NCBI GenBank assembly: GCA_963796105.1
Contig: CAWCKJ010000004.1
Coordinates: 1,280,001-1,344,000, forward strand
Direction of reading: 5' to 3'
Length of the DNA: 64,000 nucleotides
From: a candidate division FCPU426 bacterium
GTDB lineage: Bacteria; Oederibacteriota; Muellerivitia; Muellerivitales; Muellerivitaceae
The notes beneath the pieces were generated by a model, which worked only from the letters and a program-made list of their open reading frames with translations, did not search any database and was not told the origin of the DNA. The position numbers and the translations under genes are program-made. This document shows positions 1 through 64,000 of the stretch, piece after piece (the stretch's first letter is position 1; every line of letters starts with the position of its first letter).

Positions 1-3000
1 AATATTCCACTCCCGGCCAGCCCCGCTTCGTCGTGGGCTCCATGGGCCCCACGGGCATGCTGCCAGCTTCGGAGGACCCGGACCTGGGCAAAGTCACGGT
101 GGACGAGCTGGAAGCTGTTTATTACGAGCAGGCCTAGTATCATGATCGACGCTGGCGTAGACGCCTTACTGATCGAGACCAGCCAGGATATCCTGGAAAT
201 GCGAGCCGCGGTTTTCGGATGTCACCGCGCCCGGCAGGAGAAGAAAGCCGGCGTCGCGCTCATGGCGCAGACCACCCTGGACACGACGGGCCGCATGCTT
301 TTGGGAACCGACATTGGCTCGGTTCTTTCCACCTTTTCCCGGCTTCCCATCGATGTGATCGGAATGAACTGTTCAACCGGCCCTAAGGAAATGAAGGACC
401 CGGTCAGGTATCTTTCCCAGTTTTCGCCTTTTCCCATTTCCACCATTCCCAACGCGGGCCTGCCTGAGAACCGGGGGGGCCACGCGGTGTACCCCCTGAC
501 GCCCGAGGCCCTAGCCGCCGCCCTCAAGGAATTCGTGGAGGAATACGGCGTCAGTGTGGTAGGGGGCTGCTGTGGCTCCACCCACGAGCACATGAGGCAG
601 GTCGTGGCCGCCATCGGACGGCGGGCCCCCAAGAAGCGCGCCCTCACGCACCTTTGCGACGTTTCCTCCATGATTAAGGGAGTTTCCATGGATCAGGACC
701 CCAAACCCTTGATCGTGGGGGAGCGGGTCAACGCCCAGGGGTCCCGCAAGATCAAGCAGATGCTCCTGGCGGAAGATTACGACGGGATGGTGGTGGTGGG
801 GCGGGGCCAGGCCGAAGGCGGGGCCCACGTGCTGGACGTTTGCGTGGCGGTGACCGAGCGCACCGATGAGAAGGAGCAGATGAAGAAGGTCGTGAAAAAG
901 ATGGCGCTCGGGGTAGACACCCCCCTCATGATCGACTCCACCGAGGCGGAGGTGGTGGAGGCCGCCTTGAAGACCTATCCGGGCAGGGCCCTCATCAATT
1001 CCATCAACCTGGAGGGGGACGGCTCCCGGGTGCGGAAATTCTGCCCCCTGGCCAAGAAATACGGCGCGGCCCTGGTGGCCATGACGATTGACGACCTCTA
1101 TTACGACAAGTCCAAGTCCCAAGAAAAGGGAATGGCCAAGACCGCGGCCCGAAAGCTGGAAGTGGCCAAGAAGATCACCGAAATCTGCGTGACGGAGTAC
1201 GGCATTCCCGCCGACGACCTGGTGTTCGACGCGCTCACCTTCACCCTCGCCACCGGCGAGGAGGAGTTCAGGAACTCGGCGGTGGAAACCCTGGAGGGCA
1301 TCCGGCTTATCAAAAAGGAAATGCCGGGGGTGAGGACGATCCTGGGCGTTTCCAACGTGTCCTTCGGGCTGGCCAAGCCCGCGCGCGAAGTCCTCAATTC
1401 CGTCTTCCTGTACCACAGCGTGAAGGCGGGACTGGACCTGGCGATCCTGAACCCCGCGGACATCAAGCCCTACTCGTCCATCCCCGAGGAGGAAAGGCGC
1501 CTGGCGGACGACCTGGTTTTCAACAAGGAGCCCGACGCCCTGGCCAAGTTCATCCAGCATTTCGCCGGGAAGGCCCCTGTGGAAAGCCAGGGGGGCAAGC
1601 GACCCCACCGAGGGCATGACCCCCGCGCAGAAGGTGCATTGGAAGATCGTCAACCGCAAGCCCGACAAGATCGAGGAGGACCTCTCCGAGGTGCTGAAGG
1701 GAAAAAGCGCCGTGGACACCCTCAACACCGTCCTGCTTCCCGCGATGAAGGAAGTGGGGGACAAGTTCGGGGCCGGGGAACTGATATTGCCCTTCGTCCT
1801 GCAATCCGCCGAGGTCATGAAAAAGGCCGTGAGCTACGTGGAGCAGTTCCTGTACAAGAACACCTCCGCCAGCAAGGGCAAGGTAGTCCTGGCCACGGTT
1901 TACGGGGACGTGCACGACATCGGCAAGAACCTGGTGCGGACGATCCTCGCCAACAACGGCTTCACGGTGCTACGACCTGGGCAAGCAGGTGCCCATTTCC
2001 ACCATCATCGCCAAGGCCCAGGAAGTGAAGGCCGACGCCATCGGGCTCTCGGCCCTGCTGGTCGTGACCTCCAAACAGATGCCCATTTGCGTGCAGGAAT
2101 TGGAGAAGATGGGCCTGTCCTACCCCGTGGTGGTGGGCGGCGCGGCCATCAACCGCCGTTACGGCTACCGCATGAGCTTCGTGGACGGCGAGCATTTCTA
2201 CGAGCCGGGGGTTTATTACGCCAAGGACGCCTTCGAGGGCCTGGATATCCTCAACGCCCTGTCGGACCTAGCCAGCCGGGAAACCTTCCGCAACCGCATC
2301 AAGGAGGAAGCCTTGAAGTCCAAGGCCGCCGGGTTCGCCGAGGTGAAACAATCCGAGGAGGAAGCCACGCCTGAGAAATTTCCTCCCACGGTGAAGCCGG
2401 CCTTGAGCATCCCGAAGAACCCCTTCGCGGGGACTTCCATCATCAACAAGGTGCCATTACGGGAAATTTGGCCCTACCTGGACCTGACCCAGCTTTACAA
2501 GCTCAACTGGGGGGTAAAGGGCAAGGATTCCGAAGAATACAAGAGCCTCATCAAGGCTCAGTTCGAGCCCATGCGCTTGAAAATGCAGGAGGAGAGTCTT
2601 GGCCAAGGGCTGGTTCGAGCCCAAGCTGGTTTACGGGTTTTTTCTGGCCAACTCCGACGGAAACGACCTGCTTATATATGAAGGCAACAGCCAAGAAGGA
2701 ATTGGAACGGTTCGGATTTCCCCGCCAGAGGGTGGGAAGGCACCTATGCCTGTCCGATTATTTCAAGAGCGTCTCCTCGGGCGAGAAAGACGTGGTGGCT
2801 TTCCAGGTCGTTACTATCGGCAATAAGGCCACCGAGATCGTGGAACAGTTGAACAAGGATGGAAAATACTCCGAAAGCTACTATTTACACGGGTTGGCGG
2901 TGCAGACGGCGGAAGCCATGGCGGAATGGATCCACCGCAGAATCCGGAAGGAATGGAACCTGCCTATCGGGCAAGGGAAACGTTATTCGCCGGGCTACCC

Positions 3001-3163
3001 AGCCTGCCCCGAGCAATCCGACCAGGAGAAATATTTCAGGCTCCTAGACACAACGAAAGCCATCGGCGTCACCCTGACGGAAGCCTTCATGATGGTGCCG
3101 GAACAGTCCACAAGCGCCATCGTGGTCCACCATCCCGAGTGCGAGTATTTCGCGGTTAGATAA
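1..3163 (+). CDS. metH: Cobalamin-dependent methionine synthase (5' partial; five apparent +1 frameshifts)
   Basis: Hcy-binding domain (GMNCSTGP, GGCCG), pterin-binding domain (IVGERVNAQGSRK), B12-binding GDVHDIGKNLV and activation domain (RYSPGYPACP) are spread over ORFs 142-2028, 1616-2374, 1989-2681, 2599-2826 and 2468-3163; frame changes near 135, 1600, 1972, 2598 and 2690. Confidence 0.93.
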
Positions 3164-3213
3164 GTGGGAGTCTCAATTAACAATTTGTATTTTATGTCCA
3201 AGGGAGCTGAATC

Positions 3214-3390
3214 ATGAAAAACGTGGAAATGAAAGTGGATGGCAATATCTTGACGATCAAGGTGGACCTGTCGAAGGAATACGGCCCGTCCGCCTCCGGA
3301 AAGACCACCATCATCGCTTCGACTGAGGGCAACATCTCGGTTCCCGAGCGCAATGAAAAAGTGGGTCTGAACGTTTATATAAAGAAATAG
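3214..3390 (+). CDS. Small conserved hypothetical protein (58 aa), absent from the ORF track
   Basis: Translated by hand: MKNVEMKVDGNILTIKVDLSKEYGPSASGKTTIIASTEGNISVPERNEKVGLNVYIKK; AGGGAG RBS upstream; fills the gap after metH. Confidence 0.85.
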   Translation: MKNVEMKVDGNILTIKVDLSKEYGPSASGKTTIIASTEGNISVPERNEKVGLNVYIKK

Positions 3391-3414
3391 CCCTATTCCC
3401 AAGGCTGGGTTCTA

Positions 3415-5571
3415 TTGTCCCAAATATCCAAAAAAGATTTTATCCGCAAGAATCCCAATCTCCCCGTGGAGGAATTATCCCTTCAAACGGGATTGAGCCA
3501 CCGGCAGGTCCGGAAGATCCTCGAACGTTTGAAAGAGAGGGTGCAATCCGCCGCGCCGGACCATCACGGCCCCTCCGTGAACCAGCGCTGGCTTTGGACG
3601 ATGGCGCTCATACCTGTTTTTCTCACGCTTTTGTTTTACTTTCCCGTCCTCCGGAATGAGTTTTCAAATTGGGATGACGCGGAAATCATCACAGAAAACC
3701 TTCATATCCGTTCCCTGAATTTCGCCAACCTTTCCTGGATGTTCTCGGATCTCCGGTCTGGGAACTGGATGCCGCTCACCTGGCTTTCCTTCGCCCTGGA
3801 TTACCGCTGGGGCGGGCTGAACCCCATGGCCTATCACCTGGATAATCTTTTGATGCATGCCCTTAATACCTTGCTGGTGTTTTTTCTGGGTTTCCGCTTG
3901 TTGAACCTGGCAACTTCAAAGATGAGCCAGTCCGGCTTGGCTTTTTCCGGGAATGGAGAGGTAACCGCGGCCTTTCTGGCCGCGCTTATTTTCGGCCTTC
4001 ATCCCATCCATGTGGAATCAGTCGCCTGGGCGACGGAGCGGAAAGACGTACTGTACGGATTATTTTTTCTCCTGAGCCTTTTGACATACCTTGATTACGT
4101 TTCCTCGCGGGATCAAAAAGCGTCCAAATATTACGCTTGTTTGGGTTTCTTTTTATTGTCACTGACGGCAAAACCCATGGCCATGACGCTTCCGGTTGTT
4201 TTGCTACTGCTGGATGCCTGGCCGCTGGACAGGTTTCCAGTGAACCGCTTTAAGTTACTGATGGAAAAAGTCCCTTTCTTTCTCCTTTCTTTCCTTTCGG
4301 GTTTGTTGGCTATTGCCGCGCAGGCGCAAGCCGGCGCCTTGTCGGGGCTTCAACACTTAAGTCCCGCTTTCCGCTTCATGAACGCGCTCCACTCGCTGGT
4401 TTTTTATTTGGCCAAATTAGCCTTCCCAATCCGTTTGGCGGCTTATTATCCGCTGCCATCCGAGACTGAAGTTTTCTCCGCCGAGTATCTTCTCGCGGGA
4501 ATATTAGTTGTGATTATTACATTATCTTGTTTTTATTACCGCCATAGGCTCCCCTATTTGGCAGCGACATGGTTGTTCTATTTGGCCACGATCACTCCAG
4601 TGATAGGCCTCGTTCAAGTTGGAAGCCAGGCGGCCGCGGACCGATATACCTATATCCCCACATTGGGCTTCATCCTTCTTTTCGCGGCCGGTGCGGTTTT
4701 TTTGTTTCAAAGTTTCCAATTTGCCGGAGCTTTGGGAGCCATGGCTTTGACGATGGGGTTGGGTTACGGCACCCACCTTCAGGTGGAAACTTGGGGAACG
4801 CCGGTCAAACTTTGGGAAAACGTGGTTCGGGTTTATCCGGGCGTCAACGAGGTGGCTTATTGCGACTTGGCGAATGCCTACCGCGTGGCTAACCGGCTGG
4901 ACGAGGCCCTGAAAGCCTATGATCAGGCGATTTCCCTGAAGCCTTCCAGCCTCGTGGAGCATGAGGGAAAAGGAATCGTCCTTTTCGGCTTGGGGAAGGC
5001 GAAGGAATCCATCGAGGAATTCAAGAAAGCCATCGAGTTGGACCCCCAGTCCGCCTCGCCCCACCGCGACCTATGGCTGGTTTATGACCGCATGGGCATG
5101 AGGAAGGAAGAATTGGAGGAGGCCGAAGAGGCGGTCAAGATGGAGCCCGATTACGTGGATGCCTACAACAGCCTGGCGATCAGTTACGGGTACGCCGGCC
5201 AATATGAAAAGTCGATCGAGGCTTTTCAAAAGGCCCTCAGGATCGATCCCGGGAACCCCCAGTTCCTCGTGAATTTGGCCACCACCTACCAGCGCCTGGG
5301 GAAATATGAGGATGCCATCGAATTATATAAAAAGGCCATCGGCCGGGATCCCAGCCAGCCCGTTTATTACCTCAACCTGGGGAACACCTATCTGCTACGG
5401 AAAAGTTACCCGGAGGCGATCGAGGCCTTGGAGCAAGCCGCCAACCTCCAGCCGGAAAATCCCGCCATCTTCAAGAAGTTGGCGCAGGTTTATGAAAAGA
5501 ACGGGCAGAAGGAGAAGGCGGCCGAGAATGAGGCCAAGGCCATGAGTTTGGAAAAACCGGGACAACCCTGA
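3415..5571 (+). CDS. TMTC-like multi-pass membrane protein with C-terminal TPR repeats (putative protein O-mannosyltransferase)
   Basis: NWDD, HPIHVESVAWATERKD and ADRYTYIP motifs; many TM segments; about 7 TPRs. Confidence 0.8.
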   Translation: MSQISKKDFIRKNPNLPVEELSLQTGLSHRQVRKILERLKERVQSAAPDHHGPSVNQRWLWTMALIPVFLTLLFYFPVLRNEFSNWDDAEIITENLHIRSLNFANLSWMFSDLRSGNWMPLTWLSFALDYRWGGLNPMAYHLDNLLMHALNTLLVFFLGFRLLNLATSKMSQSGLAFSGNGEVTAAFLAALIFGLHPIHVESVAWATERKDVLYGLFFLLSLLTYLDYVSSRDQKASKYYACLGFFLLSLTAKPMAMTLPVVLLLLDAWPLDRFPVNRFKLLMEKVPFFLLSFLSGLLAIAAQAQAGALSGLQHLSPAFRFMNALHSLVFYLAKLAFPIRLAAYYPLPSETEVFSAEYLLAGILVVIITLSCFYYRHRLPYLAATWLFYLATITPVIGLVQVGSQAAADRYTYIPTLGFILLFAAGAVFLFQSFQFAGALGAMALTMGLGYGTHLQVETWGTPVKLWENVVRVYPGVNEVAYCDLANAYRVANRLDEALKAYDQAISLKPSSLVEHEGKGIVLFGLGKAKESIEEFKKAIELDPQSASPHRDLWLVYDRMGMRKEELEEAEEAVKMEPDYVDAYNSLAISYGYAGQYEKSIEAFQKALRIDPGNPQFLVNLATTYQRLGKYEDAIELYKKAIGRDPSQPVYYLNLGNTYLLRKSYPEAIEALEQAANLQPENPAIFKKLAQVYEKNGQKEKAAENEAKAMSLEKPGQP

Positions 5572-5597
5572 AATTAAGAAGTTCGCGGAGGAATAAA

Positions 5598-6041
5598 ATG
5601 CCTGACCTTCAAACCATGATCCAAGAAAACCGCGAGGAACGGGAGAGGCTTTCGGCATTGATGGCGGGCCTGAAAGACGGGGATTTCGGGCGCCGCCTGC
5701 CCAACGGCTGGTCCGTGACCGTCACCCTGGCCCACCTGGCCTATTGGGATCTTTACCAATGGAATCTGCTGAAACGCTGGCTGGCTGAAGGAGGAAAACC
5801 CGCGCAAGGAGTAACTGACTCCCGCTACGTGAACGACCCTTTAAGCGTCCTTTCCGAATCCATTTCACCCCAGGCCGTGGTCCTTCTGGCGGCGGACGCG
5901 GCCGAGGCCATTGACCGGATGGTGGAGAGACTTACCCCAGCCCAAGCGGAAGAATTGCTGAAGATGGGTTTGGAGCGAACCCTTCACCGGGCGCTGCACC
6001 GGCGAAATCACCTGGAAAAAATCGAAAAGGCCCTCAGGTAG
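5598..6041 (+). CDS. DinB / maleylpyruvate isomerase N-terminal-like protein
   Basis: GWSVTVTLAHLAYWD and C-terminal HRRNH metal-ligand pattern. Confidence 0.7.
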   Translation: MPDLQTMIQENREERERLSALMAGLKDGDFGRRLPNGWSVTVTLAHLAYWDLYQWNLLKRWLAEGGKPAQGVTDSRYVNDPLSVLSESISPQAVVLLAADAAEAIDRMVERLTPAQAEELLKMGLERTLHRALHRRNHLEKIEKALR

Positions 6042-6059
6042 TACCCTGATTTAAAACCG

Positions 6060-7589
6060 TCAGGGTTTCTCTTTTTGAAATTCCACCGGTTTGTCGGGCT
6101 TGGGGATGACCTGTAGTGTCCAAGGACGGGTCACGGACTCGGTGACCGTGGAATCATCCGCCGGTCCTTCCACCTTCCAATGGACGACCCACTGGTCCCC
6201 GCCCTGGTCCAAGCTGGTCATGTTGACGGAGTAGCCCCCCGTCGGCTCCTCGCCCGCCTGCATGAAGACCACCGCCTGGTTGTCGAAATCCAACTTGGGC
6301 GCCGGTTCCTCGGGGCGCAGGAACTTCCAGGTTTCCTGGAGCGTCTTGGAATCGGTGATCAGTCCCGCCTGCTCAACGGTGGATATTCCGTTATCCCCGC
6401 TATAAACCGAGGCGGGCCCGGCTTGAACCGCCCTTCCCGTGGCCGCTGGAACCGCCTCCATCGTCAAGCCCGAAGATGAGGTGATCGCGGGTCCCATCTC
6501 CTCGCTGTAACCAGATTCGGGAGGAGGTGGAAGTTCCTTGCTGGTATCCGGGGGAGCTTCCTCCTTCACCGCCGAATCCAGAGCCGCCGGTGCCGGTGAT
6601 TCCATCGCTTTCTTGGCAGCCGGCTTGGCGATGTTTATAGCCATTTTCTTGGACGCGGGCAAAGCCGCCACCACCATAGGTTGGCCCGCGGAGGCTGTCT
6701 CCGAGGCTCCCGGGATGGTGTTGGTGGGAAGGAAGAGTTGGGGCGATTGCAGGCCGCCGGAAGCCTCGGCCTTGTTCTCCTGTTCCATGGGAAGGGAGGC
6801 CATCGGGGCTGAAGAGGGGGCGAGATCTTTCGACACGCCTGTATTCCCTTGCGAAGGGAGTTCCTGGGGGGAGGATTCGTCAGGGGCCTTCAAGCGGTTC
6901 ATGGCAAAGACTGTTTCCCCCGGGGCCTCCCCGGCGGGAGCTTCTTTGGCATAGGCCAGGACCTCAGTGTTTTCCTCCATGTGCCGGACCGCCTTTTTCT
7001 TGGCTCGCATGGCCATCATTCGAACGGGACGCGCGGATCTCTGAGGGGCCTGTTCCATATAGCCTGCTTTTTCATAAGGAGCTGGTTTATTCATGGCCAA
7101 GACCGTTTTGGTTTTATCGGTTTGATCCGCCGACTGGGCCTGGGAAACCGATTCATTGCCCTCAGCCGTTACCTGGGGGCTGGCCACTTTCGCCGATTCC
7201 CACAAGCCCGGGTTCAAGGCTATGACCAACAAGGCAACCAATCCCGAGGCGGCAAGGGCCCAATAGGGAAAAAATTGGAACTTTCTCTTTAAGGGACTGA
7301 AGACAGGTTTTATGGGGCCGGCTGGAGCGGGAGCCGGTTTTTTCTCGGGAACAGGCTTCTTCTCCTCGACGACAAAGTCCATGATTTTCCTATGAAGGTC
7401 GAGCGGGGCATTCGGCTCAGGCAGTCCCGCCATGGCCTCGAATAGGACCTGCACGGATTCCAAGTCCTGCTGGGCCTCGGGGCAGATCTTCAGATGGGCT
7501 TCCACCTGGTCCCTCCGCGCGGGAGAAAGGGATTTTTCCGCGTAAAAAGGGATCAGGGGATGGATCTTCTCGCAGTCGCTCATAACCAC
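6060..7589 (-). CDS. zf-HC2 anti-sigma factor with low-complexity linker and C-terminal PrcB-like domain
   Basis: N-terminal CEKI...VEAHLKIC, one TM helix, C-terminal DFDNQAVVFMQAGEEPTGGYSV; overlaps the upstream ECF sigma gene. Confidence 0.75.
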   Translation of the reverse strand: MVMSDCEKIHPLIPFYAEKSLSPARRDQVEAHLKICPEAQQDLESVQVLFEAMAGLPEPNAPLDLHRKIMDFVVEEKKPVPEKKPAPAPAGPIKPVFSPLKRKFQFFPYWALAASGLVALLVIALNPGLWESAKVASPQVTAEGNESVSQAQSADQTDKTKTVLAMNKPAPYEKAGYMEQAPQRSARPVRMMAMRAKKKAVRHMEENTEVLAYAKEAPAGEAPGETVFAMNRLKAPDESSPQELPSQGNTGVSKDLAPSSAPMASLPMEQENKAEASGGLQSPQLFLPTNTIPGASETASAGQPMVVAALPASKKMAINIAKPAAKKAMESPAPAALDSAVKEEAPPDTSKELPPPPESGYSEEMGPAITSSSGLTMEAVPAATGRAVQAGPASVYSGDNGISTVEQAGLITDSKTLQETWKFLRPEEPAPKLDFDNQAVVFMQAGEEPTGGYSVNMTSLDQGGDQWVVHWKVEGPADDSTVTESVTRPWTLQVIPKPDKPVEFQKEKP

Positions 7590-8155
7590 TCCTTCAGTTT
7601 CTCCCGGAGAAATACCCGGCCCCGGGCAATCCGGGACTTGACCGTGCCGGTACTTATTTTCAATTCCTTGGAGATTTCCGAGTAATTCAAGCCCTCCAGG
7701 TCCCTCAGGATCACGGCTTCCCGGAAGTCCGGCGGGAGCATGTGCACCGCCTCCTGGATGGCCTTGTTCAAGTTTCCCCTTTCTATCTCCTGGGCTGTGA
7801 GGGTTTTGGGATCGACCGCCCGGTCAAAAAGGGACAATCCCTCCGCGGCCTTGTTCACGGTTTCCAACACCTGCACCTTTTCGCGGTTTTTCGCCGACCG
7901 GATCGCGTTACGGCAATGGTTCACGGCGATGGCGTATATCCACGTGGAAAGGGAGCTATCCCCCCGGAACCCGGAAAGGGACCGATAAACCCGGAGGAAT
8001 ATCTCCTGGCAGGCGTCCGTGGAATCGACCGGATCGTTCATGAACCGGAAGGCGACGCGGTACACCATTTTCTCAAAGGCCCGAACCAGTTTCTCGAAGC
8101 CTTCGTCCCCGCCGAGGGCGTCCTGGACCATCTTTTTCCCTGTTTCCCGGTCCAT
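7580..8155 (-). CDS. ECF RNA polymerase sigma-70 factor (start uncertain; ORF open to 8287)
   Basis: DACQEIFLRVY, SSLSTWIYAIAVN, EGLNYSEISKELKISTGTVKSRIARGR. Confidence 0.92.
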   Translation of the reverse strand: MDRETGKKMVQDALGGDEGFEKLVRAFEKMVYRVAFRFMNDPVDSTDACQEIFLRVYRSLSGFRGDSSLSTWIYAIAVNHCRNAIRSAKNREKVQVLETVNKAAEGLSLFDRAVDPKTLTAQEIERGNLNKAIQEAVHMLPPDFREAVILRDLEGLNYSEISKELKISTGTVKSRIARGRVFLREKLKEWL

Positions 8156-8501
8156 TACGCCAGGAATCTTCATATTCAGGGGAACCGACAGAAGCGCCTG
8201 GAGGGCTTCCCCTAGATTGGACACCCATCGGGGCAAAAAGTTCCCGGAAGGGAAACCGATGGGATAAGCCGGGGTCAGGGAAAACATTCCGGTATTTTAA
8301 CAAAGGTTTTGAATTTCAGTCCTTGAATTGAATCGATCCCTCTCAACCGGAATATCCCTTTAAAGCCAAAGAGAACAGGGTGATAGGCCAATATTGCCTA
8401 TTAATTACGCGATTTCCCGCTTTCCGGAGCGGCATTCTTTTTCCGGGAACTTTTTAAGACCAGGTGGTTCTAACTCTTCAAAGCAGTAAACACCAAGGAG
8501 G

Positions 8502-10181
8502 ATGAAAATGAATAGGAATATTGGTTGGATCTTTTGTATAGCCCTGGCCTGGGGCTGGACCGCCCCGGGGTTCGGGGAAGTGACGGCTGTGACCCATCCC
8601 AGGCAGGTCACGGTTTTCCCGGATAACGCCCGGGTGACCCGGGAGGGGTCGCTGGAACTTAAGGCCGGTCCCCAAAAGGTGGCTTTTCCCGACCTGCCCG
8701 CTTCGGTGGTCGGATCGTCCCTGAGGCTGACGGTCGAGGGGCCCCGGGGCACGAAACTTTACGGCGTGAACCTGCGCAATGACTTCACCTCCGACGTGGT
8801 GGAGGAACGAACCCGCGTTCTGAGAAACAAAATCCAGGGATTGGAGGACCAAAAAACCGATCTGTCCGACCAGATCGAGTCCAGGAAAACCGAGGTTGAG
8901 CTTCTCAAGGAGCTGGGTAAGGAAGGCACCCACACCGCCACCATCCAGGGGCCCGCCCATCCCGAGACCCTAATGGATTTCACCCATTCGGCGGACGCCG
9001 TCGGGAAGAGGATCGCCATTTTGACAGCCGCCAACCGGAAGGACGAAAGAGCCGCCAGGAGCCTGGAGGGACGCGTCCAGGCCCTGAAGAACCAGCTATC
9101 CGAAGGGAGCGCTCCGGCCCGCGAGAAACGCGTCGCCGAGGCCGACCTGGACCTGCCGGAGGCGGGGACCGTGCGATTCGTACTCGACTATCAGGTGTCC
9201 GGGGCCTCCTGGACGCCGCTCTATGACCTGAGGCTCAACACCGAGGGCGAGAAGCCGGGCTTGAACCTGGACTTCAACGCGGGCGTGCGCCAGAACACAG
9301 GCGAGGACTGGAAGAATGTCGCGCTCACGCTTTCCACCTCGCGGCCCACGGAAGGAACCCAGGTGCCGGACCCCACCAACTGGTGGCTGGACTTCCGGAA
9401 TTTCGCTCCAAAGCCTATGTCCAATACTTTCGGAACTTTGGGTTACGCGCGGATGGATAAGGAGGAGCGAAACAAGTTAAAAGCCGCCGATGTCGCCGCG
9501 TATGCGCCGCCGGCCCCGGCCGAGGTCGTCGAGGCGGAAACCGTCAGGTCCGAGTACGCAGTTTCCTTCTCCATTCCGGTCCGCCGGGATGTCCCTTCGG
9601 ACGGGTCCGAACACCGGGTGGGAATCGCGCAAGAGTCACATCCCGTCAAGCTGACCCTGGTGGTGGTGCCGAGGCTCTCCCAGGCGGCCTACCTGGAAGC
9701 CAAGATCACCTATAACGGGGAGCAGGCCCTCTTGCCCGGCAAAGCCCAGCTTTTCCGGGATGGGGATTTCGTAGGCGCGGCCTCCTTGTCCGCCAAGGCC
9801 CCGGGCGAGGCTATCGAGTTGGGTTTCGGCCAGGACAACCAGGTTCATGTCGAAAGGAAAGCCGTGAAGGACCTGGCGGGCAAGGCCGGAGGCCTTTTCG
9901 ACTTCAATAAGGGCGAGCGCCAATACCGGTGGATCACCACCATCGCCAACTACCACCAGGGAAACCGGTCCATCGTGGTGCGGGAACAACTGCCGCGGTC
10001 CCGGCAGAAAAACATCGAGGTGGAATCCGGCGACCTGATGCCCAAGCCGGAAAAGGAGAACCCGGACAAACCCGGGCTGGTTTGCTGGAAACTAGATTTG
10101 AAGCCCAAACAAAACCAGAAAATCGACTTCTCCTACAAGGTGAAATACCCAGCGGGTATCGAGGTGGAAGGATTGGAATAA
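8502..10181 (+). CDS. Mucoidy inhibitor MuiA family (DUF4140/DUF4139) secreted protein
   Basis: Signal peptide, VTVFPDNARVTR, coiled coil, ASWTPLYDLR, QNTGEDW; GGAGG RBS. Confidence 0.85.
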   Translation: MKMNRNIGWIFCIALAWGWTAPGFGEVTAVTHPRQVTVFPDNARVTREGSLELKAGPQKVAFPDLPASVVGSSLRLTVEGPRGTKLYGVNLRNDFTSDVVEERTRVLRNKIQGLEDQKTDLSDQIESRKTEVELLKELGKEGTHTATIQGPAHPETLMDFTHSADAVGKRIAILTAANRKDERAARSLEGRVQALKNQLSEGSAPAREKRVAEADLDLPEAGTVRFVLDYQVSGASWTPLYDLRLNTEGEKPGLNLDFNAGVRQNTGEDWKNVALTLSTSRPTEGTQVPDPTNWWLDFRNFAPKPMSNTFGTLGYARMDKEERNKLKAADVAAYAPPAPAEVVEAETVRSEYAVSFSIPVRRDVPSDGSEHRVGIAQESHPVKLTLVVVPRLSQAAYLEAKITYNGEQALLPGKAQLFRDGDFVGAASLSAKAPGEAIELGFGQDNQVHVERKAVKDLAGKAGGLFDFNKGERQYRWITTIANYHQGNRSIVVREQLPRSRQKNIEVESGDLMPKPEKENPDKPGLVCWKLDLKPKQNQKIDFSYKVKYPAGIEVEGLE

Positions 10182-10188
10182 AGGCGAA

Positions 10189-10230
10189 TAAAAAAAGGCC
10201 GGGAGGATTTTCCTTCCCGGCCTTTTTTAT
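10189..10230. terminator. Bidirectional intrinsic terminator
   Basis: A-tract, GGCCGGGA...TCCCGGCC stem, T-tract between convergent genes. Confidence 0.85.
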
Positions 10231-10246
10231 TGTATGTTCCCGGTTT

Positions 10247-10876
10247 TTAGTTGTACTTCACGTGGCAGCCGTAGGGGGAAGTGGAGGAGATGGAAACCTT
10301 CTTATTTTTTTCGAGGGCTTCGGTCAATGCCCGGTTCACATAGTTCACATAGGGCTCGCCGGTTTCAGTCTTGGTGATTTCCTCATCCACGCGGGGGGCG
10401 TTGTCGATGGCGCCGTCGTAAATCAAGATCCCCTTGGGGTCAATGATGAACATGTGGGGAGTGGTTTTGGCGTCATAGGCGCGGCCGATCACGCCCTTGG
10501 GATCCAGGATGGAGGCCGTGACATGGGCGCCCGTATTTTGAACGTCCTCGTTGGCCTCGGGCGCCGTGACGTAGCCTTCTTTTTTGGGCGCGGAGGAAAT
10601 CACCGTGAACCATTGGACGCCTTTCTTGGCCCATTTGGCCTGGAGTTTCTGCATCTTGCCCTTGTACTGGCTCACCACGAAGGGACAATTTTGGTTGTGC
10701 CATTCCAATACCACGAATTTGCCCTTCAACTGGGAAAGTTTATACTGCTTCAAGTTGCTGGACGTCCCGGTGAAATCCGGGGCGGATGACCCCACTTTGG
10801 CCGCCTGGGCCGGGGTCCATAATCCCAAAACCGCCAAGGCCAGGATTGTTCCCAATGCTTTTTTGATCTTTCCCAT
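10247..10876 (-). CDS. Redoxin / AhpC-TSA family thioredoxin-like protein
   Basis: APDFT, VVLEWHNQNCPFV, AKTTPHMFII, YDGAID, YGCHVKY. Confidence 0.88.
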   Translation of the reverse strand: MGKIKKALGTILALAVLGLWTPAQAAKVGSSAPDFTGTSSNLKQYKLSQLKGKFVVLEWHNQNCPFVVSQYKGKMQKLQAKWAKKGVQWFTVISSAPKKEGYVTAPEANEDVQNTGAHVTASILDPKGVIGRAYDAKTTPHMFIIDPKGILIYDGAIDNAPRVDEEITKTETGEPYVNYVNRALTEALEKNKKVSISSTSPYGCHVKYN

Positions 10877-10959
10877 CTTTTTTCTCCTTGAGTTTTTTTA
10901 CAGGTAAAATACGAATCCAGCCTAACCGATCCTCAACCGTTAAATAAAGACGCCATTAT

Positions 10960-11787
10960 TTATTCCTGCCCCGAAAGGGGAACGGACACCGTGTAACCCC
11001 GGCGTCCGGTCTTGTCGCTGATCACCAGGATTCCCTCCAAGGTATTGATGTTTTCCTGGAGCTGGTCGGAGCGCTTGATCTTCAACTGAATGGAGCTGCC
11101 CGAGATTTCACAGACCTGGGCCGGCGCGTTCTCGACCTGATTCGGGTGAAAAGGGAAGAAAAGGGCGGCGGCGGATTTGGAGTAAGATTCATCAGTCTCG
11201 AAAGACAACCGGAAATCCTTGGCGCCCAATGTCCCGTTGGTCTTCCAATCCTCCGGCCATTCCCCGGGGAGATTGCGGCGGGCGGTCCTGAACAGGGCCT
11301 CGTTGCGGGAATTATTGGAAGTTTTCCGGCGGACCGAAAGGCGTACGTTGAATTTGGCGTCGCCGGGAATACAGATTTCATTGCAGACCAGCCAGCGGAC
11401 ATGGGCGGACAGGCGGATGGTCCGTCCAGGTTTCAGGTGGGCAGGAACCTTCAGGGGAACCATGAGCATGACTTCGTTGGTGTAGCCGTAATCGGCCAAG
11501 TTTGGAATGGGCAGGCGCTGGGGAATGGTCCAAATGAATCCGCCGGCCTCGAATCCGTCGGGCATGGACCATTGGACGGAAGGGGTTTGGCCCGAGTCGC
11601 CCGGGTTTTTCCAATAGATATGCCAGCCTTTCTCCATCCGGAAATGAAACCCAAGAGTCACGCTTCCGCCTGGAACGATGGCTTTTTGCTCGGGAAGGAG
11701 CTCGACCTTCAGGTGACTTGTGTTTTGGGAATAAGCCGGACTTAAAAGGGAAAGAAAAAAAACCACGGAGAAAATCTTTCGAATCAT
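10960..11787 (-). CDS. Protein-disulfide reductase DsbD N-terminal domain protein
   Basis: GWHIYWKNPGDSG and WLVCNEICIPG motifs, signal peptide. Confidence 0.85.
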   Translation of the reverse strand: MIRKIFSVVFFLSLLSPAYSQNTSHLKVELLPEQKAIVPGGSVTLGFHFRMEKGWHIYWKNPGDSGQTPSVQWSMPDGFEAGGFIWTIPQRLPIPNLADYGYTNEVMLMVPLKVPAHLKPGRTIRLSAHVRWLVCNEICIPGDAKFNVRLSVRRKTSNNSRNEALFRTARRNLPGEWPEDWKTNGTLGAKDFRLSFETDESYSKSAAALFFPFHPNQVENAPAQVCEISGSSIQLKIKRSDQLQENINTLEGILVISDKTGRRGYTVSVPLSGQE

Positions 11788-12046
11788 TCAAATTCCTTTA
11801 TTAACAATTTTTATGGAATGGAGGTCATCCGACGTTAAACCGGCCGGAACGGACTTCTCCCCATCAAAATTTTGACGTTGAAAGGATCTGTTTCAGGCCG
11901 CTTAAAAGCCCGCTTTATGGTGCGGGGATATGTTATTCGGTTTTCATCCGGTAACCAATACTTGATTCGTTAAAGTTAGGACCGGATGATCTGAATCTAT
12001 CCCCATTGGCGGGCATATCATTGGAGGGTATTTGAACCAGCTGATT

Positions 12047-12070
12047 TCAGGCCCTGGCTTTAGCCGGGGA
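12047..12070. repeat. Hairpin resembling IS200/IS605 or REP ends (related copies near 17539-17558 and 42533-42553)
   Basis: GCCCTGGCTTTAGCCGGGG; CCCCCGGCTTCAAGCCGGG; CCCGGGGGTTCAAGCCGTGGG. Confidence 0.45.
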
Positions 12071-12306
12071 CATGCCAGTCATCCACAAAACTATTATGAA
12101 GGCTGGTATCGTAATGATCCTTTTTCAGCCTAAAACGGGACGCGCGAGCCCCGTCATTCGGGCCATGAAAAATATTCGAAATCGGATTATGATTCTCTCT
12201 TAGGGGAGTCGGATGAAACTTAGCTGATGCTGTTGTTCGTCCAATGGGTGTAGGAAGAAAAAAAGCAGGAGTTTTGATTTATCCTGGAAATTTTAAGGAG
12301 TATGCC

Positions 12307-13680
12307 ATGATACGATTTCTCGCATTATTCGCCGTATTGGCTTTATCCCAGGGCCTGTCGGCATTTGGACAGGAACAGGACCGGGGTGGATGGAAAAAGG
12401 CGGATGACAGCCAGCAAGCGCCGGCCACTAATCATATCCTAAAACCAAGTGTGAACCGCCGGCAGGTTCCCGGCGCAACTCAAAGGGTCAGCGCCAAGAT
12501 CCAAACCAACGCATGGAATAAACGGAAACCCGTCCAAATTCAATTGAACAGTCCGGAAAACAACCAAGGGGTAAACAAAGGAGGGCAGGGCTTCACGGAA
12601 CGCCAAGCTGGGACCTTCCAGGCTTTCCACGCCCAACAGGACCAAAATATCCCCAGCCGGAACTGGAACGACCAGGTTTCCAAGCAATGGAACCAAAAAT
12701 TCCCCGCCAATAACTTGAATCAGCAGCCGGCCGCGGGGAGAAAGCCGGGCAACTTCTCGAATTTCCAGGCGGCCCAGGCAGCCGGGAGCAATGTTTCGCA
12801 CCACCATCCTTTCCAACCGGGTTATGTGAGGAAAAAACTCCAAAATCTGGGAATTCATTCGATCCCCATGCCCATCACTGAGCGAAGGCAGATTCTTTCC
12901 ACCGACCGGGCGCACTCCATCATCCGGTTGCCGGACCGTGGTTGGGACCGACAACCCTTGAGGGTGTCCCTGATCGAGCCCAAGCGCTTCGACGCGCCTT
13001 TCGTGCGGGAGCACATGGCCCTAGTGGCCGACGTGGAATTTACCGCGCGCATCGGTGAGTTCAACCGCGAGGAAGCCCGCAGGAATTTCTATTACTGGCA
13101 CCAGGACAGTGACTTCAACTATTGCCATTACGTGGATAACTGGGGATACCACTGGTACGGCTGGTACGTGGGCAGCGATTATTTCTGGACCCGCTTCTAT
13201 CAGAGCCGCTGGTGGTGGTACGACACCGACCATTTCAGGTGGTGCTTCTGGAATGGCGGGCGCTGGTGGTGGCAGGATCCCAACCATGTCGGCGACCTCT
13301 ATGTCTTCGTGAACAACAGTTATGTTCCCTGCAACTCGGCCAACGACCCGGTAGTGGTGAACGCGGCGCAGACCGGAAATGTTTCCGTCTATCACAGCCC
13401 GGATGGGAGCCGCATGGTCAAGGTGGTTTCGGGAGGAGACGCGTTCCTGTTTGACACGGCCATTCCACCGGCCTTCAACCCCATCTACCTGGCCTCCAAT
13501 GTAACGGGCGTGAGGTTCTCCAATACCGCCAATGGCGAACCCCTGCAGGTCCTCCTGGAACTGAGCGACGGCACCTTCGACGTGTTCGACAACCAAGGCA
13601 ACGCCATGAACTATACCCAAACCAGTTTTGACCAGGGTGATAACGGCAACAGCCCCGGCAATCCCCCGGCACAGCAGTAA
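12307..13680 (+). CDS. Secreted hypothetical protein (Q/N-rich N-terminus, W/Y-rich centre)
   Basis: Long ORF; AAGGAG RBS before ATG 12307; signal peptide MIRFLALFAVLALSQGLSAFG. Confidence 0.75.
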   Translation: MIRFLALFAVLALSQGLSAFGQEQDRGGWKKADDSQQAPATNHILKPSVNRRQVPGATQRVSAKIQTNAWNKRKPVQIQLNSPENNQGVNKGGQGFTERQAGTFQAFHAQQDQNIPSRNWNDQVSKQWNQKFPANNLNQQPAAGRKPGNFSNFQAAQAAGSNVSHHHPFQPGYVRKKLQNLGIHSIPMPITERRQILSTDRAHSIIRLPDRGWDRQPLRVSLIEPKRFDAPFVREHMALVADVEFTARIGEFNREEARRNFYYWHQDSDFNYCHYVDNWGYHWYGWYVGSDYFWTRFYQSRWWWYDTDHFRWCFWNGGRWWWQDPNHVGDLYVFVNNSYVPCNSANDPVVVNAAQTGNVSVYHSPDGSRMVKVVSGGDAFLFDTAIPPAFNPIYLASNVTGVRFSNTANGEPLQVLLELSDGTFDVFDNQGNAMNYTQTSFDQGDNGNSPGNPPAQQ

Positions 13681-13725
13681 AGAAGCGGCGCTTTTTGGGA
13701 AATAGGAATTTTTCACCGTCAAGGG

Positions 13726-14301
13726 ATGTCCCTTGACGGTGAATTTTATTTTGAGCCCTTCGGTATTGAAAATAAGGGATCTTGCGTGAAAAGAATAATA
13801 AACATTGCCTGGCTTTCTCTCTTCCTGCTTCTTCTGGCCATTCTGGCCCTGATGAGCCCGGTTTTACCGGACCCTATGGCTACCCATTTCGATTTCGCCG
13901 GCAAACCCAACGGATGGCAGGACAAGTCCGCTTACCTGTCCACTATGCTGACGATTGGGTTGGTCACAAACGCGATTTTCTTATCTACGGCCTATTTCAT
14001 GCGGTTTATCCCGGGGAGCATGATCAACCTCCCCAGGAAGGATTTTTGGTTCAGCACTCCGGAGAGGAAAGCGCGGGCCATGGAAAAACTCAAACTGGTC
14101 ATGGGCGTACCAGGCGTTATGGTGAATTTCATCCTGTGCCTGGCCCAGCAGGCGGTCTACCAAGCCAACGCGCCCAAGCCCCTGTTTGCCCTGCCGGAAG
14201 GATTCCTGCCTTTATTCATCGGCTTAATCCTGCTCCTATCTTTTGCCCTGGTCCTATTCATGATCCGCTTTTTCAAACCGGATGAAGAAGAAGTCCCGTG
14301 A
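13726..14301 (+). CDS. DUF1648 family membrane protein
   Basis: LPDPMATHFDFAGKPNGW motif, INLPRKDFW, 4 TM helices. Confidence 0.8.
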   Translation: MSLDGEFYFEPFGIENKGSCVKRIINIAWLSLFLLLLAILALMSPVLPDPMATHFDFAGKPNGWQDKSAYLSTMLTIGLVTNAIFLSTAYFMRFIPGSMINLPRKDFWFSTPERKARAMEKLKLVMGVPGVMVNFILCLAQQAVYQANAPKPLFALPEGFLPLFIGLILLLSFALVLFMIRFFKPDEEEVP

Positions 14302-15155
14302 ATCACGGGTTTTCGAAAGGGGGTTTGATGACGGGAAAGCTCTTTCCGTGTTTATTCCTTTTCTTGAGCCTCTGGGCTTTTCCGGTATGGGGGGGTACCC
14401 CGGCAATCCCGCCGGTTAAGGAATTATCCGGCGGGGGAAAAATCCGGCAATGCCAGGATGAACTTCAGAAGAATCCCCGGGACGCGGGTGCTTTCGACCG
14501 ATGGGGCTTGGTTTTAATGGAACAGGGGGAACTCCAGGAGGCCCTTGCCAAATTCCAGGATGCCGTCAAGACACGCCCTCGATTTGGGGAGGCTTATTAT
14601 CATTGGGGTTTGGCCCTCAACAAACTGGAGGCCTACGGGGAAGCCTGCGAAAAATTCCAGAAGGCCGTCGAGATCTCACCGCGCCTTTCCCAAGCCTTTT
14701 ACCAGTGGAGCCGGGCCCTCATGGCCATGGGGGAGTACCAGAAGGCCGGGGAGAAATGCCAAAAGGCCCTCGCCATCGATCCCAAGGACGCCCAGGCTTA
14801 CGTGGACTGGGGCATCATCCTGGGCCAGCAGGGGAAGCACGCGGAGGCGATCCGAAAATTCCAGAAGGCCCTGGAGATCGACCCGGAGTTTGAGAACGCC
14901 TATTTCGACTGGGGAATGACCTTTTTGGATTGGGGATTCCCTGAAAAATCGCTGGCCCGGTTCAAAAAAGCCGCTGAATTGGATTCAGGCGACGCCCAAG
15001 TCTATTACTATTGGGGATTGGCCTTAGAACAGACGGGAGACCTAAAAGGCGCCTTGGACAAACTGGGAACCGTCGAAAAAATTAAAGACCAGCGCTGGAG
15101 CGGCGCGGCCAGGGCGGAGATTTTCCGGATCCAGGACAAACTCACGAAACCGTGA
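14298..15155 (+). CDS. Secreted tetratricopeptide repeat protein
   Basis: Signal peptide; about 6 TPR units (AYYHWGLAL...YGEA). Confidence 0.85.
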   Translation: MNHGFSKGGLMTGKLFPCLFLFLSLWAFPVWGGTPAIPPVKELSGGGKIRQCQDELQKNPRDAGAFDRWGLVLMEQGELQEALAKFQDAVKTRPRFGEAYYHWGLALNKLEAYGEACEKFQKAVEISPRLSQAFYQWSRALMAMGEYQKAGEKCQKALAIDPKDAQAYVDWGIILGQQGKHAEAIRKFQKALEIDPEFENAYFDWGMTFLDWGFPEKSLARFKKAAELDSGDAQVYYYWGLALEQTGDLKGALDKLGTVEKIKDQRWSGAARAEIFRIQDKLTKP

Positions 15156-15236
15156 GGAAAGTTTTATCCGGCATGCCTTGGCTTTAAAAGTCATCGTTGA
15201 AATCTAGGGGGAGCGATGGGATGCCGCCGAAATTTC

Positions 15237-15668
15237 TCAGCTTCCGCTTGTAACCTGGGACTTAGCCGGGGTGACCTGGAAAAGCTCGATCTTCCACTTC
15301 TTCTCTTCCCTTATTGCCAGGAGGGTATGGAAAGCTTCCAGGGCCGGGTCGATTTCCCGCCCCCCGGGGGGAATCGTCCCGGCTTCCCCCAAAAGCAGGG
15401 CGGCGTCGTCACCCAGTGAACGGATCTCGCGCACTTTCCAATCGAATGTGCCTGTCGGGTGTTTGAGGAAAATCCCGGCCAGGTGGGCCTCGATCGGGCC
15501 CCGCCGGTTGATGAAGGCGCCCTCGAAACCTATGATGTTCCCGGCATCCGTAAAAAGGGACGCCATGCCGTAGGAGTCCCTGTGATTCCACCTATCCAGA
15601 AGGTGCTGGTAAAGTTCGACGATGTTTTTTTCCACCACGAACTTTTCCATTTGTTTATTGACTTCCAA
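15237..15668 (-). CDS. SgcJ/EcaC (SnoaL-like, NTF2 fold) family protein
   Basis: WNHRD..MASLF, IGFEG, WKIELFQVTPA. Confidence 0.75.
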   Translation of the reverse strand: MEVNKQMEKFVVEKNIVELYQHLLDRWNHRDSYGMASLFTDAGNIIGFEGAFINRRGPIEAHLAGIFLKHPTGTFDWKVREIRSLGDDAALLLGEAGTIPPGGREIDPALEAFHTLLAIREEKKWKIELFQVTPAKSQVTSGS

Positions 15669-15991
15669 GATTCACCCCTTGTTGACAAACATCCGGATCA
15701 CTTAATCATTTTTGGATGATCGATGGCAAGCGGTATTTTACCGGAATTGGCCATGGGTTCCTAAATTCTCTTTTGCTAAAAATATAATAAGCTCCCGGTT
15801 TGTTTCCGGAGCCTCTTTTTTATTCAAAAAGCCCCCTGCTGAGGGCCGGGATTGCGCTGTTTGGTTTTAAAGGTATAATCAAGCCTCTAAAAACCTCCCT
15901 ATTTACGTGTTCTGTCCCTCGAAAAAAGCTGAAAACCATAGGGGTTATGAATGGGTATTTAGGTCCCAGTCTGTTTTAAAGGAGATGTTCC

Positions 15992-16693
15992 GTGGAAAAA
16001 AAGCGCAAGAAATCAAGGACCCCGTCAAAACGGGTCACGAGAAAAAGCCGCCCGGATTCCAAGACCCCGAAAGGATTAGTGTTATTGATCCGCCTGGGTA
16101 TCCTTGTGGTGATCACTTCCGCGGTTATCTTTTGGCTGAAGCCCTCAAAGCCCTCCCCCGCGGCTTCCCCCTCGGTCCAAACGGCCCCGTCGCGATCGCC
16201 CATGGAAATCGCCCAAAGCTTTATTGATTCAAACGCCCCATTGGCCAACCAGCCATTCGAGTACACCGTGGATGGGGTTAAGGTATCGCGCGCTTTTTCG
16301 AATTGGGGGGGGCATCCCATGAAGGACGTGAGCGTCATCGGAAAAGTATTGAACATCAATAAAAAAATCTTCAAGGAAGGCATCGGGACCCAAGCGCCCT
16401 CGGTGATTGTCTTTGAACTGAACGGCAAAGTCAGGCGTTTTTCCTGCCAAGCCGGGGCCGATATCGAGGGAGGGGGTTCTAATCAATTGATATTCGCGGT
16501 CAAGGCGGACAATAAAAAAGTTTATCAAAGCCCGAAGGTGGTAAGGGCCAACGAGGACCCCGTTTCCATAGACTTAAACGTGGCGGGAGTGAAGGAATTG
16601 AGCCTGGTGGTCGCCGCCCATGGCGATGACGCATGGAAACAAGCGGATTGGGTGGACCTTCATTTCACAAAAGCCGGAAGTTCTTCCGAGTAG
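15992..16693 (+). CDS. Membrane-anchored NPCBM/NEW2 domain protein
   Basis: GIGTQAPSVIVFELNG, VSIDLNVAGVKELSLVV, ADWVD. Confidence 0.75.
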   Translation: MEKKRKKSRTPSKRVTRKSRPDSKTPKGLVLLIRLGILVVITSAVIFWLKPSKPSPAASPSVQTAPSRSPMEIAQSFIDSNAPLANQPFEYTVDGVKVSRAFSNWGGHPMKDVSVIGKVLNINKKIFKEGIGTQAPSVIVFELNGKVRRFSCQAGADIEGGGSNQLIFAVKADNKKVYQSPKVVRANEDPVSIDLNVAGVKELSLVVAAHGDDAWKQADWVDLHFTKAGSSSE

Positions 16694-16759
16694 CCAAGGA
16701 ACGATTCCGGAACATTTAATAAATAAAGCCTGATTTCACGGTTTCTTGATGTCTGGAAT

Positions 16760-17461
16760 TTAATCCAGGAAACGGTACCGGATCAGGCAGTAAAGGGCCA
16801 CGATGCCGTCCCGCCAGGTGATTTTTTTCCCTTCCTCGAAGCCCCGGCCCCGGAAGGAAATGGGAATCTCGTAGAGTTTATATCCCCTTTTCAGGATCTT
16901 GGCTGTGACCTCCGGCTCGAAATCAAAACGGTTGGACCTCAATGGAAGCCCCCGGATGATGTCCCCCCGGAAAGCCTTATAGCAGGTTTCCATGTCCGTC
17001 AGGGTGGTGTCATACAAAACATTGGTAAGAAGGGTCAGGAATTTATTGCCGACCAGGTGCCAGAACAAGAAGGCCCGGTGCAAACCCAGGAAGCGGGAAC
17101 CATAAACGACATCCGCCTCCCTCTTCACAAGGGGCTCCAATATTTTCTCATAATCCTTGGGGTCATATTCCAAATCCGCGTCTTGAATGATGACGAACTG
17201 GCCATGGGTATGGGGAAGGGCGGTACGGATGGCCGCGCCCTTGCCCCGGTTTTTCTCGTGATGGAATATTTTCCCGTTTTTCAGCCGTGTTTTTCTTAGG
17301 ATTTCGGGCGTCCGGTCGGTGGACCCGTCGTTGACGACGATGATTTCCTTCTTCATATTGAATAATTTGACCGATTCCACTTTTTTCAAGAGCGGAATGA
17401 AAGTGTCCTGCTCGTTAAAAACTGGAATGATGATGGAGAGGGTCAGGGGCTTTGTGGACAT
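16760..17461 (-). CDS. Glycosyltransferase family 2 (DPM1-like)
   Basis: SIIIPVFNE, VNDGSTD, QDADLEYDP, DMETCYK. Confidence 0.93.
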   Translation of the reverse strand: MSTKPLTLSIIIPVFNEQDTFIPLLKKVESVKLFNMKKEIIVVNDGSTDRTPEILRKTRLKNGKIFHHEKNRGKGAAIRTALPHTHGQFVIIQDADLEYDPKDYEKILEPLVKREADVVYGSRFLGLHRAFLFWHLVGNKFLTLLTNVLYDTTLTDMETCYKAFRGDIIRGLPLRSNRFDFEPEVTAKILKRGYKLYEIPISFRGRGFEEGKKITWRDGIVALYCLIRYRFLD

Positions 17462-17643
17462 ATTGAGGCGATTCTAACCTGGAATAAAACCGGACTCAAT
17501 AACGACCTGTCGAATAAGGCCTTAAAAAGGGGATAAATCCCCCGGCTTCAAGCCGGGTGTCCCTGAATTTCCAAACACTTGCAATTGAATGGGACCGGCA
17601 ATAAAGTGTGATTTCTTCTGAATCTCACCTGGAGGGATGGACG

Positions 17644-18411
17644 ATGAAATGGAGAATATTCCTGGTTTTGACGCTGGCTTTGGGCCTCATGACAACCGCT
17701 GGATGCGGGAGCAAGGATGAGGACGAACTGGGCGCGGGAGGCGAGGGGAACGCGCCGCCGGCGGCCAAAATGGGAACCGGGGTTATCAGCGGCAAAGTGG
17801 TCTTGAACGGAAAGGCCCCCGCCGGGGAGCCCATTAATTTCTCGGGGGACCCGGTCTGCATGTCCCAGCATTCGGGCAAGATCCTGGACGAGACGGTCCA
17901 GGTGGACGCCAAGAACGACCTCGTGAACGTACTGGTTTACGTCAAGGACGGCGCGGGCGTTTACCCGGCGCCCTCGCTGGCCATGACCCTCACCCAAAAG
18001 GGCTGCCAATACTCACCCCGTGTTTTCGGCATCCAGGCCAACCAGCCCCTGGAGATCCTCAACGACGATCCCACGCTCCACAACGTGCACGCCATGCCGG
18101 TCAGCAACGACGCCTTCAACGTGGGCCAGCCGAGCCAGGGCATGATGACCGAGAAGAAATTCGAGAAGCCCGAGGTTCCGGTGAAGTTCAAGTGCGACGT
18201 GCACAGCTGGATGCACTGCGTGGCCGGGGTTTTTGCCCATCCCTTTTTCGCCGTGTCGGGGGCGGACGGGACCTATAAGATCACGGGTCTTCCGGCCGGA
18301 AGCTATACCCTGGCGGCTTACCAGGAGAAATACGGGGAATCGGCGCCCCTGACGGTGGACTTGAAGGATGGGGAGGCCAAATCCCTGGATTTCACCTTTA
18401 AAGCGCAGTAA
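17644..18411 (+). CDS. Lipoprotein with cupredoxin-like / carboxypeptidase regulatory-like domain
   Basis: Lipobox TAGC; QKGCQYSP, HNVH, CDVHSWM; GGAGG RBS. Confidence 0.75.
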   Translation: MKWRIFLVLTLALGLMTTAGCGSKDEDELGAGGEGNAPPAAKMGTGVISGKVVLNGKAPAGEPINFSGDPVCMSQHSGKILDETVQVDAKNDLVNVLVYVKDGAGVYPAPSLAMTLTQKGCQYSPRVFGIQANQPLEILNDDPTLHNVHAMPVSNDAFNVGQPSQGMMTEKKFEKPEVPVKFKCDVHSWMHCVAGVFAHPFFAVSGADGTYKITGLPAGSYTLAAYQEKYGESAPLTVDLKDGEAKSLDFTFKAQ

Positions 18412-18562
18412 TTATTTTTTGGGTTAAACATAGCGGAAGTCAGACTGCTACAATTTAGCCGTTCTCCTTGGCTTTGGATCAGAATCCAGGGCCATTTTTA
18501 TGAACTTGAAATGCCAAGCCTCCCGGAAATGAGGGAGTCGGGGCGGAAAGGAATGGATTCCC

Positions 18563-19483
18563 ATGGAACCGAACCAATTTTCCTACCACCAAGGACTCCA
18601 CCGGTACGCCCTCGTCACGGCCTGCTGCACCTTTTTCCTTGTCCTGGCCGGCGCCATGGTGACCAGCACCGGGTCGAGCCTTTCCGTGCCGGACTGGCCG
18701 CTTTCCTTCGGGAAATTTTTTCCCCCCATGACGGGGGGCGTTTTTTACGAGCACGGGCACCGGATGGTGGCTGGCACCGTAGCCTTGATGATGACGGGAT
18801 TGGCCTTCGCGGTCCAAAGGATCGAGAAACGAAAAGGGGTCAAGGCCCTGGCTTGGGGAGCGGTGGGTGCGGTGGTGCTCCAGGCGGTCCTGGGGGGCGT
18901 CACGGTCTTGATGCACCTTCCCACGGCTGTTTCGGTTTTCCACGCTGGGCTGGCCCAGATTTTCCTATGCCTGACGGTTTCCCTGGCCCTGGTGACCTCA
19001 AAAGGCTGGATGGAGGAAAAACAAGGACGCCTTGCCGGGCGGGACCCCGTCGTTCCCCGCTGGACCTTGATCGCGGTCCTGGCCATTTACACCCAGGTCA
19101 TCATCGGCGCGGTCATGCGCCACAGCGGCGGGGGACTGGCTATCCCTGACTTTCCTTTGAGTTTCGGGCATCTTTATCCCCCCGAGTGGACTTTCCTCAT
19201 CCTGGTGAATTTTACCCACAGGGTCGGCGCCTTGATCGTGCTCCTTCTGGTGAATTTTATCAGCTACAGGGTCTGTGTTCATTTCACGGAGGAACCAGGC
19301 CTTTTCCTTCCCGCTGTAGCGGGGGTTTTCCTGGTTTGGCTCCAATGCGTCCTGGGCATGCTGGTAGTGGTCACGGGGAAAGACGCTTTTCCCACCTCGG
19401 CGCATGTGCTGATCGGGGCGGGGGTTCTGGCCTCGATGCTGGTGCTGGCCTTGTCCAGCCGAAGGGTATTCATAAAGGGCTGA
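18563..19483 (+). CDS. ctaA: Heme A synthase, COX15/CtaA family
   Basis: PDWP, EHGHR, HAGLAQ, THRVGA; multiple TM helices. Confidence 0.88.
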   Translation: MEPNQFSYHQGLHRYALVTACCTFFLVLAGAMVTSTGSSLSVPDWPLSFGKFFPPMTGGVFYEHGHRMVAGTVALMMTGLAFAVQRIEKRKGVKALAWGAVGAVVLQAVLGGVTVLMHLPTAVSVFHAGLAQIFLCLTVSLALVTSKGWMEEKQGRLAGRDPVVPRWTLIAVLAIYTQVIIGAVMRHSGGGLAIPDFPLSFGHLYPPEWTFLILVNFTHRVGALIVLLLVNFISYRVCVHFTEEPGLFLPAVAGVFLVWLQCVLGMLVVVTGKDAFPTSAHVLIGAGVLASMLVLALSSRRVFIKG

Positions 19484-19502
19484 TATCAAGAAAGGTTTTA
19501 CA

Positions 19503-20363
19503 TTGATGAGCGCAAAACTCTCGGATTTCGCGGCGCTGACCAAACCCCGCTTGAATTTCCTGGCCATCCTGACCACCCTCGCGGGCTTCTATATGGGAAG
19601 CACAGGCCCCCTGGATAAACATCTCCTCCTCTTCACCCTCCTGGGCGCCGGGGGCGTGGCGGCGGGGTGCGGAACCTTGAACCAATGGCTTGAGAAGGCC
19701 GAGGACGGCCTCATGAACCGGACGAAAACCAGGCCCCTTCCCGCAGGCCGACTTCCCCTCCCGCAGGCTTTTTGGTTCGGCCTGTCGCTTTCCCTCCTGG
19801 GACTGCTGTTGCTTTACTTCAGGGTGAATGAATTGACGGCCTTCCTGGGCCTGACCGCGCTCGTCAGCTACCTGGTTTTCTACACTCCCCTCAAAAAGAT
19901 GACCTCCCTCTGCACCGTGGTCGGGGCGGTGCCGGGCGCCATGCCTCCCTTGATGGGTTTCGCGGGAGCCAGGCACCAGCTCACCTTCGAGGGCTGGGCC
20001 CTTTTCGCCATCCTTTTCTTCTGGCAGATGCCTCATTTTCTTTCCATCGGATGGATTTACCGCGAGGATTACGCTAAAGCCGGGTTTCCCATGATGTCGG
20101 TCAAGGACCCGGGGGGAGCGAGCACGGGGTTTCTGGCGGTTTCCTACGCCGTGGCGCTCCTGCCGATTTCGATGCTTCCGGCCTTCCTGGGGATGTCCGG
20201 GCCCATTTATTTCTGGTGCGCGGTTGCGCTGAGCACCGCATTCCTCGTTTTCAGCGCGCTTTTGGCCTACCGGAAAACCCTGCCCCAGGCCCGGAAGCTG
20301 TTTTTCGCCTCGATCATTTACCTGCCGCTTCTTTTTTTATTGATGGCGCTTGATAAGATTTGA
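19503..20363 (+). CDS. cyoE: Protoheme IX farnesyltransferase (heme O synthase)
   Basis: LTKPR, MNRTKTRPLP, YTPLKK, GAVPGAMPPLMG, WQMPHF. Confidence 0.93.
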   Translation: MMSAKLSDFAALTKPRLNFLAILTTLAGFYMGSTGPLDKHLLLFTLLGAGGVAAGCGTLNQWLEKAEDGLMNRTKTRPLPAGRLPLPQAFWFGLSLSLLGLLLLYFRVNELTAFLGLTALVSYLVFYTPLKKMTSLCTVVGAVPGAMPPLMGFAGARHQLTFEGWALFAILFFWQMPHFLSIGWIYREDYAKAGFPMMSVKDPGGASTGFLAVSYAVALLPISMLPAFLGMSGPIYFWCAVALSTAFLVFSALLAYRKTLPQARKLFFASIIYLPLLFLLMALDKI

Positions 20364-20389
20364 CAAGGTATGGTGAGTTTTTAACTATG

Positions 20390-20545
20390 CTGTCATTGAT
20401 GCGAGGAATGCCCCGCGAATAGCGGGGCGTTTATGACGAAGCAACCTCAGTTTTAATAGCTTTACATGAGGTCGCAAAACGAACGACTAACTTGGGTCGC
20501 CACGTCGCAAATCGCCCCGATTGGGGCTGCTCCTCGCGATGACAG
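20390..20545. repeat. GTCATTGCGAG-type REP/MITE-like palindromic element
   Basis: CTGTCATT(GA)TGCGAGGA...CGAAGCAACCTC...TCCTCGCGATGACAG with internal hairpins. Confidence 0.65.
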
Positions 20546-20581
20546 ATTAAAAATTAGAAATTAAAAGTGCCCTAAAGTACA

Positions 20582-21526
20582 TTGCGGAGAAATATGGAAA
20601 ACCTGATTGAAGTTCAAAACCTATCCTATCAATACGGCCAGACCAAAGCCCTGGAGGGGCTGACCTTTTCCGTGGGCCGGGGGGAAATCTTCGGGTTTCT
20701 CGGACCCAACGGCGGGGGAAAAACCACGGCCTTCAAGGTCCTCTCGACGCTTTTCGCCTGCCGAAAGGGCGAGGTCAAGATCTTCGGATTGGACATGGCG
20801 GGGGACACCCTGGCGGTGCGCCGCAGGATGGGCGTGGTTTTCCAAATTCCCGCCCTGGACAAGAAACTCACCGTGCGGGAGAACCTCGGGCATCAGGGGC
20901 ATCTTTACGGCCTTTTTGGGAAGGAACTGGAACGCCGGATCGACCGGGACCTGGAGCGATTGGGTTTGACTGACCGGACGAAGAACCGGGTGGAAACCCT
21001 CTCCGGCGGGCTTCAGCGCAGGGTGGAACTGGCCAAGGCCCTGTTGAACGACCCGGAACTCCTGATCCTGGACGAGCCATCCACCGGCTTGGACCCCGCG
21101 GCCCGGAAGGATTTCTGGGGGCAATTGGAAAACCTGCGCCAAAGCAGGCAAATGACCGTGCTGGTAACCACCCATTACCTGGAGGAAGCCGACCGCTGCG
21201 ACCGGCTCCTGATCCTGGACCAGGGCCGGACCGTGGCCCTGGGGAAGCCGGAGCAGTTGAAGGCTGAAATCGGCGGGGAAGTGCTAAGCATCAAGGCGAA
21301 AAATCCCGATAAACTTTTAAAGGAGATCGGCGAGAAACTGAAAGTGAAGCCCGTGATGATGTCGGGATTGATCCAGATTGAACAGCCCAAAGCCCATAAC
21401 TTAGTAGCGCCTCTTTTGGAGGCTTTCCCGGACGAGGTGGTGTCGCTCACTCTGGGTGCTCCAACTTTAGAGGATGTGTTTATCCACAAGACAGGCAAGC
21501 GTTTTATCAGCGGCGAGGAAAAATGA
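20582..21526 (+). CDS. ABC transporter ATP-binding protein (DrrA-like)
   Basis: GPNGGGKT, LSGGLQRR, LILDEP, TTHY. Confidence 0.93.
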   Translation: MRRNMENLIEVQNLSYQYGQTKALEGLTFSVGRGEIFGFLGPNGGGKTTAFKVLSTLFACRKGEVKIFGLDMAGDTLAVRRRMGVVFQIPALDKKLTVRENLGHQGHLYGLFGKELERRIDRDLERLGLTDRTKNRVETLSGGLQRRVELAKALLNDPELLILDEPSTGLDPAARKDFWGQLENLRQSRQMTVLVTTHYLEEADRCDRLLILDQGRTVALGKPEQLKAEIGGEVLSIKAKNPDKLLKEIGEKLKVKPVMMSGLIQIEQPKAHNLVAPLLEAFPDEVVSLTLGAPTLEDVFIHKTGKRFISGEEK

Positions 21527-21687
21527 AGCGGCGTCAAAAAGAAATGAAGGTGTTTATTATTTATCGCAGTTTATGGAATGGATTGTCCATTGCGGGACCC
21601 AGAGGGGAAAATCCCAATGACGGATGTAGCTTGAAAGAACACTATTGTAATGATATTGTTATGATATTGAATGAATAGGAGGGCGCT

Positions 21688-21906
21688 ATGCCTGACATCT
21701 TGATTAAAAATGTTCCGGGTCCAGTGCATAAGAAACTCAAGGAATTCGCCACACAACATAGAAGGTCCATGACTAAGGAAGCTTTGGCTCTCTTGGAGGA
21801 AGCTTTGTCCGGGCAGTCCGAGCGCCCTTGGTCCGAGCCCATCAAGGGAAAATTTCCCATCACTCCCGTTTGGCTGAAAAAGACCATCCGGGAGGGACGC
21901 GCTTGA
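21688..21906 (+). CDS. FitA-like ribbon-helix-helix antitoxin
   Basis: MPDILIKNVP...LKEFATQHRRSMTKEAL; its stop overlaps the toxin start (TTGA). Confidence 0.8.
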   Translation: MPDILIKNVPGPVHKKLKEFATQHRRSMTKEALALLEEALSGQSERPWSEPIKGKFPITPVWLKKTIREGRA

Positions 21907-22310
21907 TTGTCGTGGATGCAAACATCCTGGCATATTCAACCATTGAAGGAACCTTAACGCCTTTGGCCCTCCAGGTGCGTAAACGGGACCCCCATTGGAG
22001 ACTTCCGGGAATTTGGCGCCATGAAATCCTCAACATATTCACCACCTATGTCCGGCAGAACGGATTAACCAAAGAAAAGGCGGTCAAAGCCTTGGAAGAT
22101 GTTTATGCTCACATTTTTCCCAATGAGGTGGAATTGGGGCTCGTTGAGACCTTGGAAATCGCGCTTCAACATAAGATATCAGCCTACGACGCCCAATATG
22201 TCCTGTTGGCCCAGAAACTCGGGGTTCCCTGCGTGACCGAGGATCATGCCCTCCGCCGCGCCGCCCCGCGGCTGACTATTTCGATGGAAGGTTTTATAAA
22301 CGCAAAATAA
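21903..22310 (+). CDS. vapC: PIN domain (VapC-like) toxin
   Basis: IVVDANIL, E, SAYDAQY and VTED acidic tetrad. Confidence 0.88.
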   Translation: MIVVDANILAYSTIEGTLTPLALQVRKRDPHWRLPGIWRHEILNIFTTYVRQNGLTKEKAVKALEDVYAHIFPNEVELGLVETLEIALQHKISAYDAQYVLLAQKLGVPCVTEDHALRRAAPRLTISMEGFINAK

Positions 22311-22407
22311 TTTGTCCACGCCGGGGACCCTGGAGGATGTGTTTAACCATAAGACCGGCAAGCGTTTTATCAGTGGCGAGGGAAAATAAGGATTAATAAA
22401 ATTAGAG

Positions 22408-23163
22408 GTGGTCATGAATTTCTGGTTGGCGGTTTATACCCTTTGGAACAGGGAACTGGTGCGGTTCTACCGGCAGCCCAGCCGGGTGGTGGGCGCTGTC
22501 GGCACGGCGTTCCTTTTCTGGCTGGTCCTGGGTAGCGGCATCGGGGGCGGCACATTCCGCGTCTATTTTTTCCCCGGCACCGTCATCATGAGCGTCATGT
22601 TCACCTGCATCTTCTCCAACGCCTCGGTCATCGAGGACCGGCAGGCTGGGTTCCTCCAATCGGTTCTCGTGGCGCCGGTCGGGCGATCTGCCGTCGTGAT
22701 GGGTAAAATCATCGGAGGCGCCACCCTTTCCACCGTCCAGGGGCTCATCCTGGTCCCGTTCGCCCTGACCATCGGGGGCTCTTTCAACCTGACGGCGCTT
22801 CTCGGCCTTACGGTCTCACTCTTCCTTTTTTCCTTCGCGCTGAACGCCCTAGGTTTTTGGCTGGCCTGGAAGATCGAATCCATGCCGGGCTACCACACGG
22901 TCATGAACCTGGTTTACCTTCCTTTGTGGATGGCGTCAGGAGCCATCTTCAAAGCGCCAGCCTCCAACTTCTGGCTGAATTTCTTCATGGCTGTCAATCC
23001 ATTCACTTACGGAGTCGCGGGAGTGAGGCGAAGCCTTTTTCCGGCGGGTGACTTGGAAGGCGTTCCATCCCTATCAGTTTCTTTTCTCGCCCTTCTGGTT
23101 ACCGGATTGCTGTTTTACGCCTTTTCCTCCTGGGTGGTTTCCAGGAGCGACGAAAGAAGATGA
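22408..23163 (+). CDS. ABC-2 type transporter permease
   Basis: EDRQAGFLQSVLVAPV, NPFTY; 6 TM helices. Confidence 0.9.
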   Translation: MVMNFWLAVYTLWNRELVRFYRQPSRVVGAVGTAFLFWLVLGSGIGGGTFRVYFFPGTVIMSVMFTCIFSNASVIEDRQAGFLQSVLVAPVGRSAVVMGKIIGGATLSTVQGLILVPFALTIGGSFNLTALLGLTVSLFLFSFALNALGFWLAWKIESMPGYHTVMNLVYLPLWMASGAIFKAPASNFWLNFFMAVNPFTYGVAGVRRSLFPAGDLEGVPSLSVSFLALLVTGLLFYAFSSWVVSRSDERR

Positions 23164-23789
23164 GAATGGCTTCTAGATGGAAACTTTGGCTGACAATGGC
23201 CTTGACCCTGGTGGTTCTGGGGGCTTGGGGTTATAGGGTCTTCAGCCTGAAACCCTCGATCCTTTTCTTCAAGAATTCCGCCCTGAAGGCCCCCGACTTC
23301 GCTTTTCCGGAGTCCAACGGCGGAAATTTCTCCAGCGGGGCCTTGAAGGGAAAAGTCTGGGTGGCGGATTTCATATTCACCCATTGCGCCGGGACCTGCC
23401 CGATCCTGAGCTCCAACCTTAGCAAGCTGCAGGACGAGTGGAGAGGCAATCCCGATTTCAACCTGGTGAGTTTCACCGTGGACCCCAAGAACGACACGGT
23501 GGACACGCTCCGGCAATACGCCGAACAGCACCACGCCCAAAAGGACCAGTGGTTTTTCCTGACGGGTGTAAAGAAGGATCTTTACCGCACCGCCCATGAG
23601 GGTTTCAAGGTGACGGTCATCGAGGACCCCCAAGGGATCCCGGGATTCGAGTTCGTCCACACCACGAGGGTGTTCCTGGTGGACGCTAACGGCATGATCC
23701 GCGGGTTTTACGACGGCTCGGATGAAATGGACGTTCAAAAACTCGCTCAGGACGTCAAGTACCTGATGAGTTCCAGGAGCAGGACATGA
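23160..23789 (+). CDS. SCO family copper chaperone
   Basis: FIFTHCAGTCP, VDPKNDT, conserved His in VHTT. Confidence 0.9.
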   Translation: MRMASRWKLWLTMALTLVVLGAWGYRVFSLKPSILFFKNSALKAPDFAFPESNGGNFSSGALKGKVWVADFIFTHCAGTCPILSSNLSKLQDEWRGNPDFNLVSFTVDPKNDTVDTLRQYAEQHHAQKDQWFFLTGVKKDLYRTAHEGFKVTVIEDPQGIPGFEFVHTTRVFLVDANGMIRGFYDGSDEMDVQKLAQDVKYLMSSRSRT

Positions 23790-24217
23790 GCTGGGCCGAT
23801 TTACCCGCCTTGAACGCCTCCCTGAACGGCGCCAGCGCGGTGTTCCTGCTTTGCGGATTTTGGTTCATCCGCCAAAAACGAGTCCTGCCCCACCGCCTTT
23901 GCATGGGCACGGCTTTCCTTATCTCCGTCGTCTTCCTGGCCTGCTACCTGGCCTACCACGCCCACGCGGGGGTGGTGCGCTTCGGCGGGCAGGGCTGGGT
24001 GCGCCCCTTGTATTTCTTCATCCTCACGACCCATACTTTACTGGCGGCGGCGGTGCCGGTGCTGGCGGTCATGACGCTTTACCGGGCCTTGCGCGGCGAC
24101 TTTGTGGGGCATAAAAAAATAGCCAGGGTGACTTTTCCTATCTGGCTTTATGTCTCGGTGACGGGAGTGGTGGTTTACTGGATGCTTTTCCACCTCTATA
24201 CGCCCATCGGAGGATGA
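23786..24217 (+). CDS. DUF420 family membrane protein
   Basis: LNASLN, HKKIARVTFPIWLYVSVTGVVVY. Confidence 0.9.
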   Translation: MSWADLPALNASLNGASAVFLLCGFWFIRQKRVLPHRLCMGTAFLISVVFLACYLAYHAHAGVVRFGGQGWVRPLYFFILTTHTLLAAAVPVLAVMTLYRALRGDFVGHKKIARVTFPIWLYVSVTGVVVYWMLFHLYTPIGG

Positions 24218-24306
24218 AATAATTACTTCCCAAATAAGACTAAAGCTTTTGAACGAAGATAAACAAAATCGAGAGTTTTTCTGTTTAAAAGGCTAAAACA
24301 AAATCC

Positions 24307-24535
24307 TTAGCCACGGATTCAGGGGATGCAGGGGATAAACAGAATGAAAAACGGATAATGAATAATTCAAAAATGTTTCAGATCATGACAAGAGCAATGC
24401 TCTTGCGCCCGATGGGCGGAATAGTCCAGCTTGCGGACCGTGGAAAAATTAATTTTTCCATCGGCCGTCAGCTGGACCATAGAACATGATCATATTTCGC
24501 TTTAAATCCCATGAATCCCATGCATCTGTGGCTAA
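24307..24535. mobile_element. 229-bp MITE-like element, copy 1
   Basis: TIR TTAGCCACGGAT/ATCTGTGGCTAA; near-identical copy at 28542-28770. Confidence 0.75.
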
Positions 24536-24560
24536 AAAAATTTAGAAAGTTTGGATTGAG

Positions 24561-24992
24561 ATGATTCCTGAGGAAGAAATTGTAAGCATCGTGCGGGAGG
24601 CCCGAACCGTGGCGGTTTACGGGATGCAGGGCGAGAAAAAGATGGACCGTCCCGCCTATCAAATCCCAGCCATGCTGAAGGCCAGGGGCATGAAGCTTTA
24701 TCCCATCAATCCCGCCATCGAGTCGTCCCTGGGGGAAAAAGCCTTGGCGAGCCTGAAAGACCTTCCCGAGAAGGTGGACATCCTCGACGTTTTCCGAAGG
24801 AGCGAGGCCATCCCGGCCCTGGCGGACGAGATTATCGCCCTGCCGGAGGGAATACGCCCCAAGGCCGTCTGGCTCCAAACGGGGATTACCCACCCGGAAG
24901 CCGAGGCGAAATTGGAGCAAGCGGGGTTCAAGGTCGTCAGCGACGCCTGTCTCGGGGTTTGGGCGGCCAAAGTGAGGCATCCGGAGGGGTAA
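24561..24992 (+). CDS. CoA-binding protein (YccU-like)
   Basis: [27 protein letters not shown]. Confidence 0.88.
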
Positions 24993-24993
24993 C

Positions 24994-25509
24994 ATTAAGG
25001 ACCGCATCGAAGTCATCACCGGAGATATCACGACGCTCAAGGTGGACGCAATCGTGAACGCAGCCAACGAGACACTCCTGGGAGGGGGAGGGGTGGACGG
25101 GGCCATCCACCGGGGAGCAGGTCCCGAACTCCTGGAGGAATGCGGGAAGCTGGGTGGATGCGAGACCGGCCAATGCAAGATCATGAAAGGCTACAAGCTC
25201 CCGGCTAAATGGGTGATCCACACGGTAGGCCCTATCTGGCGGGGCGGAGCCCAAGGGGAGAATGAACTGCTCGCCTCCTGTTATCGGAATTCCCTGGAAC
25301 TCGCGTCGCAAAACAACGTAAAAACCATAGCCTTTCCCTCCATCAGCACCGGCGCATACTTGTTTCCCCTTAAAAGGGCCGCGAAAATAGCGTTATCCCA
25401 AATCCGGGAATTTCTCTCAAAAAACGAGAAGCTTGAAAAAGTAACAATGGTTTGCTTTGACCAAGAAACCTTTCAAGCCTACAGTGAAGCGTTGAGGGAT
25501 TTAGCGTAA
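24994..25509 (+). CDS. Macrodomain O-acetyl-ADP-ribose deacetylase (YmdB-like), probable ATT start
   Basis: [38 protein letters not shown]; frame is open upstream of GTG 25042. Confidence 0.9.
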
Positions 25510-25538
25510 GGAAGCTGGAAATATCAGGGAGGATTCCG

Positions 25539-26012
25539 ATGGGTTTCAGTTTGACAAGCCCCTCTTTCAAAGATGGGGACATGATGGACTCGAGGTTCAC
25601 TTGCGACGGCGACAATGTCTCGCCCAACTTGCGCTGGAGCGAGGTGCCCGAGGGAACCATAAGCCTGGCCTTGGTTTGCGACGATCCCGACGCTCCCGGC
25701 GGAACCTTTACTCATTGGGTGTTATACAACATTCCCCCGCTTCCCAGCGATTTGAGGGAAGGGGTTCCGGCCTTGAAGACCCTTCCTAACAACGCTTGCC
25801 AGGGTGTGAACAGCTTTGGTTCCGCCGGTTACGGCGGGCCTTGCCCCCCCAGCGGGACCCATCGTTATGTCTTCACGGCTTATGCCGTCAGCAGGATGCT
25901 GGACCTGGAACCGGGCGCTTCCAAGAAGCAGGTTGAAAACGCCGTTCAAAACCGTATCTTAGGGAAGGCCCAGTTGATAGGTAAATACAGCCGCCAAGCC
26001 GGACGGCGTTGA
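25539..26012 (+). CDS. YbhB/YbcL family (PEBP, Raf kinase inhibitor-like) protein
   Basis: DPDAP, HWVLYNIP, YGGPCPP, HRY. Confidence 0.92.
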   Translation: MGFSLTSPSFKDGDMMDSRFTCDGDNVSPNLRWSEVPEGTISLALVCDDPDAPGGTFTHWVLYNIPPLPSDLREGVPALKTLPNNACQGVNSFGSAGYGGPCPPSGTHRYVFTAYAVSRMLDLEPGASKKQVENAVQNRILGKAQLIGKYSRQAGRR

Positions 26013-26066
26013 AATCCCCCCGCCCGGCCCAGCCAGCGGTAAAGTGAGAAAACTATCCATACACAA

Positions 26067-26822
26067 TTGAGATTCCTTAATAAATTCTTCCTTTCCCTGA
26101 TTCTTCTTTTACCCTTGGCCGGCCCCTTATCCGCCGTCCAATGGCCCCAGCCCTTGGGTTACTTGAGCGATTTCGCCCATGTGGTTCCCTCCGATAAATC
26201 CCAAGCCATCCAATCCCTTCTTTACGAGTTGGAGCAAAAGACAGGCGTTCAAGTGGCGGTGGTTACGGTGGATTCCCTGGAGGGAGGGGATGTGGACGGG
26301 GCCGCGGCGGATTTGTTCAAGACCTGGGGGATCGGACACAAGAAAAAGGACGACGGCGTGCTGGTCTTGATCTCCATCCAGGACCGGAAGGACCGCATTG
26401 AGGTGGGTTACGGCATGGAGGGCGTATTGACCGACGGGCAAATGGGCCTCATCCGCCGGGAAGGAATGGAGCCTTATTTCAAGCAAGGCGATTATGGGCT
26501 GGGTTTATGGAACGCGGCGGCGGCGATCGCAGGAATCATCGCCCAGAACGCCGGTGTGACATTAGCCGAACAAGCCTCGGTTCAGCCCATGGCCGCGCAA
26601 CAGAGGGGCTCCCTGGGCATGAGGGGAACCTTCTTCTTATTTTTCCTGCTCTTCTCCATTCTCATGTCATTTACCCGCCGGGGAAGGCGCGGTTACTGGG
26701 GCGGCGGGTTTTACGGCGGGGGCTGGGGCGGGGGCGGGGGTTTTGGGGGCGGCGGAGGCGGCGGGTTTGGCGGTTTCGGCGGAGGAATGTCGGGCGGAGG
26801 CGGTTCCAGCGGGGGTTGGTAA
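26067..26822 (+). CDS. TPM domain protein (YgcG-like) with Gly-rich tail
   Basis: WGIG..DDGVL, RIEVGYGMEG, GGGMSGGGGSSGGW. Confidence 0.92.
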   Translation: MRFLNKFFLSLILLLPLAGPLSAVQWPQPLGYLSDFAHVVPSDKSQAIQSLLYELEQKTGVQVAVVTVDSLEGGDVDGAAADLFKTWGIGHKKKDDGVLVLISIQDRKDRIEVGYGMEGVLTDGQMGLIRREGMEPYFKQGDYGLGLWNAAAAIAGIIAQNAGVTLAEQASVQPMAAQQRGSLGMRGTFFLFFLLFSILMSFTRRGRRGYWGGGFYGGGWGGGGGFGGGGGGGFGGFGGGMSGGGGSSGGW

Positions 26823-26837
26823 ACTATATTCACCACA

Positions 26838-26912
26838 TGCCAGCCTTCAATAAAGCTTTTAATGGGCCTGGTATAGTACCGATCTCAAAATTTCTTAATG
26901 GAAGATCGGCAC
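26838..26912. repeat. Paired 36-38 bp palindromes (TGCCAG..CTGGTA and GTACCGATC..GATCGGCAC), dispersed family
   Basis: Related copies at 27797-27872, 32947-33018 (inverted), 46197-46233, 48102-48138 and 12073-12108. Confidence 0.7.
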
Positions 26913-26987
26913 AGAGACACAGAGACTCGGCTGAAATTAGATAAAGATGAAGAACAGGAAGGTCAGCAATAATAAAAGGAAAAAGAT

Positions 26988-27689
26988 ATGGCTAAATGGA
27001 CGACGGAAAAAATAACGGAAGAATTGAAAAAACTTTTAAAGGACAAATTGGTCTCGGTGGTTCTCTACGGCTCGGCCGCGGCGGGGGACCATGCGGGGCA
27101 CAAATCCGACATCAACCTGCTGGTGGTGACCCATCCCCTGAAGAGGGTGGATCTGCTGGTCCTATCCGATGTGGTGGCTCCCTGGGTCAAGCAGAAGAAC
27201 CCCCCGCCCCTATTCCTGACCCAGGAGCATTTGAAGGATTTCGTGGATGTTTTCCCGCTGGAAATCCTCGACATGCAGAGCAATCACAAGCTTTTGTACG
27301 GACTGGATGTTCTTTCCGCGCTGACCATTTCCACCGACCATCTGCGCGTCGAGTTGGAGCATGAGCTTCAAGCGAAATTTCTCCAGCTGAAAACCAGGTA
27401 TATGTTGACGGAGGGAAAGACCAAGGAGGTCTGGCATCTCATGGTGACGTCCCTTTCCACTTTCCTGGTTTTGTTCAAGAATTCCCTCTGGCTGTACAAT
27501 GAAAACCCGCCTTTGAAAAAGATCGACGCGCTTCGTAAATTGAGGGAGCGATTTGATTTTGAGATGGAGGCTTTCGAGACCATCGACAGGGTCAAGAGGG
27601 GGGAATCCTATAAGGGTTTGGACGCGGTCAAGATCTTCGACGAATATTTGGACGCAATCGAGTCTTTGATCGATAGAATAAACCAATAA
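26988..27689 (+). CDS. Nucleotidyltransferase domain protein (LemA/TPM-associated)
   Basis: VVLYGSAAAG..SDINLLVV, DVFPLEILDM. Confidence 0.8.
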   Translation: MAKWTTEKITEELKKLLKDKLVSVVLYGSAAAGDHAGHKSDINLLVVTHPLKRVDLLVLSDVVAPWVKQKNPPPLFLTQEHLKDFVDVFPLEILDMQSNHKLLYGLDVLSALTISTDHLRVELEHELQAKFLQLKTRYMLTEGKTKEVWHLMVTSLSTFLVLFKNSLWLYNENPPLKKIDALRKLRERFDFEMEAFETIDRVKRGESYKGLDAVKIFDEYLDAIESLIDRINQ

Positions 27690-27927
27690 CTAAAAACATT
27701 GCCGTCCAAATTAAATAAAAACCAAGGAACAAAGATAAATAAAATCAGAAGTTTTAATTCAAAAAGGCGTTAATCAAAACCAAGTCCTTTGCCACGTGCC
27801 AGCCTTCCATAAGGCAGTTGAAGGAGGCTGGTAATGTACCGATCTCAATATATCTTTATGAATGATCGGCACGGATTCAGGGGATGCAGGGGGATTTATA
27901 TTCACGAAAAATATTAAGGAGGAAAGA

Positions 27928-28509
27928 ATGAGGAGAATTCATTTCATAAGGGCCATCAGTCTCATGGCCGCGGTTGCCTTTATTGGCGCGGGATTTACCG
28001 CCGCTATAGCGGCGGTAAAAAAGAAATCCACCCTGCGGATGGAAAGTCCGAGCTTTAATAAAGGCCAGGCTATCCCGGATAAATACACCTGCGCCGGGGC
28101 CAATGTCTCGCCGGCTATTCATTGGAAAGGCGCTCCGCCGAAAACCAAGACCTTCGCTCTCATTTGCGAGGATCCCGACGCCCCGATGCAGACCTGGGTC
28201 CATTGGGTGATTTTTAATATCCCGGTGACCACAAACGATCCAACCTACGCCTTTGAGTTGACCGAGGGTTACCCCCGGACTGAAACCCAGACCAACGGCA
28301 TTGTCCAGGGAACCAACGACTTCAAGAAAATCGGCTACGACGGGCCCTGCCCGCCGGCGGGTTCTCCCCACAGGTATTATTTCGAGCTTTACGCATTGGA
28401 TTCCAGCCTTCCTTTGGGGGCGGGAGCCATGAAATCGCAGGTGATGGGCGCCATGAAGGGGCACATCCTGGATCAAACGCAGATCATGGGGACGTACGGC
28501 AAGAAATAA
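27928..28509 (+). CDS. Secreted YbhB/YbcL family (PEBP) protein
   Basis: AAGGAGG RBS, signal peptide, DPDAP, HWV, YDGPCPP, HRYYF. Confidence 0.9.
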   Translation: MRRIHFIRAISLMAAVAFIGAGFTAAIAAVKKKSTLRMESPSFNKGQAIPDKYTCAGANVSPAIHWKGAPPKTKTFALICEDPDAPMQTWVHWVIFNIPVTTNDPTYAFELTEGYPRTETQTNGIVQGTNDFKKIGYDGPCPPAGSPHRYYFELYALDSSLPLGAGAMKSQVMGAMKGHILDQTQIMGTYGKK

Positions 28510-28541
28510 TTTTTCTTAACAAAGATAATCGAAACTATGTC

Positions 28542-28770
28542 TTAGCCACGGATTCAGGGGATGCAGGGGATAAACAGAATGAAAAATGGATAATGAATGA
28601 TTCGAAAATGTTTCAGATCATGACAAGAGCAATGCTCTTGCGCCCGATGGGCGGAATGGTCAAGACTGCGGACTGTGGAAAAATTAATTTTTCTATCGGC
28701 CGCCAGCTGGACCATGGAACATGATCAAAATACGCTTTAAATCCCATGTATCCCATGCATCTGTGGCGAA
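28542..28770. mobile_element. 229-bp MITE-like element, copy 2
   Basis: Same length and sequence family as 24307-24535. Confidence 0.75.
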
Positions 28771-28843
28771 ATATTTTTTTAGATTTGACTTTCATTTTTT
28801 GAATTTTAATTAGTGCTTCAGTAAATAAAATAGGAGGATCAAA

Positions 28844-29407
28844 GTGAACGCAAAATACTGGTTATGGGCTTTAGTAGGTTTCGTCGTCTTGTTCGGCTTG
28901 ATGCTGATGGGTTCCTACAACGGGTTGGTTTCCGCCAACGTCGGGGTGGACGCCCAGTGGGCCCAGGTGGAAAACGTCCTGCAAAGGCGCTATGACCTTA
29001 TTCCCAATTTGGTGAACACGGTCAAGGGATACGCCAAGCACGAGAAGGAAGTCTTGGAGGAAGTCACGCGCCTGCGGAGCCAATGGGGCGCGGCCCAGAA
29101 TGCCTCGGACAAGGTCAAGGCCTCCAATGATTTGGAAGGGGCCCTCAGCCGTTTGATGGTGGTGGTTGAGAAATACCCGGACTTGAAGGCCAACCAGGGA
29201 TTTCTCCAGCTTCAGGACGAGTTGGCTGGCACCGAGAACCGGATCGCGGTGGAACGCATGCGCTACAACGAGGCGGTGCAGACTTACAACCTGAAGGTCC
29301 AGAGCTTTCCTTCCAACCTGATGGCTTCCATCTTCAACTACAAACCCAAGGACGCCTATTTCAAGGCCAAGGAAGCCGCCCAGGAGCCCCCCAAGGTCGA
29401 GTTTTAA
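28844..29407 (+). CDS. lemA: LemA family protein
   Basis: LQRRYDLIPNLV, EKYPDLKAN, LAGTENRIAVER. Confidence 0.95.
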   Translation: MNAKYWLWALVGFVVLFGLMLMGSYNGLVSANVGVDAQWAQVENVLQRRYDLIPNLVNTVKGYAKHEKEVLEEVTRLRSQWGAAQNASDKVKASNDLEGALSRLMVVVEKYPDLKANQGFLQLQDELAGTENRIAVERMRYNEAVQTYNLKVQSFPSNLMASIFNYKPKDAYFKAKEAAQEPPKVEF

Positions 29408-29464
29408 CCTCTGGCGGAACCTTTAAAAAAGTCTCCAATCCCGTTTTTGGACTCACCTATCACC

Positions 29465-29500
29465 CCGGCGGAACGATTTAAAAGATTCCGCCGGGATTTA
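29465..29500 (+). terminator. Probable terminator hairpin after lemA
   Basis: CCCGGCGGAA...TTCCGCCGGG stem. Confidence 0.5.
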
Positions 29501-29700
29501 TACCCTCCTGTTTTAACCCAAGGCGGTTCACAAGTCTTCAAATTAGGCCCTATAAATAAGGGTTTTTATTTAATTTCCCCCTGAAACTTTTTTTAGAAAT
29601 TTATGTAATAAAATTGATTTAAACCGTCTAGAGGTTGAAGCCCTTCCTGGAAGGGAAAATCGGAAAAAAAAGCAATGCTAAATAGAGATTAGGAAAAGCC

Positions 29701-31172
29701 ATGCGGAACACGCTAAAAACCTTCCTTTTTTTGGGGCGCTTTCATGCTTGGCGGTTTTTTACACACCGCAAGCATGGAGCCAGATCATCACCACCTACGC
29801 CGGAACAGGCCCCTCCAATGTCTGCCTCTACAATGGCGACGGCGGACCCGCGACATTGGCCCAAATGTGCTGTCCCGATGTCATCGCCTTTGACTCCAAG
29901 GGGAACCTTTATATCGGGGACGCTGGAAACGCGGCGGTCCGAAGGGTGGACGCCGCGACCGGTTTGATGAGCACCTACGCAGGGTACGTCACCACGGGTG
30001 TCTATTCCGGGGACGGGGGATTCGCGACCGGGCCCCAGTGCGGTTTGAACTACCCCGATGGCCTTGTATTCGACGCCCAGGACAATCTCTATATCGCCGA
30101 TTATTACAATAACGTGATCCGGAAGGTGGACGCCGCCACTCACATCATCACCACGGTGGTGGGGCATTATCCGGGGAATGGCGGTCACACAGGAGATGGG
30201 GGTTTGGCGGTCAACGCCGAATTGAACAATCCCATCGCTATCAAGTTTGACAGTCATGGAAACCTCTACATCGCCGATAACGGAAATTTCTGCGTCAGAA
30301 GGGTGGATGCCGCGACGGGAGTGATCACCACGGTCGCGGGGAATGGCATTTCGGATAATACGGGAGACGGCGGGCCCGCGACCTCCGCCTCTTTTATCAA
30401 TGCCCAATCGATCTGTTTTGACAACGCGGGCAATCTTTTAATTTCGGACGGGGGAAGCAGTGTGGTCCGGAGGGTGAACGCGCTAACCGGCATCATCACC
30501 ACGATTATCGGTAACGGCGATGTGGGCTTTTCGGGAGATGGAGGACCCGCCCTTTCCGCCAGCCTGGACTTTGACAATGGAAGCCTGGCGGTGGATTCCC
30601 TGGGGAATATTTATATCACAGACGACTGGAACGACGTGGCCCGGAAAGTGGACGCCGTGACGGGAATCATTACCACCGTCGCGGGGCAGGGCCCCCCTGT
30701 TCCCTCGGGTTACTCGGGGGATGGCGGGCCCGCCACTTTGGCGCAGTTTTACCACACCGAGGATTTTGAGTTCGACAGCCAGGGCAACATGTTCATCGTG
30801 GATTACGGCAACAACGCGATCAGGAAAGTCACCAACGTCGCCGTCTTCTTCACCCCGACCCCCACGCCCAGCCCGACGCCCCAGGCTCCGGACATTTTCT
30901 ACGTCTCCAGGAACGCTTTCATACCCTCCCAGGAACCTGTTTCCATCTACGTCCAGTATCCCCACCCCGGACCTTTCAGCCTCAGGATCTACAACTCCGC
31001 GGGGGAGCATATCAAGACCCTGTACGACATGACCGTCGCGACCAACTTCGCCCAGTCCTTTTTATGGGACGGCAAAAACAAGTACCAGGATACCTGCGCC
31101 AGCGGGGTTTACCTGATCTACCTTTCCGAACCTTTCGACCGGAAGATCAAGCGGGTTGTCCTCATTAAGTAA
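29701..31172 (+). CDS. Secreted NHL-repeat protein with TP linker and FlgD-like C-terminal Ig domain (frameshift in signal-peptide T7 run)
   Basis: GDGGPAT/GNLYIAD repeats; IYNSAGEHIKTL..WDGKN..SGVY; adding one base in 29726-29736 joins ATG 29701 to ORF 29748-31172. Confidence 0.85.
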
Positions 31173-31260
31173 AACCCAAGAAAGCAGTCAAGCTCCATTC
31201 GTTCCAATCATGTAAACCACTCAACTTTGGTAAATTTCGAAAAGCATGGCGCTAGTGATA

Positions 31261-31360
31261 ATCCCCCCTTTGAAAAAGGGGGGTGGGGGGTATTAGCTTT
31301 TGTTGTGTAACACCCAGAGGCTAACTTCCCCTCTATCCCCCTCTTTCAGAGGGGGAAGAT
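31261..31360. repeat. CCCCCCTTT..AAAGGGGGG REP-like palindrome pair
   Basis: ATCCCCCCTTTGAAAAAGGGGGG and TCCCCCTCTTTCAGAGGGGGA. Confidence 0.55.
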
Positions 31361-31455
31361 TAAAAAATCAATAGACCGCAGAGCATTGTGGATAAGTATG
31401 AAAATTCATCATGTTGTCAATCTGAATCCATCCCAATCATGTAAACTACCAATAA

Positions 31456-32925
31456 ATGAAAAAGAAATTCCGGATTTTTATAACAAGTGGTTTCGCGTTT
31501 TTATTGTCTCTTTGGAGTGTTTCTAGTTGCCTGGGCCAGGGTTTGGAGGGCGGTTGGCAGGGCTCCCTGGACGTGGGATTGGTGAAATTCCGGGCGGCCT
31601 TGGTCATCCAAAGGAATGACCAGGGGCAATACCAGGGATTTTTCAACAATATCGACGATGGCATTTACGAGAACCCGTTGCTCAAAGTCTCGGTTAAGGG
31701 AAACAAGTTCCGCGGAGAACTCGCGACCGGCGAGGTTTTGGATCTGGGTTTGAATTCCTCCGGCAACCGCTTGGAGGGAACTTACAAGCAGGCAGGCGGT
31801 TCCTTCCAGAAACCAGGCAAAATATCGCAGTTGTCCTTGAAGCGGGGGATGGACTACTTGGTTCCGCGCCTTGGGGCGGATGGAAAACCCGTGGGTCGCT
31901 ACCGGTACAAGGTGCCAAAAGACTTCCCGGATGGATGGGACTCCGGTGATCTCAGGGATTTTGGCGCGGATATAAAGCCAATCGAGATTGGCATCCAAAA
32001 AATCCTAGACGGCACTTTCCCGCGTATCCATAGCCTGACTTTGGTCCGGCACGGCAAACTTGTCTTGGATGAGTATTTCTTCGGATATGGCCCAGATGAC
32101 ATTCATCCAGTCCAATCCATCACTAAGTCTGTTTTCTCCCTTCTTTTCGGCATGGCCCTGGAGCGGGGCTGGGTGAAGCCTGAGGACAAACTCTATGATT
32201 TTTTTCCCGCATACCGGGAAAAGCCGGGATGGAACCAGGCAAAGGAGAGCATCACCTTATGGCACCTGCTTACCATGACCTCGGGCCTGGGTTGCGACGA
32301 TTGGAAGGATTCCAAAAGCTGTTCCTGGGCCATGGTGGATTCGCCCGATTGGACGGACTTCATCCTTTCCAAGCCTCTCTCGAATGAGCCGGGGAAAAAA
32401 TTCGCCTATTGCGGTGCCTGCCTGACGCCCCTTTCATCCCTGCTGGCCCGGAAAAGCGGAATGAGTGTCCCTGAATTCGCCCGGAAAAACCTTTTAGAAA
32501 CCCTTCAAATCCACGGGGCTTCGTGGGTGACAGGCCCCAAGGCTGTCACTCCTGTTTCCTTCGGGTTGGCTCTGAAACCCCGGGATCTGGCCAAAATCGG
32601 GTTATTGGTTTTGAATAAGGGGAAGTGGAACGGCCGGCAGATCGTTTCGGAAAAATGGGTCGAGGAAGCCACATCCACCCATGTTGCCAAGGACCAAACC
32701 AATGGCAAGGCCGGTTACGGCTATCTCTGGTGGGAAAGCAGTGTCCGTATAAAGGGAAAAGACCACAGGATGGTTTACGCCTGGGGCGTCGGGGGGCAAT
32801 ATTTATGGGTGGTGCCGGACCTGGACCTGGTTTGCGTTGCCACGGGAGGGAATTACAAGAGCGGCAAATTGGGAGCGAACGCCTTGAGGCTGTTCCAGGA
32901 CTATATCCTGAAGGCGTTTAAGTAG
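31456..32925 (+). CDS. Serine hydrolase, beta-lactamase class C-like family
   Basis: SITK catalytic motif, LLTMTSG, FAY, YGYLWW, GVGGQY. Confidence 0.9.
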   Translation: MKKKFRIFITSGFAFLLSLWSVSSCLGQGLEGGWQGSLDVGLVKFRAALVIQRNDQGQYQGFFNNIDDGIYENPLLKVSVKGNKFRGELATGEVLDLGLNSSGNRLEGTYKQAGGSFQKPGKISQLSLKRGMDYLVPRLGADGKPVGRYRYKVPKDFPDGWDSGDLRDFGADIKPIEIGIQKILDGTFPRIHSLTLVRHGKLVLDEYFFGYGPDDIHPVQSITKSVFSLLFGMALERGWVKPEDKLYDFFPAYREKPGWNQAKESITLWHLLTMTSGLGCDDWKDSKSCSWAMVDSPDWTDFILSKPLSNEPGKKFAYCGACLTPLSSLLARKSGMSVPEFARKNLLETLQIHGASWVTGPKAVTPVSFGLALKPRDLAKIGLLVLNKGKWNGRQIVSEKWVEEATSTHVAKDQTNGKAGYGYLWWESSVRIKGKDHRMVYAWGVGGQYLWVVPDLDLVCVATGGNYKSGKLGANALRLFQDYILKAFK

Positions 32926-33187
32926 AAATTCTTACTAGCTGTCATTGTGCCGATCATCCATAAAGATAAAATGGAGATCGGTACCAGCCTCAACATCGGA
33001 CTAATGGATGGCCGGCATAAGTTCATTTAGTCTCCGAGTTTTAATGATTGAACGCTCGTGCGCTGATCCGCCTCACCCGCCTCGCGGGTAAAAAAAAAAA
33101 CACACTTATAAAAAGCCATAAAGCCTTTAGAATAAACGCTGGTTCCTTCCCTTTAACGGGTGCCGTGAATCAGCGGCCGATAATAGT

Positions 33188-36100
33188 TTGAAAAAAGGTT
33201 TTTATATGGTTCGGCTATCCCGAATTTCCTCGGACTCCCTCCGCCTGTTTTGTTTCGCTTTTTGCGTTGCCGCCCTTTTTTCGCCGGCCGTATCCCTTGC
33301 CGGCCCGCCCCGGGGGGTGGCGGGGGACCTTTGGGCGGACAAAATTCTCGGCCAATTCGATTTCAGCCAGATCCACGACAACGAGGTCGACGCCAAGAAC
33401 CTCAACAGCCCTACCAGCTCTTACGTGGATATCCTTCATAACATTCTTTACCTGTGGGACGCTGGCAACAACCGCCTCCTGGCCGTCCAAAACCTGAACA
33501 AAGCCTCGACCGGCCAGGGCGCGGACCTGGTCCTGGGACAACCTGATTTTGTACACGCGGGCTGCAACCGCGACTCGGGATGGCAGACCTTCGACTGGCG
33601 GACTTCCCCCAACGGTTTCTATAGCCCGCCCATCCTGCCAAGCGCCGCCTGCCTCTGCAGCCAGTTCTACATGAGCCAATCCCCAGGGGAGAATTCTAGC
33701 CAGGCCAACATGGCCTCCGACGCCCAGGGCAACCTCTACGTGCCCGATTACTACAACAACCGCGTACTTCGTTACAACTACCCCATCACCACCGAGGAAC
33801 CGGCCTCCTACGTTTGGGGACAGCTCGACTCGACCGGCACTCCGCGGTTCGATTTCCAGGCCTATAACAACAACGGCGCGAACGCCGCCGGGGGGCCCAC
33901 CAGCCTGAACCTGGGCTTTTTCAATAATCCCTACAGCGATGAACCCGCCAGCGCTGCCGCCGCAGGCGTTGCCATCGACGCCTGGGGCAACCTCTGGGTC
34001 ACGGACACCATGAACAACCGCGTCCTTCGTTTTCCCAACACCAGCTATCCCGCCGCCGGGGTTCCCTCGACCACGGCTGACGTGGTGCTGGGCCAGGCGA
34101 ATTTCACCTCCGACGTGCCCAACAACAATGTCTCCTCGCTCACCACCATCAACACGCCCAAGGCCGTCCGCGTGGACGTTTCGGGCAACGTGTACGTCTG
34201 CGAGCAGACGACCTACGGCCGAATTTCCTTCTTCACGCCCACCGGGTACACCGGCGCCGGCATGCCAATCTACGCTTTGACGTCGCCCTCCTACGAGTAT
34301 TCGGCCAGTTCCTCCAGCCAGCCCGACGGAATCGAGATCGACCCCACCCTCAACACCTCCACCCAGGTGGGGTTCTGGGTGATCGACCACGACCCGTACA
34401 ACAATTCGCTGGCCTACCACTACGAGGTGACCTGGCCTACATTCAGCATCACCACCCTGCAGACCCTTCACGTTCCGGAAGCCTTCTACGCGGGCGGGGT
34501 CGGCCCGACGGGGGATCTTTACCTGGCCAGTTACCGGGGCATGAGCCTGGAGCATTACCCCGCCGGGTCCTCCTCCCCGGATTCGCTGCAGGTCTTCGAG
34601 GCGCCGACTGGTTCGGCCGGCACCGCGAACCGCATCGGCGACTCGGGTTTGTACGGCGTGAGCAACGTCGTGCTGGCCTCGGCCCCAGGGTCGGGCGTCA
34701 CCCAGCTCATCGGGCCGGGCGGCATCGGCATCCATTTTTGGAATTTGCCGGCCAACGGCCCGGCCGGTTTTACCAACGGCCAGGTGGAGGACGGCTACGC
34801 CGGCACCAGCCAGCCCTACGTCTTCACTTCCACCGGGGGCTACGCGGACCAGTTGGCGGTGGACTCGTCCAATCAATACATTTGGTGCCTCGACGCTTTC
34901 CAGTACCCCTGGGGCCCCATGAGGGTCGACGCCTTCAGCCTGCCCCTTCCCCCGCCCACCTCCCCCGAGGTGAATCCGGCCTATAGGCTCCCATCGTTCC
35001 TTCCGGTCCTGGGAGGGTTCGCCCCAGTAAGCTGGACTAGGTTGACGGGAGTGGCGTCCGACGGCGCCGGAAACCTTTGGATCACCGATGAAATCTCCTC
35101 GAGAGTCATGAGGGTCCGGGACCCGATGGGCAAGGCGGGAGTGGGGCCCATCGTGGACGTCATCCTGGGCCAGCCTAATTCCACCGGCTCGAATTGCAAT
35201 GGAAACGGGCAATGGAACGGGAACGGAACCGTTCCCCCCGGTGCCTGCACCCTTATTGGCGGAGGCGGGAGCGCCGCCACCGGGGAAAGCTCCAATACCT
35301 TTTTTACCCCCAGTTGGCTCCAATTCGACCACCACGGCGATCTCTTTGTCTCCGACCATTACCTGGAAAACGTGGGCAACTACCGGCTGTTGAGGTTTGA
35401 CGCCAAGAGCCTTCCCGTCGGCAACGCGGCCTGCAGTTTTGCAATCCCGGCCGACGGGGTTTACGGCACGGGGGGGAGTTTTACCGTTCCCGGATCGAGT
35501 CCCTACAATAACGCCTATTGGGAGTGCGCCTTCAACTCGGATGACAGCGTCATGGTGGCGGGAACCGACAGCCAGTGGAGCGGGGGTTATCCCCCGGTGA
35601 TCATCCAAAATCCCAGGAACGGAATCATGCCAGCCGGTACGCCCGACATCCCGGGGTTGGGGGACAACTTGGCGGGGCACCTCAACGATTACGCCCCCCA
35701 GTCCTACGGCGTGGCTTTTGACGCGCAAGACAACCTCTACACGATTAACGGCAACCGGGGCGCCATCCTGGTTTATTACAAGCCATTCACCACTTACACG
35801 CCCACCCCCACGCCCACGATCACCCAAACGCCCGCCCCCACCGTGACCGGGACCCTGTCCCCCTCCCTGACACCCACGGTCTCTTCGACTTTCACCCCGA
35901 CCCCCACACCCACCCCCGCCTGCGGCGGCTGTTTGTCGCCGCAAGTGACCTACGGGTCGGGAACGCCGGGGTCAGGGAACGGCCAGCTGAACGGCAACTG
36001 CCAATTGGCCCTGGGAACGACCAACGGCACCGAGTGCGTTTATATCGCGGACATCAACAATAGCCGCGTCGACCAGTTCTACGCCGCCAGCGGGGCCTTC

Positions 36101-38473
36101 ATGGCCAGCTTCAACGGGGTGGACGCGGTCAGGAACCCCAACGGCTTGAGCTCTCCCTACGGGGTGGCCTTGAGCGGCGACGGGCGCTACCTGTTCGCGG
36201 CCAGCACCAACGGCGGCGAAGTGGTCAAGATGGACCTGAACAACAACGGCGCGGTCTCGGCGGTCATCGCGACCAGCCAGCCCTTATACCTCACCGTGGA
36301 CACGGCCGGGAACGGCGACCTCTACGTCGGCAACGGCACCGTCATCACCCGCTATCACGAGCAAACCCCCAACCAGTACGTGACCGTGGGATATTTGGGC
36401 ACGGCTGGCTCGCAAGGGTCGGGATCCAGCCAGTTTTTCGGATGCCTGGGGGTATGGGTCCAGAACGCCGGGAGCACGGTATATGTGGCGGACAGCCGAA
36501 ACGACCGGATCATGGAATGGACGTCCTCCAACGGCGGGGCTTCATACTCTTACGCCGCCACCGTCTATGCCGGCAACCTCAGTCCCGAACAGCTTGCCCC
36601 GGACCCCTCGAATCCCAACAGGGTTTATATGGCCACGACCTATAACGGGTACGCGATCCTGGATATGTCCACCTCGCCGATTTGGTCGGTGGTGTACCTG
36701 TGCGACCCGGAGGGCCAAAGCTACGTGACCGGCATCGGGGTGGATACGGCGTCGGTTTATTTTTCCTTGAACTACCTCGCCAAGGGGGATTCCTTCCCCA
36801 AGCCCTACACCTATTGCCTGACGCCCATTCCCGTTTCGACGGTGACCGCGACCCCCACGGCGACAGGGCCGACCGCTACGCCGACCCCCAGCCCGACCTC
36901 CCTCGCGGTGCTCTCCTGCGGCTCCAGCGGCCAATGGGCGGTTTCCGAGCCCTCGGGGCTCGCCTTGGACCCCTCCGGGAATATCTACCTGGTGGATGAT
37001 TCCACAAACCTCATCGACGTTTATTACCCGAACGGGACGCTGGATACCCATATCGGCGCCGGCCGTTTGACCGCCCCGTCGGCGGTGGCGGTGGACGGAA
37101 ACGGCGTGGTTTACGTCACGGACGAGACCTCCAGCGTCTACACCTCGGGCTCGGCCCAGTACCAGGTGGATGTGTTCAACAGCCTGGCCGGGACGAACCC
37201 CGGCGCCTTTTCCACCAGTTGGGGGACGGCCGCCAGCGGCACCGGGTTGTCGGTGGCGCCTGTGGGGATCGCGGTGAATTCGGCGGGAACCAGCGTCTAC
37301 GTGGCGGACCAGAACCTGAATCAAATCGAGGTTTACAACGGGATCGGGACGCTCCTCAACCATTGGGGAAGTTCGGGAGGGGATGGAAACGGAACGTTCG
37401 GCTATCCGGTGGGGGCGGCCTTGGACGCCTCAGGGAACGTCTATGTGGCGGATTGGTATACGAACCTGGTGCAGGTCTTCTCGCCCCAGGGCACGTGGCT
37501 CCGGCAGTGGGACGTGACCGCTGGGACCGGGCTCTTGGCGGCCCAATTCATTTCGGTTTACCAAAACTGCCTGGTTTACGTGACCGACGGTTTCGGGGAA
37601 GTGGGGGTCTTCGACACCAACGGCAACGCCTTGGGAACAGTGGTCCAAGGAGGGGGCGGGGAATTCATCGACACGGAGGGGGTTGCCGTCGCCTCCGCCG
37701 GGAACTGGTATGTCGCCGACTTGGGCGGGGAATTCGTCAGCGATTTTAACCCCTGCCCCGTGACCCAATGCCCCGCGGTTGATCCGACACCCACTCCTAC
37801 CCAGGCCCCTTCTCCCAGCGCCACCCCAACTCCAACAGCCACGGCTACCCCTACTCTTACGCCTACCCTGACGTCCACACCCAGCCCAACCTTAACGCCC
37901 ACGAATACGCCGACTCCGTCGGCTACGCTCACCGCTAGCGCGACAGCCTCCCAGACCCCAACAGAATCATTAACACTAACTGGGACGCCTACCACGACGC
38001 CAACGCCGACCCCCACGAACACGTCCACACCGACTGTGACGGCCTCGAATACGCCTACGGCCACACCCACCGTCACTTCGACTCAAACCCCGACTTTTAC
38101 CTTAACTCCTTCTTTTACTTGGATTCCCACGATAACGCTTACGCCGACAATCCCATGGACGGCGACTAGCACTCCAGCTTCGGCGAACGTGGTGATCGGC
38201 TTGCCTTATCCCAACCCCGTTTGGGACTCGGGGCCTGTTTCCTTTAACGTCCAGGGTCCCCCAGGCACCGTCTTCACTTGTGACGTATTCACCACGGCGT
38301 TCCGGAAGATTGCGGGCTCCACACAGATGGTATCCGGGTACGATACGCTCCACTGGGATTTGAAGGATATGGACGGCGCCCCCGTGGCCGACGGGCTTTA
38401 TTACCTCCGGGTGAAGGCTGTAGCGGGCGGATCCACGACGGTAAAAATCCTAAAGGTCCTGGTTTTCCGCTAA
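33188..38473 (+). CDS. Large secreted NHL beta-propeller protein with Thr/Pro stalks and FlgD-like C-terminal domain
   Basis: 1761 aa; ADLVLGQPDF and NNRVL repeats; three TP tracts; PYPNP...WDLKD...GLYYLRV terminus. Confidence 0.88.
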   Translation: MKKGFYMVRLSRISSDSLRLFCFAFCVAALFSPAVSLAGPPRGVAGDLWADKILGQFDFSQIHDNEVDAKNLNSPTSSYVDILHNILYLWDAGNNRLLAVQNLNKASTGQGADLVLGQPDFVHAGCNRDSGWQTFDWRTSPNGFYSPPILPSAACLCSQFYMSQSPGENSSQANMASDAQGNLYVPDYYNNRVLRYNYPITTEEPASYVWGQLDSTGTPRFDFQAYNNNGANAAGGPTSLNLGFFNNPYSDEPASAAAAGVAIDAWGNLWVTDTMNNRVLRFPNTSYPAAGVPSTTADVVLGQANFTSDVPNNNVSSLTTINTPKAVRVDVSGNVYVCEQTTYGRISFFTPTGYTGAGMPIYALTSPSYEYSASSSSQPDGIEIDPTLNTSTQVGFWVIDHDPYNNSLAYHYEVTWPTFSITTLQTLHVPEAFYAGGVGPTGDLYLASYRGMSLEHYPAGSSSPDSLQVFEAPTGSAGTANRIGDSGLYGVSNVVLASAPGSGVTQLIGPGGIGIHFWNLPANGPAGFTNGQVEDGYAGTSQPYVFTSTGGYADQLAVDSSNQYIWCLDAFQYPWGPMRVDAFSLPLPPPTSPEVNPAYRLPSFLPVLGGFAPVSWTRLTGVASDGAGNLWITDEISSRVMRVRDPMGKAGVGPIVDVILGQPNSTGSNCNGNGQWNGNGTVPPGACTLIGGGGSAATGESSNTFFTPSWLQFDHHGDLFVSDHYLENVGNYRLLRFDAKSLPVGNAACSFAIPADGVYGTGGSFTVPGSSPYNNAYWECAFNSDDSVMVAGTDSQWSGGYPPVIIQNPRNGIMPAGTPDIPGLGDNLAGHLNDYAPQSYGVAFDAQDNLYTINGNRGAILVYYKPFTTYTPTPTPTITQTPAPTVTGTLSPSLTPTVSSTFTPTPTPTPACGGCLSPQVTYGSGTPGSGNGQLNGNCQLALGTTNGTECVYIADINNSRVDQFYAASGAFMASFNGVDAVRNPNGLSSPYGVALSGDGRYLFAASTNGGEVVKMDLNNNGAVSAVIATSQPLYLTVDTAGNGDLYVGNGTVITRYHEQTPNQYVTVGYLGTAGSQGSGSSQFFGCLGVWVQNAGSTVYVADSRNDRIMEWTSSNGGASYSYAATVYAGNLSPEQLAPDPSNPNRVYMATTYNGYAILDMSTSPIWSVVYLCDPEGQSYVTGIGVDTASVYFSLNYLAKGDSFPKPYTYCLTPIPVSTVTATPTATGPTATPTPSPTSLAVLSCGSSGQWAVSEPSGLALDPSGNIYLVDDSTNLIDVYYPNGTLDTHIGAGRLTAPSAVAVDGNGVVYVTDETSSVYTSGSAQYQVDVFNSLAGTNPGAFSTSWGTAASGTGLSVAPVGIAVNSAGTSVYVADQNLNQIEVYNGIGTLLNHWGSSGGDGNGTFGYPVGAALDASGNVYVADWYTNLVQVFSPQGTWLRQWDVTAGTGLLAAQFISVYQNCLVYVTDGFGEVGVFDTNGNALGTVVQGGGGEFIDTEGVAVASAGNWYVADLGGEFVSDFNPCPVTQCPAVDPTPTPTQAPSPSATPTPTATATPTLTPTLTSTPSPTLTPTNTPTPSATLTASATASQTPTESLTLTGTPTTTPTPTPTNTSTPTVTASNTPTATPTVTSTQTPTFTLTPSFTWIPTITLTPTIPWTATSTPASANVVIGLPYPNPVWDSGPVSFNVQGPPGTVFTCDVFTTAFRKIAGSTQMVSGYDTLHWDLKDMDGAPVADGLYYLRVKAVAGGSTTVKILKVLVFR

Positions 38474-38772
38474 ACCCAGATCAGATGGCACGACGGTATT
38501 TAGCGGGTTGGAACAATCACCCTGAAGCGGCACAATCCCCGAAAAAGGCCTGATTACTTAGTTTAGGAAAACGGTGCCCTAATCCTGAACTCCCAATTGT
38601 GGATAATTCGAGAGCCTCAATACAGGCTCTGCCGATACCACCAACTGGAGCCTGCGGTGAGGACATTCGGCTGAGCCACCCACACCGTCAAAGAACTCCA
38701 TAAAAAGTGCCATCCAAGGGAGATGGAAGCGAGTTAGAAGTTGTTTCACGGGGTTTACAATAATTGGCTTAA

Positions 38773-39855
38773 ATGTTTACAACTTATTTTATAAGGTTTA
38801 CAATCTTATCCATGGACCACAGCCCGCATAAAACACGAAGAATGGAAATACGCCAATTCATTGTCGCGAAGGTGCGCGAAAACGCGGCTCACTTGACGGA
38901 AACGGTCAAAAACAATTTTAAAATCAGCCGGCAAGCGGCATTCAAACACGTAAACACCTTAGTGAAAGAAGGCTACCTGAACGCTAAGGGTAAGACTAAT
39001 AACCGTACTTATGAGCTGGGCGCGAAAAGATTTTTACGCTTTAAGACGCTTATCGATTCTTCGGCGAGTGAGGACCTGATATGGTCGAAGAATTGTTCGC
39101 CTCTTTTTCAAGGACTCAAAAACAATGTCCTTCATATTTGCGAATATGGAGTAACTGAAATGATTAATAACGCCATAGATCATTCGGAAGGCAAACACCT
39201 GGAAGTTATTGTTGAAATCAGTCCAAAGGAAATATTGATCCGGGTTAATGACGATGGAATCGGGATATTTAATAAAATACAAAGGGAACTGAAGCTGCCG
39301 GACCCAAAACTCTCGATACTCGAACTGGCAAAAGGGAAATATACGACTGATCCTAAAAGGCACTCGGGTGAAGGCGTGTTTTTTACCTCGAAAATATTCG
39401 ATTATTTTATGATCCAATCAGAGGGGTTGGTTTTTTCGCATGGGATAAATATAAAGTTTGACGCCTTATTGAACGTTGAAGACGCGGGAAAAAACGGAAC
39501 CCATGTCACTATGGTCCTGGACCCGCTCACGAGAAGGACCACCAAAGCGGTTTTTGATGAATTTACCGATAAAAACCTTACATTTGATAAAACGATTGTG
39601 CCTGTTGAATTGGCGAAATTCGAGGAGGGAAATTTGGTATCACGGTCCCAAGGAAAAAGACTTGTGGCTAGGTTCGAAAAATTTAAAAATGTGATACTCG
39701 ATTTTAAAAATGTTAATACCATTGGCAGGCCGTTTGCTGACGAGGTTTTTAGGGTGTTCCCAAGCGAGCATAAAAATACCCATTTGATGCCCGTAAACGC
39801 CAATAAAGGGATTTTGGATACGATAAAGTCCATGCAAAGTGGAAATGCCATTTAA
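38773..39855 (+). CDS. wHTH + HATPase + STAS-like (DUF4325) protein
   Basis: ISRQAAFKHV HTH, EMINNAIDHS, DDGIGIF, HSGEGVFF, LVSRSQGK..LDFKNV..FADEVF. Confidence 0.85.
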   Translation: MFTTYFIRFTILSMDHSPHKTRRMEIRQFIVAKVRENAAHLTETVKNNFKISRQAAFKHVNTLVKEGYLNAKGKTNNRTYELGAKRFLRFKTLIDSSASEDLIWSKNCSPLFQGLKNNVLHICEYGVTEMINNAIDHSEGKHLEVIVEISPKEILIRVNDDGIGIFNKIQRELKLPDPKLSILELAKGKYTTDPKRHSGEGVFFTSKIFDYFMIQSEGLVFSHGINIKFDALLNVEDAGKNGTHVTMVLDPLTRRTTKAVFDEFTDKNLTFDKTIVPVELAKFEEGNLVSRSQGKRLVARFEKFKNVILDFKNVNTIGRPFADEVFRVFPSEHKNTHLMPVNANKGILDTIKSMQSGNAI

Positions 39856-39979
39856 AGGCTTGTTGTTAAGCTGATAATCACACCTAAATTCAGAATTCAA
39901 AACTCAAAATTTAACATTTGTTTTCAGGATGTCCTCAGGTTCCAAGCCTGTCTCCCGAAGCTTAATGCGTAGGGAGGGC

Positions 39980-40483
39980 AAGTTCCGGAGTTCTGGGCCT
40001 GTTCTCGGGTTCCCGCCTAGTTCCCGGGTTCCGGGGTTCCGGGCTAGTTCTCGGGTTCCCGGCCAGTTCCTGTCACACAATAACCCAGTTCCAGAAGCGC
40101 CAACCCAGTTCCCGGCACCCGGTAACCCACTCCAGGGCGCTAACCCAGTTCCCGGCACCCGGTAACCCAGTTCCGGGAGCACCAACCCAATTCCCTAGAC
40201 TCGGTAACCCAGTTCCGGAAGCGCCAACCCAGTTCCCGGGTTCCGGGGTTCTATGGTCATGAGGACGGCGCCTATGAACATTTTGGGGTCCTCTATGGTC
40301 ATGAGGCCGGGGTCCTATGAACATGGCCGATTCTCCTATGATCATGGGGCCGGAGTCCTATGAACATGGCCGGACCTCCTATGGTCATTTTGCCGAGTCC
40401 TATGAACATGGCGGGTTTTTAGGCTGGCCGCCTATGGTCATGGCACGATTGGCACAATCCAGGATCGCCGTTGGCACAATAAC
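39980..40483. repeat. Tandem-repeat array, left part (GTTCCCGG, AACCCAGTTCC, CTATG(A/G)(A/T)CAT and TGGCACAAT blocks)
   Basis: AACCCAGTTCC units every 18-22 bp at 40081-40236; CTATG units every 21-22 bp at 40251-40410. Confidence 0.85.
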
Positions 40484-40512
40484 TGGTGTGCGCCCCAAAC
40501 CTTGGACAGTTT

Positions 40513-41349
40513 TTACTCCAAGTTGAGAATAGGTTTTCCGGCGATTGGTTTGAGTGACTTTAAAGCCTCGAACTCCTCAGGCGGCATGTAGCCGATAGAA
40601 GAATGCAACCGTTTTTTGTTATACACCTCCTCGATGAAGTATGGAAGTCTTTGAAGCACTTCCTGATAAGTTTCGTAATTGAATAGATGCACCTCCTCAT
40701 ATTTCAAGGTTTTGAAAAAGGATTCCGCATTTGCATTGTCGTAAGGGTTGCCTGTCCTGGACATGCTGATCCTTAATCCTTTGGACTCAAGCAGGGCCAC
40801 GTAATCCCAGCAGGCATATTGCACCCCTCTGTCTGAATGGTGGATGCATCCCGGAAGAGGATTCCTTTCCTCTAAAGCCATGCGTAAAGCCGAAAGCGAC
40901 AACTCCCGATCCAGTCTCTTGGAAACCGCCCACCCGATCACCTTTCTGGAAAAACGATCCAGAATGGCCGCCAGATAAACAAAGCAAGTGAGGATTCGGA
41001 TATAGGTAATATCCGCCACCCACACTTGATTGACAGCAGTTTCTGCCACCCTTTCCAAGAGGTTGGGGAACACCGGCAGGTCGTGATTGGATTGGGTGGT
41101 TTGGATCTTGAACCTTTTCCCCCAAATAATAGGGTAAAGACCGTATTTCCTTACCACCCGCCGAATCCGTTTGGCGTTAATCCTTAATCCCTCCCGTAAA
41201 AAGTGGTGGTAGAGCCTCCGATAGCCGTAGTAGGGGAAGGTCAATCTCACCTGCTCGATTCGGTTCTTTAAGTCCAAATCTCTTTGTTCCTGAATCTCCG
41301 GTTCACTTTTAAGTGCAGAATAATAGGTACTTCGAGGAAGCCCCATCAT
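40513..41349 (-). CDS. IS3 family transposase OrfB (DDE, rve)
   Basis: YGYRR, WVADITYI, HHSDRGVQY, DNANAESFFKTLK, RLHSSIGY. Confidence 0.95.
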   Translation of the reverse strand: MMGLPRSTYYSALKSEPEIQEQRDLDLKNRIEQVRLTFPYYGYRRLYHHFLREGLRINAKRIRRVVRKYGLYPIIWGKRFKIQTTQSNHDLPVFPNLLERVAETAVNQVWVADITYIRILTCFVYLAAILDRFSRKVIGWAVSKRLDRELSLSALRMALEERNPLPGCIHHSDRGVQYACWDYVALLESKGLRISMSRTGNPYDNANAESFFKTLKYEEVHLFNYETYQEVLQRLPYFIEEVYNKKRLHSSIGYMPPEEFEALKSLKPIAGKPILNLE

Positions 41350-41693
41350 TTGGCATCCTCTTGAAATTGAGCCAAATTCCTTGAGGTGATCACGGAGGTA
41401 TCGAGCTTTCTCTGGTTTTCCGCGTATTTTTGGAATTTTTTTAAAAGGTCTATCGCCATGATCAATTCCCCAATCTTGGCTTTGAGTTTCTCATTCTCTT
41501 TTTCCAATATTTTTTCGTGAAGGGAAGGTTTTTCAACCAAGGTTCCTTGGCGATATTTATCGCGCCAACGGGTTATAACGCTTGGATTGAGCTGGTATTG
41601 ACGAGCAGCTTCATTGAGCGATAGGCCAGTTTCTACCTCGTGGACGACTTGTTCTTTGAAATCAATACTGAACTTCCGTCTTATTTTACCCAT
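41346..41693 (-). CDS. IS3 family transposase OrfA (HTH)
   Basis: RRKFSIDFK..AARQYQLNPSVITRW, leucine zipper; ATGA overlap with orfB. Confidence 0.92.
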   Translation of the reverse strand: MGKIRRKFSIDFKEQVVHEVETGLSLNEAARQYQLNPSVITRWRDKYRQGTLVEKPSLHEKILEKENEKLKAKIGELIMAIDLLKKFQKYAENQRKLDTSVITSRNLAQFQEDAK

Positions 41694-41787
41694 TTGGAAA
41701 TGCTCCTTTGGGGGGTTACCCCTTGAGCCGTTTCCCTATTCTCTATTTTTTGCTTCAACTGTCCAACTTGTAGGGCGCGTTCCAAAC

Positions 41788-42825
41788 CTGGGATAAACCG
41801 CCCACATTCCTGCCCGCAGGTTTCGGGATTTGACGGTTTGGCTCAATCGCTCCGAAGTGGCACAATCCCCAAAAAGTGGCACAATCGGACAAATAAGCTG
41901 GTGTCAGATAAAACTGTGGTTTTATTGGTGTTTTTAACAAACCGTTTTTGATTGTGCCACCCGATTGTGCCAATTGTGCCACTCGGTTTTACCGGGTTTG
42001 GCACAATCGCCCCGAAGTGGCACAATCCGGCTCCGTGGAAAATGAGGATAAACCGCCCACATTTCCACCGGTAACCCGGGATAACCTGGTGACAGCTACG
42101 GTATTTCCGTCGGCAACCTAGGATAACCTGGTGACACCTTTCGGCATTTTCGCCGGTAAGCCGGGATAACCTGGTGACACCTACCGGTATTTCCGCCGGT
42201 AAGCCGGGATAACCTGGTGACAGCTACCGGCATTTTCGTCGGTAAGCCGGGATAACCTGGTGACACCTACCGGCATTTTCGTCGGTAAGCCAGGATAACC
42301 TGGTGACACCTACCGGCATGGGAGGATAAACCGCCCACATTTCCGGCGACATTAGGGTGGTTAACACCTGCTGTTAACACCGTGATTTTATTGGTGTTAA
42401 CGCTTAGGGCGACTGTTAACACCGCGATTTTATTGGTGTTAACACTTGGTGTGACTGTTAACACCTCGATTTTGTTGGGCCTAGGAACATGCGCCGGAAA
42501 CCCAGTCGGATAGGGCGATAAACTGCGGGCCGCCCGGGGGTTCAAGCCGTGGGCGAAGCTTGCCAGTGCAGATTTATATAGAATCTGTGCCCACATTTCC
42601 ATCGGCAACTGTCGGCATGTAGGAAAACCCGTTCACTAAGCGGAAAACCCAGTTCACTAAAGCCCAAAACCCGGTTCACTTAGGCCCAAAACCCAGTTCA
42701 CTAAAGCCCAAAACCCGGTTCACTGGGTCGAAAACTTAGTTCATTGGAAACAAAAATCCAGTTCACTAATGCTGTTGGGGCCACTATTTCCGCCGACGGT
42801 GAGGATAACCCGCCCACATTTCAAT
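41788..42825. repeat. Tandem-repeat array, right part: four repeat blocks separated by GGATAAACCGCCCACATTTCC
   Basis: Blocks TGGCACAATC, GGATAACCTGGTGACA (6x, 42-43 bp), GTTAACAC (42-bp period), AAAACCC(A/G)GTTCACT (7x, 20-22 bp); delimiter at 41791, 42046, 42324, 42589 (partial), 42803. Confidence 0.88.
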
Positions 42826-42952
42826 CATCATTTCCGGAAATGGCGATTCAAAAAATCCATAGTCAATTATTGGCTTGCTCCTTTGAAACCCACAAAAGAT
42901 GATTGGAGATCGCGGGGTAAAAGAGGACCGAATAAGCAAAAAAGGATGAGCC

Positions 42953-43705
42953 ATGGAACAAAATAAGGGTTATGAGAAGGAATTGAGAAGAATCCCCGCC
43001 AGCCGGGTGAGGATCAGCGATCGCATACCCCAATTGTTCTCGGACCCGAACGCGTTGGAAAAGAAAGCTCTGTCCATGAACAGCACCCCTTTTGTGGACC
43101 GCATCAAGGTCCGGCCCCTGACGGAGGAGGAAAAAGAGGAAGATCCCGACCACGACTTCGAGCTTTTCTACGGCGTCCTCACGTTGAAAGGCGCCCAAAT
43201 GCTGGGATGGGCCGAATTGGACGCCTATGTTTTCCAGGTCAGCTTGGAAGATTCCATCACATTGAACCACTTGGAATACCGCTATACCGAGCCCCTGACC
43301 TGGATCGAGACCTACAAGGGGATGGAAAAAATACTGAGGGAAAAACCGGATATGCCCGTGGAGCGCCTGGCCATCCAATTGCGGGAAGACCCCGTGCTGG
43401 CGAAGAAAGTCATGCGGGCCGTGAAGCTCATCAATGAAGGCGCCATGGACGCCATTTGCGTGAGCGTCCAAAACTGCCATGAGGGGAGTATTGACCTGGG
43501 GGGATACCGTTTCCGAATGGAGTTCGCGGTCCCGTTGGCCAAGCTGGAAAATATGGACCCGGACTCCCTCAAGATTGAGGCCCTTGTCGAGAGAACCGTG
43601 AAAATCGCCATCGACAACGAGATGGATATGGACGATATGCTGGACCTGGTGGATTGGGTGCTGGAGGGCAATGAACCTGGGGATTTTTATACTGAGGAAG
43701 CTTGA
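42953..43705 (+). CDS. Degenerate ParB/Srx-like protein
   Basis: IKVRP..FELFYGVLTLKGAQMLGWAELDAYV..LEYRYTEPLTWIE..VERLAIQL follows the ParB pattern YELIAGERRLRAA..ENLQREDL..QEELA. Confidence 0.65.
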   Translation: MEQNKGYEKELRRIPASRVRISDRIPQLFSDPNALEKKALSMNSTPFVDRIKVRPLTEEEKEEDPDHDFELFYGVLTLKGAQMLGWAELDAYVFQVSLEDSITLNHLEYRYTEPLTWIETYKGMEKILREKPDMPVERLAIQLREDPVLAKKVMRAVKLINEGAMDAICVSVQNCHEGSIDLGGYRFRMEFAVPLAKLENMDPDSLKIEALVERTVKIAIDNEMDMDDMLDLVDWVLEGNEPGDFYTEEA

Positions 43706-43723
43706 GCCGATCGCGGCTTTAAA

Positions 43724-43879
43724 TTAACTGCTGGTGGTCACCCCTGCTGTATTGGAATTGAATCCGGTTTGGGTATCATGGCCGAATATTTTCACCGCGG
43801 CGATGACCGCGACCGCTATTAAAGCAACTATCAAGAGGTATTCCGCCATCCCTTGGCCTTTTTGATTTAGCTTTTTCAT
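43724..43879 (-). CDS. Flp family type IVb pilin
   Basis: KGQGMAEYLLIVALIAVAVIAAV prepilin motif; GGAGG RBS. Confidence 0.85.
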   Translation of the reverse strand: MKKLNQKGQGMAEYLLIVALIAVAVIAAVKIFGHDTQTGFNSNTAGVTTSS

Positions 43880-44040
43880 GAATAAAACCTCCCAGTCTTT
43901 GTGCACTTAAAACCATTTAGAAGTGTTTCCCTAATCTTTATTCTTGATCGATGGATTATTTTAATATTACCTGGTTTTTCTTTAAATTGTTGTTTCCACA
44001 AAATCCCTCAAAAATTCTGCCCAAAACGGCAAAGCTGGGC

Positions 44041-44142
44041 TGAAGATTAAAAGAAGTTGGCAGAAGATGAGAAGTTAGCGCAAAAGCTGATAAAGTGATG
44101 AATGATCACTGCCACACGCTGCGGAGCGTGTGGCCAGACCCC
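44041..44142 (+). mobile_element. Remnant 3' end and right TIR of the Y1 transposase element
   Basis: Matches 58721-58798 (AEDEKLAQKLIK*, then CCAGACCCC) with an inserted hairpin. Confidence 0.8.
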
Positions 44143-44356
44143 TATGTTTACTTAAAGTTGGAATAATTTTTTCTTTAGAAAGTTTATAAATAGCCCTACT
44201 TACACCATAAAAAACATCTGATTTATATTCAGCTGATAGGTTATCAATAGACAAAACAAACCACCTTTATACTTTGGCCAGCTCCTGCTTTTGGGAGCTT
44301 TTTTCAACCGAAAGTTCGAATCCAGCGAAGTCGAAAACCTTTTCAACCGTTAGGGA

Positions 44357-44671
44357 TTAACTGGCTTTGCGGAAATCAAAACTAATGTCGAGATGTGCGC
44401 CACAGGCGGCGGCGATCTTTTGAAGAAAACCCAAAGAAGGGATGGACCGGTAAACTCCACTTTCAACCCGGGAAATGCCGCTTTGTTTGGTCCCGATCCG
44501 CCGGGCCAACTCCTTCTGGGTAAATCCCGCGCGTTCACGGGCTTTGCGGATGGCCCCGGCCAAACGGAATTTTTCCTCCTGCTGTTTGGCCAAAATCCGG
44601 ACTTCGGGGTCCCTTTCGAGCTTTTTAAAAAAGCCTGTCGGGTCGTAATACGGTTTATTGTTCTTTTTCAT
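44357..44671 (-). CDS. XRE-family HTH antitoxin (HigA-like)
   Basis: ARERAGFTQKELARRIGTKQSGISRVESG; overlaps the toxin stop. Confidence 0.88.
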   Translation of the reverse strand: MKKNNKPYYDPTGFFKKLERDPEVRILAKQQEEKFRLAGAIRKARERAGFTQKELARRIGTKQSGISRVESGVYRSIPSLGFLQKIAAACGAHLDISFDFRKAS

Positions 44672-45002
44672 AAGCTAAAACCTCCTTCATCCTTTTCCAA
44701 GCCAACTCAAAATCCAGCCTGGATATCTTTTGCGTCTTCTTCTTGAACGCGTGAAGCCAAAACATTTTAGGGCCGGACACCAAAACATAAGCTATCCGGT
44801 ATGAACCATCCAAACCCCTGAATTTTATTTCCCAAAGCTTCCCCTCGATTGGTTTAAAGATGACGTATGGGAACTTCAAACCCTCGCGCTCAATCCCCTT
44901 CCAAACATCCGAAAACAAGACTTTGTCATCTTTCGACAACCCCGAGATAAATTCCTCGACGGGTTTCCGGCCGGAAGGGGTTTGGTAGAAGTCCACTTTC
45001 AT
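44655..45002 (-). CDS. RelE/ParE (Gp49/DUF891-like) toxin
   Basis: FYQTPSGRKPVEEF, LWEIK, LHAFKKKTQK. Confidence 0.88.
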   Translation of the reverse strand: MKVDFYQTPSGRKPVEEFISGLSKDDKVLFSDVWKGIEREGLKFPYVIFKPIEGKLWEIKFRGLDGSYRIAYVLVSGPKMFWLHAFKKKTQKISRLDFELAWKRMKEVLAYEKEQ

Positions 45003-45140
45003 AATCAGAGTATAACACATATGTTATGTCCTAAAAAGGCCAAAAATGTGCCGGGTAGCGCCGCATGCGGCGGCCCCCCGGCGGGGCTGGAAGGTTAATC
45101 CCCTATTGCGGGATTTCCTTCAGGCTTTGCTCGAGAAACA

Positions 45141-45889
45141 GGGGTCAGGCCACACGCTCCGCAGCGTGTGGCAGTGATCATTCATCACTTTACTGTCCGC
45201 GTCACAACCGCGCAGGACATTTGTACCAGGGGCGTTATAAGGCGATTTTGGTCCATAAGGATAGTTATTTAAAGGAATTATGCAGGTATGTGGTCTTGAA
45301 TCCGGTCCGGGCCAAGATGGTCAAGCATCCGAAGGAATGGAAATGGAGCAGTTACCGGGCTACGGCAGGTTATGAGACCGAGCCGGAATGGGTGGAAAAT
45401 AAATGGCTTTTGGAACAGTTTGGAAAAGTGAAACATAAGGCGCAGGGTTTGTACCGGAAGTTCGTGTTGGAAGGTTTGAGGAAGAAAGAGAGCCCATGGG
45501 AGCAAGTAACATCGCAGATCATATTGGGGGGGGAAAGTTTTGAGGAGCACATTAAAGGGAAGATTAGGGGGAAGCATCACCATGAGGCGCACAGGGAACA
45601 ACGGAAATTGGGCTTGCCGGATGCCGAGGAAACGCTGAAAAAGATCGGGAAAATGCATGGGATTATGGTGAAAGATATGGTGGTTCCGACCCGGCAGAAA
45701 AACGAAGGGCGGGAAGCGGCGGTATGGGCCTTGCGTCAGATATGCCGATTAAGTTTAGGGGAAGTGGCTAAGAAGATGGGGGTAAAATACTCCGCGGTAA
45801 GCCATGCGGTGGCAAGGATGAAGAAACGCATTCGGGAGGAAAAGGGTCTTGAGGAAAAGATTCGTAATGCCGTTTTCAAGACCTGACCC
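45141..45889 (+). pseudogene. Internally deleted Y1/RAYT-like transposase element (left TIR fused to the 3' half of the gene)
   Basis: GGGGTCAGG TIR at 45141 is joined to HNRAGHLYQGRYK..RYVVLNPVRA..WSSY; HUH motif missing; ends in CCTGACCC. Confidence 0.85.
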
Positions 45890-46158
45890 TTATTTTCTCT
45901 GTTTGCCTGATCCGCGACGTAAACATTTCCGGAGCCATCAACCGCTACGCCACTAGGAGCGTAAAATGTTGCGTTTGTCGCGGGGCCATTGGTGGCCCCC
46001 GTGACTCCGGCTTGACCAGCCAGGATTGTTACCACGCCGCCATTTTAATGCGAGGTGGGTGCGGTGGGATTGTTGCTTTTACTGCAGGCGAAGGGAGAAA
46101 AAAATAGAAAAGCTAAAAAGAAGAGTCCGGAACCCAGAAGATAAAATAGTCGGCGCAT
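45890..46158 (-). pseudogene. Truncated NHL-repeat lipoprotein gene
   Basis: Lipoprotein leader (..FACSK), in-frame TAA at 46045-46047, one NHL repeat cut at the transposon end. Confidence 0.7.
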
Positions 46159-46257
46159 GCTTAGCCCTCCATAAATATATTTAAGAAACAAGAATAGCAC
46201 CGATCTCGATATATTTTTATGGTAGATCGGCACATGGGGAAACCTCCCGGAAAAAAA

Positions 46258-48063
46258 TTAATAAGTAAACTGCATGCAAGTAGAGGGCGCGCTTTCACCC
46301 CCTCCGTTATAAGCTTTTACAAAGAAATATCCGGTTGAAGTACACATTCCCAAAACATTATTTATACTCGTTCCCGTGACAGTGTTAGGCCAAGAAGCGG
46401 CGCTTGAGCAAGAGCTGCCAATATAGACTATGTACCCAGTACAATTGCTGACCGGGTCCCAAGATAGGGTGTCATTGATATCTTGATAGCCGCAGCAAGG
46501 CATATAGCAAAGCTGGTTTCCGCAACATTCAACTGCGGATAAATTCGTCGGCGCGGTTGGAGGAATAACCGTAATTGTGGGCGTTGGGCTTGTCGTGGCT
46601 GTTGGGGACAGGGTAATGGTCGGCGTCCATGTGATAGTGGGCGTCCTTGTAATAGTAGGTGTAGTTGTTGGAGTTGCCGTAGGGGGCGCATTGATGATTT
46701 GAACGTCGTCGATATATAGGTTGCCCGATCCTCCCGGTGACATACCCCAAAAACCGATGCCGATGGAAATTATTTGCGAAGGATCGCCTCCACTTGACCC
46801 GGGCACCACCGTGACCGGTATCCACAAACCCGAATTTATCCCCGCAACTGGGGCTATTGAACTCCCATTTTCAACTTGGGTAGTGGGCCCGCCCAGGATG
46901 CTCTGGCAAAGAATATTGATGTAGGTGTTTCCGTTCGCCACCAAGGAAGAATCCGCCATAACCCACGCTATTATTTCCTTGCCAGTCAGGTTTTGGGTGG
47001 AACCGTACCAAATCAGAATGGACCCATTACCCATTGTCGTTCCCATGTAGGTGACGGAGGCATCCAAAGCCCCTCCTCCGTTATGATAAATGCTATTCGA
47101 GATGTCCAAATTGATGCCGGTATCCGTATTAGTCCAGGGGTGCCAGCACTCCAAACTATTGTCAAAGGTGTATGAAGAAAGTACGCTGTTAGGCGCACAA
47201 AAAGTGGCCGTGGAAGTGGGGGTAAATATCGAGGTTGATGTCAGGGTGGGGGTATAAGTCGGGGCGCCAGGGGCCAAAGTCGGGCTGGGAGTCGGCGTAA
47301 GGGTGGCCGTAGAGGTATAGGTGGGGGTCGGAAGGTTCGATATCTGGACTTCGTCAATATAGAAATTGCCCGCAGCCCCTGCGGGAATGTTGTTTAATGA
47401 CACGCCCAATTCCAGCACCTGGGAAGGGTTGACACTTCCCATACCGGATCCAACCACCAAGGTCAAAGGTATCCATTGACCCGTATTGTTTCCCGCGTTG
47501 AGCGGCGTTTGGCTGCCACCTTCCCAAACAGCGGAGGACCAATTGGGTCCAGTCTGGTCCACCAATTGTAAATAGGTCGCCCAATTGGAGGCCGTTAATC
47601 CGGCATCCACGTATGCCCAGGCAGTGATTTGTTTTCCAGTTAAATCTTGGGGTGTACCAAACACTATTTCCAGCGTCGCTAGGACCTGAGTCGCCGCCGC
47701 GTTTTGTATGAAAGTGTGCAACGATCCCGTGCCGTTATGGAATACGACGCTTGAAATATCCAAGCTGTTGATGGTGGCTCCATTAGTCCAGGTTTGCCAG
47801 CATTCCAGGTTGCTATCGAATGTATATTGCGGAAGATAACTGGTTGGATTGCAGGATGTGGCTGTGGCGGTCGGGGTTGATGTCGGAGTGGAAGTCCAGC
47901 CGTTCAAATTGGTTGGGGTCGAGGTGACTGTCGGAGTATTCGTATTGCTATGACTGCCGGATGGCGAAGAGGGACTTCCCGATTTACTGCAAGAGGTTGG
48001 TAATAACCCAATGAACAAAAGCATGAATAAGCTGAAACACAGCGAATAAAAGAGCTGGCGCAT
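46258..48063 (-). CDS. Lipoprotein with TP stalks, two repeated CBM-like beta-sandwich domains and a Cys-rich FN3-like tail
   Basis: PTSC lipobox; duplicated YTFD..LECW..QDLTGK.I.AW..YIDxVQI; PTAPTNLSA..VKAYNGGGES. Confidence 0.75.
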   Translation of the reverse strand: MRQLFYSLCFSLFMLLFIGLLPTSCSKSGSPSSPSGSHSNTNTPTVTSTPTNLNGWTSTPTSTPTATATSCNPTSYLPQYTFDSNLECWQTWTNGATINSLDISSVVFHNGTGSLHTFIQNAAATQVLATLEIVFGTPQDLTGKQITAWAYVDAGLTASNWATYLQLVDQTGPNWSSAVWEGGSQTPLNAGNNTGQWIPLTLVVGSGMGSVNPSQVLELGVSLNNIPAGAAGNFYIDEVQISNLPTPTYTSTATLTPTPSPTLAPGAPTYTPTLTSTSIFTPTSTATFCAPNSVLSSYTFDNSLECWHPWTNTDTGINLDISNSIYHNGGGALDASVTYMGTTMGNGSILIWYGSTQNLTGKEIIAWVMADSSLVANGNTYINILCQSILGGPTTQVENGSSIAPVAGINSGLWIPVTVVPGSSGGDPSQIISIGIGFWGMSPGGSGNLYIDDVQIINAPPTATPTTTPTITRTPTITWTPTITLSPTATTSPTPTITVIPPTAPTNLSAVECCGNQLCYMPCCGYQDINDTLSWDPVSNCTGYIVYIGSSCSSAASWPNTVTGTSINNVLGMCTSTGYFFVKAYNGGGESAPSTCMQFTY

Positions 48064-48223
48064 GCTTAGCCCTCCATAAATATATGTAAGGGGCTAACAT
48101 AGTACCGATCACGATATATTTTTATGGCAGATCGGCACATGGAGAGACCCCCAAAATTATTTATAAAATCCAAAAGGAAAAAAACCTTCGGAAGTCTCCC
48201 CTACGATTAGAAACAACCGGCAA

Positions 48224-48252
48224 ATACTACACTTGATATATAAGTTGGTCAA
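48224..48252 (-). promoter_or_regulatory. Sigma70-type promoter
   Basis: TTGACC-17 bp-TAGTAT; the same boxes occur at 53676-53704. Confidence 0.65.
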
Positions 48253-48294
48253 CAAAGCTAAGCACGGAAAACCATTCTGATTCGGTGATATTCG

Positions 48295-49512
48295 TTAAAA
48301 CGAAATACCAATGTCCCACATGAGCACATCGTAAAGCTTCGAGCCGAATATAAATGTGTCCCGCAATCCGCCTTTGAAATATATCTTTCCCAGTTGTCGA
48401 ACCATTCCCACTTTCAGTACGGCCATAGGATCTTGCTCATTACCAAGATATGTCTCACCAATGCTGATAGTTTGGTTTAAATTCGATTTTCCGCCCTCGA
48501 TAGAAATATAGGCTGGTTCGGATTCAATAAATAAATCTTCCCCATTATCATCCTTGAGATTCTGGCCGTTTTTATCCTTCAGAAATGTTTTTCCTTTTAA
48601 AAAGAAAGTAAATCCCCCGGATAAATCAGTCTCCGTGATTGAGGATGACCCCCCTGAACTCAGGGCCATGAAATCCAATAACAAATCGTCATAAGCGACA
48701 GATCCGGATAAATAAACCGGACCAGCAATATGGATACCGACGGAGCCTTCAATTCCGATTCCGAAATAAACGTCCCCTAATGTGGCGAAACCAAATTGGG
48801 GTTCAATATCCAAATAGAGGGGGTCATTGAACGTCCAACGTGACCCCGTAGATTGGGCCCCCACGGCGGCGCTCGATTGAGGATTCGAAGTCAAGGCCCC
48901 AGCTTCCGTCAATTTCACCTTACTCAGATCGAGGCTTTTTCCGATGGACATGAAAAGTTTCCGGTATTGGGGGAAATCCAACGCGGTGGAACAGCCGTAC
49001 AAGGCGAAACCCACCTTCCCTTTCTCAAACATGAAAACGACGGTTCTCAGTTCGGTTCCAAGCATTTTGTATGTGTAAATGGCGTATTTCCCATGAGAAT
49101 GGGCCGCCTTGATATTTCCTGTCTTTTCAATCTTGAACCCCTCCAACTCGGCTGATATGAATTTAAGGTGTTGATTTACAAATTCATCCAGGGGCAAGTT
49201 CGAACTCAGGGCCTTTGTCACGAAGGTGACATGCTCATTGTTGTTATTAGATGAGGGTCTATCCGCCTCCATGCGAACAAGATAATTACCCACGGTCTGT
49301 TTCATCTCCTTGGGTGGCCACTCAGCAGGAAGTAAGAAGGAAACGTTTTCGGGGGCGTATGTGTAGAGGGTTGTCGGAAGGGATAGCGCTACGGGAGGAC
49401 TGGCCTTTTTCGTTTGGTCCGCCAGGCAGGGGGTCAACGCCAGCGATATCGTCACTAGAAATTGCGCCGAAACCAACAACAAACTTTTACTTGAGAAAAT
49501 TTTATTCAACAT
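48295..49512 (-). CDS. Secreted protein: PsbP/DcrB-like N-terminal domain plus probable outer-membrane beta-barrel
   Basis: Signal peptide; SFLLPAEW..F..IGKSL; alternating strands ending WDIGISF. Confidence 0.6.
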   Translation of the reverse strand: MLNKIFSSKSLLLVSAQFLVTISLALTPCLADQTKKASPPVALSLPTTLYTYAPENVSFLLPAEWPPKEMKQTVGNYLVRMEADRPSSNNNNEHVTFVTKALSSNLPLDEFVNQHLKFISAELEGFKIEKTGNIKAAHSHGKYAIYTYKMLGTELRTVVFMFEKGKVGFALYGCSTALDFPQYRKLFMSIGKSLDLSKVKLTEAGALTSNPQSSAAVGAQSTGSRWTFNDPLYLDIEPQFGFATLGDVYFGIGIEGSVGIHIAGPVYLSGSVAYDDLLLDFMALSSGGSSSITETDLSGGFTFFLKGKTFLKDKNGQNLKDDNGEDLFIESEPAYISIEGGKSNLNQTISIGETYLGNEQDPMAVLKVGMVRQLGKIYFKGGLRDTFIFGSKLYDVLMWDIGISF

Positions 49513-49578
49513 CAGATCGCCTCCCTGAAATATTTACTTCTATTATTAATGAATCAGTCTCTATCAATTATTAACTGA

Positions 49579-49818
49579 TCAACGAACGATGATATGTCCG
49601 CTCGGCACCTGGGAACTTGCCGTTTTATGTTGACTCTTGGATTTCAAAGGAAAAGGGGGTGGTTTTAATTTTCCTTTTTCCACATTTTTCATCGGCCCCG
49701 AATAAGGCGGACGGGTATGTACTCTTTTATGCTTCGCCTTCGGTATAGCTTGCTGGGCCCAAACTGTTGACGCGCAGAGGATTAATCCGGCCATCACGAT
49801 CATGATTATATTTCTCAG
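49579..49818 (-). CDS. Small basic secreted protein (CTG 49818 or ATG 49803 start)
   Basis: AAGGAGG 5 nt before CTG; signal peptide ending VWA|Q; K/R/P-rich mature part. Confidence 0.6.
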   Translation of the reverse strand: MRNIIMIVMAGLILCASTVWAQQAIPKAKHKRVHTRPPYSGPMKNVEKGKLKPPPFPLKSKSQHKTASSQVPSGHIIVR

Positions 49819-49867
49819 TGAATCCTCCTTAAAATTCCCGCCAATTATTCCTTGTTTCCTGGGTTCA

Positions 49868-52405
49868 TCAATTCGAGGTCCATTCAATGTTGTTCAGGTA
49901 AAAGGGCCCGGGGGATGCGTTACTCGCGCAGAGGCCGGTCATGCTGGACCTATATATAATCGCGAACGGATATTGAGTTGTTTGGTATTGGGTAACATTC
50001 GTCGTATAAATCGAACTGATAGGCACTGAAACATGCGTGAATGAATCCGTTGAATAAGCGGAAACGTCCAACGAGACACCCCCACTGTTATAAACGCTTA
50101 TTTGACCATCCAACCCAATTAAATACACGTTTGAAAGGGAAATTAAGGTAACGGGGTCTGAGAGTTCGACGTCAAACTGCAAGTGGCCGGAGGCATAAAA
50201 AGCGGAATAATCCTCCGCGGTGGCCGTACAAATGCTAAATAAACCCAATGGTGGATAACCGCAAAAAGCGCAAAAATCCTCTGGATAAAAAATACCCGTC
50301 AAGGACCCATTCCCCAAAATGGAGGGAATATTGCTCAGGTACCTATATTCTTTCGGGTCACAGTCATTGTCCCAAATGGACATGGGGCAACCCGCCGAAG
50401 TCATGGAGCCTTGCCATGAGTAGAAACTTCCGTTGCTGTAAATGAACTGGGTATTCCCTGTGGGCGTCATGGTCAACGTAGGGGAAAAGGTATAGGTGAA
50501 CGTCGGGGTGGGGTTCGGCGGAGGGGGGGGCGTCAGGGTGAACGTTGGGGTGTCCGGATTGCCACCCGTGTAAGTCGGGGTAAAGGTTTCTATGGGTATC
50601 AATCCCAGATTACTCGTAAATTCATTCACGGCGCAATCACCCTCCTGATCGGCAATGAACAAATCATTCGCGGAATCCAACACCAAATGGGCGGGGAAGC
50701 CAAAACCGTCAATCTCCCCCAAGTATTGCCCTTGGTTTGAGGCAATAACAATTCGCCCATTTTTAGTGTCAGATATATAAAGATTTCCCACCGAATCTAC
50801 CCCGACGCCGTAAATCCACGAGCCAAGCGATTGGTTCCAGTTTGTCCCGTTAAAAGAATTCACATATTGGTATTGCGAGTTGTATTCAGCGATTTCATAT
50901 TCAGTTGCCACATAGAGGTTCCCACTATTGTCCAATGCCACATCAATTGGATTTACCGTAGGACCGCCAGTGGTATAGTTCAGGACGGTATCGTCATCCC
51001 ATGAAACGTTCCAAACCCTGTTTCCATTACCATCGGCGACAACCAGATTTTCATTAGCATCGATCTTGACCCCGTAAGGGTTATAAAAACTTCCTTGGCC
51101 GGTCCAAACATAGTCGCTAACCGCCCCGCTGGGGCCAAGGATATAACCCACCACTCCAACTCCCAATTCGCTGGCATAAAGTTCGCCATTGTTATCTATG
51201 GCTAAACCATAGGTGTTGGCGCTGCTAGAGGGAATGTTGTAAAGCCAAGTGCCCACATTGTTGAATACTTGAATGGTGTCACCGCAACAAGTGGCGATGT
51301 AGCCGTAACCCACCGCAACTCCAACTGGGCAACTACCTCCGGGACCGGGAGTAAGTAGGGCCTGCAAACTCCATGAGCCTAAAGGAAGGCTTGTGGGAGT
51401 AGTTGTGGGAGTATTTGTATTCCCCCCTATGTTGGTGGGTGTGATTGTCGGCGTCAACGTTGATGTGCGTGTGTTCGTGACCGTGGGGGTTATTGTAGGT
51501 GATGACGTGATCGTGTCTGTGAACGTAAGTGTCGCGTGGTACCTGGGAGTCAATGTCAGGGTTACCGTCGGCGTGGGGGTCAGTGTGTCGGTAACAGTAG
51601 GTGTGTTGGTTGGGGTACTAGCATTGCAGAAATTTACATAAATCGAAAATGTATCTCCCACCGTAGACGCACCACCAGGATAGGTCAACGGAAAACTTCC
51701 CCAAGAATACGGCACATAATTAGAATTCCCGCCACTCGTATAGGCAACTTGTGTCGACCCTTGAAGCTGGCAAACCATCCAATATGCTCCGGAGTTTAAA
51801 AATACCGGTGGAACAAAAATTGTGTTCCATCCATTGGTGGCTGTTTGTGCCACAGCTTGAGTAATGAGTCCAACCGGGCCGCCGCTATCCGAATAAATTG
51901 CTGCATTTAATTCCCCAGAAGCATTTTGTAAATATACTGAAATGCTCTGGATGCCTTCATAACCCGGAAGAGATGCCTGGGCGGCCAAGAGATAACCAGC
52001 ACCTGCTGAAGATAAGCTCCCCCCAGCTGTCGTATTTCCCGCTTGCTCCGGGATAAGACAGGAAATATTTGGCGTATAGGTGGCGGTCGGTGTTTGAGTT
52101 TGTGTATTGGTAAAAGTCTTGGTGATGGTTGGAGTAAACGTAATTGTATACGTGGATGTTGCTGTTACTAGGATAGTCACGGGAGTGAAAGAAGGTGAAG
52201 GTGTTGTCGTGTTCGTGGTTGTATCAGTAGCTGTCAAGGTGCCAGGCGGGAAAGTAGGTGAATCTGTGGCTGTCGCCAGGATAGTTACCGGTTTGGGAGA
52301 AGATGGAGAGGAATTATTATTTCCGCAAGCGGTCGGGAATAACGCGAAATAAGCTAAAATTACCAGGCCGAAAATAAAAATAAAAAATGAACGGCACATA
52401 GGCAC
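49868..52405 (-). CDS. Lipoprotein with TP stalks and NHL propeller
   Basis: PTAC lipobox; several TP tracts; GNLYV and GNLYISD repeats. Confidence 0.8.
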   Translation of the reverse strand: MPMCRSFFIFIFGLVILAYFALFPTACGNNNSSPSSPKPVTILATATDSPTFPPGTLTATDTTTNTTTPSPSFTPVTILVTATSTYTITFTPTITKTFTNTQTQTPTATYTPNISCLIPEQAGNTTAGGSLSSAGAGYLLAAQASLPGYEGIQSISVYLQNASGELNAAIYSDSGGPVGLITQAVAQTATNGWNTIFVPPVFLNSGAYWMVCQLQGSTQVAYTSGGNSNYVPYSWGSFPLTYPGGASTVGDTFSIYVNFCNASTPTNTPTVTDTLTPTPTVTLTLTPRYHATLTFTDTITSSPTITPTVTNTRTSTLTPTITPTNIGGNTNTPTTTPTSLPLGSWSLQALLTPGPGGSCPVGVAVGYGYIATCCGDTIQVFNNVGTWLYNIPSSSANTYGLAIDNNGELYASELGVGVVGYILGPSGAVSDYVWTGQGSFYNPYGVKIDANENLVVADGNGNRVWNVSWDDDTVLNYTTGGPTVNPIDVALDNSGNLYVATEYEIAEYNSQYQYVNSFNGTNWNQSLGSWIYGVGVDSVGNLYISDTKNGRIVIASNQGQYLGEIDGFGFPAHLVLDSANDLFIADQEGDCAVNEFTSNLGLIPIETFTPTYTGGNPDTPTFTLTPPPPPNPTPTFTYTFSPTLTMTPTGNTQFIYSNGSFYSWQGSMTSAGCPMSIWDNDCDPKEYRYLSNIPSILGNGSLTGIFYPEDFCAFCGYPPLGLFSICTATAEDYSAFYASGHLQFDVELSDPVTLISLSNVYLIGLDGQISVYNSGGVSLDVSAYSTDSFTHVSVPISSIYTTNVTQYQTTQYPFAIIYRSSMTGLCASNASPGPFYLNNIEWTSN

Positions 52406-52437
52406 CTCACTTTCAATCTAATAGGATGAATTTAATA

Positions 52438-53589
52438 TTACTGGATTTTACGGATCAAATGGTTATCGGTATCCGCAACGTAAACGATCCCTGAATCATC
52501 GGCCACAACCCCTGCGGGCCAATAAAACGACGCGGAGGACCCCGGTCCGTTGGTCGAGCCTTGCGCGCCAGTCCCCGCCAGCGTCGACACCACCCCGTCC
52601 GCCGTAATTTTTCGGATGAGCCTATTCGACGAATCGGCTACGTAAACGCTGCCTGATGAATCGACCGCTACGCCTTCAGGACCACCGAACCCCCCCGCCA
52701 TGGTTGTTACGGAACCACTTGGAGTAATTTTGCGAATTGCATTATTCCCCGAATCCGCAACGTAAACATTTCCGGTTGCGTCGACCGCGATACCCCTGGG
52801 TTGATTAAACCTGGCGATGGACCCTTGCCCCTCGACATATCCACTGGTTACACCAGCTGAACCCGCTAAAGTCGTCACCGCGCCCCCGAGGGTGATTCTC
52901 CGGATTGTATTGTTACCGGTATCCGCTACGTAAACGTTCCCCAGTTGGTCCACAGCCACACCCCAGGGATATTTGAAGGTTGCCAAAGATCCTGGGCCAT
53001 CATCGGACCCGCTAGAACCTGTTCCCGCCAGGGTCGTTGCCGAACCTCCCTGGGGGATTTCCCAAATTACATTTCCATCCGGGAAGTAAATATCCCCGCT
53101 GGAATCGACCGCGACCCCATAGGGGCCGCCGTACCCTCCCGCGAGGGTTGAGACCGCCCCAGCTGGAGTAATTTTACGGATAAGACCGTTATATGTATCC
53201 GCGACGTAAACGTTTCCGGAAGTATCGGCCGCTATCCCAAAAGGAAAATTAAACAGTGCCCCTGATCCGGTCCCGTCAGTGGAGCCGGTAACCCCCGCCG
53301 AACCCGCGAAGGTAGACACCATTCCCCCATTGGTGGGAATGGCAGTTGGCGTATGGGTTGGGGTAAGGGTAGGGGTATTGGATTGCGTCGGGGTGTAGCT
53401 TACGGTCGGAGAATTGGTGATCGTGGGCGAGTTGGTGATCGTCGGTGTTTGGGTAATGGTGGGAGTATTGGTGGGAACGGACTTATTGGGGGAACTGGGA
53501 TTTCCGGAGGATCCGCAGGCAAGCGGCAAAATATTCAAACAAATTATTATAGAAGTAATACAGAAAAACCAAAAGCGACGCAAATCCAC
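52438..53589 (-). CDS. NHL-repeat lipoprotein with TP stalk
   Basis: PLAC lipobox; GVAVD..GNVYVAD..N..IRKI repeats. Confidence 0.88.
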   Translation of the reverse strand: MDLRRFWFFCITSIIICLNILPLACGSSGNPSSPNKSVPTNTPTITQTPTITNSPTITNSPTVSYTPTQSNTPTLTPTHTPTAIPTNGGMVSTFAGSAGVTGSTDGTGSGALFNFPFGIAADTSGNVYVADTYNGLIRKITPAGAVSTLAGGYGGPYGVAVDSSGDIYFPDGNVIWEIPQGGSATTLAGTGSSGSDDGPGSLATFKYPWGVAVDQLGNVYVADTGNNTIRRITLGGAVTTLAGSAGVTSGYVEGQGSIARFNQPRGIAVDATGNVYVADSGNNAIRKITPSGSVTTMAGGFGGPEGVAVDSSGSVYVADSSNRLIRKITADGVVSTLAGTGAQGSTNGPGSSASFYWPAGVVADDSGIVYVADTDNHLIRKIQ

Positions 53590-53675
53590 GGGAAACTCCC
53601 ATTAAAGGTCTAAATAAAATCCGAAAGAGAAAAAGACCTTCGGAAGTCTCCCCTACGATTAGAAACAACCGCCAA

Positions 53676-53704
53676 ATACTACCCCCGATACATATACAGG
53701 TCAA
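53676..53704 (-). promoter_or_regulatory. Sigma70-type promoter
   Basis: TTGACC-17 bp-TAGTAT upstream of the gene starting at 53589. Confidence 0.65.
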
Positions 53705-53894
53705 CAAAGTTAAACGGTTAAGAAAGGGTTTTTCAGGTATTACAGAATTTAATTAGTTCTTTACAGACGAGATTTAACGGAATAGCGCTGTATGACCTGT
53801 ATGAACAGTTCCCTTTAAGCATTATTGGGGGAAAAGACAAAACATCCGCGAGGCAGGAAAAGTTATGAAAAAGCCTGGACAGCTTTAAAGTAAG

Positions 53895-54485
53895 GCGCAG
53901 GTCATCCAAAACCTCAAGTTGAGGATGAGGAAGCCGGCACTGAATCTAAACAGATTCAGCGCTGGTCGCCCGAGAACACCAGTCAAGGGTGATGATTAGC
54001 AGTACAGGTTCACTATGAACCTGTGCCGACCGACCCCAACGGTGTTTATCCGCCCTCGCCCACAACCCCTGTGTTGAGACTTCAAGTCGAAACACGAGAC
54101 TTGGGTGTGCCGAATCATCATTAAAAAGATTCGGTAAAGAGGGGCAAAGGTCGATAATGCCAACTCAATAAGAGTTGGTGACGCCGCCCCTGGATCGGTT
54201 TTCTTCAACGGTGTTTTACGTCTTGGGGAGCTCCGGGGGGAACTGTCTCCCCCGGACTATCGGTTTATCAAAGGGGTAACGTAGGGGGCTTCACTCCTAC
54301 GAGCAGAGCTAGGGGTGTGGGGGGGCGTGGGGATCGCCTTCCTGCGTCGAGGCCACAACCCCTACGCCACAGCCACAAGCCGGGGCGTATGTCTTGGGTG
54401 TGCCGAATCAATTATAAAAAGATTCGGCAAAGAGACGCCTGACTTGGGTGTGCTGGTTCAATAAAGGAACCAGCCACCCGGGCTA
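53895..54485 (+). ncRNA. Candidate large structured non-coding RNA (family unknown)
   Basis: At least 10 consecutive hairpins, an internally duplicated module, G-U pairs mostly favouring the + strand, no credible ORF. Confidence 0.4.
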
Positions 54486-54532
54486 AGTGAGGATTTAAGG
54501 GAGAGGGTTTGCTACAGGTAGGAAAAATTTAT

Positions 54533-54760
54533 TTATTTTTTAGGCAATACCAGGGGGGAAACCTGTTTCGCTCCCCTCTTGGCTGTCCCACTGATCTTAC
54601 GGACAGGCTTGGCCTTTTTAATATGGCGACCCATAGAATGGTCCCTCTCGTGTTCAAGGACCCACTGGGGTTTTTCGATTCTCCGTGGGGTCTGCGCCCA
54701 GACCATAGTCCCTACTACCGCCGTGAATAGGATGACAACCGCCAATAGAATCTTTTTCAT
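54533..54760 (-). CDS. Small basic secreted protein
   Basis: MKKILLAVVILFTAVVGTMVWA|Q signal; K/R-rich; GGAG RBS. Confidence 0.65.
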   Translation of the reverse strand: MKKILLAVVILFTAVVGTMVWAQTPRRIEKPQWVLEHERDHSMGRHIKKAKPVRKISGTAKRGAKQVSPLVLPKK

Positions 54761-54825
54761 GGTTTTAACTCCACAGATTTGATTTGGATTGCCTTCCACA
54801 TTCAAAATTTGAATCATTTCGTTAA

Positions 54826-55899
54826 TTATTCCAGGTTGCATCCCGCAGCCCTGAGTTCCGCTTCCTCGGTCAGCACGTTCGGGCTCGTAAGTGGGTTGCC
54901 GGTTAGTACAGAAACAATGGTTGCGTTGTTTCCAAGCCCAGAATTGTTCACCAGGGGCTGTAAATCCACAATTTGGTTATTGTTCAAGAACAAATCTTCC
55001 AGGTGCATCAACCCAGAAAGGGGTGTGAGGTCGCTGATCTGGTTGTATGAAAGGTATAGATATCCCAAATGCGTCAGTCCAGACAGGACAGTTATGGTGG
55101 TGATTTGGTTGTTCTCGAGAACCAAGTAATAAATTTGCGTCAAATTGGACAGGATTGAAATGTCGCTGACCTGGTTATCGGCAAGGTTCAGGTATCCCAA
55201 TTGCGTCAGTCCAGACAGTGCCGAGATGTCGCTGATCTGATTAGAAGATAGGTCCAATTCCATCAAATTTGTAAGGTTGGATAAGGGAGCAAGATCGGCG
55301 ATTTGGTTGTTGTTGAGGCTTAAGTACTGCAACCCCGTGAGGCCAGCGATGGGAGTGAGATCGGTGATATGGTTGCCGTTGAGGCTCAAGTTCGTCACTG
55401 CGGAACAATATTCCAACCCTTCCAGGTTGGTGACGCCGTCGGAATTAAAATACAAATCGGTAATGGTGGCCATGTCACATTGGGTAATGATATCTGAGGT
55501 GCTTGCAATGATTCCGTTGTTAATCAATACGGTTTGGACTGCCGACAAAAGGTTGGGGTCCGGAATATTCACTGGTAAAGAACAAGCAACTGTGGGATTA
55601 ACCGTGACGGTGATCGTCGGGGTATAGGTCGAGGTCCCCGTTGGAGTAATCGTAGGCGTATATGTAATGGTAAGGGTGTTTGTAGGAGTGGAGGTGATCG
55701 TCGGTGTGATAGTTGGAGTGTTGGTGGAAGTATTTATGGGTACAGGGGTATTGCTTAAACTCGGGGTTGGACTGGGCGTGATGGTGGGGCTGGAGGAGGG
55801 TGGAACCGCCGCGGATCCACTGGCCATAAAATTGTGGGTACAAGCCATCGTAAGAATACTTAATCCCAAAAACAGAAATAGGCACTTTTTCATATTCAT
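54826..55899 (-). CDS. Internalin-like leucine-rich repeat lipoprotein with TP stalk
   Basis: TMAC lipobox; 22-aa LxxLxLxxNQIxDLxxL repeats; IPDPNL cap. Confidence 0.88.
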
Positions 55900-56084
55900 C
55901 CGCTTTGACGCCTTTTTATTACCTTCAATAGTATACGTCGAAGGTGGAGGTTTTATTCCATGGTTTCACTGATTAAATAAAAAAATCTTTATGGGGTAAG
56001 AACAGGTCTTTTACAAGCCAACCCCCCCGGAATACCCCTATTCCGGCGCATCTTCGTTCATTCCGGCATAATATGAAGCCGGGA

Positions 56085-56990
56085 TTAATATGTCGCCTGG
56101 TTGAAACTTCCGGGTTGGCCCGGCTGAGCGGGAGAAACCGCTGTGCCGCCTTGAACGGAATAGGTTCCGCTAAAATTATTAACCGAGTGGGATGAAAGAA
56201 CAATAATTCCACCACCTCCACCACCCGAGTTGTCGGCCCTAGCGCTGGTATCCGCGATGCCTGATCCTCCGTTGGCCTGTAAATATCCACTTCCTTCAAT
56301 GTCGTTGGCCATAATATAAATAGACCCTCCTGATCCCGACCCTGGTAATCCCCCCGAACAATTAATACTATCCCCCCCATTCGCACTCACCAAACCGTTA
56401 AAGGTTGCCGATCCATTAGGTGCTTGTATTAAAATCATCCCACCGCCTGGCCTCCCTCCTATCGGGCAAGTTCCACTCCCACCCGGACTTCCTCCATAGG
56501 ACGGGGCCATTGTATTGTCATAAGCCGCTCCTCCAGCATTCCCAAGACCATCCTGCCCTCCTGTTCCTCCGTGCCCGGCACCAGCACTGCTGGTTAAATT
56601 AGCCGGTGTTCCCGTTGTTCCGTTAGTGCTTCCTGCTGTTAAAGTACTTCCGCTGTCCATGACGAAATAATTAGAAACATTTAAGGTTACCGATCCCCCT
56701 GCTAAGGTCCCTCCCGCAGCTATGTGGATATAGGAATAAGAGAAGGTTCCACCGCCGATGCTAACCCAGGAAGTAATATCCCAGCCACCGGGAGTGGCAC
56801 TTGGGGTCACTGTTGCCGTGTTAGTGGGAGTTGTGGTCATTGTTTGGGTTAATGTCATTGTAGCCGTATAAGTGGAGGTTGCAGCTACGGCTGGTGCAGG
56901 AGGTGGTGCGGAACTAATTTTTCTCTCACATCCGTAAAATCCCAGCACAATGAGGGCCAAACAAACAAAAAATGTATTTAAAAACCTCAT
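56085..56990 (-). CDS. Glycine-rich lipoprotein with T-rich stalk
   Basis: FYGC lipobox; GAGHGG, GGGMILI, SANGG, GSGGSIYI repeats. Confidence 0.8.
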   Translation of the reverse strand: MRFLNTFFVCLALIVLGFYGCERKISSAPPPAPAVAATSTYTATMTLTQTMTTTPTNTATVTPSATPGGWDITSWVSIGGGTFSYSYIHIAAGGTLAGGSVTLNVSNYFVMDSGSTLTAGSTNGTTGTPANLTSSAGAGHGGTGGQDGLGNAGGAAYDNTMAPSYGGSPGGSGTCPIGGRPGGGMILIQAPNGSATFNGLVSANGGDSINCSGGLPGSGSGGSIYIMANDIEGSGYLQANGGSGIADTSARADNSGGGGGGIIVLSSHSVNNFSGTYSVQGGTAVSPAQPGQPGSFNQATY

Positions 56991-57271
56991 AAACAGCCTC
57001 CTGGTATCACCTTTACTTCTTATCCTTATAGTGATGACCAAGAACTGTTTATTCCATCTCCTATCGTTTTTATTTCTTGGATTTACGGTCTTTGGATGGG
57101 TTTTAAAGCTTTTAAAAACGAATTTTAAGAAAATATTAAAAGAACTTAAATTCGAACGGAATTAGCGCAGGCCATCCGAGACCATTATCCGCCTTCACCC
57201 TCCAGGTGAAGGGCGACGGTTGATAATGCCAACTCCATAAAAGTTGGTACAAGTCGAGCAAAACAACCATA

Positions 57272-57638
57272 GGGGTCAGGCCATCATTCATCACTTTACA
57301 AATGGTGTGAGTTGTTTACAATGCCCTAATGCCAAGACCTAAACGGATCCATTATGAAGGGGCGGTTTACCATGTGACCTCGCGCGGTAATGAAAGGCGA
57401 AAGATTGTTATGAATGACGCCGACCGCTGGATGTTTATTCGGTTATTGGGGGAAATGGTTGAAGAGAATGATGTGTTATGTCACGCTTGGGTGTTGATGG
57501 ATAATCATTACCATTTGATGCTGGAAACCCCAAGCGCGAATTTATCAACAGCCATGAAACATTTAAACGCCCAATACACACAAAAATTCAATAAAAAGCA
57601 TTATCGGAACGGGCATTTGTTCCAGGGGCGGTATAAGG
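57272..57638 (+). pseudogene. Left TIR plus 5' half of the Y1 transposase (near-identical to 57784-58150)
   Basis: Same sequence up to GHLFQGRYK, then unrelated DNA. Confidence 0.88.
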
Positions 57639-57783
57639 ACAAAAAACTAAAATTTGAAAAATTCTTTTTTATTATTGTTTTGTTTCTAAACGCTTTCACA
57701 TGGAATATTTTGTTTTGTGAAGCAGGCCCGATTCAACCCCTTTCTGCTGTTACCATCATGTTGGATCAACCTAACAAACCATA

Positions 57784-58798
57784 GGGGTCAGGCCATCATT
57801 CATCACTTTACAAATAGTGTGAGTTGTTTACAATGTCCTAATGCCAAGGCCTAAACGGATCCATTATGAGGGGGCGGTTTACCATGTAACCTCGCGCGGT
57901 AATGAACGGCGAAAGATTGTTATGAATGACGCCGACCGCTGGATGTTTATTCGGTTATTGGGGGAAATGGTTGAAGAGAATGGTGTGTTATGTCACGCTT
58001 GGGTATTGATGGATAATCATTACCATTTGATGCTGGAAACCCCAAGCGCGAATTTATCAACAGCCATGAAACATTTAAACGCCCAATACACACAAAAATT
58101 CAATAAAAAGCATTATCGGAATGGGCATTTGTTCCAGGGGCGGTATAAGGCCATTATTGTGGAGAAAGACAGTTATTTAAAGGAATTAAGCCGGTATGTG
58201 GTATTGAATCCGGTAAGGGCCCGGATGGTAAAACACCCCAAAGACTGGAAGTGGAGTAGTTATCGGGCGACAGCGGGATTTGATAGGGCGGAAAAATGGC
58301 TGAAAGTGGACTGGTTATTAGGGCAGTTTGGAAAGGAAAGAAAAAAGGCGCAAAAATCATACAGGACTTTTGTGGAAGAGGGGATGGGGAAGAAAGAAAA
58401 GCCTTGGGATGATTTGTATTCGCGTATATACCTGGGTGGTAAGGAGTTTTTGGAAAAAGTCCACGAAGTAGGGCAACGTCACAAACATTTGGATGTACCG
58501 AAATATCAGAAACACGTGGTAAAGCAAGATCCGAAAGAAGTGCTGGAGAAAGTAGGGAGAATGTATGGCGAAAAACCGGAGGAAATATTGAGAGCAGGCA
58601 AAAGGGAGTCGGAAGCCCGGGATATGGCGATATATTTATTAAAGAGAAAATCAGGAATGAGTTCCAAGGCGATAGGAATGAAGATGGGGGTGGGGGAAAG
58701 CGCGGTGGGAAACCGATTGATGAAGATCAAAAAAAGGTTGGCGGAAGACGAAAAATTTGCACGAAAGCTGATAAAGTGATGAATGATGGCCTGACCCC
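57784..58798 (+). mobile_element. Y1 HUH transposase element with perfect 27-bp TIRs
   Basis: GGGGTCAGGCCATCATTCATCACTTTA (57784-57810) / TAAAGTGATGAATGATGGCCTGACCCC (58772-58798). Confidence 0.85.
57841..58779 (+). CDS. REP-associated-type (Y1_Tnp) tyrosine transposase with C-terminal DnaA_C-like HTH
   Basis: YHVTSRGN, MDNHYHL (HUH), GHLFQGRY, RYVVLNPVRA, WSSY, C-terminal HTH. Confidence 0.92.
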   Translation: MPRPKRIHYEGAVYHVTSRGNERRKIVMNDADRWMFIRLLGEMVEENGVLCHAWVLMDNHYHLMLETPSANLSTAMKHLNAQYTQKFNKKHYRNGHLFQGRYKAIIVEKDSYLKELSRYVVLNPVRARMVKHPKDWKWSSYRATAGFDRAEKWLKVDWLLGQFGKERKKAQKSYRTFVEEGMGKKEKPWDDLYSRIYLGGKEFLEKVHEVGQRHKHLDVPKYQKHVVKQDPKEVLEKVGRMYGEKPEEILRAGKRESEARDMAIYLLKRKSGMSSKAIGMKMGVGESAVGNRLMKIKKRLAEDEKFARKLIK

Positions 58799-58806
58799 AT
58801 TGTTCC

Positions 58807-58967
58807 GGGGTGGGGGAAAGCGCGGTGGGAAACCGATTGATGAAGATCAAAAAAAGGTTGGCGGAAGACGAAAAGTTTGCACGAAAGCTGATAAAGTGAT
58901 GAATGATGGCCTGACCCCATTGTTCTTGAGGAAAAGATTCGTAATGCTGTTTTCAAGACCTGACCCT
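58807..58967 (+). repeat. Stacked extra right ends: 120-bp-period duplication of the 3' end, then the 3' end of the second transposase variant
   Basis: 58807-58918 repeats 58687-58798; 58925-58970 matches 45848-45893. Confidence 0.88.
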
Positions 58968-59545
58968 TATGTTTTGTGAAATCTGGACCTTAGGCGATTC
59001 TTCATTGATGACATCATCACCGTCCCATAAAAATTGCTTGGTTTCCAAGTTTCCGGATGAGATGGTTTCCGTATCACTGATTCTCATACCCGTATAGTCA
59101 TAACCAAAAATGGATTTGGTCCCATTGGGCAGGTTGACCTGGATTAAATGGTTTTGGGTGTCATAGGTGTAGCCGGTATCCTGGCTTCCATTCATTTTAT
59201 TGGCCATATTCCCATTGCCGTCGTACTGGAAGGTTTCCGTGCCGGCTGTTTTAAGCGAATTATTGTCGCGGTAGGTGTAAGTCGTCGTTTGGGGCCCAAC
59301 AGTTATGGAGAGACGGTTGCCCACAGGGTCATAGGTGTAACTGGCTGCTGGCCGGTCGGGATATGCCACGCTCGTTAACTGGTAGATATTGTCATAGCCA
59401 TAAGTAGTCTTGCCGATGTTGTCAATCACATATTGGCGGTTTCCGGCGTCATCATATTGATACGTGAATTGGCTGATGATTTCGCCGGAATCCTTCTTAT
59501 TTAATACCGAAAGAATATTGTAATCGGGGTCATAGGTTGCACACC
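58968..59545 (-). pseudogene. RHS/YD-repeat protein fragment
   Basis: YQYDDAGNR, YGYDNIYQL, YTYDPVGNR, FQYDGNGN; no start codon, cut at the transposon end. Confidence 0.85.
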
Positions 59546-59586
59546 ATCCTTTTTGCGACAGGCATGTGCAGGTCTTTTAACCGATT

Positions 59587-59829
59587 CTAATTAAGAAAAG
59601 TGGCCATCGGCAATGGTTCATCCAAGTTGACATCAACAGCCCGAAAATGTGGTATTGCATTTTGAAAAAATGGTTTCACATATCCACAAGCAACCCAACT
59701 TCTTAAATCAAAACGCAATAAATCCGGAATGTTTATCGCGTTGACCTTTTTCAGATCGTTGGAAATCTTTTCCACTTCTTCCAAAATGGATTCTTTACTT
59801 CGAGGAACCAATTCCAATGAAATTCTCAT
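59587..59829 (-). pseudogene. metF: N-terminal fragment of methylenetetrahydrofolate reductase
   Basis: ISLELVPR, INIPDLLRF, IPHFRAVD; stops after about 80 aa. Confidence 0.65.
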
Positions 59830-59914
59830 GTGTTTGACACCCGCTCCCAATCATTTTCTAATGGCCATTTCCCTATCCACGAAGGGTCCCCCGAGCAAAC
59901 AACTTCAAAAAATC

Positions 59915-60481
59915 TCAGAAAAACTCACCGAACAACTTTTCAACATCTTCTTTTAACTCCTTAATCACTTCTTCACGATCAGCTTCAAGCAGATATAGCT
60001 TTTCTTCGTTTTTAAGAACTGCTCCTAATAAATATGCCGTCCATCTAAAGGTCCCGAAGCGACTGCTGGTTTGCTCTCTTTCTTCAGAGGTAATTTCAAA
60101 CGTTTTTATCGTTTTCTTGGGGATCTCCTCGATCGAATTTTCCCCTATCATCAATTTGATATTTAAATAGTTACCATCAAAAATCACTTTCCTTTTTTTA
60201 AAAACATAATTAAAAACACGAAAAGCGCTGTAAATGAACGGCAAGATCAGGCCAAGACCAATCAGAACGAATATGTGTTTGGTCGGGCCTTGGTGATTCG
60301 AATAATTCAAAAAGATGGCCATGATGCCGATCAGGCAAACGAAGATCGGCAATAAAAAGGTTTCGAAGGAAGTTTGGCAAATAATATTCTTCTCGTTCTT
60401 TGATATGGAAAAAGGTTGTTGCCCGTAACTTTCATGGCCGAAAAAGGCTGGATAATATTTCGGTGGGTGGATTTGGTCCAT
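59915..60481 (-). CDS. Hypothetical two-TM membrane protein
   Basis: ORF with 2 TM helices; GAGGGG RBS before ATG 60481. Confidence 0.65.
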   Translation of the reverse strand: MDQIHPPKYYPAFFGHESYGQQPFSISKNEKNIICQTSFETFLLPIFVCLIGIMAIFLNYSNHQGPTKHIFVLIGLGLILPFIYSAFRVFNYVFKKRKVIFDGNYLNIKLMIGENSIEEIPKKTIKTFEITSEEREQTSSRFGTFRWTAYLLGAVLKNEEKLYLLEADREEVIKELKEDVEKLFGEFF

Positions 60482-60565
60482 TTTATACCCCTCTTTAAAT
60501 GCTACTCGTCCACGACGGATCCCCATCGTGGACAAAACTCACAGTCATAATTTTTATCATTGAAT

Positions 60566-61042
60566 TCAATCGGGTCGTCCGCTCGGGATCCACGACGTGT
60601 TAACCCCCTTCTTGATTGTAGGTTTCACTATTTTATTCCACTCAGTCCCCACATCTTTTTTGTATCGATACGCGAGATATCGGAGTAGATCGAGCTGATT
60701 AGCACATTTGCCTCGCACTAATTCTTTCGCGATATTGAACGATCGCTCAAGCGAAGTTGATGCTTCCAGTTGTGCTTTACGAAGGCTCGCCAGGCCTTTT
60801 GGTTCGCTTGAAAATACCCTTCCGATGGGTTTGCCAAATGAGCCGAGATAGACGATATCGACATCGTGCTCAATCGCGAGCTGAACCGCATGGGTCGTGA
60901 TCGCGGCCGGCCGAAGTATCACTATTTTCTCCAGTCTATGGATCGGGTATTCTTTTTTCTCTTTCACTTTCGGAAAAGAAAGAACGATGCGCTCCCCAAT
61001 TGTGCCGATCTTGGTACCGTAAGTATCAATAAGCAAGTCCAT
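60566..61042 (-). pseudogene. cas1: Truncated CRISPR-associated Cas1 (N-terminal half)
   Basis: L.I...G..I....ERIV..YPIHRLEKIVI...AITTHAVQLA....VDIVYL...GKPIGR...LRKAQ...AKELVRGK..NQ; catalytic C-terminal half absent. Confidence 0.8.
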
Positions 61043-61251
61043 GTGGCCTGTCCCCCAAATTTCGTAAACCATCTGAAAAACTCGAAAAGTTTCACCGCCA
61101 AGACGCCAAGTCCGCCAAGAAAGTCTTTAATTTTCAACGAAAACAAAAAAACAGAAGAACCCTTAAAACCCTTTTTCAGAGGTTACAAACTGTATCCATG
61201 GGGTGTGTTGATGCGAAGGGCTCCAATGACATCAGGCTGCCCTTCGATTTA

Positions 61252-61797
61252 CTATTTAGATTTTTGAACCTTGATTTGGGTGACGATCATCCGGAGTTTC
61301 TTGGCCGCGTCGAAAATACGGTCATCACGGTAAAATTCCCCGTAATAAATGGACTTGATCCCCACGTTGGCGACCATCTTGAAACAGTTCCAGCAGGGGG
61401 AAGCGGTCACGTAAATTTCAGCCCCATCCACCCTCACCCCGTTGCGGGCGGCCTGGATAATGGCGTTGGCCTCGGCGTGGATGGTCGCCACGCAATGGCC
61501 GTCCTCGATCATATGGCCCATATCATCGCAATGAGGCAGGCCCCGGACGCTTCCGTTATAACCGGTCGAGAGAATCGTCTTGTCCCGGACAATGACGGCC
61601 CCCACGTGCTTGCGGTCGCAAGTGGACCTGGTGGCGACTTCCGCGGCGATATTCATGAAATACTGGTGCCAATCCACCCGGACCCGGTGGGAGGGTTTCA
61701 CCAAGGACCTGGCCTTCTCCAGCGAGGCCGGCACCCTGCGTTTATTTAACCTGCGGAGAGGTTTCTTTTTAAGTTTGATTTTCACCCTGGAAGCCAT
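61252..61797 (-). CDS. dCMP deaminase / ComEB family protein
   Basis: RSTC, TGYNG, HAEANA, PCWNC. Confidence 0.92.
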   Translation of the reverse strand: MASRVKIKLKKKPLRRLNKRRVPASLEKARSLVKPSHRVRVDWHQYFMNIAAEVATRSTCDRKHVGAVIVRDKTILSTGYNGSVRGLPHCDDMGHMIEDGHCVATIHAEANAIIQAARNGVRVDGAEIYVTASPCWNCFKMVANVGIKSIYYGEFYRDDRIFDAAKKLRMIVTQIKVQKSK

Positions 61798-61856
61798 GTT
61801 GCCCTCACAGAAGATTTTAATAAGCGGAATTTCATTATCCCATAAAACGTACTGAT

Positions 61857-62795
61857 TTATACCGGATCTACCGCGTAGATTTGCGCTTTTCGGCTTGGAT
61901 GCCAGTGTTCCTTGGATTGGGCCAAGGTGGATAAACCCTCAGCGTCGCCCGTATTGATAAAGGGGAATCCCTCCGCCTGCCTGCATACCTGGGTGAATAT
62001 ATAAGAGGACAGGCCTTTCACAGTCAAGTCGGTCACCTCCAGAAAGACCCCGTAAGTATCCTGCCCCAAGGGCGCCCCCGCGGTATAGGCGACCAAACGC
62101 TCCCCCAGAAGGACCACCCAAAGATCCATCCCCCAATCCCTTCCGCGCAGGAGAACTTGGGAATGGGCTTTTTGGGAGGATCGAAGCATTTTTTCCTCCA
62201 TTTCGCCTTTCGCGGCCGCGAGCCTTTGGCTTTTCCAAAGCTCAAATAATTCCGCGCAGGCTTCCAGGTCTGTCCGGCGGTAAGGCCTGATGACAACGGA
62301 TTCCTGTTTCAAGAAATGATTGATTTCCGCCCGCTTGGCCCGGAAGGGATCACCGTGAAGACCGGCTAACCGGGACCGTTCATAAATATATTCGGTGAGA
62401 GTCGGCCTTGCGCGGTAACCCCAAGACTCAGCTTCCGCCGATTGCTCTTGGGTCATGCCTTCCACGCGTGAAATGCCGCCGCCGGGACCATTCACCTTTT
62501 TCATGAAGTTAAAAACCCATTCCAACGATTCAGCGGTCAGGGGATGGGGGGGAGTAGGGAAATACACGTAACGATCGTAATATGCCGCGATGAAATGATA
62601 GGGGCCCTTGGAAGCGAGAACATAAGCGTATTCATTTCCCCACATTAAAAACGAGTGGAGCGAGGCCGAGAAGGAGGAAGCGGGGTAAAAAAACCCCGAA
62701 GCCCGCTCAAGGCTGTCCTCGAGGGGTTCGAGCCCGTCAAAGAAATCCTGGTGGGGAAAAGAATTTACCGGCAAGGATGGCCACCCCGAAGACAC
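61857..62795 (-). CDS. DUF2156 (phosphatidylglycerol lysyltransferase C-terminal-like) protein
   Basis: EYIY..L..LHG..FRAKR..INHF, FIN..D..GL..L..SK..WHP. Confidence 0.75.
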   Translation of the reverse strand: MSSGWPSLPVNSFPHQDFFDGLEPLEDSLERASGFFYPASSFSASLHSFLMWGNEYAYVLASKGPYHFIAAYYDRYVYFPTPPHPLTAESLEWVFNFMKKVNGPGGGISRVEGMTQEQSAEAESWGYRARPTLTEYIYERSRLAGLHGDPFRAKRAEINHFLKQESVVIRPYRRTDLEACAELFELWKSQRLAAAKGEMEEKMLRSSQKAHSQVLLRGRDWGMDLWVVLLGERLVAYTAGAPLGQDTYGVFLEVTDLTVKGLSSYIFTQVCRQAEGFPFINTGDAEGLSTLAQSKEHWHPSRKAQIYAVDPV

Positions 62796-62862
62796 AGGAA
62801 CCTTTGCTCAATTCGTCTTTCGAGCAGGGTTCCTGTGCCGTTGAGGCATGACTCTTGAGACA

Positions 62863-63618
62863 TTACTGCCCGGTGATGACCCTGGAAATCTCGCGGCGCA
62901 GGCCATAGCTCAGGCGGCTGGCCCGGGAGGGCGGACGGTAATTCGCCAAGTACTGCGGCAAGGTATTCAGGTCCACGACGCCATGCTCGTGATTGACGAC
63001 GGCGGAAGCGTCGCCCTGGGGATGGGCGAACACCACCACCCCTTGGATCCAAACATGGGTGCACTCCTGGGCCCAACGGGGGGGCAGGTTAGCCTCCAAA
63101 TGGCTCCGGAGGTGGTAAATCTGGGTCGCCACCTGCTTCAACGGGTTGTAAAAACCCCGCTTGTAGCGGGACCTTGTCTTGCGGGCCCTCTTGTGAAGGG
63201 TCCATTCCCGGTCCAAGACCTCGCCGGCGATTCGCCCGCGAAGGTACTTGGTCTCGATACAGAACAGGCAATTGGGCGTGATCAAAAGGTGGTCAATCTC
63301 ACGCGCCTTGTCGCCGGAATTGAACTGGACCGAATGCAGGACCCTGGCGTTCTCCATCGTCAGGTTGTCGAGGGCCTTCGCGACCAAGGCCTCTCCCTCG
63401 GAACCTTCCCCCACGATCCGGTTCCGATGCTGGGCAACCAGAAAGCTCCAGCCCGAGAAGGCCAGCAGGGGCACGCATACCAAAAGCTTGAAAAACCAGT
63501 AAGGCAACAGAAGCAAGGCCAGCACGGCAACCGCCAAAGACCCGATCGAAAACCATCTCCAGCGTGTCACCCACCGCATCGCGCGGGGCGGCTGGAGTTT
63601 TTGCAAAGTGGCAACCAT
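62863..63618 (-). CDS. NERD nuclease-related domain protein with N-terminal TM helices
   Basis: GSEGE..V, EIDHLLI, IETK, NPLKQ. Confidence 0.85.
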   Translation of the reverse strand: MVATLQKLQPPRAMRWVTRWRWFSIGSLAVAVLALLLLPYWFFKLLVCVPLLAFSGWSFLVAQHRNRIVGEGSEGEALVAKALDNLTMENARVLHSVQFNSGDKAREIDHLLITPNCLFCIETKYLRGRIAGEVLDREWTLHKRARKTRSRYKRGFYNPLKQVATQIYHLRSHLEANLPPRWAQECTHVWIQGVVVFAHPQGDASAVVNHEHGVVDLNTLPQYLANYRPPSRASRLSYGLRREISRVITGQ

Positions 63619-63623
63619 ATAAC

Positions 63624-64000
63624 TTAAACCTTTCCCAGCGACAGCTCGCGCACCTCCACAACCTCTTCCTGGAAATCGCCTATAAATTGTGGATATTTTC
63701 GAACGAGGGATGAGAGGGTTGTGCTTTCCAAGTGTCGCTGCAACCAAATTAAAAAATCCTTGAATTTTACCGCCACATCAGGCCGGGAAAGGGCGGGACA
63801 TTTTGTGTCCAGCCCCAACAGCACCTGATTTTGATTCTTACTGCGCATGATCACCGCGGGATACATCGAACAATCCAGGGGGCGGGCCTCATAAACAAGG
63901 CACGTTTGATCCTCAGGATTGAAAAACGAACAGGCGAACCCGTGCCCGCAGGCCACGAGCTCAGCCTTGGAAGCCATTCCTTTGGAAGGCTCCCGGAAAG
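63624..64000 (-). CDS. YkgJ family cysteine-cluster protein (5' partial)
   Basis: CSFF....QTCLVYEARPLDCSMYP..CP. Confidence 0.85.
   Translation of the reverse strand, partial: FREPSKGMASKAELVACGHGFACSFFNPEDQTCLVYEARPLDCSMYPAVIMRSKNQNQVLLGLDTKCPALSRPDVAVKFKDFLIWLQRHLESTTLSSLVRKYPQFIGDFQEEVVEVRELSLGKV

Follow-up and report, generated by a model that had tools for sequence, protein, structure and literature searches.

The 64,000-nt window analysed here, from the genome (G000) of a candidate division FCPU426 bacterium, holds a run of different tandem-repeat blocks beside a ParB-like gene (39980..43705), and the question is what these blocks are and which protein reads them. All blocks of the original prediction were found in place, with TRF scores of 146-380 that put them beyond chance (Table 1). 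They had been described as unrelated, but are in fact related through a common frame, ttcC-cggt-gaca. The constant motif X, which had been taken as a delimiter between cassettes, was recovered at 41791, 42046, 42324 and 42803, while the supposedly partial copy at 42589 proves complete once a hairpin-bearing insert of 64 bp, which has seven blast matches in the genome, is taken out of it. X is no special delimiter, being an ordinary motif with its own home array of 14-15 copies and gene (C4:1195673), and instead of a repeat-cassette-repeat layout we found that X meets its neighbours in helical register, as other motifs do.

Table 1. Features of the repeat locus (positions in the window)
Feature	Position	Strand	Details
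G/U block	39977..40070	+	GTTCCCGG-type units; 8/19/27-bp periods
A block	40082..40239	+	8 x AACCCAGTTCC; spacing 18-22 bp
B block	40251..40442	+	9 x CCTATG(A/G)(A/T)CAT; spacing 21-22 bp, last 32
C-type motifs	40441..40481	+	TGGCAC(A/G)AT; left of IS3
IS3-family element	40484..41784	-	orfA 41346-41693, orfB 40513-41349
X, then Q motif	41791..41822	+	Q (CCTGCCCGCAG) 12 bp later
C module	41835..42030	+	direct and inverted TGGCACAATC / GATTGTGCCA copies
X motif	42046..42066	+	GATAAACCGCCCACATT
D block	42060..42319	+	6 x 42-43-bp unit, GGATAACCTGGTGACA / GATAACCTGGTGACA; secondary L/S motifs 10-21 bp off
X motif	42324..42345	+	in phase, 21 bp past last L motif
E block	42358..42478	+	GTTAACAC x5; palindromic TGTTAACAC units; 42-bp period in part
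Split X motif	42516..42600	+	interrupted by dispersed hairpin-bearing insert, 64 bp, 42527-42590
F block	42624..42769	+	7 x AAACCC(A/G)GTTCACT; 20-23 bp
Last X motif	42803..42823	+	
Degenerate ParB-like gene	42953..43705	+	250 aa; ParB-N-like region, HTH, helical part

An assembly artefact can be set aside, as the congener G001 has the same modules; public short-read contigs, possibly from the source sample, also match the D block and span both IS3 junctions. A decayed coding origin was rejected because the 22- and 43-bp periods break frame. Three Rfam matches in 38400-46500 were all far below gathering score, a tRNA search of the window found none, and a promoter and terminator scan was uninformative (8 promoters vs 4.4 expected, 5 terminators vs 5.8). 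The IS3 insertion, flanked by a 3-bp AAC target duplication and belonging to a set of 10 copies at 95.8-100% identity, is recent. Blocks A and B are in phase across a 43-bp junction, motif F closely resembles motif A, and C-type (TGGCACAATC-type) motifs, seven forward and three reverse overall, form a module that recurs as a whole block at other loci.

The locus belongs to an array family that occupies 50 non-coding loci (28.9 kb in total) in G000 and is carried by relatives too; 61 of 129 linked periodic segments, being Thr-rich coding repeats, were removed from this set. X was counted 63 times in G000 and 99 times in G001, and not at all in 29 other family genomes or in the reversed control. 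Distinct heterotypic block junctions were in helical phase in 44 of 56 cases, compared to 30% expected, and the loci were evenly spaced, about every 80 kb (CV 0.45 vs null 0.89, p=0.0002), while the control IS1595 was spaced randomly. Even spacing could come from target immunity alone, however, and kept phase from in-register recombination alone. Eight contigs (about 790 kb) carry no array locus. On C3 the widest gap between loci, 173 kb, covers the gene-strand switch taken as the terminus, a region that Noc sites leave free; this is one case in a draft genome. Array polarity follows the leading strand in 37 of 44 cases, barely above the gene strand bias of 71% (p=0.039), and was rejected as independent evidence.

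A gene family connects these arrays to a protein. HTH-only genes, as we call them, are ParB-derived, have no CTPase domain, and encode a DNA-binding domain (DBD), a predicted transmembrane helix (TM) and a PDZ-like tail. A 21/22-bp phased array, searched for at most 600 bp upstream, lies directly upstream of 39 of 40 such genes (9 genomes), compared in the same test to 0 of 32 full-length paralogs and none of the 13 chromosomal ParB-like genes, and to 13 among 600 genes picked at random; upstream of the one exception, L074, the sequence reads as a transposase end. In the cassette, the phased array is followed by a gene in the same orientation, whose product has a DBD, a linker, a hydrophobic segment and, in most, a PDZ-like tail; each gene has a private motif of about 10 bp that differs from cassette to cassette. 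Four window blocks have a home gene in G000. The reverse complement of G/U is the array motif upstream of HTH-TM-PDZ genes C2:369087 and C12:331839, a 22-copy home array of A precedes HTH-TM-PDZ gene C12:11142, and the home arrays of X and D precede HTH-TM genes C4:1196536 and C4:724386. Genome-wide, a motif with a home gene is present at 35 of the 50 loci and none at the other 15, and home genes for B, F, N, L, Q, T, W and K were not found in G000, which is 96.8% complete.

Hydropathy placed a hydrophobic segment in 35 of 39 HTH-only proteins, with K/R richer on its DBD side (100 vs 59). Such segments also occur in 11 of 20 full-length paralogs, which have no arrays. There are up to seven HTH-only paralogs per genome, and some in G000 are short or truncated (219-253 aa), C12:331839 being interrupted by a RAYT element. 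With members in 9 of 31 family genomes, these genes are patchily distributed and therefore not essential. Behind one orthologous gene, G000 carries a D array with L030 and G001 an X array with L057; L030 and L031 are alike in their tails (60/81) but not in their DBDs (44/131), whereas L031 and L057 are alike in their DBDs (111/132) but not in their tails. Array and DBD travel together as one block.

The family profile matched Noc/ParB structures in the PDB (Noc, E 8.5e-23). For one HTH-only domain, modelled with AF2 at pLDDT 87, Foldseek gave no match at E<=0.001 and ranked ParB/Noc first at E 0.02, and VIA aligned 99 residues of the model with the ParB DBD-parS structure 6s6h at rmsd 3.3 and Z 7.5, which is below 8. 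The structure scores alone are modest; with the profile, they give the family a predicted ParB-type HTH DNA-binding domain. One full protein had no usable match in the ESM Atlas, and a C-terminal part matched PDZ-containing clusters at 0.76-0.88, which we treat as a lead only.

R173 of ParB has been named a specificity residue that contacts bases (PMC7383237). The column aligned to it predicts motif positions 10-12 (p 0.019, 0.001 and 0.011; n=34 non-redundant), and Arg there pairs with AC in 8 of 8 cases compared to 2 of 26, these categories, like the helix/GGCA ones, having been read off the data. In a partial Mantel analysis, the signal of the last four bases maps to the HTH (pFWER 0.008, and 0.047 after removing 5 near-duplicates). 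When the Mantel scan was run unframed, the recognition helix did not stand out (pFWER at least 0.16), and the peaks lay in the pre-HTH loop and two later helices. The column aligned to G201 gave no clear signal. Genes with GGCA motifs are not monophyletic (AU p=0.0007). Since the predicted DNA-reading residue changes with the repeat, the arrays are likely binding sites of HTH-only proteins. The 39 of 40 upstream arrays, together with this covariation, support the earlier idea of a library of different protein-binding sites with a ParB-derived family tied in.

We therefore put the probability at roughly one half (0.5) that the window locus is a stack of helically phased arrays of ~10-bp motifs copied from the genome-wide family, the motifs being likely sites of predicted membrane-spanning ParB/Noc-type proteins and the evenly spaced arrays likely chromosome-membrane tethers.

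The gene beside the array is probably not its reader. GERRxRA is given as the motif of the ParB N-terminal CTPase domain (PMC7333895). In the alignment the window protein has GVLTLKG at that place, and no parA is found next to its gene. Some relatives have tandem ParB proteins, and it is their second domain that the window protein resembles. Proteins related to it match Pfam ParB_N, but the window protein itself had no match in Pfam or NCBIfam. Protein searches returned only itself, or nothing among longer proteins, while genome searches recovered its family; a single-sequence AF2 model (pLDDT 38) was set aside. The gene is a degenerate paralog, and the readers of the window arrays are likely paralogs encoded elsewhere.

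This result bears on the original prediction, in which plasmid or phage iterons or centromeres had been captured into a library, punctuated by a delimiter, that would work as a set of decoys or as a multi-specificity partition locus run by the adjacent protein. Helical phasing and multiple specificities are real, and the adjacent gene is ParB-related and, among the 33 full-length-type genes tested, the only one to have a phased block upstream. However, none of the 32 others has such a block, and the missing GERRxRA and parA also speak against service by this gene; X, which has a home array and a home gene, is an ordinary motif, and the genome already has a normal parAB at C4:1.579 Mb (parA at C4:1578836), a canonical parS-like site lying separately near dnaA. 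Captured origins or decoys found no match in 72,556 plasmids and 50,697 phages, the modules being endogenous at 50 loci. We consider the whole proposal very improbable.

Array and gene could instead form a selfish or mobile cassette, in which the protein binds the array and guides insertion through a borrowed transposase or recombinase, with target immunity producing the even spacing. Consistent with this, the cassette is swapped at one site between the congeners, and the neighbours of HTH-only genes are heterogeneous, with no fixed partner gene. IS elements also cluster near arrays, with copies within 300 bp for IS21b (5/5), IS21a (9/13), IS3 (5/10) and RAYT (6/13), while IS1595 does not (1/30), array-proximal DNA being 6.3% of non-coding DNA. 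The inspected copies, however, had entered existing arrays with their own target duplications. No recombinase or transposase domain was seen in HTH-only proteins, nor a conserved one among their neighbours; relatives of the family were absent from viral contigs, and the protein domain had no match in plasmids or phages. By eye, array ends showed no common terminal repeats, fixed modules or target duplications; synteny is broken at the arrays compared, which leaves no clean empty site. A search for gene remnants next to orphan arrays gave only weak partial matches, near two of them (iE 0.2-0.7), which we read as array translation, and at 17 loci of four other genomes the known gene alone matched. 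A mobile cassette is, on this balance, unlikely.

HTH-only proteins might also be one-component membrane-bound transcription regulators, their home arrays serving as autoregulatory operators and the dispersed and mosaic arrays being functionless satellites, spread through recombination and serving as sinks for IS elements. Their topology would be ToxR/CadC-like, and the order of parts is DBD-TM-PDZ-like; regulators that bind head to tail typically have direct repeats at 11/22 bp. Home arrays lie where a promoter would be, stopping about 17-170 bp before the gene start, many motifs have no home gene, and arrays were absent or different at the three orthologous G001 positions compared. On the other hand, neither 5-30 sites per home array nor an even spacing of loci would be expected of operators plus neutral junk. 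Genes for membrane or secreted proteins show no enrichment next to arrays (32/76 vs 1218/3181, p=0.55), so that no regulon is evident, and transertion of these neighbours was rejected for the same reason. We regard this explanation as somewhat unlikely.

The tethering reading has a close parallel in Noc, the ParB paralog of Bacillus nucleoid occlusion. Noc is likewise reported to have a ParB-family DBD whose specificity shifted at few residues, including the R173 position, many chromosome-wide sites (NBS) and membrane association, the membrane side being predicted here (PMC7383237, PMC7333895, PMC8429893). Noc, however, keeps the CTPase domain and nucleates on a 16-bp NBS, whereas the HTH-only family has no such domain. 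NBS sites are palindromic. The array motifs, of ~10 bp and in phased tandem, are not palindromic; anchoring would be through a predicted transmembrane helix, followed by a PDZ-like tail, and the up to seven paralogs of a genome have differing motifs. NCBIfam nucleoid_noc matched neither HTH-only nor window proteins, and scored 36-65 bits against a cut-off of 315 in full-length paralogs.

Chromosomal ParABS shares the DBD fold, and ParB binding to half-parS is documented (PMC7333895, PMC7022226). HTH-only proteins differ in having no GERRxRA, and no parA among the 52 neighbours of their genes that were scanned; their motifs are asymmetric direct repeats, spread evenly over 50 loci and not palindromes clustered at the origin like parS. 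The B. subtilis spo0J gene carries a parS within it; similarly, full-length paralogs have a palindrome inside their own gene in 17 of 31 domains, compared to 0 of 31 controls. Plasmid iterons and direct-repeat centromeres, with 21-22-bp phased direct repeats upstream of the presumed binder's gene, have the layout of our cassettes. The arrays, however, are chromosomal, at ~50 loci with stacked specificities, and their presumed binder is a predicted membrane protein, not a Rep or RHH adaptor; the lack of Rep neighbours and of plasmid or phage matches also sets them apart from iteron origins.

BOX elements, BIMEs and NIMEs are likewise dispersed intergenic mosaics, modular, variable in tandem unit number and hotspots for other elements (PMC3049150), and the arrays are dispersed modular intergenic repeats of variable copy number too. 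They differ in that we saw neither fixed modules nor inverted repeats at their ends, in phased units with a conserved head and variable tail, and in a linked, co-varying gene for a predicted DNA-binding protein. Transmembrane activators such as VtrA/VtrB, discussed with transertion, indicate that a membrane-borne DBD can capture a genomic locus at the membrane (PMC9977878), as the proposed tethers would, but their DBD family differs and the arrays have no adjacent membrane-gene regulon. TIGR-Tas, described as a Nop-domain Tas gene with 36-nt units and variable spacers (PMC12045711), was rejected, as the genome has no PF01798 match and the periods are 21/22/42/43 with constant cores. A CRISPR- or integron-like cassette array was rejected as well, X being tandem in its own array and blocks being common to many loci.

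If the arrays are tethers, proteins without CTPase and dimerisation domains would recognise half-sites that are not palindromic, and DBDs embedded in the membrane in a row could grip sites spaced by two turns along the same face of the DNA. The home array would provide autoregulation or self-tethering; at dispersed and mosaic arrays several paralogs would be recruited together, the mosaics perhaps forming by in-register recombination between related 21/43-bp units. The gene-less copies are dispersed and stacked in mosaics; they keep helical phase, lie at even distances and are preferred by IS21/IS3 insertions. More tentatively, and at less than even odds, the system may be one of programmable anchoring, in which a diversifying family of CTPase-less membrane ParB domains with private half-site arrays follows a simple code, arrays are seeded about every 80 kb along the chromosome and stacked into multi-address mosaics, and a periplasmic PDZ-like domain couples envelope state to tethering.

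The partner gene family of the arrays, of predicted membrane-spanning ParB-type proteins, is undescribed; a literature search, mostly outside subscription papers, found nothing on it. About 40 natural, predicted protein-site pairs of differing specificity on the ParB/Noc fold allow direct tests of how ParB specificity evolves, and offer orthogonal parts for DNA labelling or tethering. Family-specific IS targeting to phased arrays was also seen. If the evenly spaced arrays are bound, they would constitute a sequence-encoded lattice of chromosome-membrane anchors and would bear on a long-standing question, the attachment of bacterial chromosomes to the envelope.

All of the repeat blocks named in the original prediction were recovered by sequence inspection, TRF, a repeat finder and motif counts: A (8 copies), B (9), C (7, plus 3 in reverse orientation), D (6), E (5) and F (7). 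A further block, G, was also found. The repeat locus is genuine and not an artefact. IS3 was inserted into a pre-existing array, as the duplication flanking it indicates. The X copy formerly described as partial is in fact complete, with a 64-bp insert dividing it. X had been taken for a constant delimiter. Junction spacings in the window are 43 bp (A-B), 33 bp (X-D), 10 bp (D-L) and 21 bp (L-X), and for 44 of 56 distinct heterotypic junction types the distance differs from a multiple of 10.7 by no more than 1.6 bp, where 30% would be expected to do so. Since heterotypic junctions, those of X included, keep helical phase, X is a peer of the other motifs rather than a delimiter. At locus L006 of relative G022 (G022:C10:29874), a 17-bp unit with the C motif TGGCACAATCC is present in 26 identical copies.

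Features of the window (nucleotide positions) and of the source genome (contig:position)
Feature	Position	Remark
X motif copies	window 41792, 42047, 42325, 42804	motif counts
Extra GTTCCCGG-type block (G)	window 39977-40070	TRF/sequence
IS3	window 40484-41784	AAC duplication
64-bp hairpin-bearing insert in X	window 42527-42590	7 blast matches in source genome; matching stretches in congener
Gp49/HTH toxin-antitoxin pair	window 44357-45020	surrounded by inverted hairpin-repeat copies near 44100 and 45140-45190
RAYT-like HUH transposase remnant	window 45065-45886	within feature 44060-45886
120-bp two-copy repeat	window 58687-58925	TRF; second RAYT copy nearby at ~58057
Partial cas1, near the second RAYT copy	window 60629-61036	(-)
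Home array P	C2:127179	
Home array D	C4:723883	
Home array X	C4:1195673	
Home array A	C12:11205	
Home array G	C2:368417, C12:331466	
Palindrome-bearing full-length paralogs	L040, L045, L048, L049, L096-L115; C3:264435-265805, C3:513318-516080	

The window corresponds to C4:1280001-1344000 of the source genome. A de novo periodicity scan of this genome gave 145 segments, 129 of them connected via common words. After removal of 61 Thr-rich coding repeats, the remaining 68 segments (28,907 bp) merged to 50 loci with one to seven motifs, the window being the richest in motif types. Different loci have long composite stretches in common (e.g. 541 bp at 88% between the window and C2:49803), in which D is present in 3-10 copies. 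The congener G001 has the same modules in a different order, the mosaics of G016 are built from different motifs, and arrays without the gene occur in G022 and G023; among 31 family genomes, X was found only in the source genome (63) and the congener (99). Spacing was even, relative to random intergenic placement (CV 0.45 vs 0.89, p=0.0002), on the five contigs that have three or more loci. It stayed so when loci were defined more loosely (p 0.0002-0.003), and the spacing of IS1595, as a control, was random. Mean spacing on C4 was ~80 kb, and eight contigs (~790 kb) had no locus. Most loci (44/50) were polar, and 37 of these 44 ran along the inferred leading strand, only slightly above gene bias (p=0.039). 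The largest gap on C3 (173 kb, C3:316864-489633) spans, in this one case, a gene-strand switch taken as the terminus. Exported proteins were not enriched among genes neighbouring arrays in this genome. Large secreted proteins of the NHL-repeat and Pro/Thr-stalk kinds lie on both sides of the window array (29748-38473 and 46258-53589), one with a weak FlgD-Ig-like match at its tail.

The 250-aa degenerate ParB-like gene beside the array had no match in Pfam or NCBIfam, and its relatives occur in 21 of 99 phylum genomes, with up to 9 matches per genome. Six of seven relatives scanned matched Pfam ParB_N, three of them over cut-off, and the best match of the family profile to structures of Noc, Spo0J and ParB had E 8.5e-23. 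The family, with 81 clusters at E<=1e-10 in a set of 1.84 billion representatives, is a small one and has two types, full-length members keeping the ParB N-terminal region and HTH-only members starting at the DNA-binding domain (DBD). In alignments, the window gene pairs with the degenerate second domain of tandem ParB proteins; it does not have GERRxRA, a ParB motif (PMC7333895). An internal variable palindrome of 17-27 bp, both arms of which change together, follows the HTH in 17 of 31 domain hits of full-length members, compared to 0 of 31 control segments, and is absent from the window gene; one full-length gene of the source genome has a five-unit palindrome repeat, found also in G022 (L114) and as a mosaic module. 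These palindromes are possibly self-encoded binding sites.

The original proposal, of captured origins or centromeres as decoys or of a partition locus that the adjacent gene serves, is very improbable. Among 33 genes of the full-length type, that gene alone has a phased block (F) upstream and so may be linked to it, but the F block occurs elsewhere without it. Its close relatives had no upstream array, no parA adjoins it, the normal parAB lies at C4:1.579 Mb, and window 41780-42830 matched no plasmid or phage DNA.

HTH-only genes number 40, in 9 of 99 genomes, all 9 from one family. Of the 39 HTH-only proteins for which there is a motif, 36 from genomes and 3 from metagenomes, 35 have a hydrophobic segment, and most have a common C-terminal region with weak PDZ signals and no Pfam match at threshold. 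An AF2 model of the L030 HTH-only domain (pLDDT 87) ranked ParB/Noc first, at modest scores, in both Foldseek (E 0.02, with no match at E<=0.001) and VIA (Z 7.5, rmsd 3.3, 99 aligned). For 39 of the 40 genes, the 600 bp upstream contained a phased array. By the same test, the counts were 0/32 for full-length genes (700 bp; the window gene and a frameshifted gene excluded), 0/13 for chromosomal ParB-like genes and 13/600 for random genes of the source genome. An array was also present at 5/5 metagenome loci (3 distinct). These arrays have the orientation of the gene and end ~17-170 bp before it, and the motif varies between cassettes. As D, X, A and G have home arrays in the source genome, four window blocks, including X, have a home gene there, and 35 of the 50 loci carry a motif with a home gene in that genome; no home gene was found for B, C, E and F. 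It is conceivable, if doubtful, that these proteins are autoregulated membrane sensors and the dispersed arrays neutral satellite copies.

The same orthologous gene precedes the D array and L030 in the source genome and the X array and L057 in the congener, with divergence just past its stop codon. L030 and L031 have common tails and different DBDs, and L031 and L057 have DBDs and motif in common and different tails; thus, array and DBD move as a block. The cassettes have heterogeneous neighbours; among the 52 neighbours scanned there was neither parA nor Rep nor any conserved recombinase. A selfish cassette with target immunity is an unlikely explanation.

An unframed scan of protein-motif covariation gave a correlation across the whole domain (r 0.33) that peaked in the loop before the HTH and in two later helices; the recognition helix was not significant after correction. 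Motifs were then put automatically into a common 12-base frame, which misplaced a few (e.g. those of genes L094 and L090) and was kept unchanged. The last four bases tracked the HTH start and recognition helix with the rest of the domain partialled out (pFWER 0.0015-0.0135, n=39; 0.008 and 0.047 with 5 near-duplicates removed). R173 and G201 are base-contacting specificity residues of ParB/Noc (PMC7383237). The R173-aligned column predicted frame positions 10, 11 and 12 (p 0.019, 0.001 and 0.011; 8 positions tested), Arg there accompanying an AC motif in 8/8 vs 2/26, and the G201-aligned column gave no clear signal (best p 0.023). Post hoc, a [SG][QHR][IL]T helix went with a (G/A)GCA motif end in 7/8 vs 0/26, and such genes do not form a single clade (AU p=0.0007, tree without HTH). 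We believe, from these sequence comparisons, that the motifs are very probably binding sites of the HTH-only proteins.

Copies within 300 bp of arrays amounted to 5/5 for IS21b, 9/13 for IS21a, 5/10 for IS3 and 6/13 for RAYT against a 6.3% background, query copies having been picked from array-adjacent sites. In the source genome the IS21 families had 14 of 18 copies near arrays, compared to 1 of 30 for IS1595. This preference suggests family-specific targeting. An HTH, HATPase and STAS-like (DUF4325) gene of low GC lies directly left of the window array (38773-39855); it is single-copy and has no match in the congener. ORF6N-domain genes adjoin several arrays or cassettes (C4:428751, C12:11738 and L077), the domain being confirmed by Pfam in one gene of the source genome and one in L077.

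The loci are neither iteron origins nor delimiter arrays, and they belong neither to ParABS (PMC7333895, PMC7022226) nor to TIGR-Tas (PMC12045711). The HTH-only system would work like Noc-NBS but does not qualify as a Noc system (PMC7383237, PMC7333895); it would also act similarly to a locus-capturing transmembrane regulator (PMC9977878), and its mosaics look like BOX/BIME mosaics (PMC3049150). Literature searches of incomplete coverage returned no description of the HTH-only/array family, which is a ParB/Noc-related family with an architecture so far undescribed. In the reading we prefer, at a probability of about 0.5, membrane-anchored CTPase-less ParB domains would bind tandem half-sites along one DNA face, and the evenly spaced arrays and multi-address mosaics would serve as chromosome-membrane tethers, a role less certain than the assignment of motifs to proteins.
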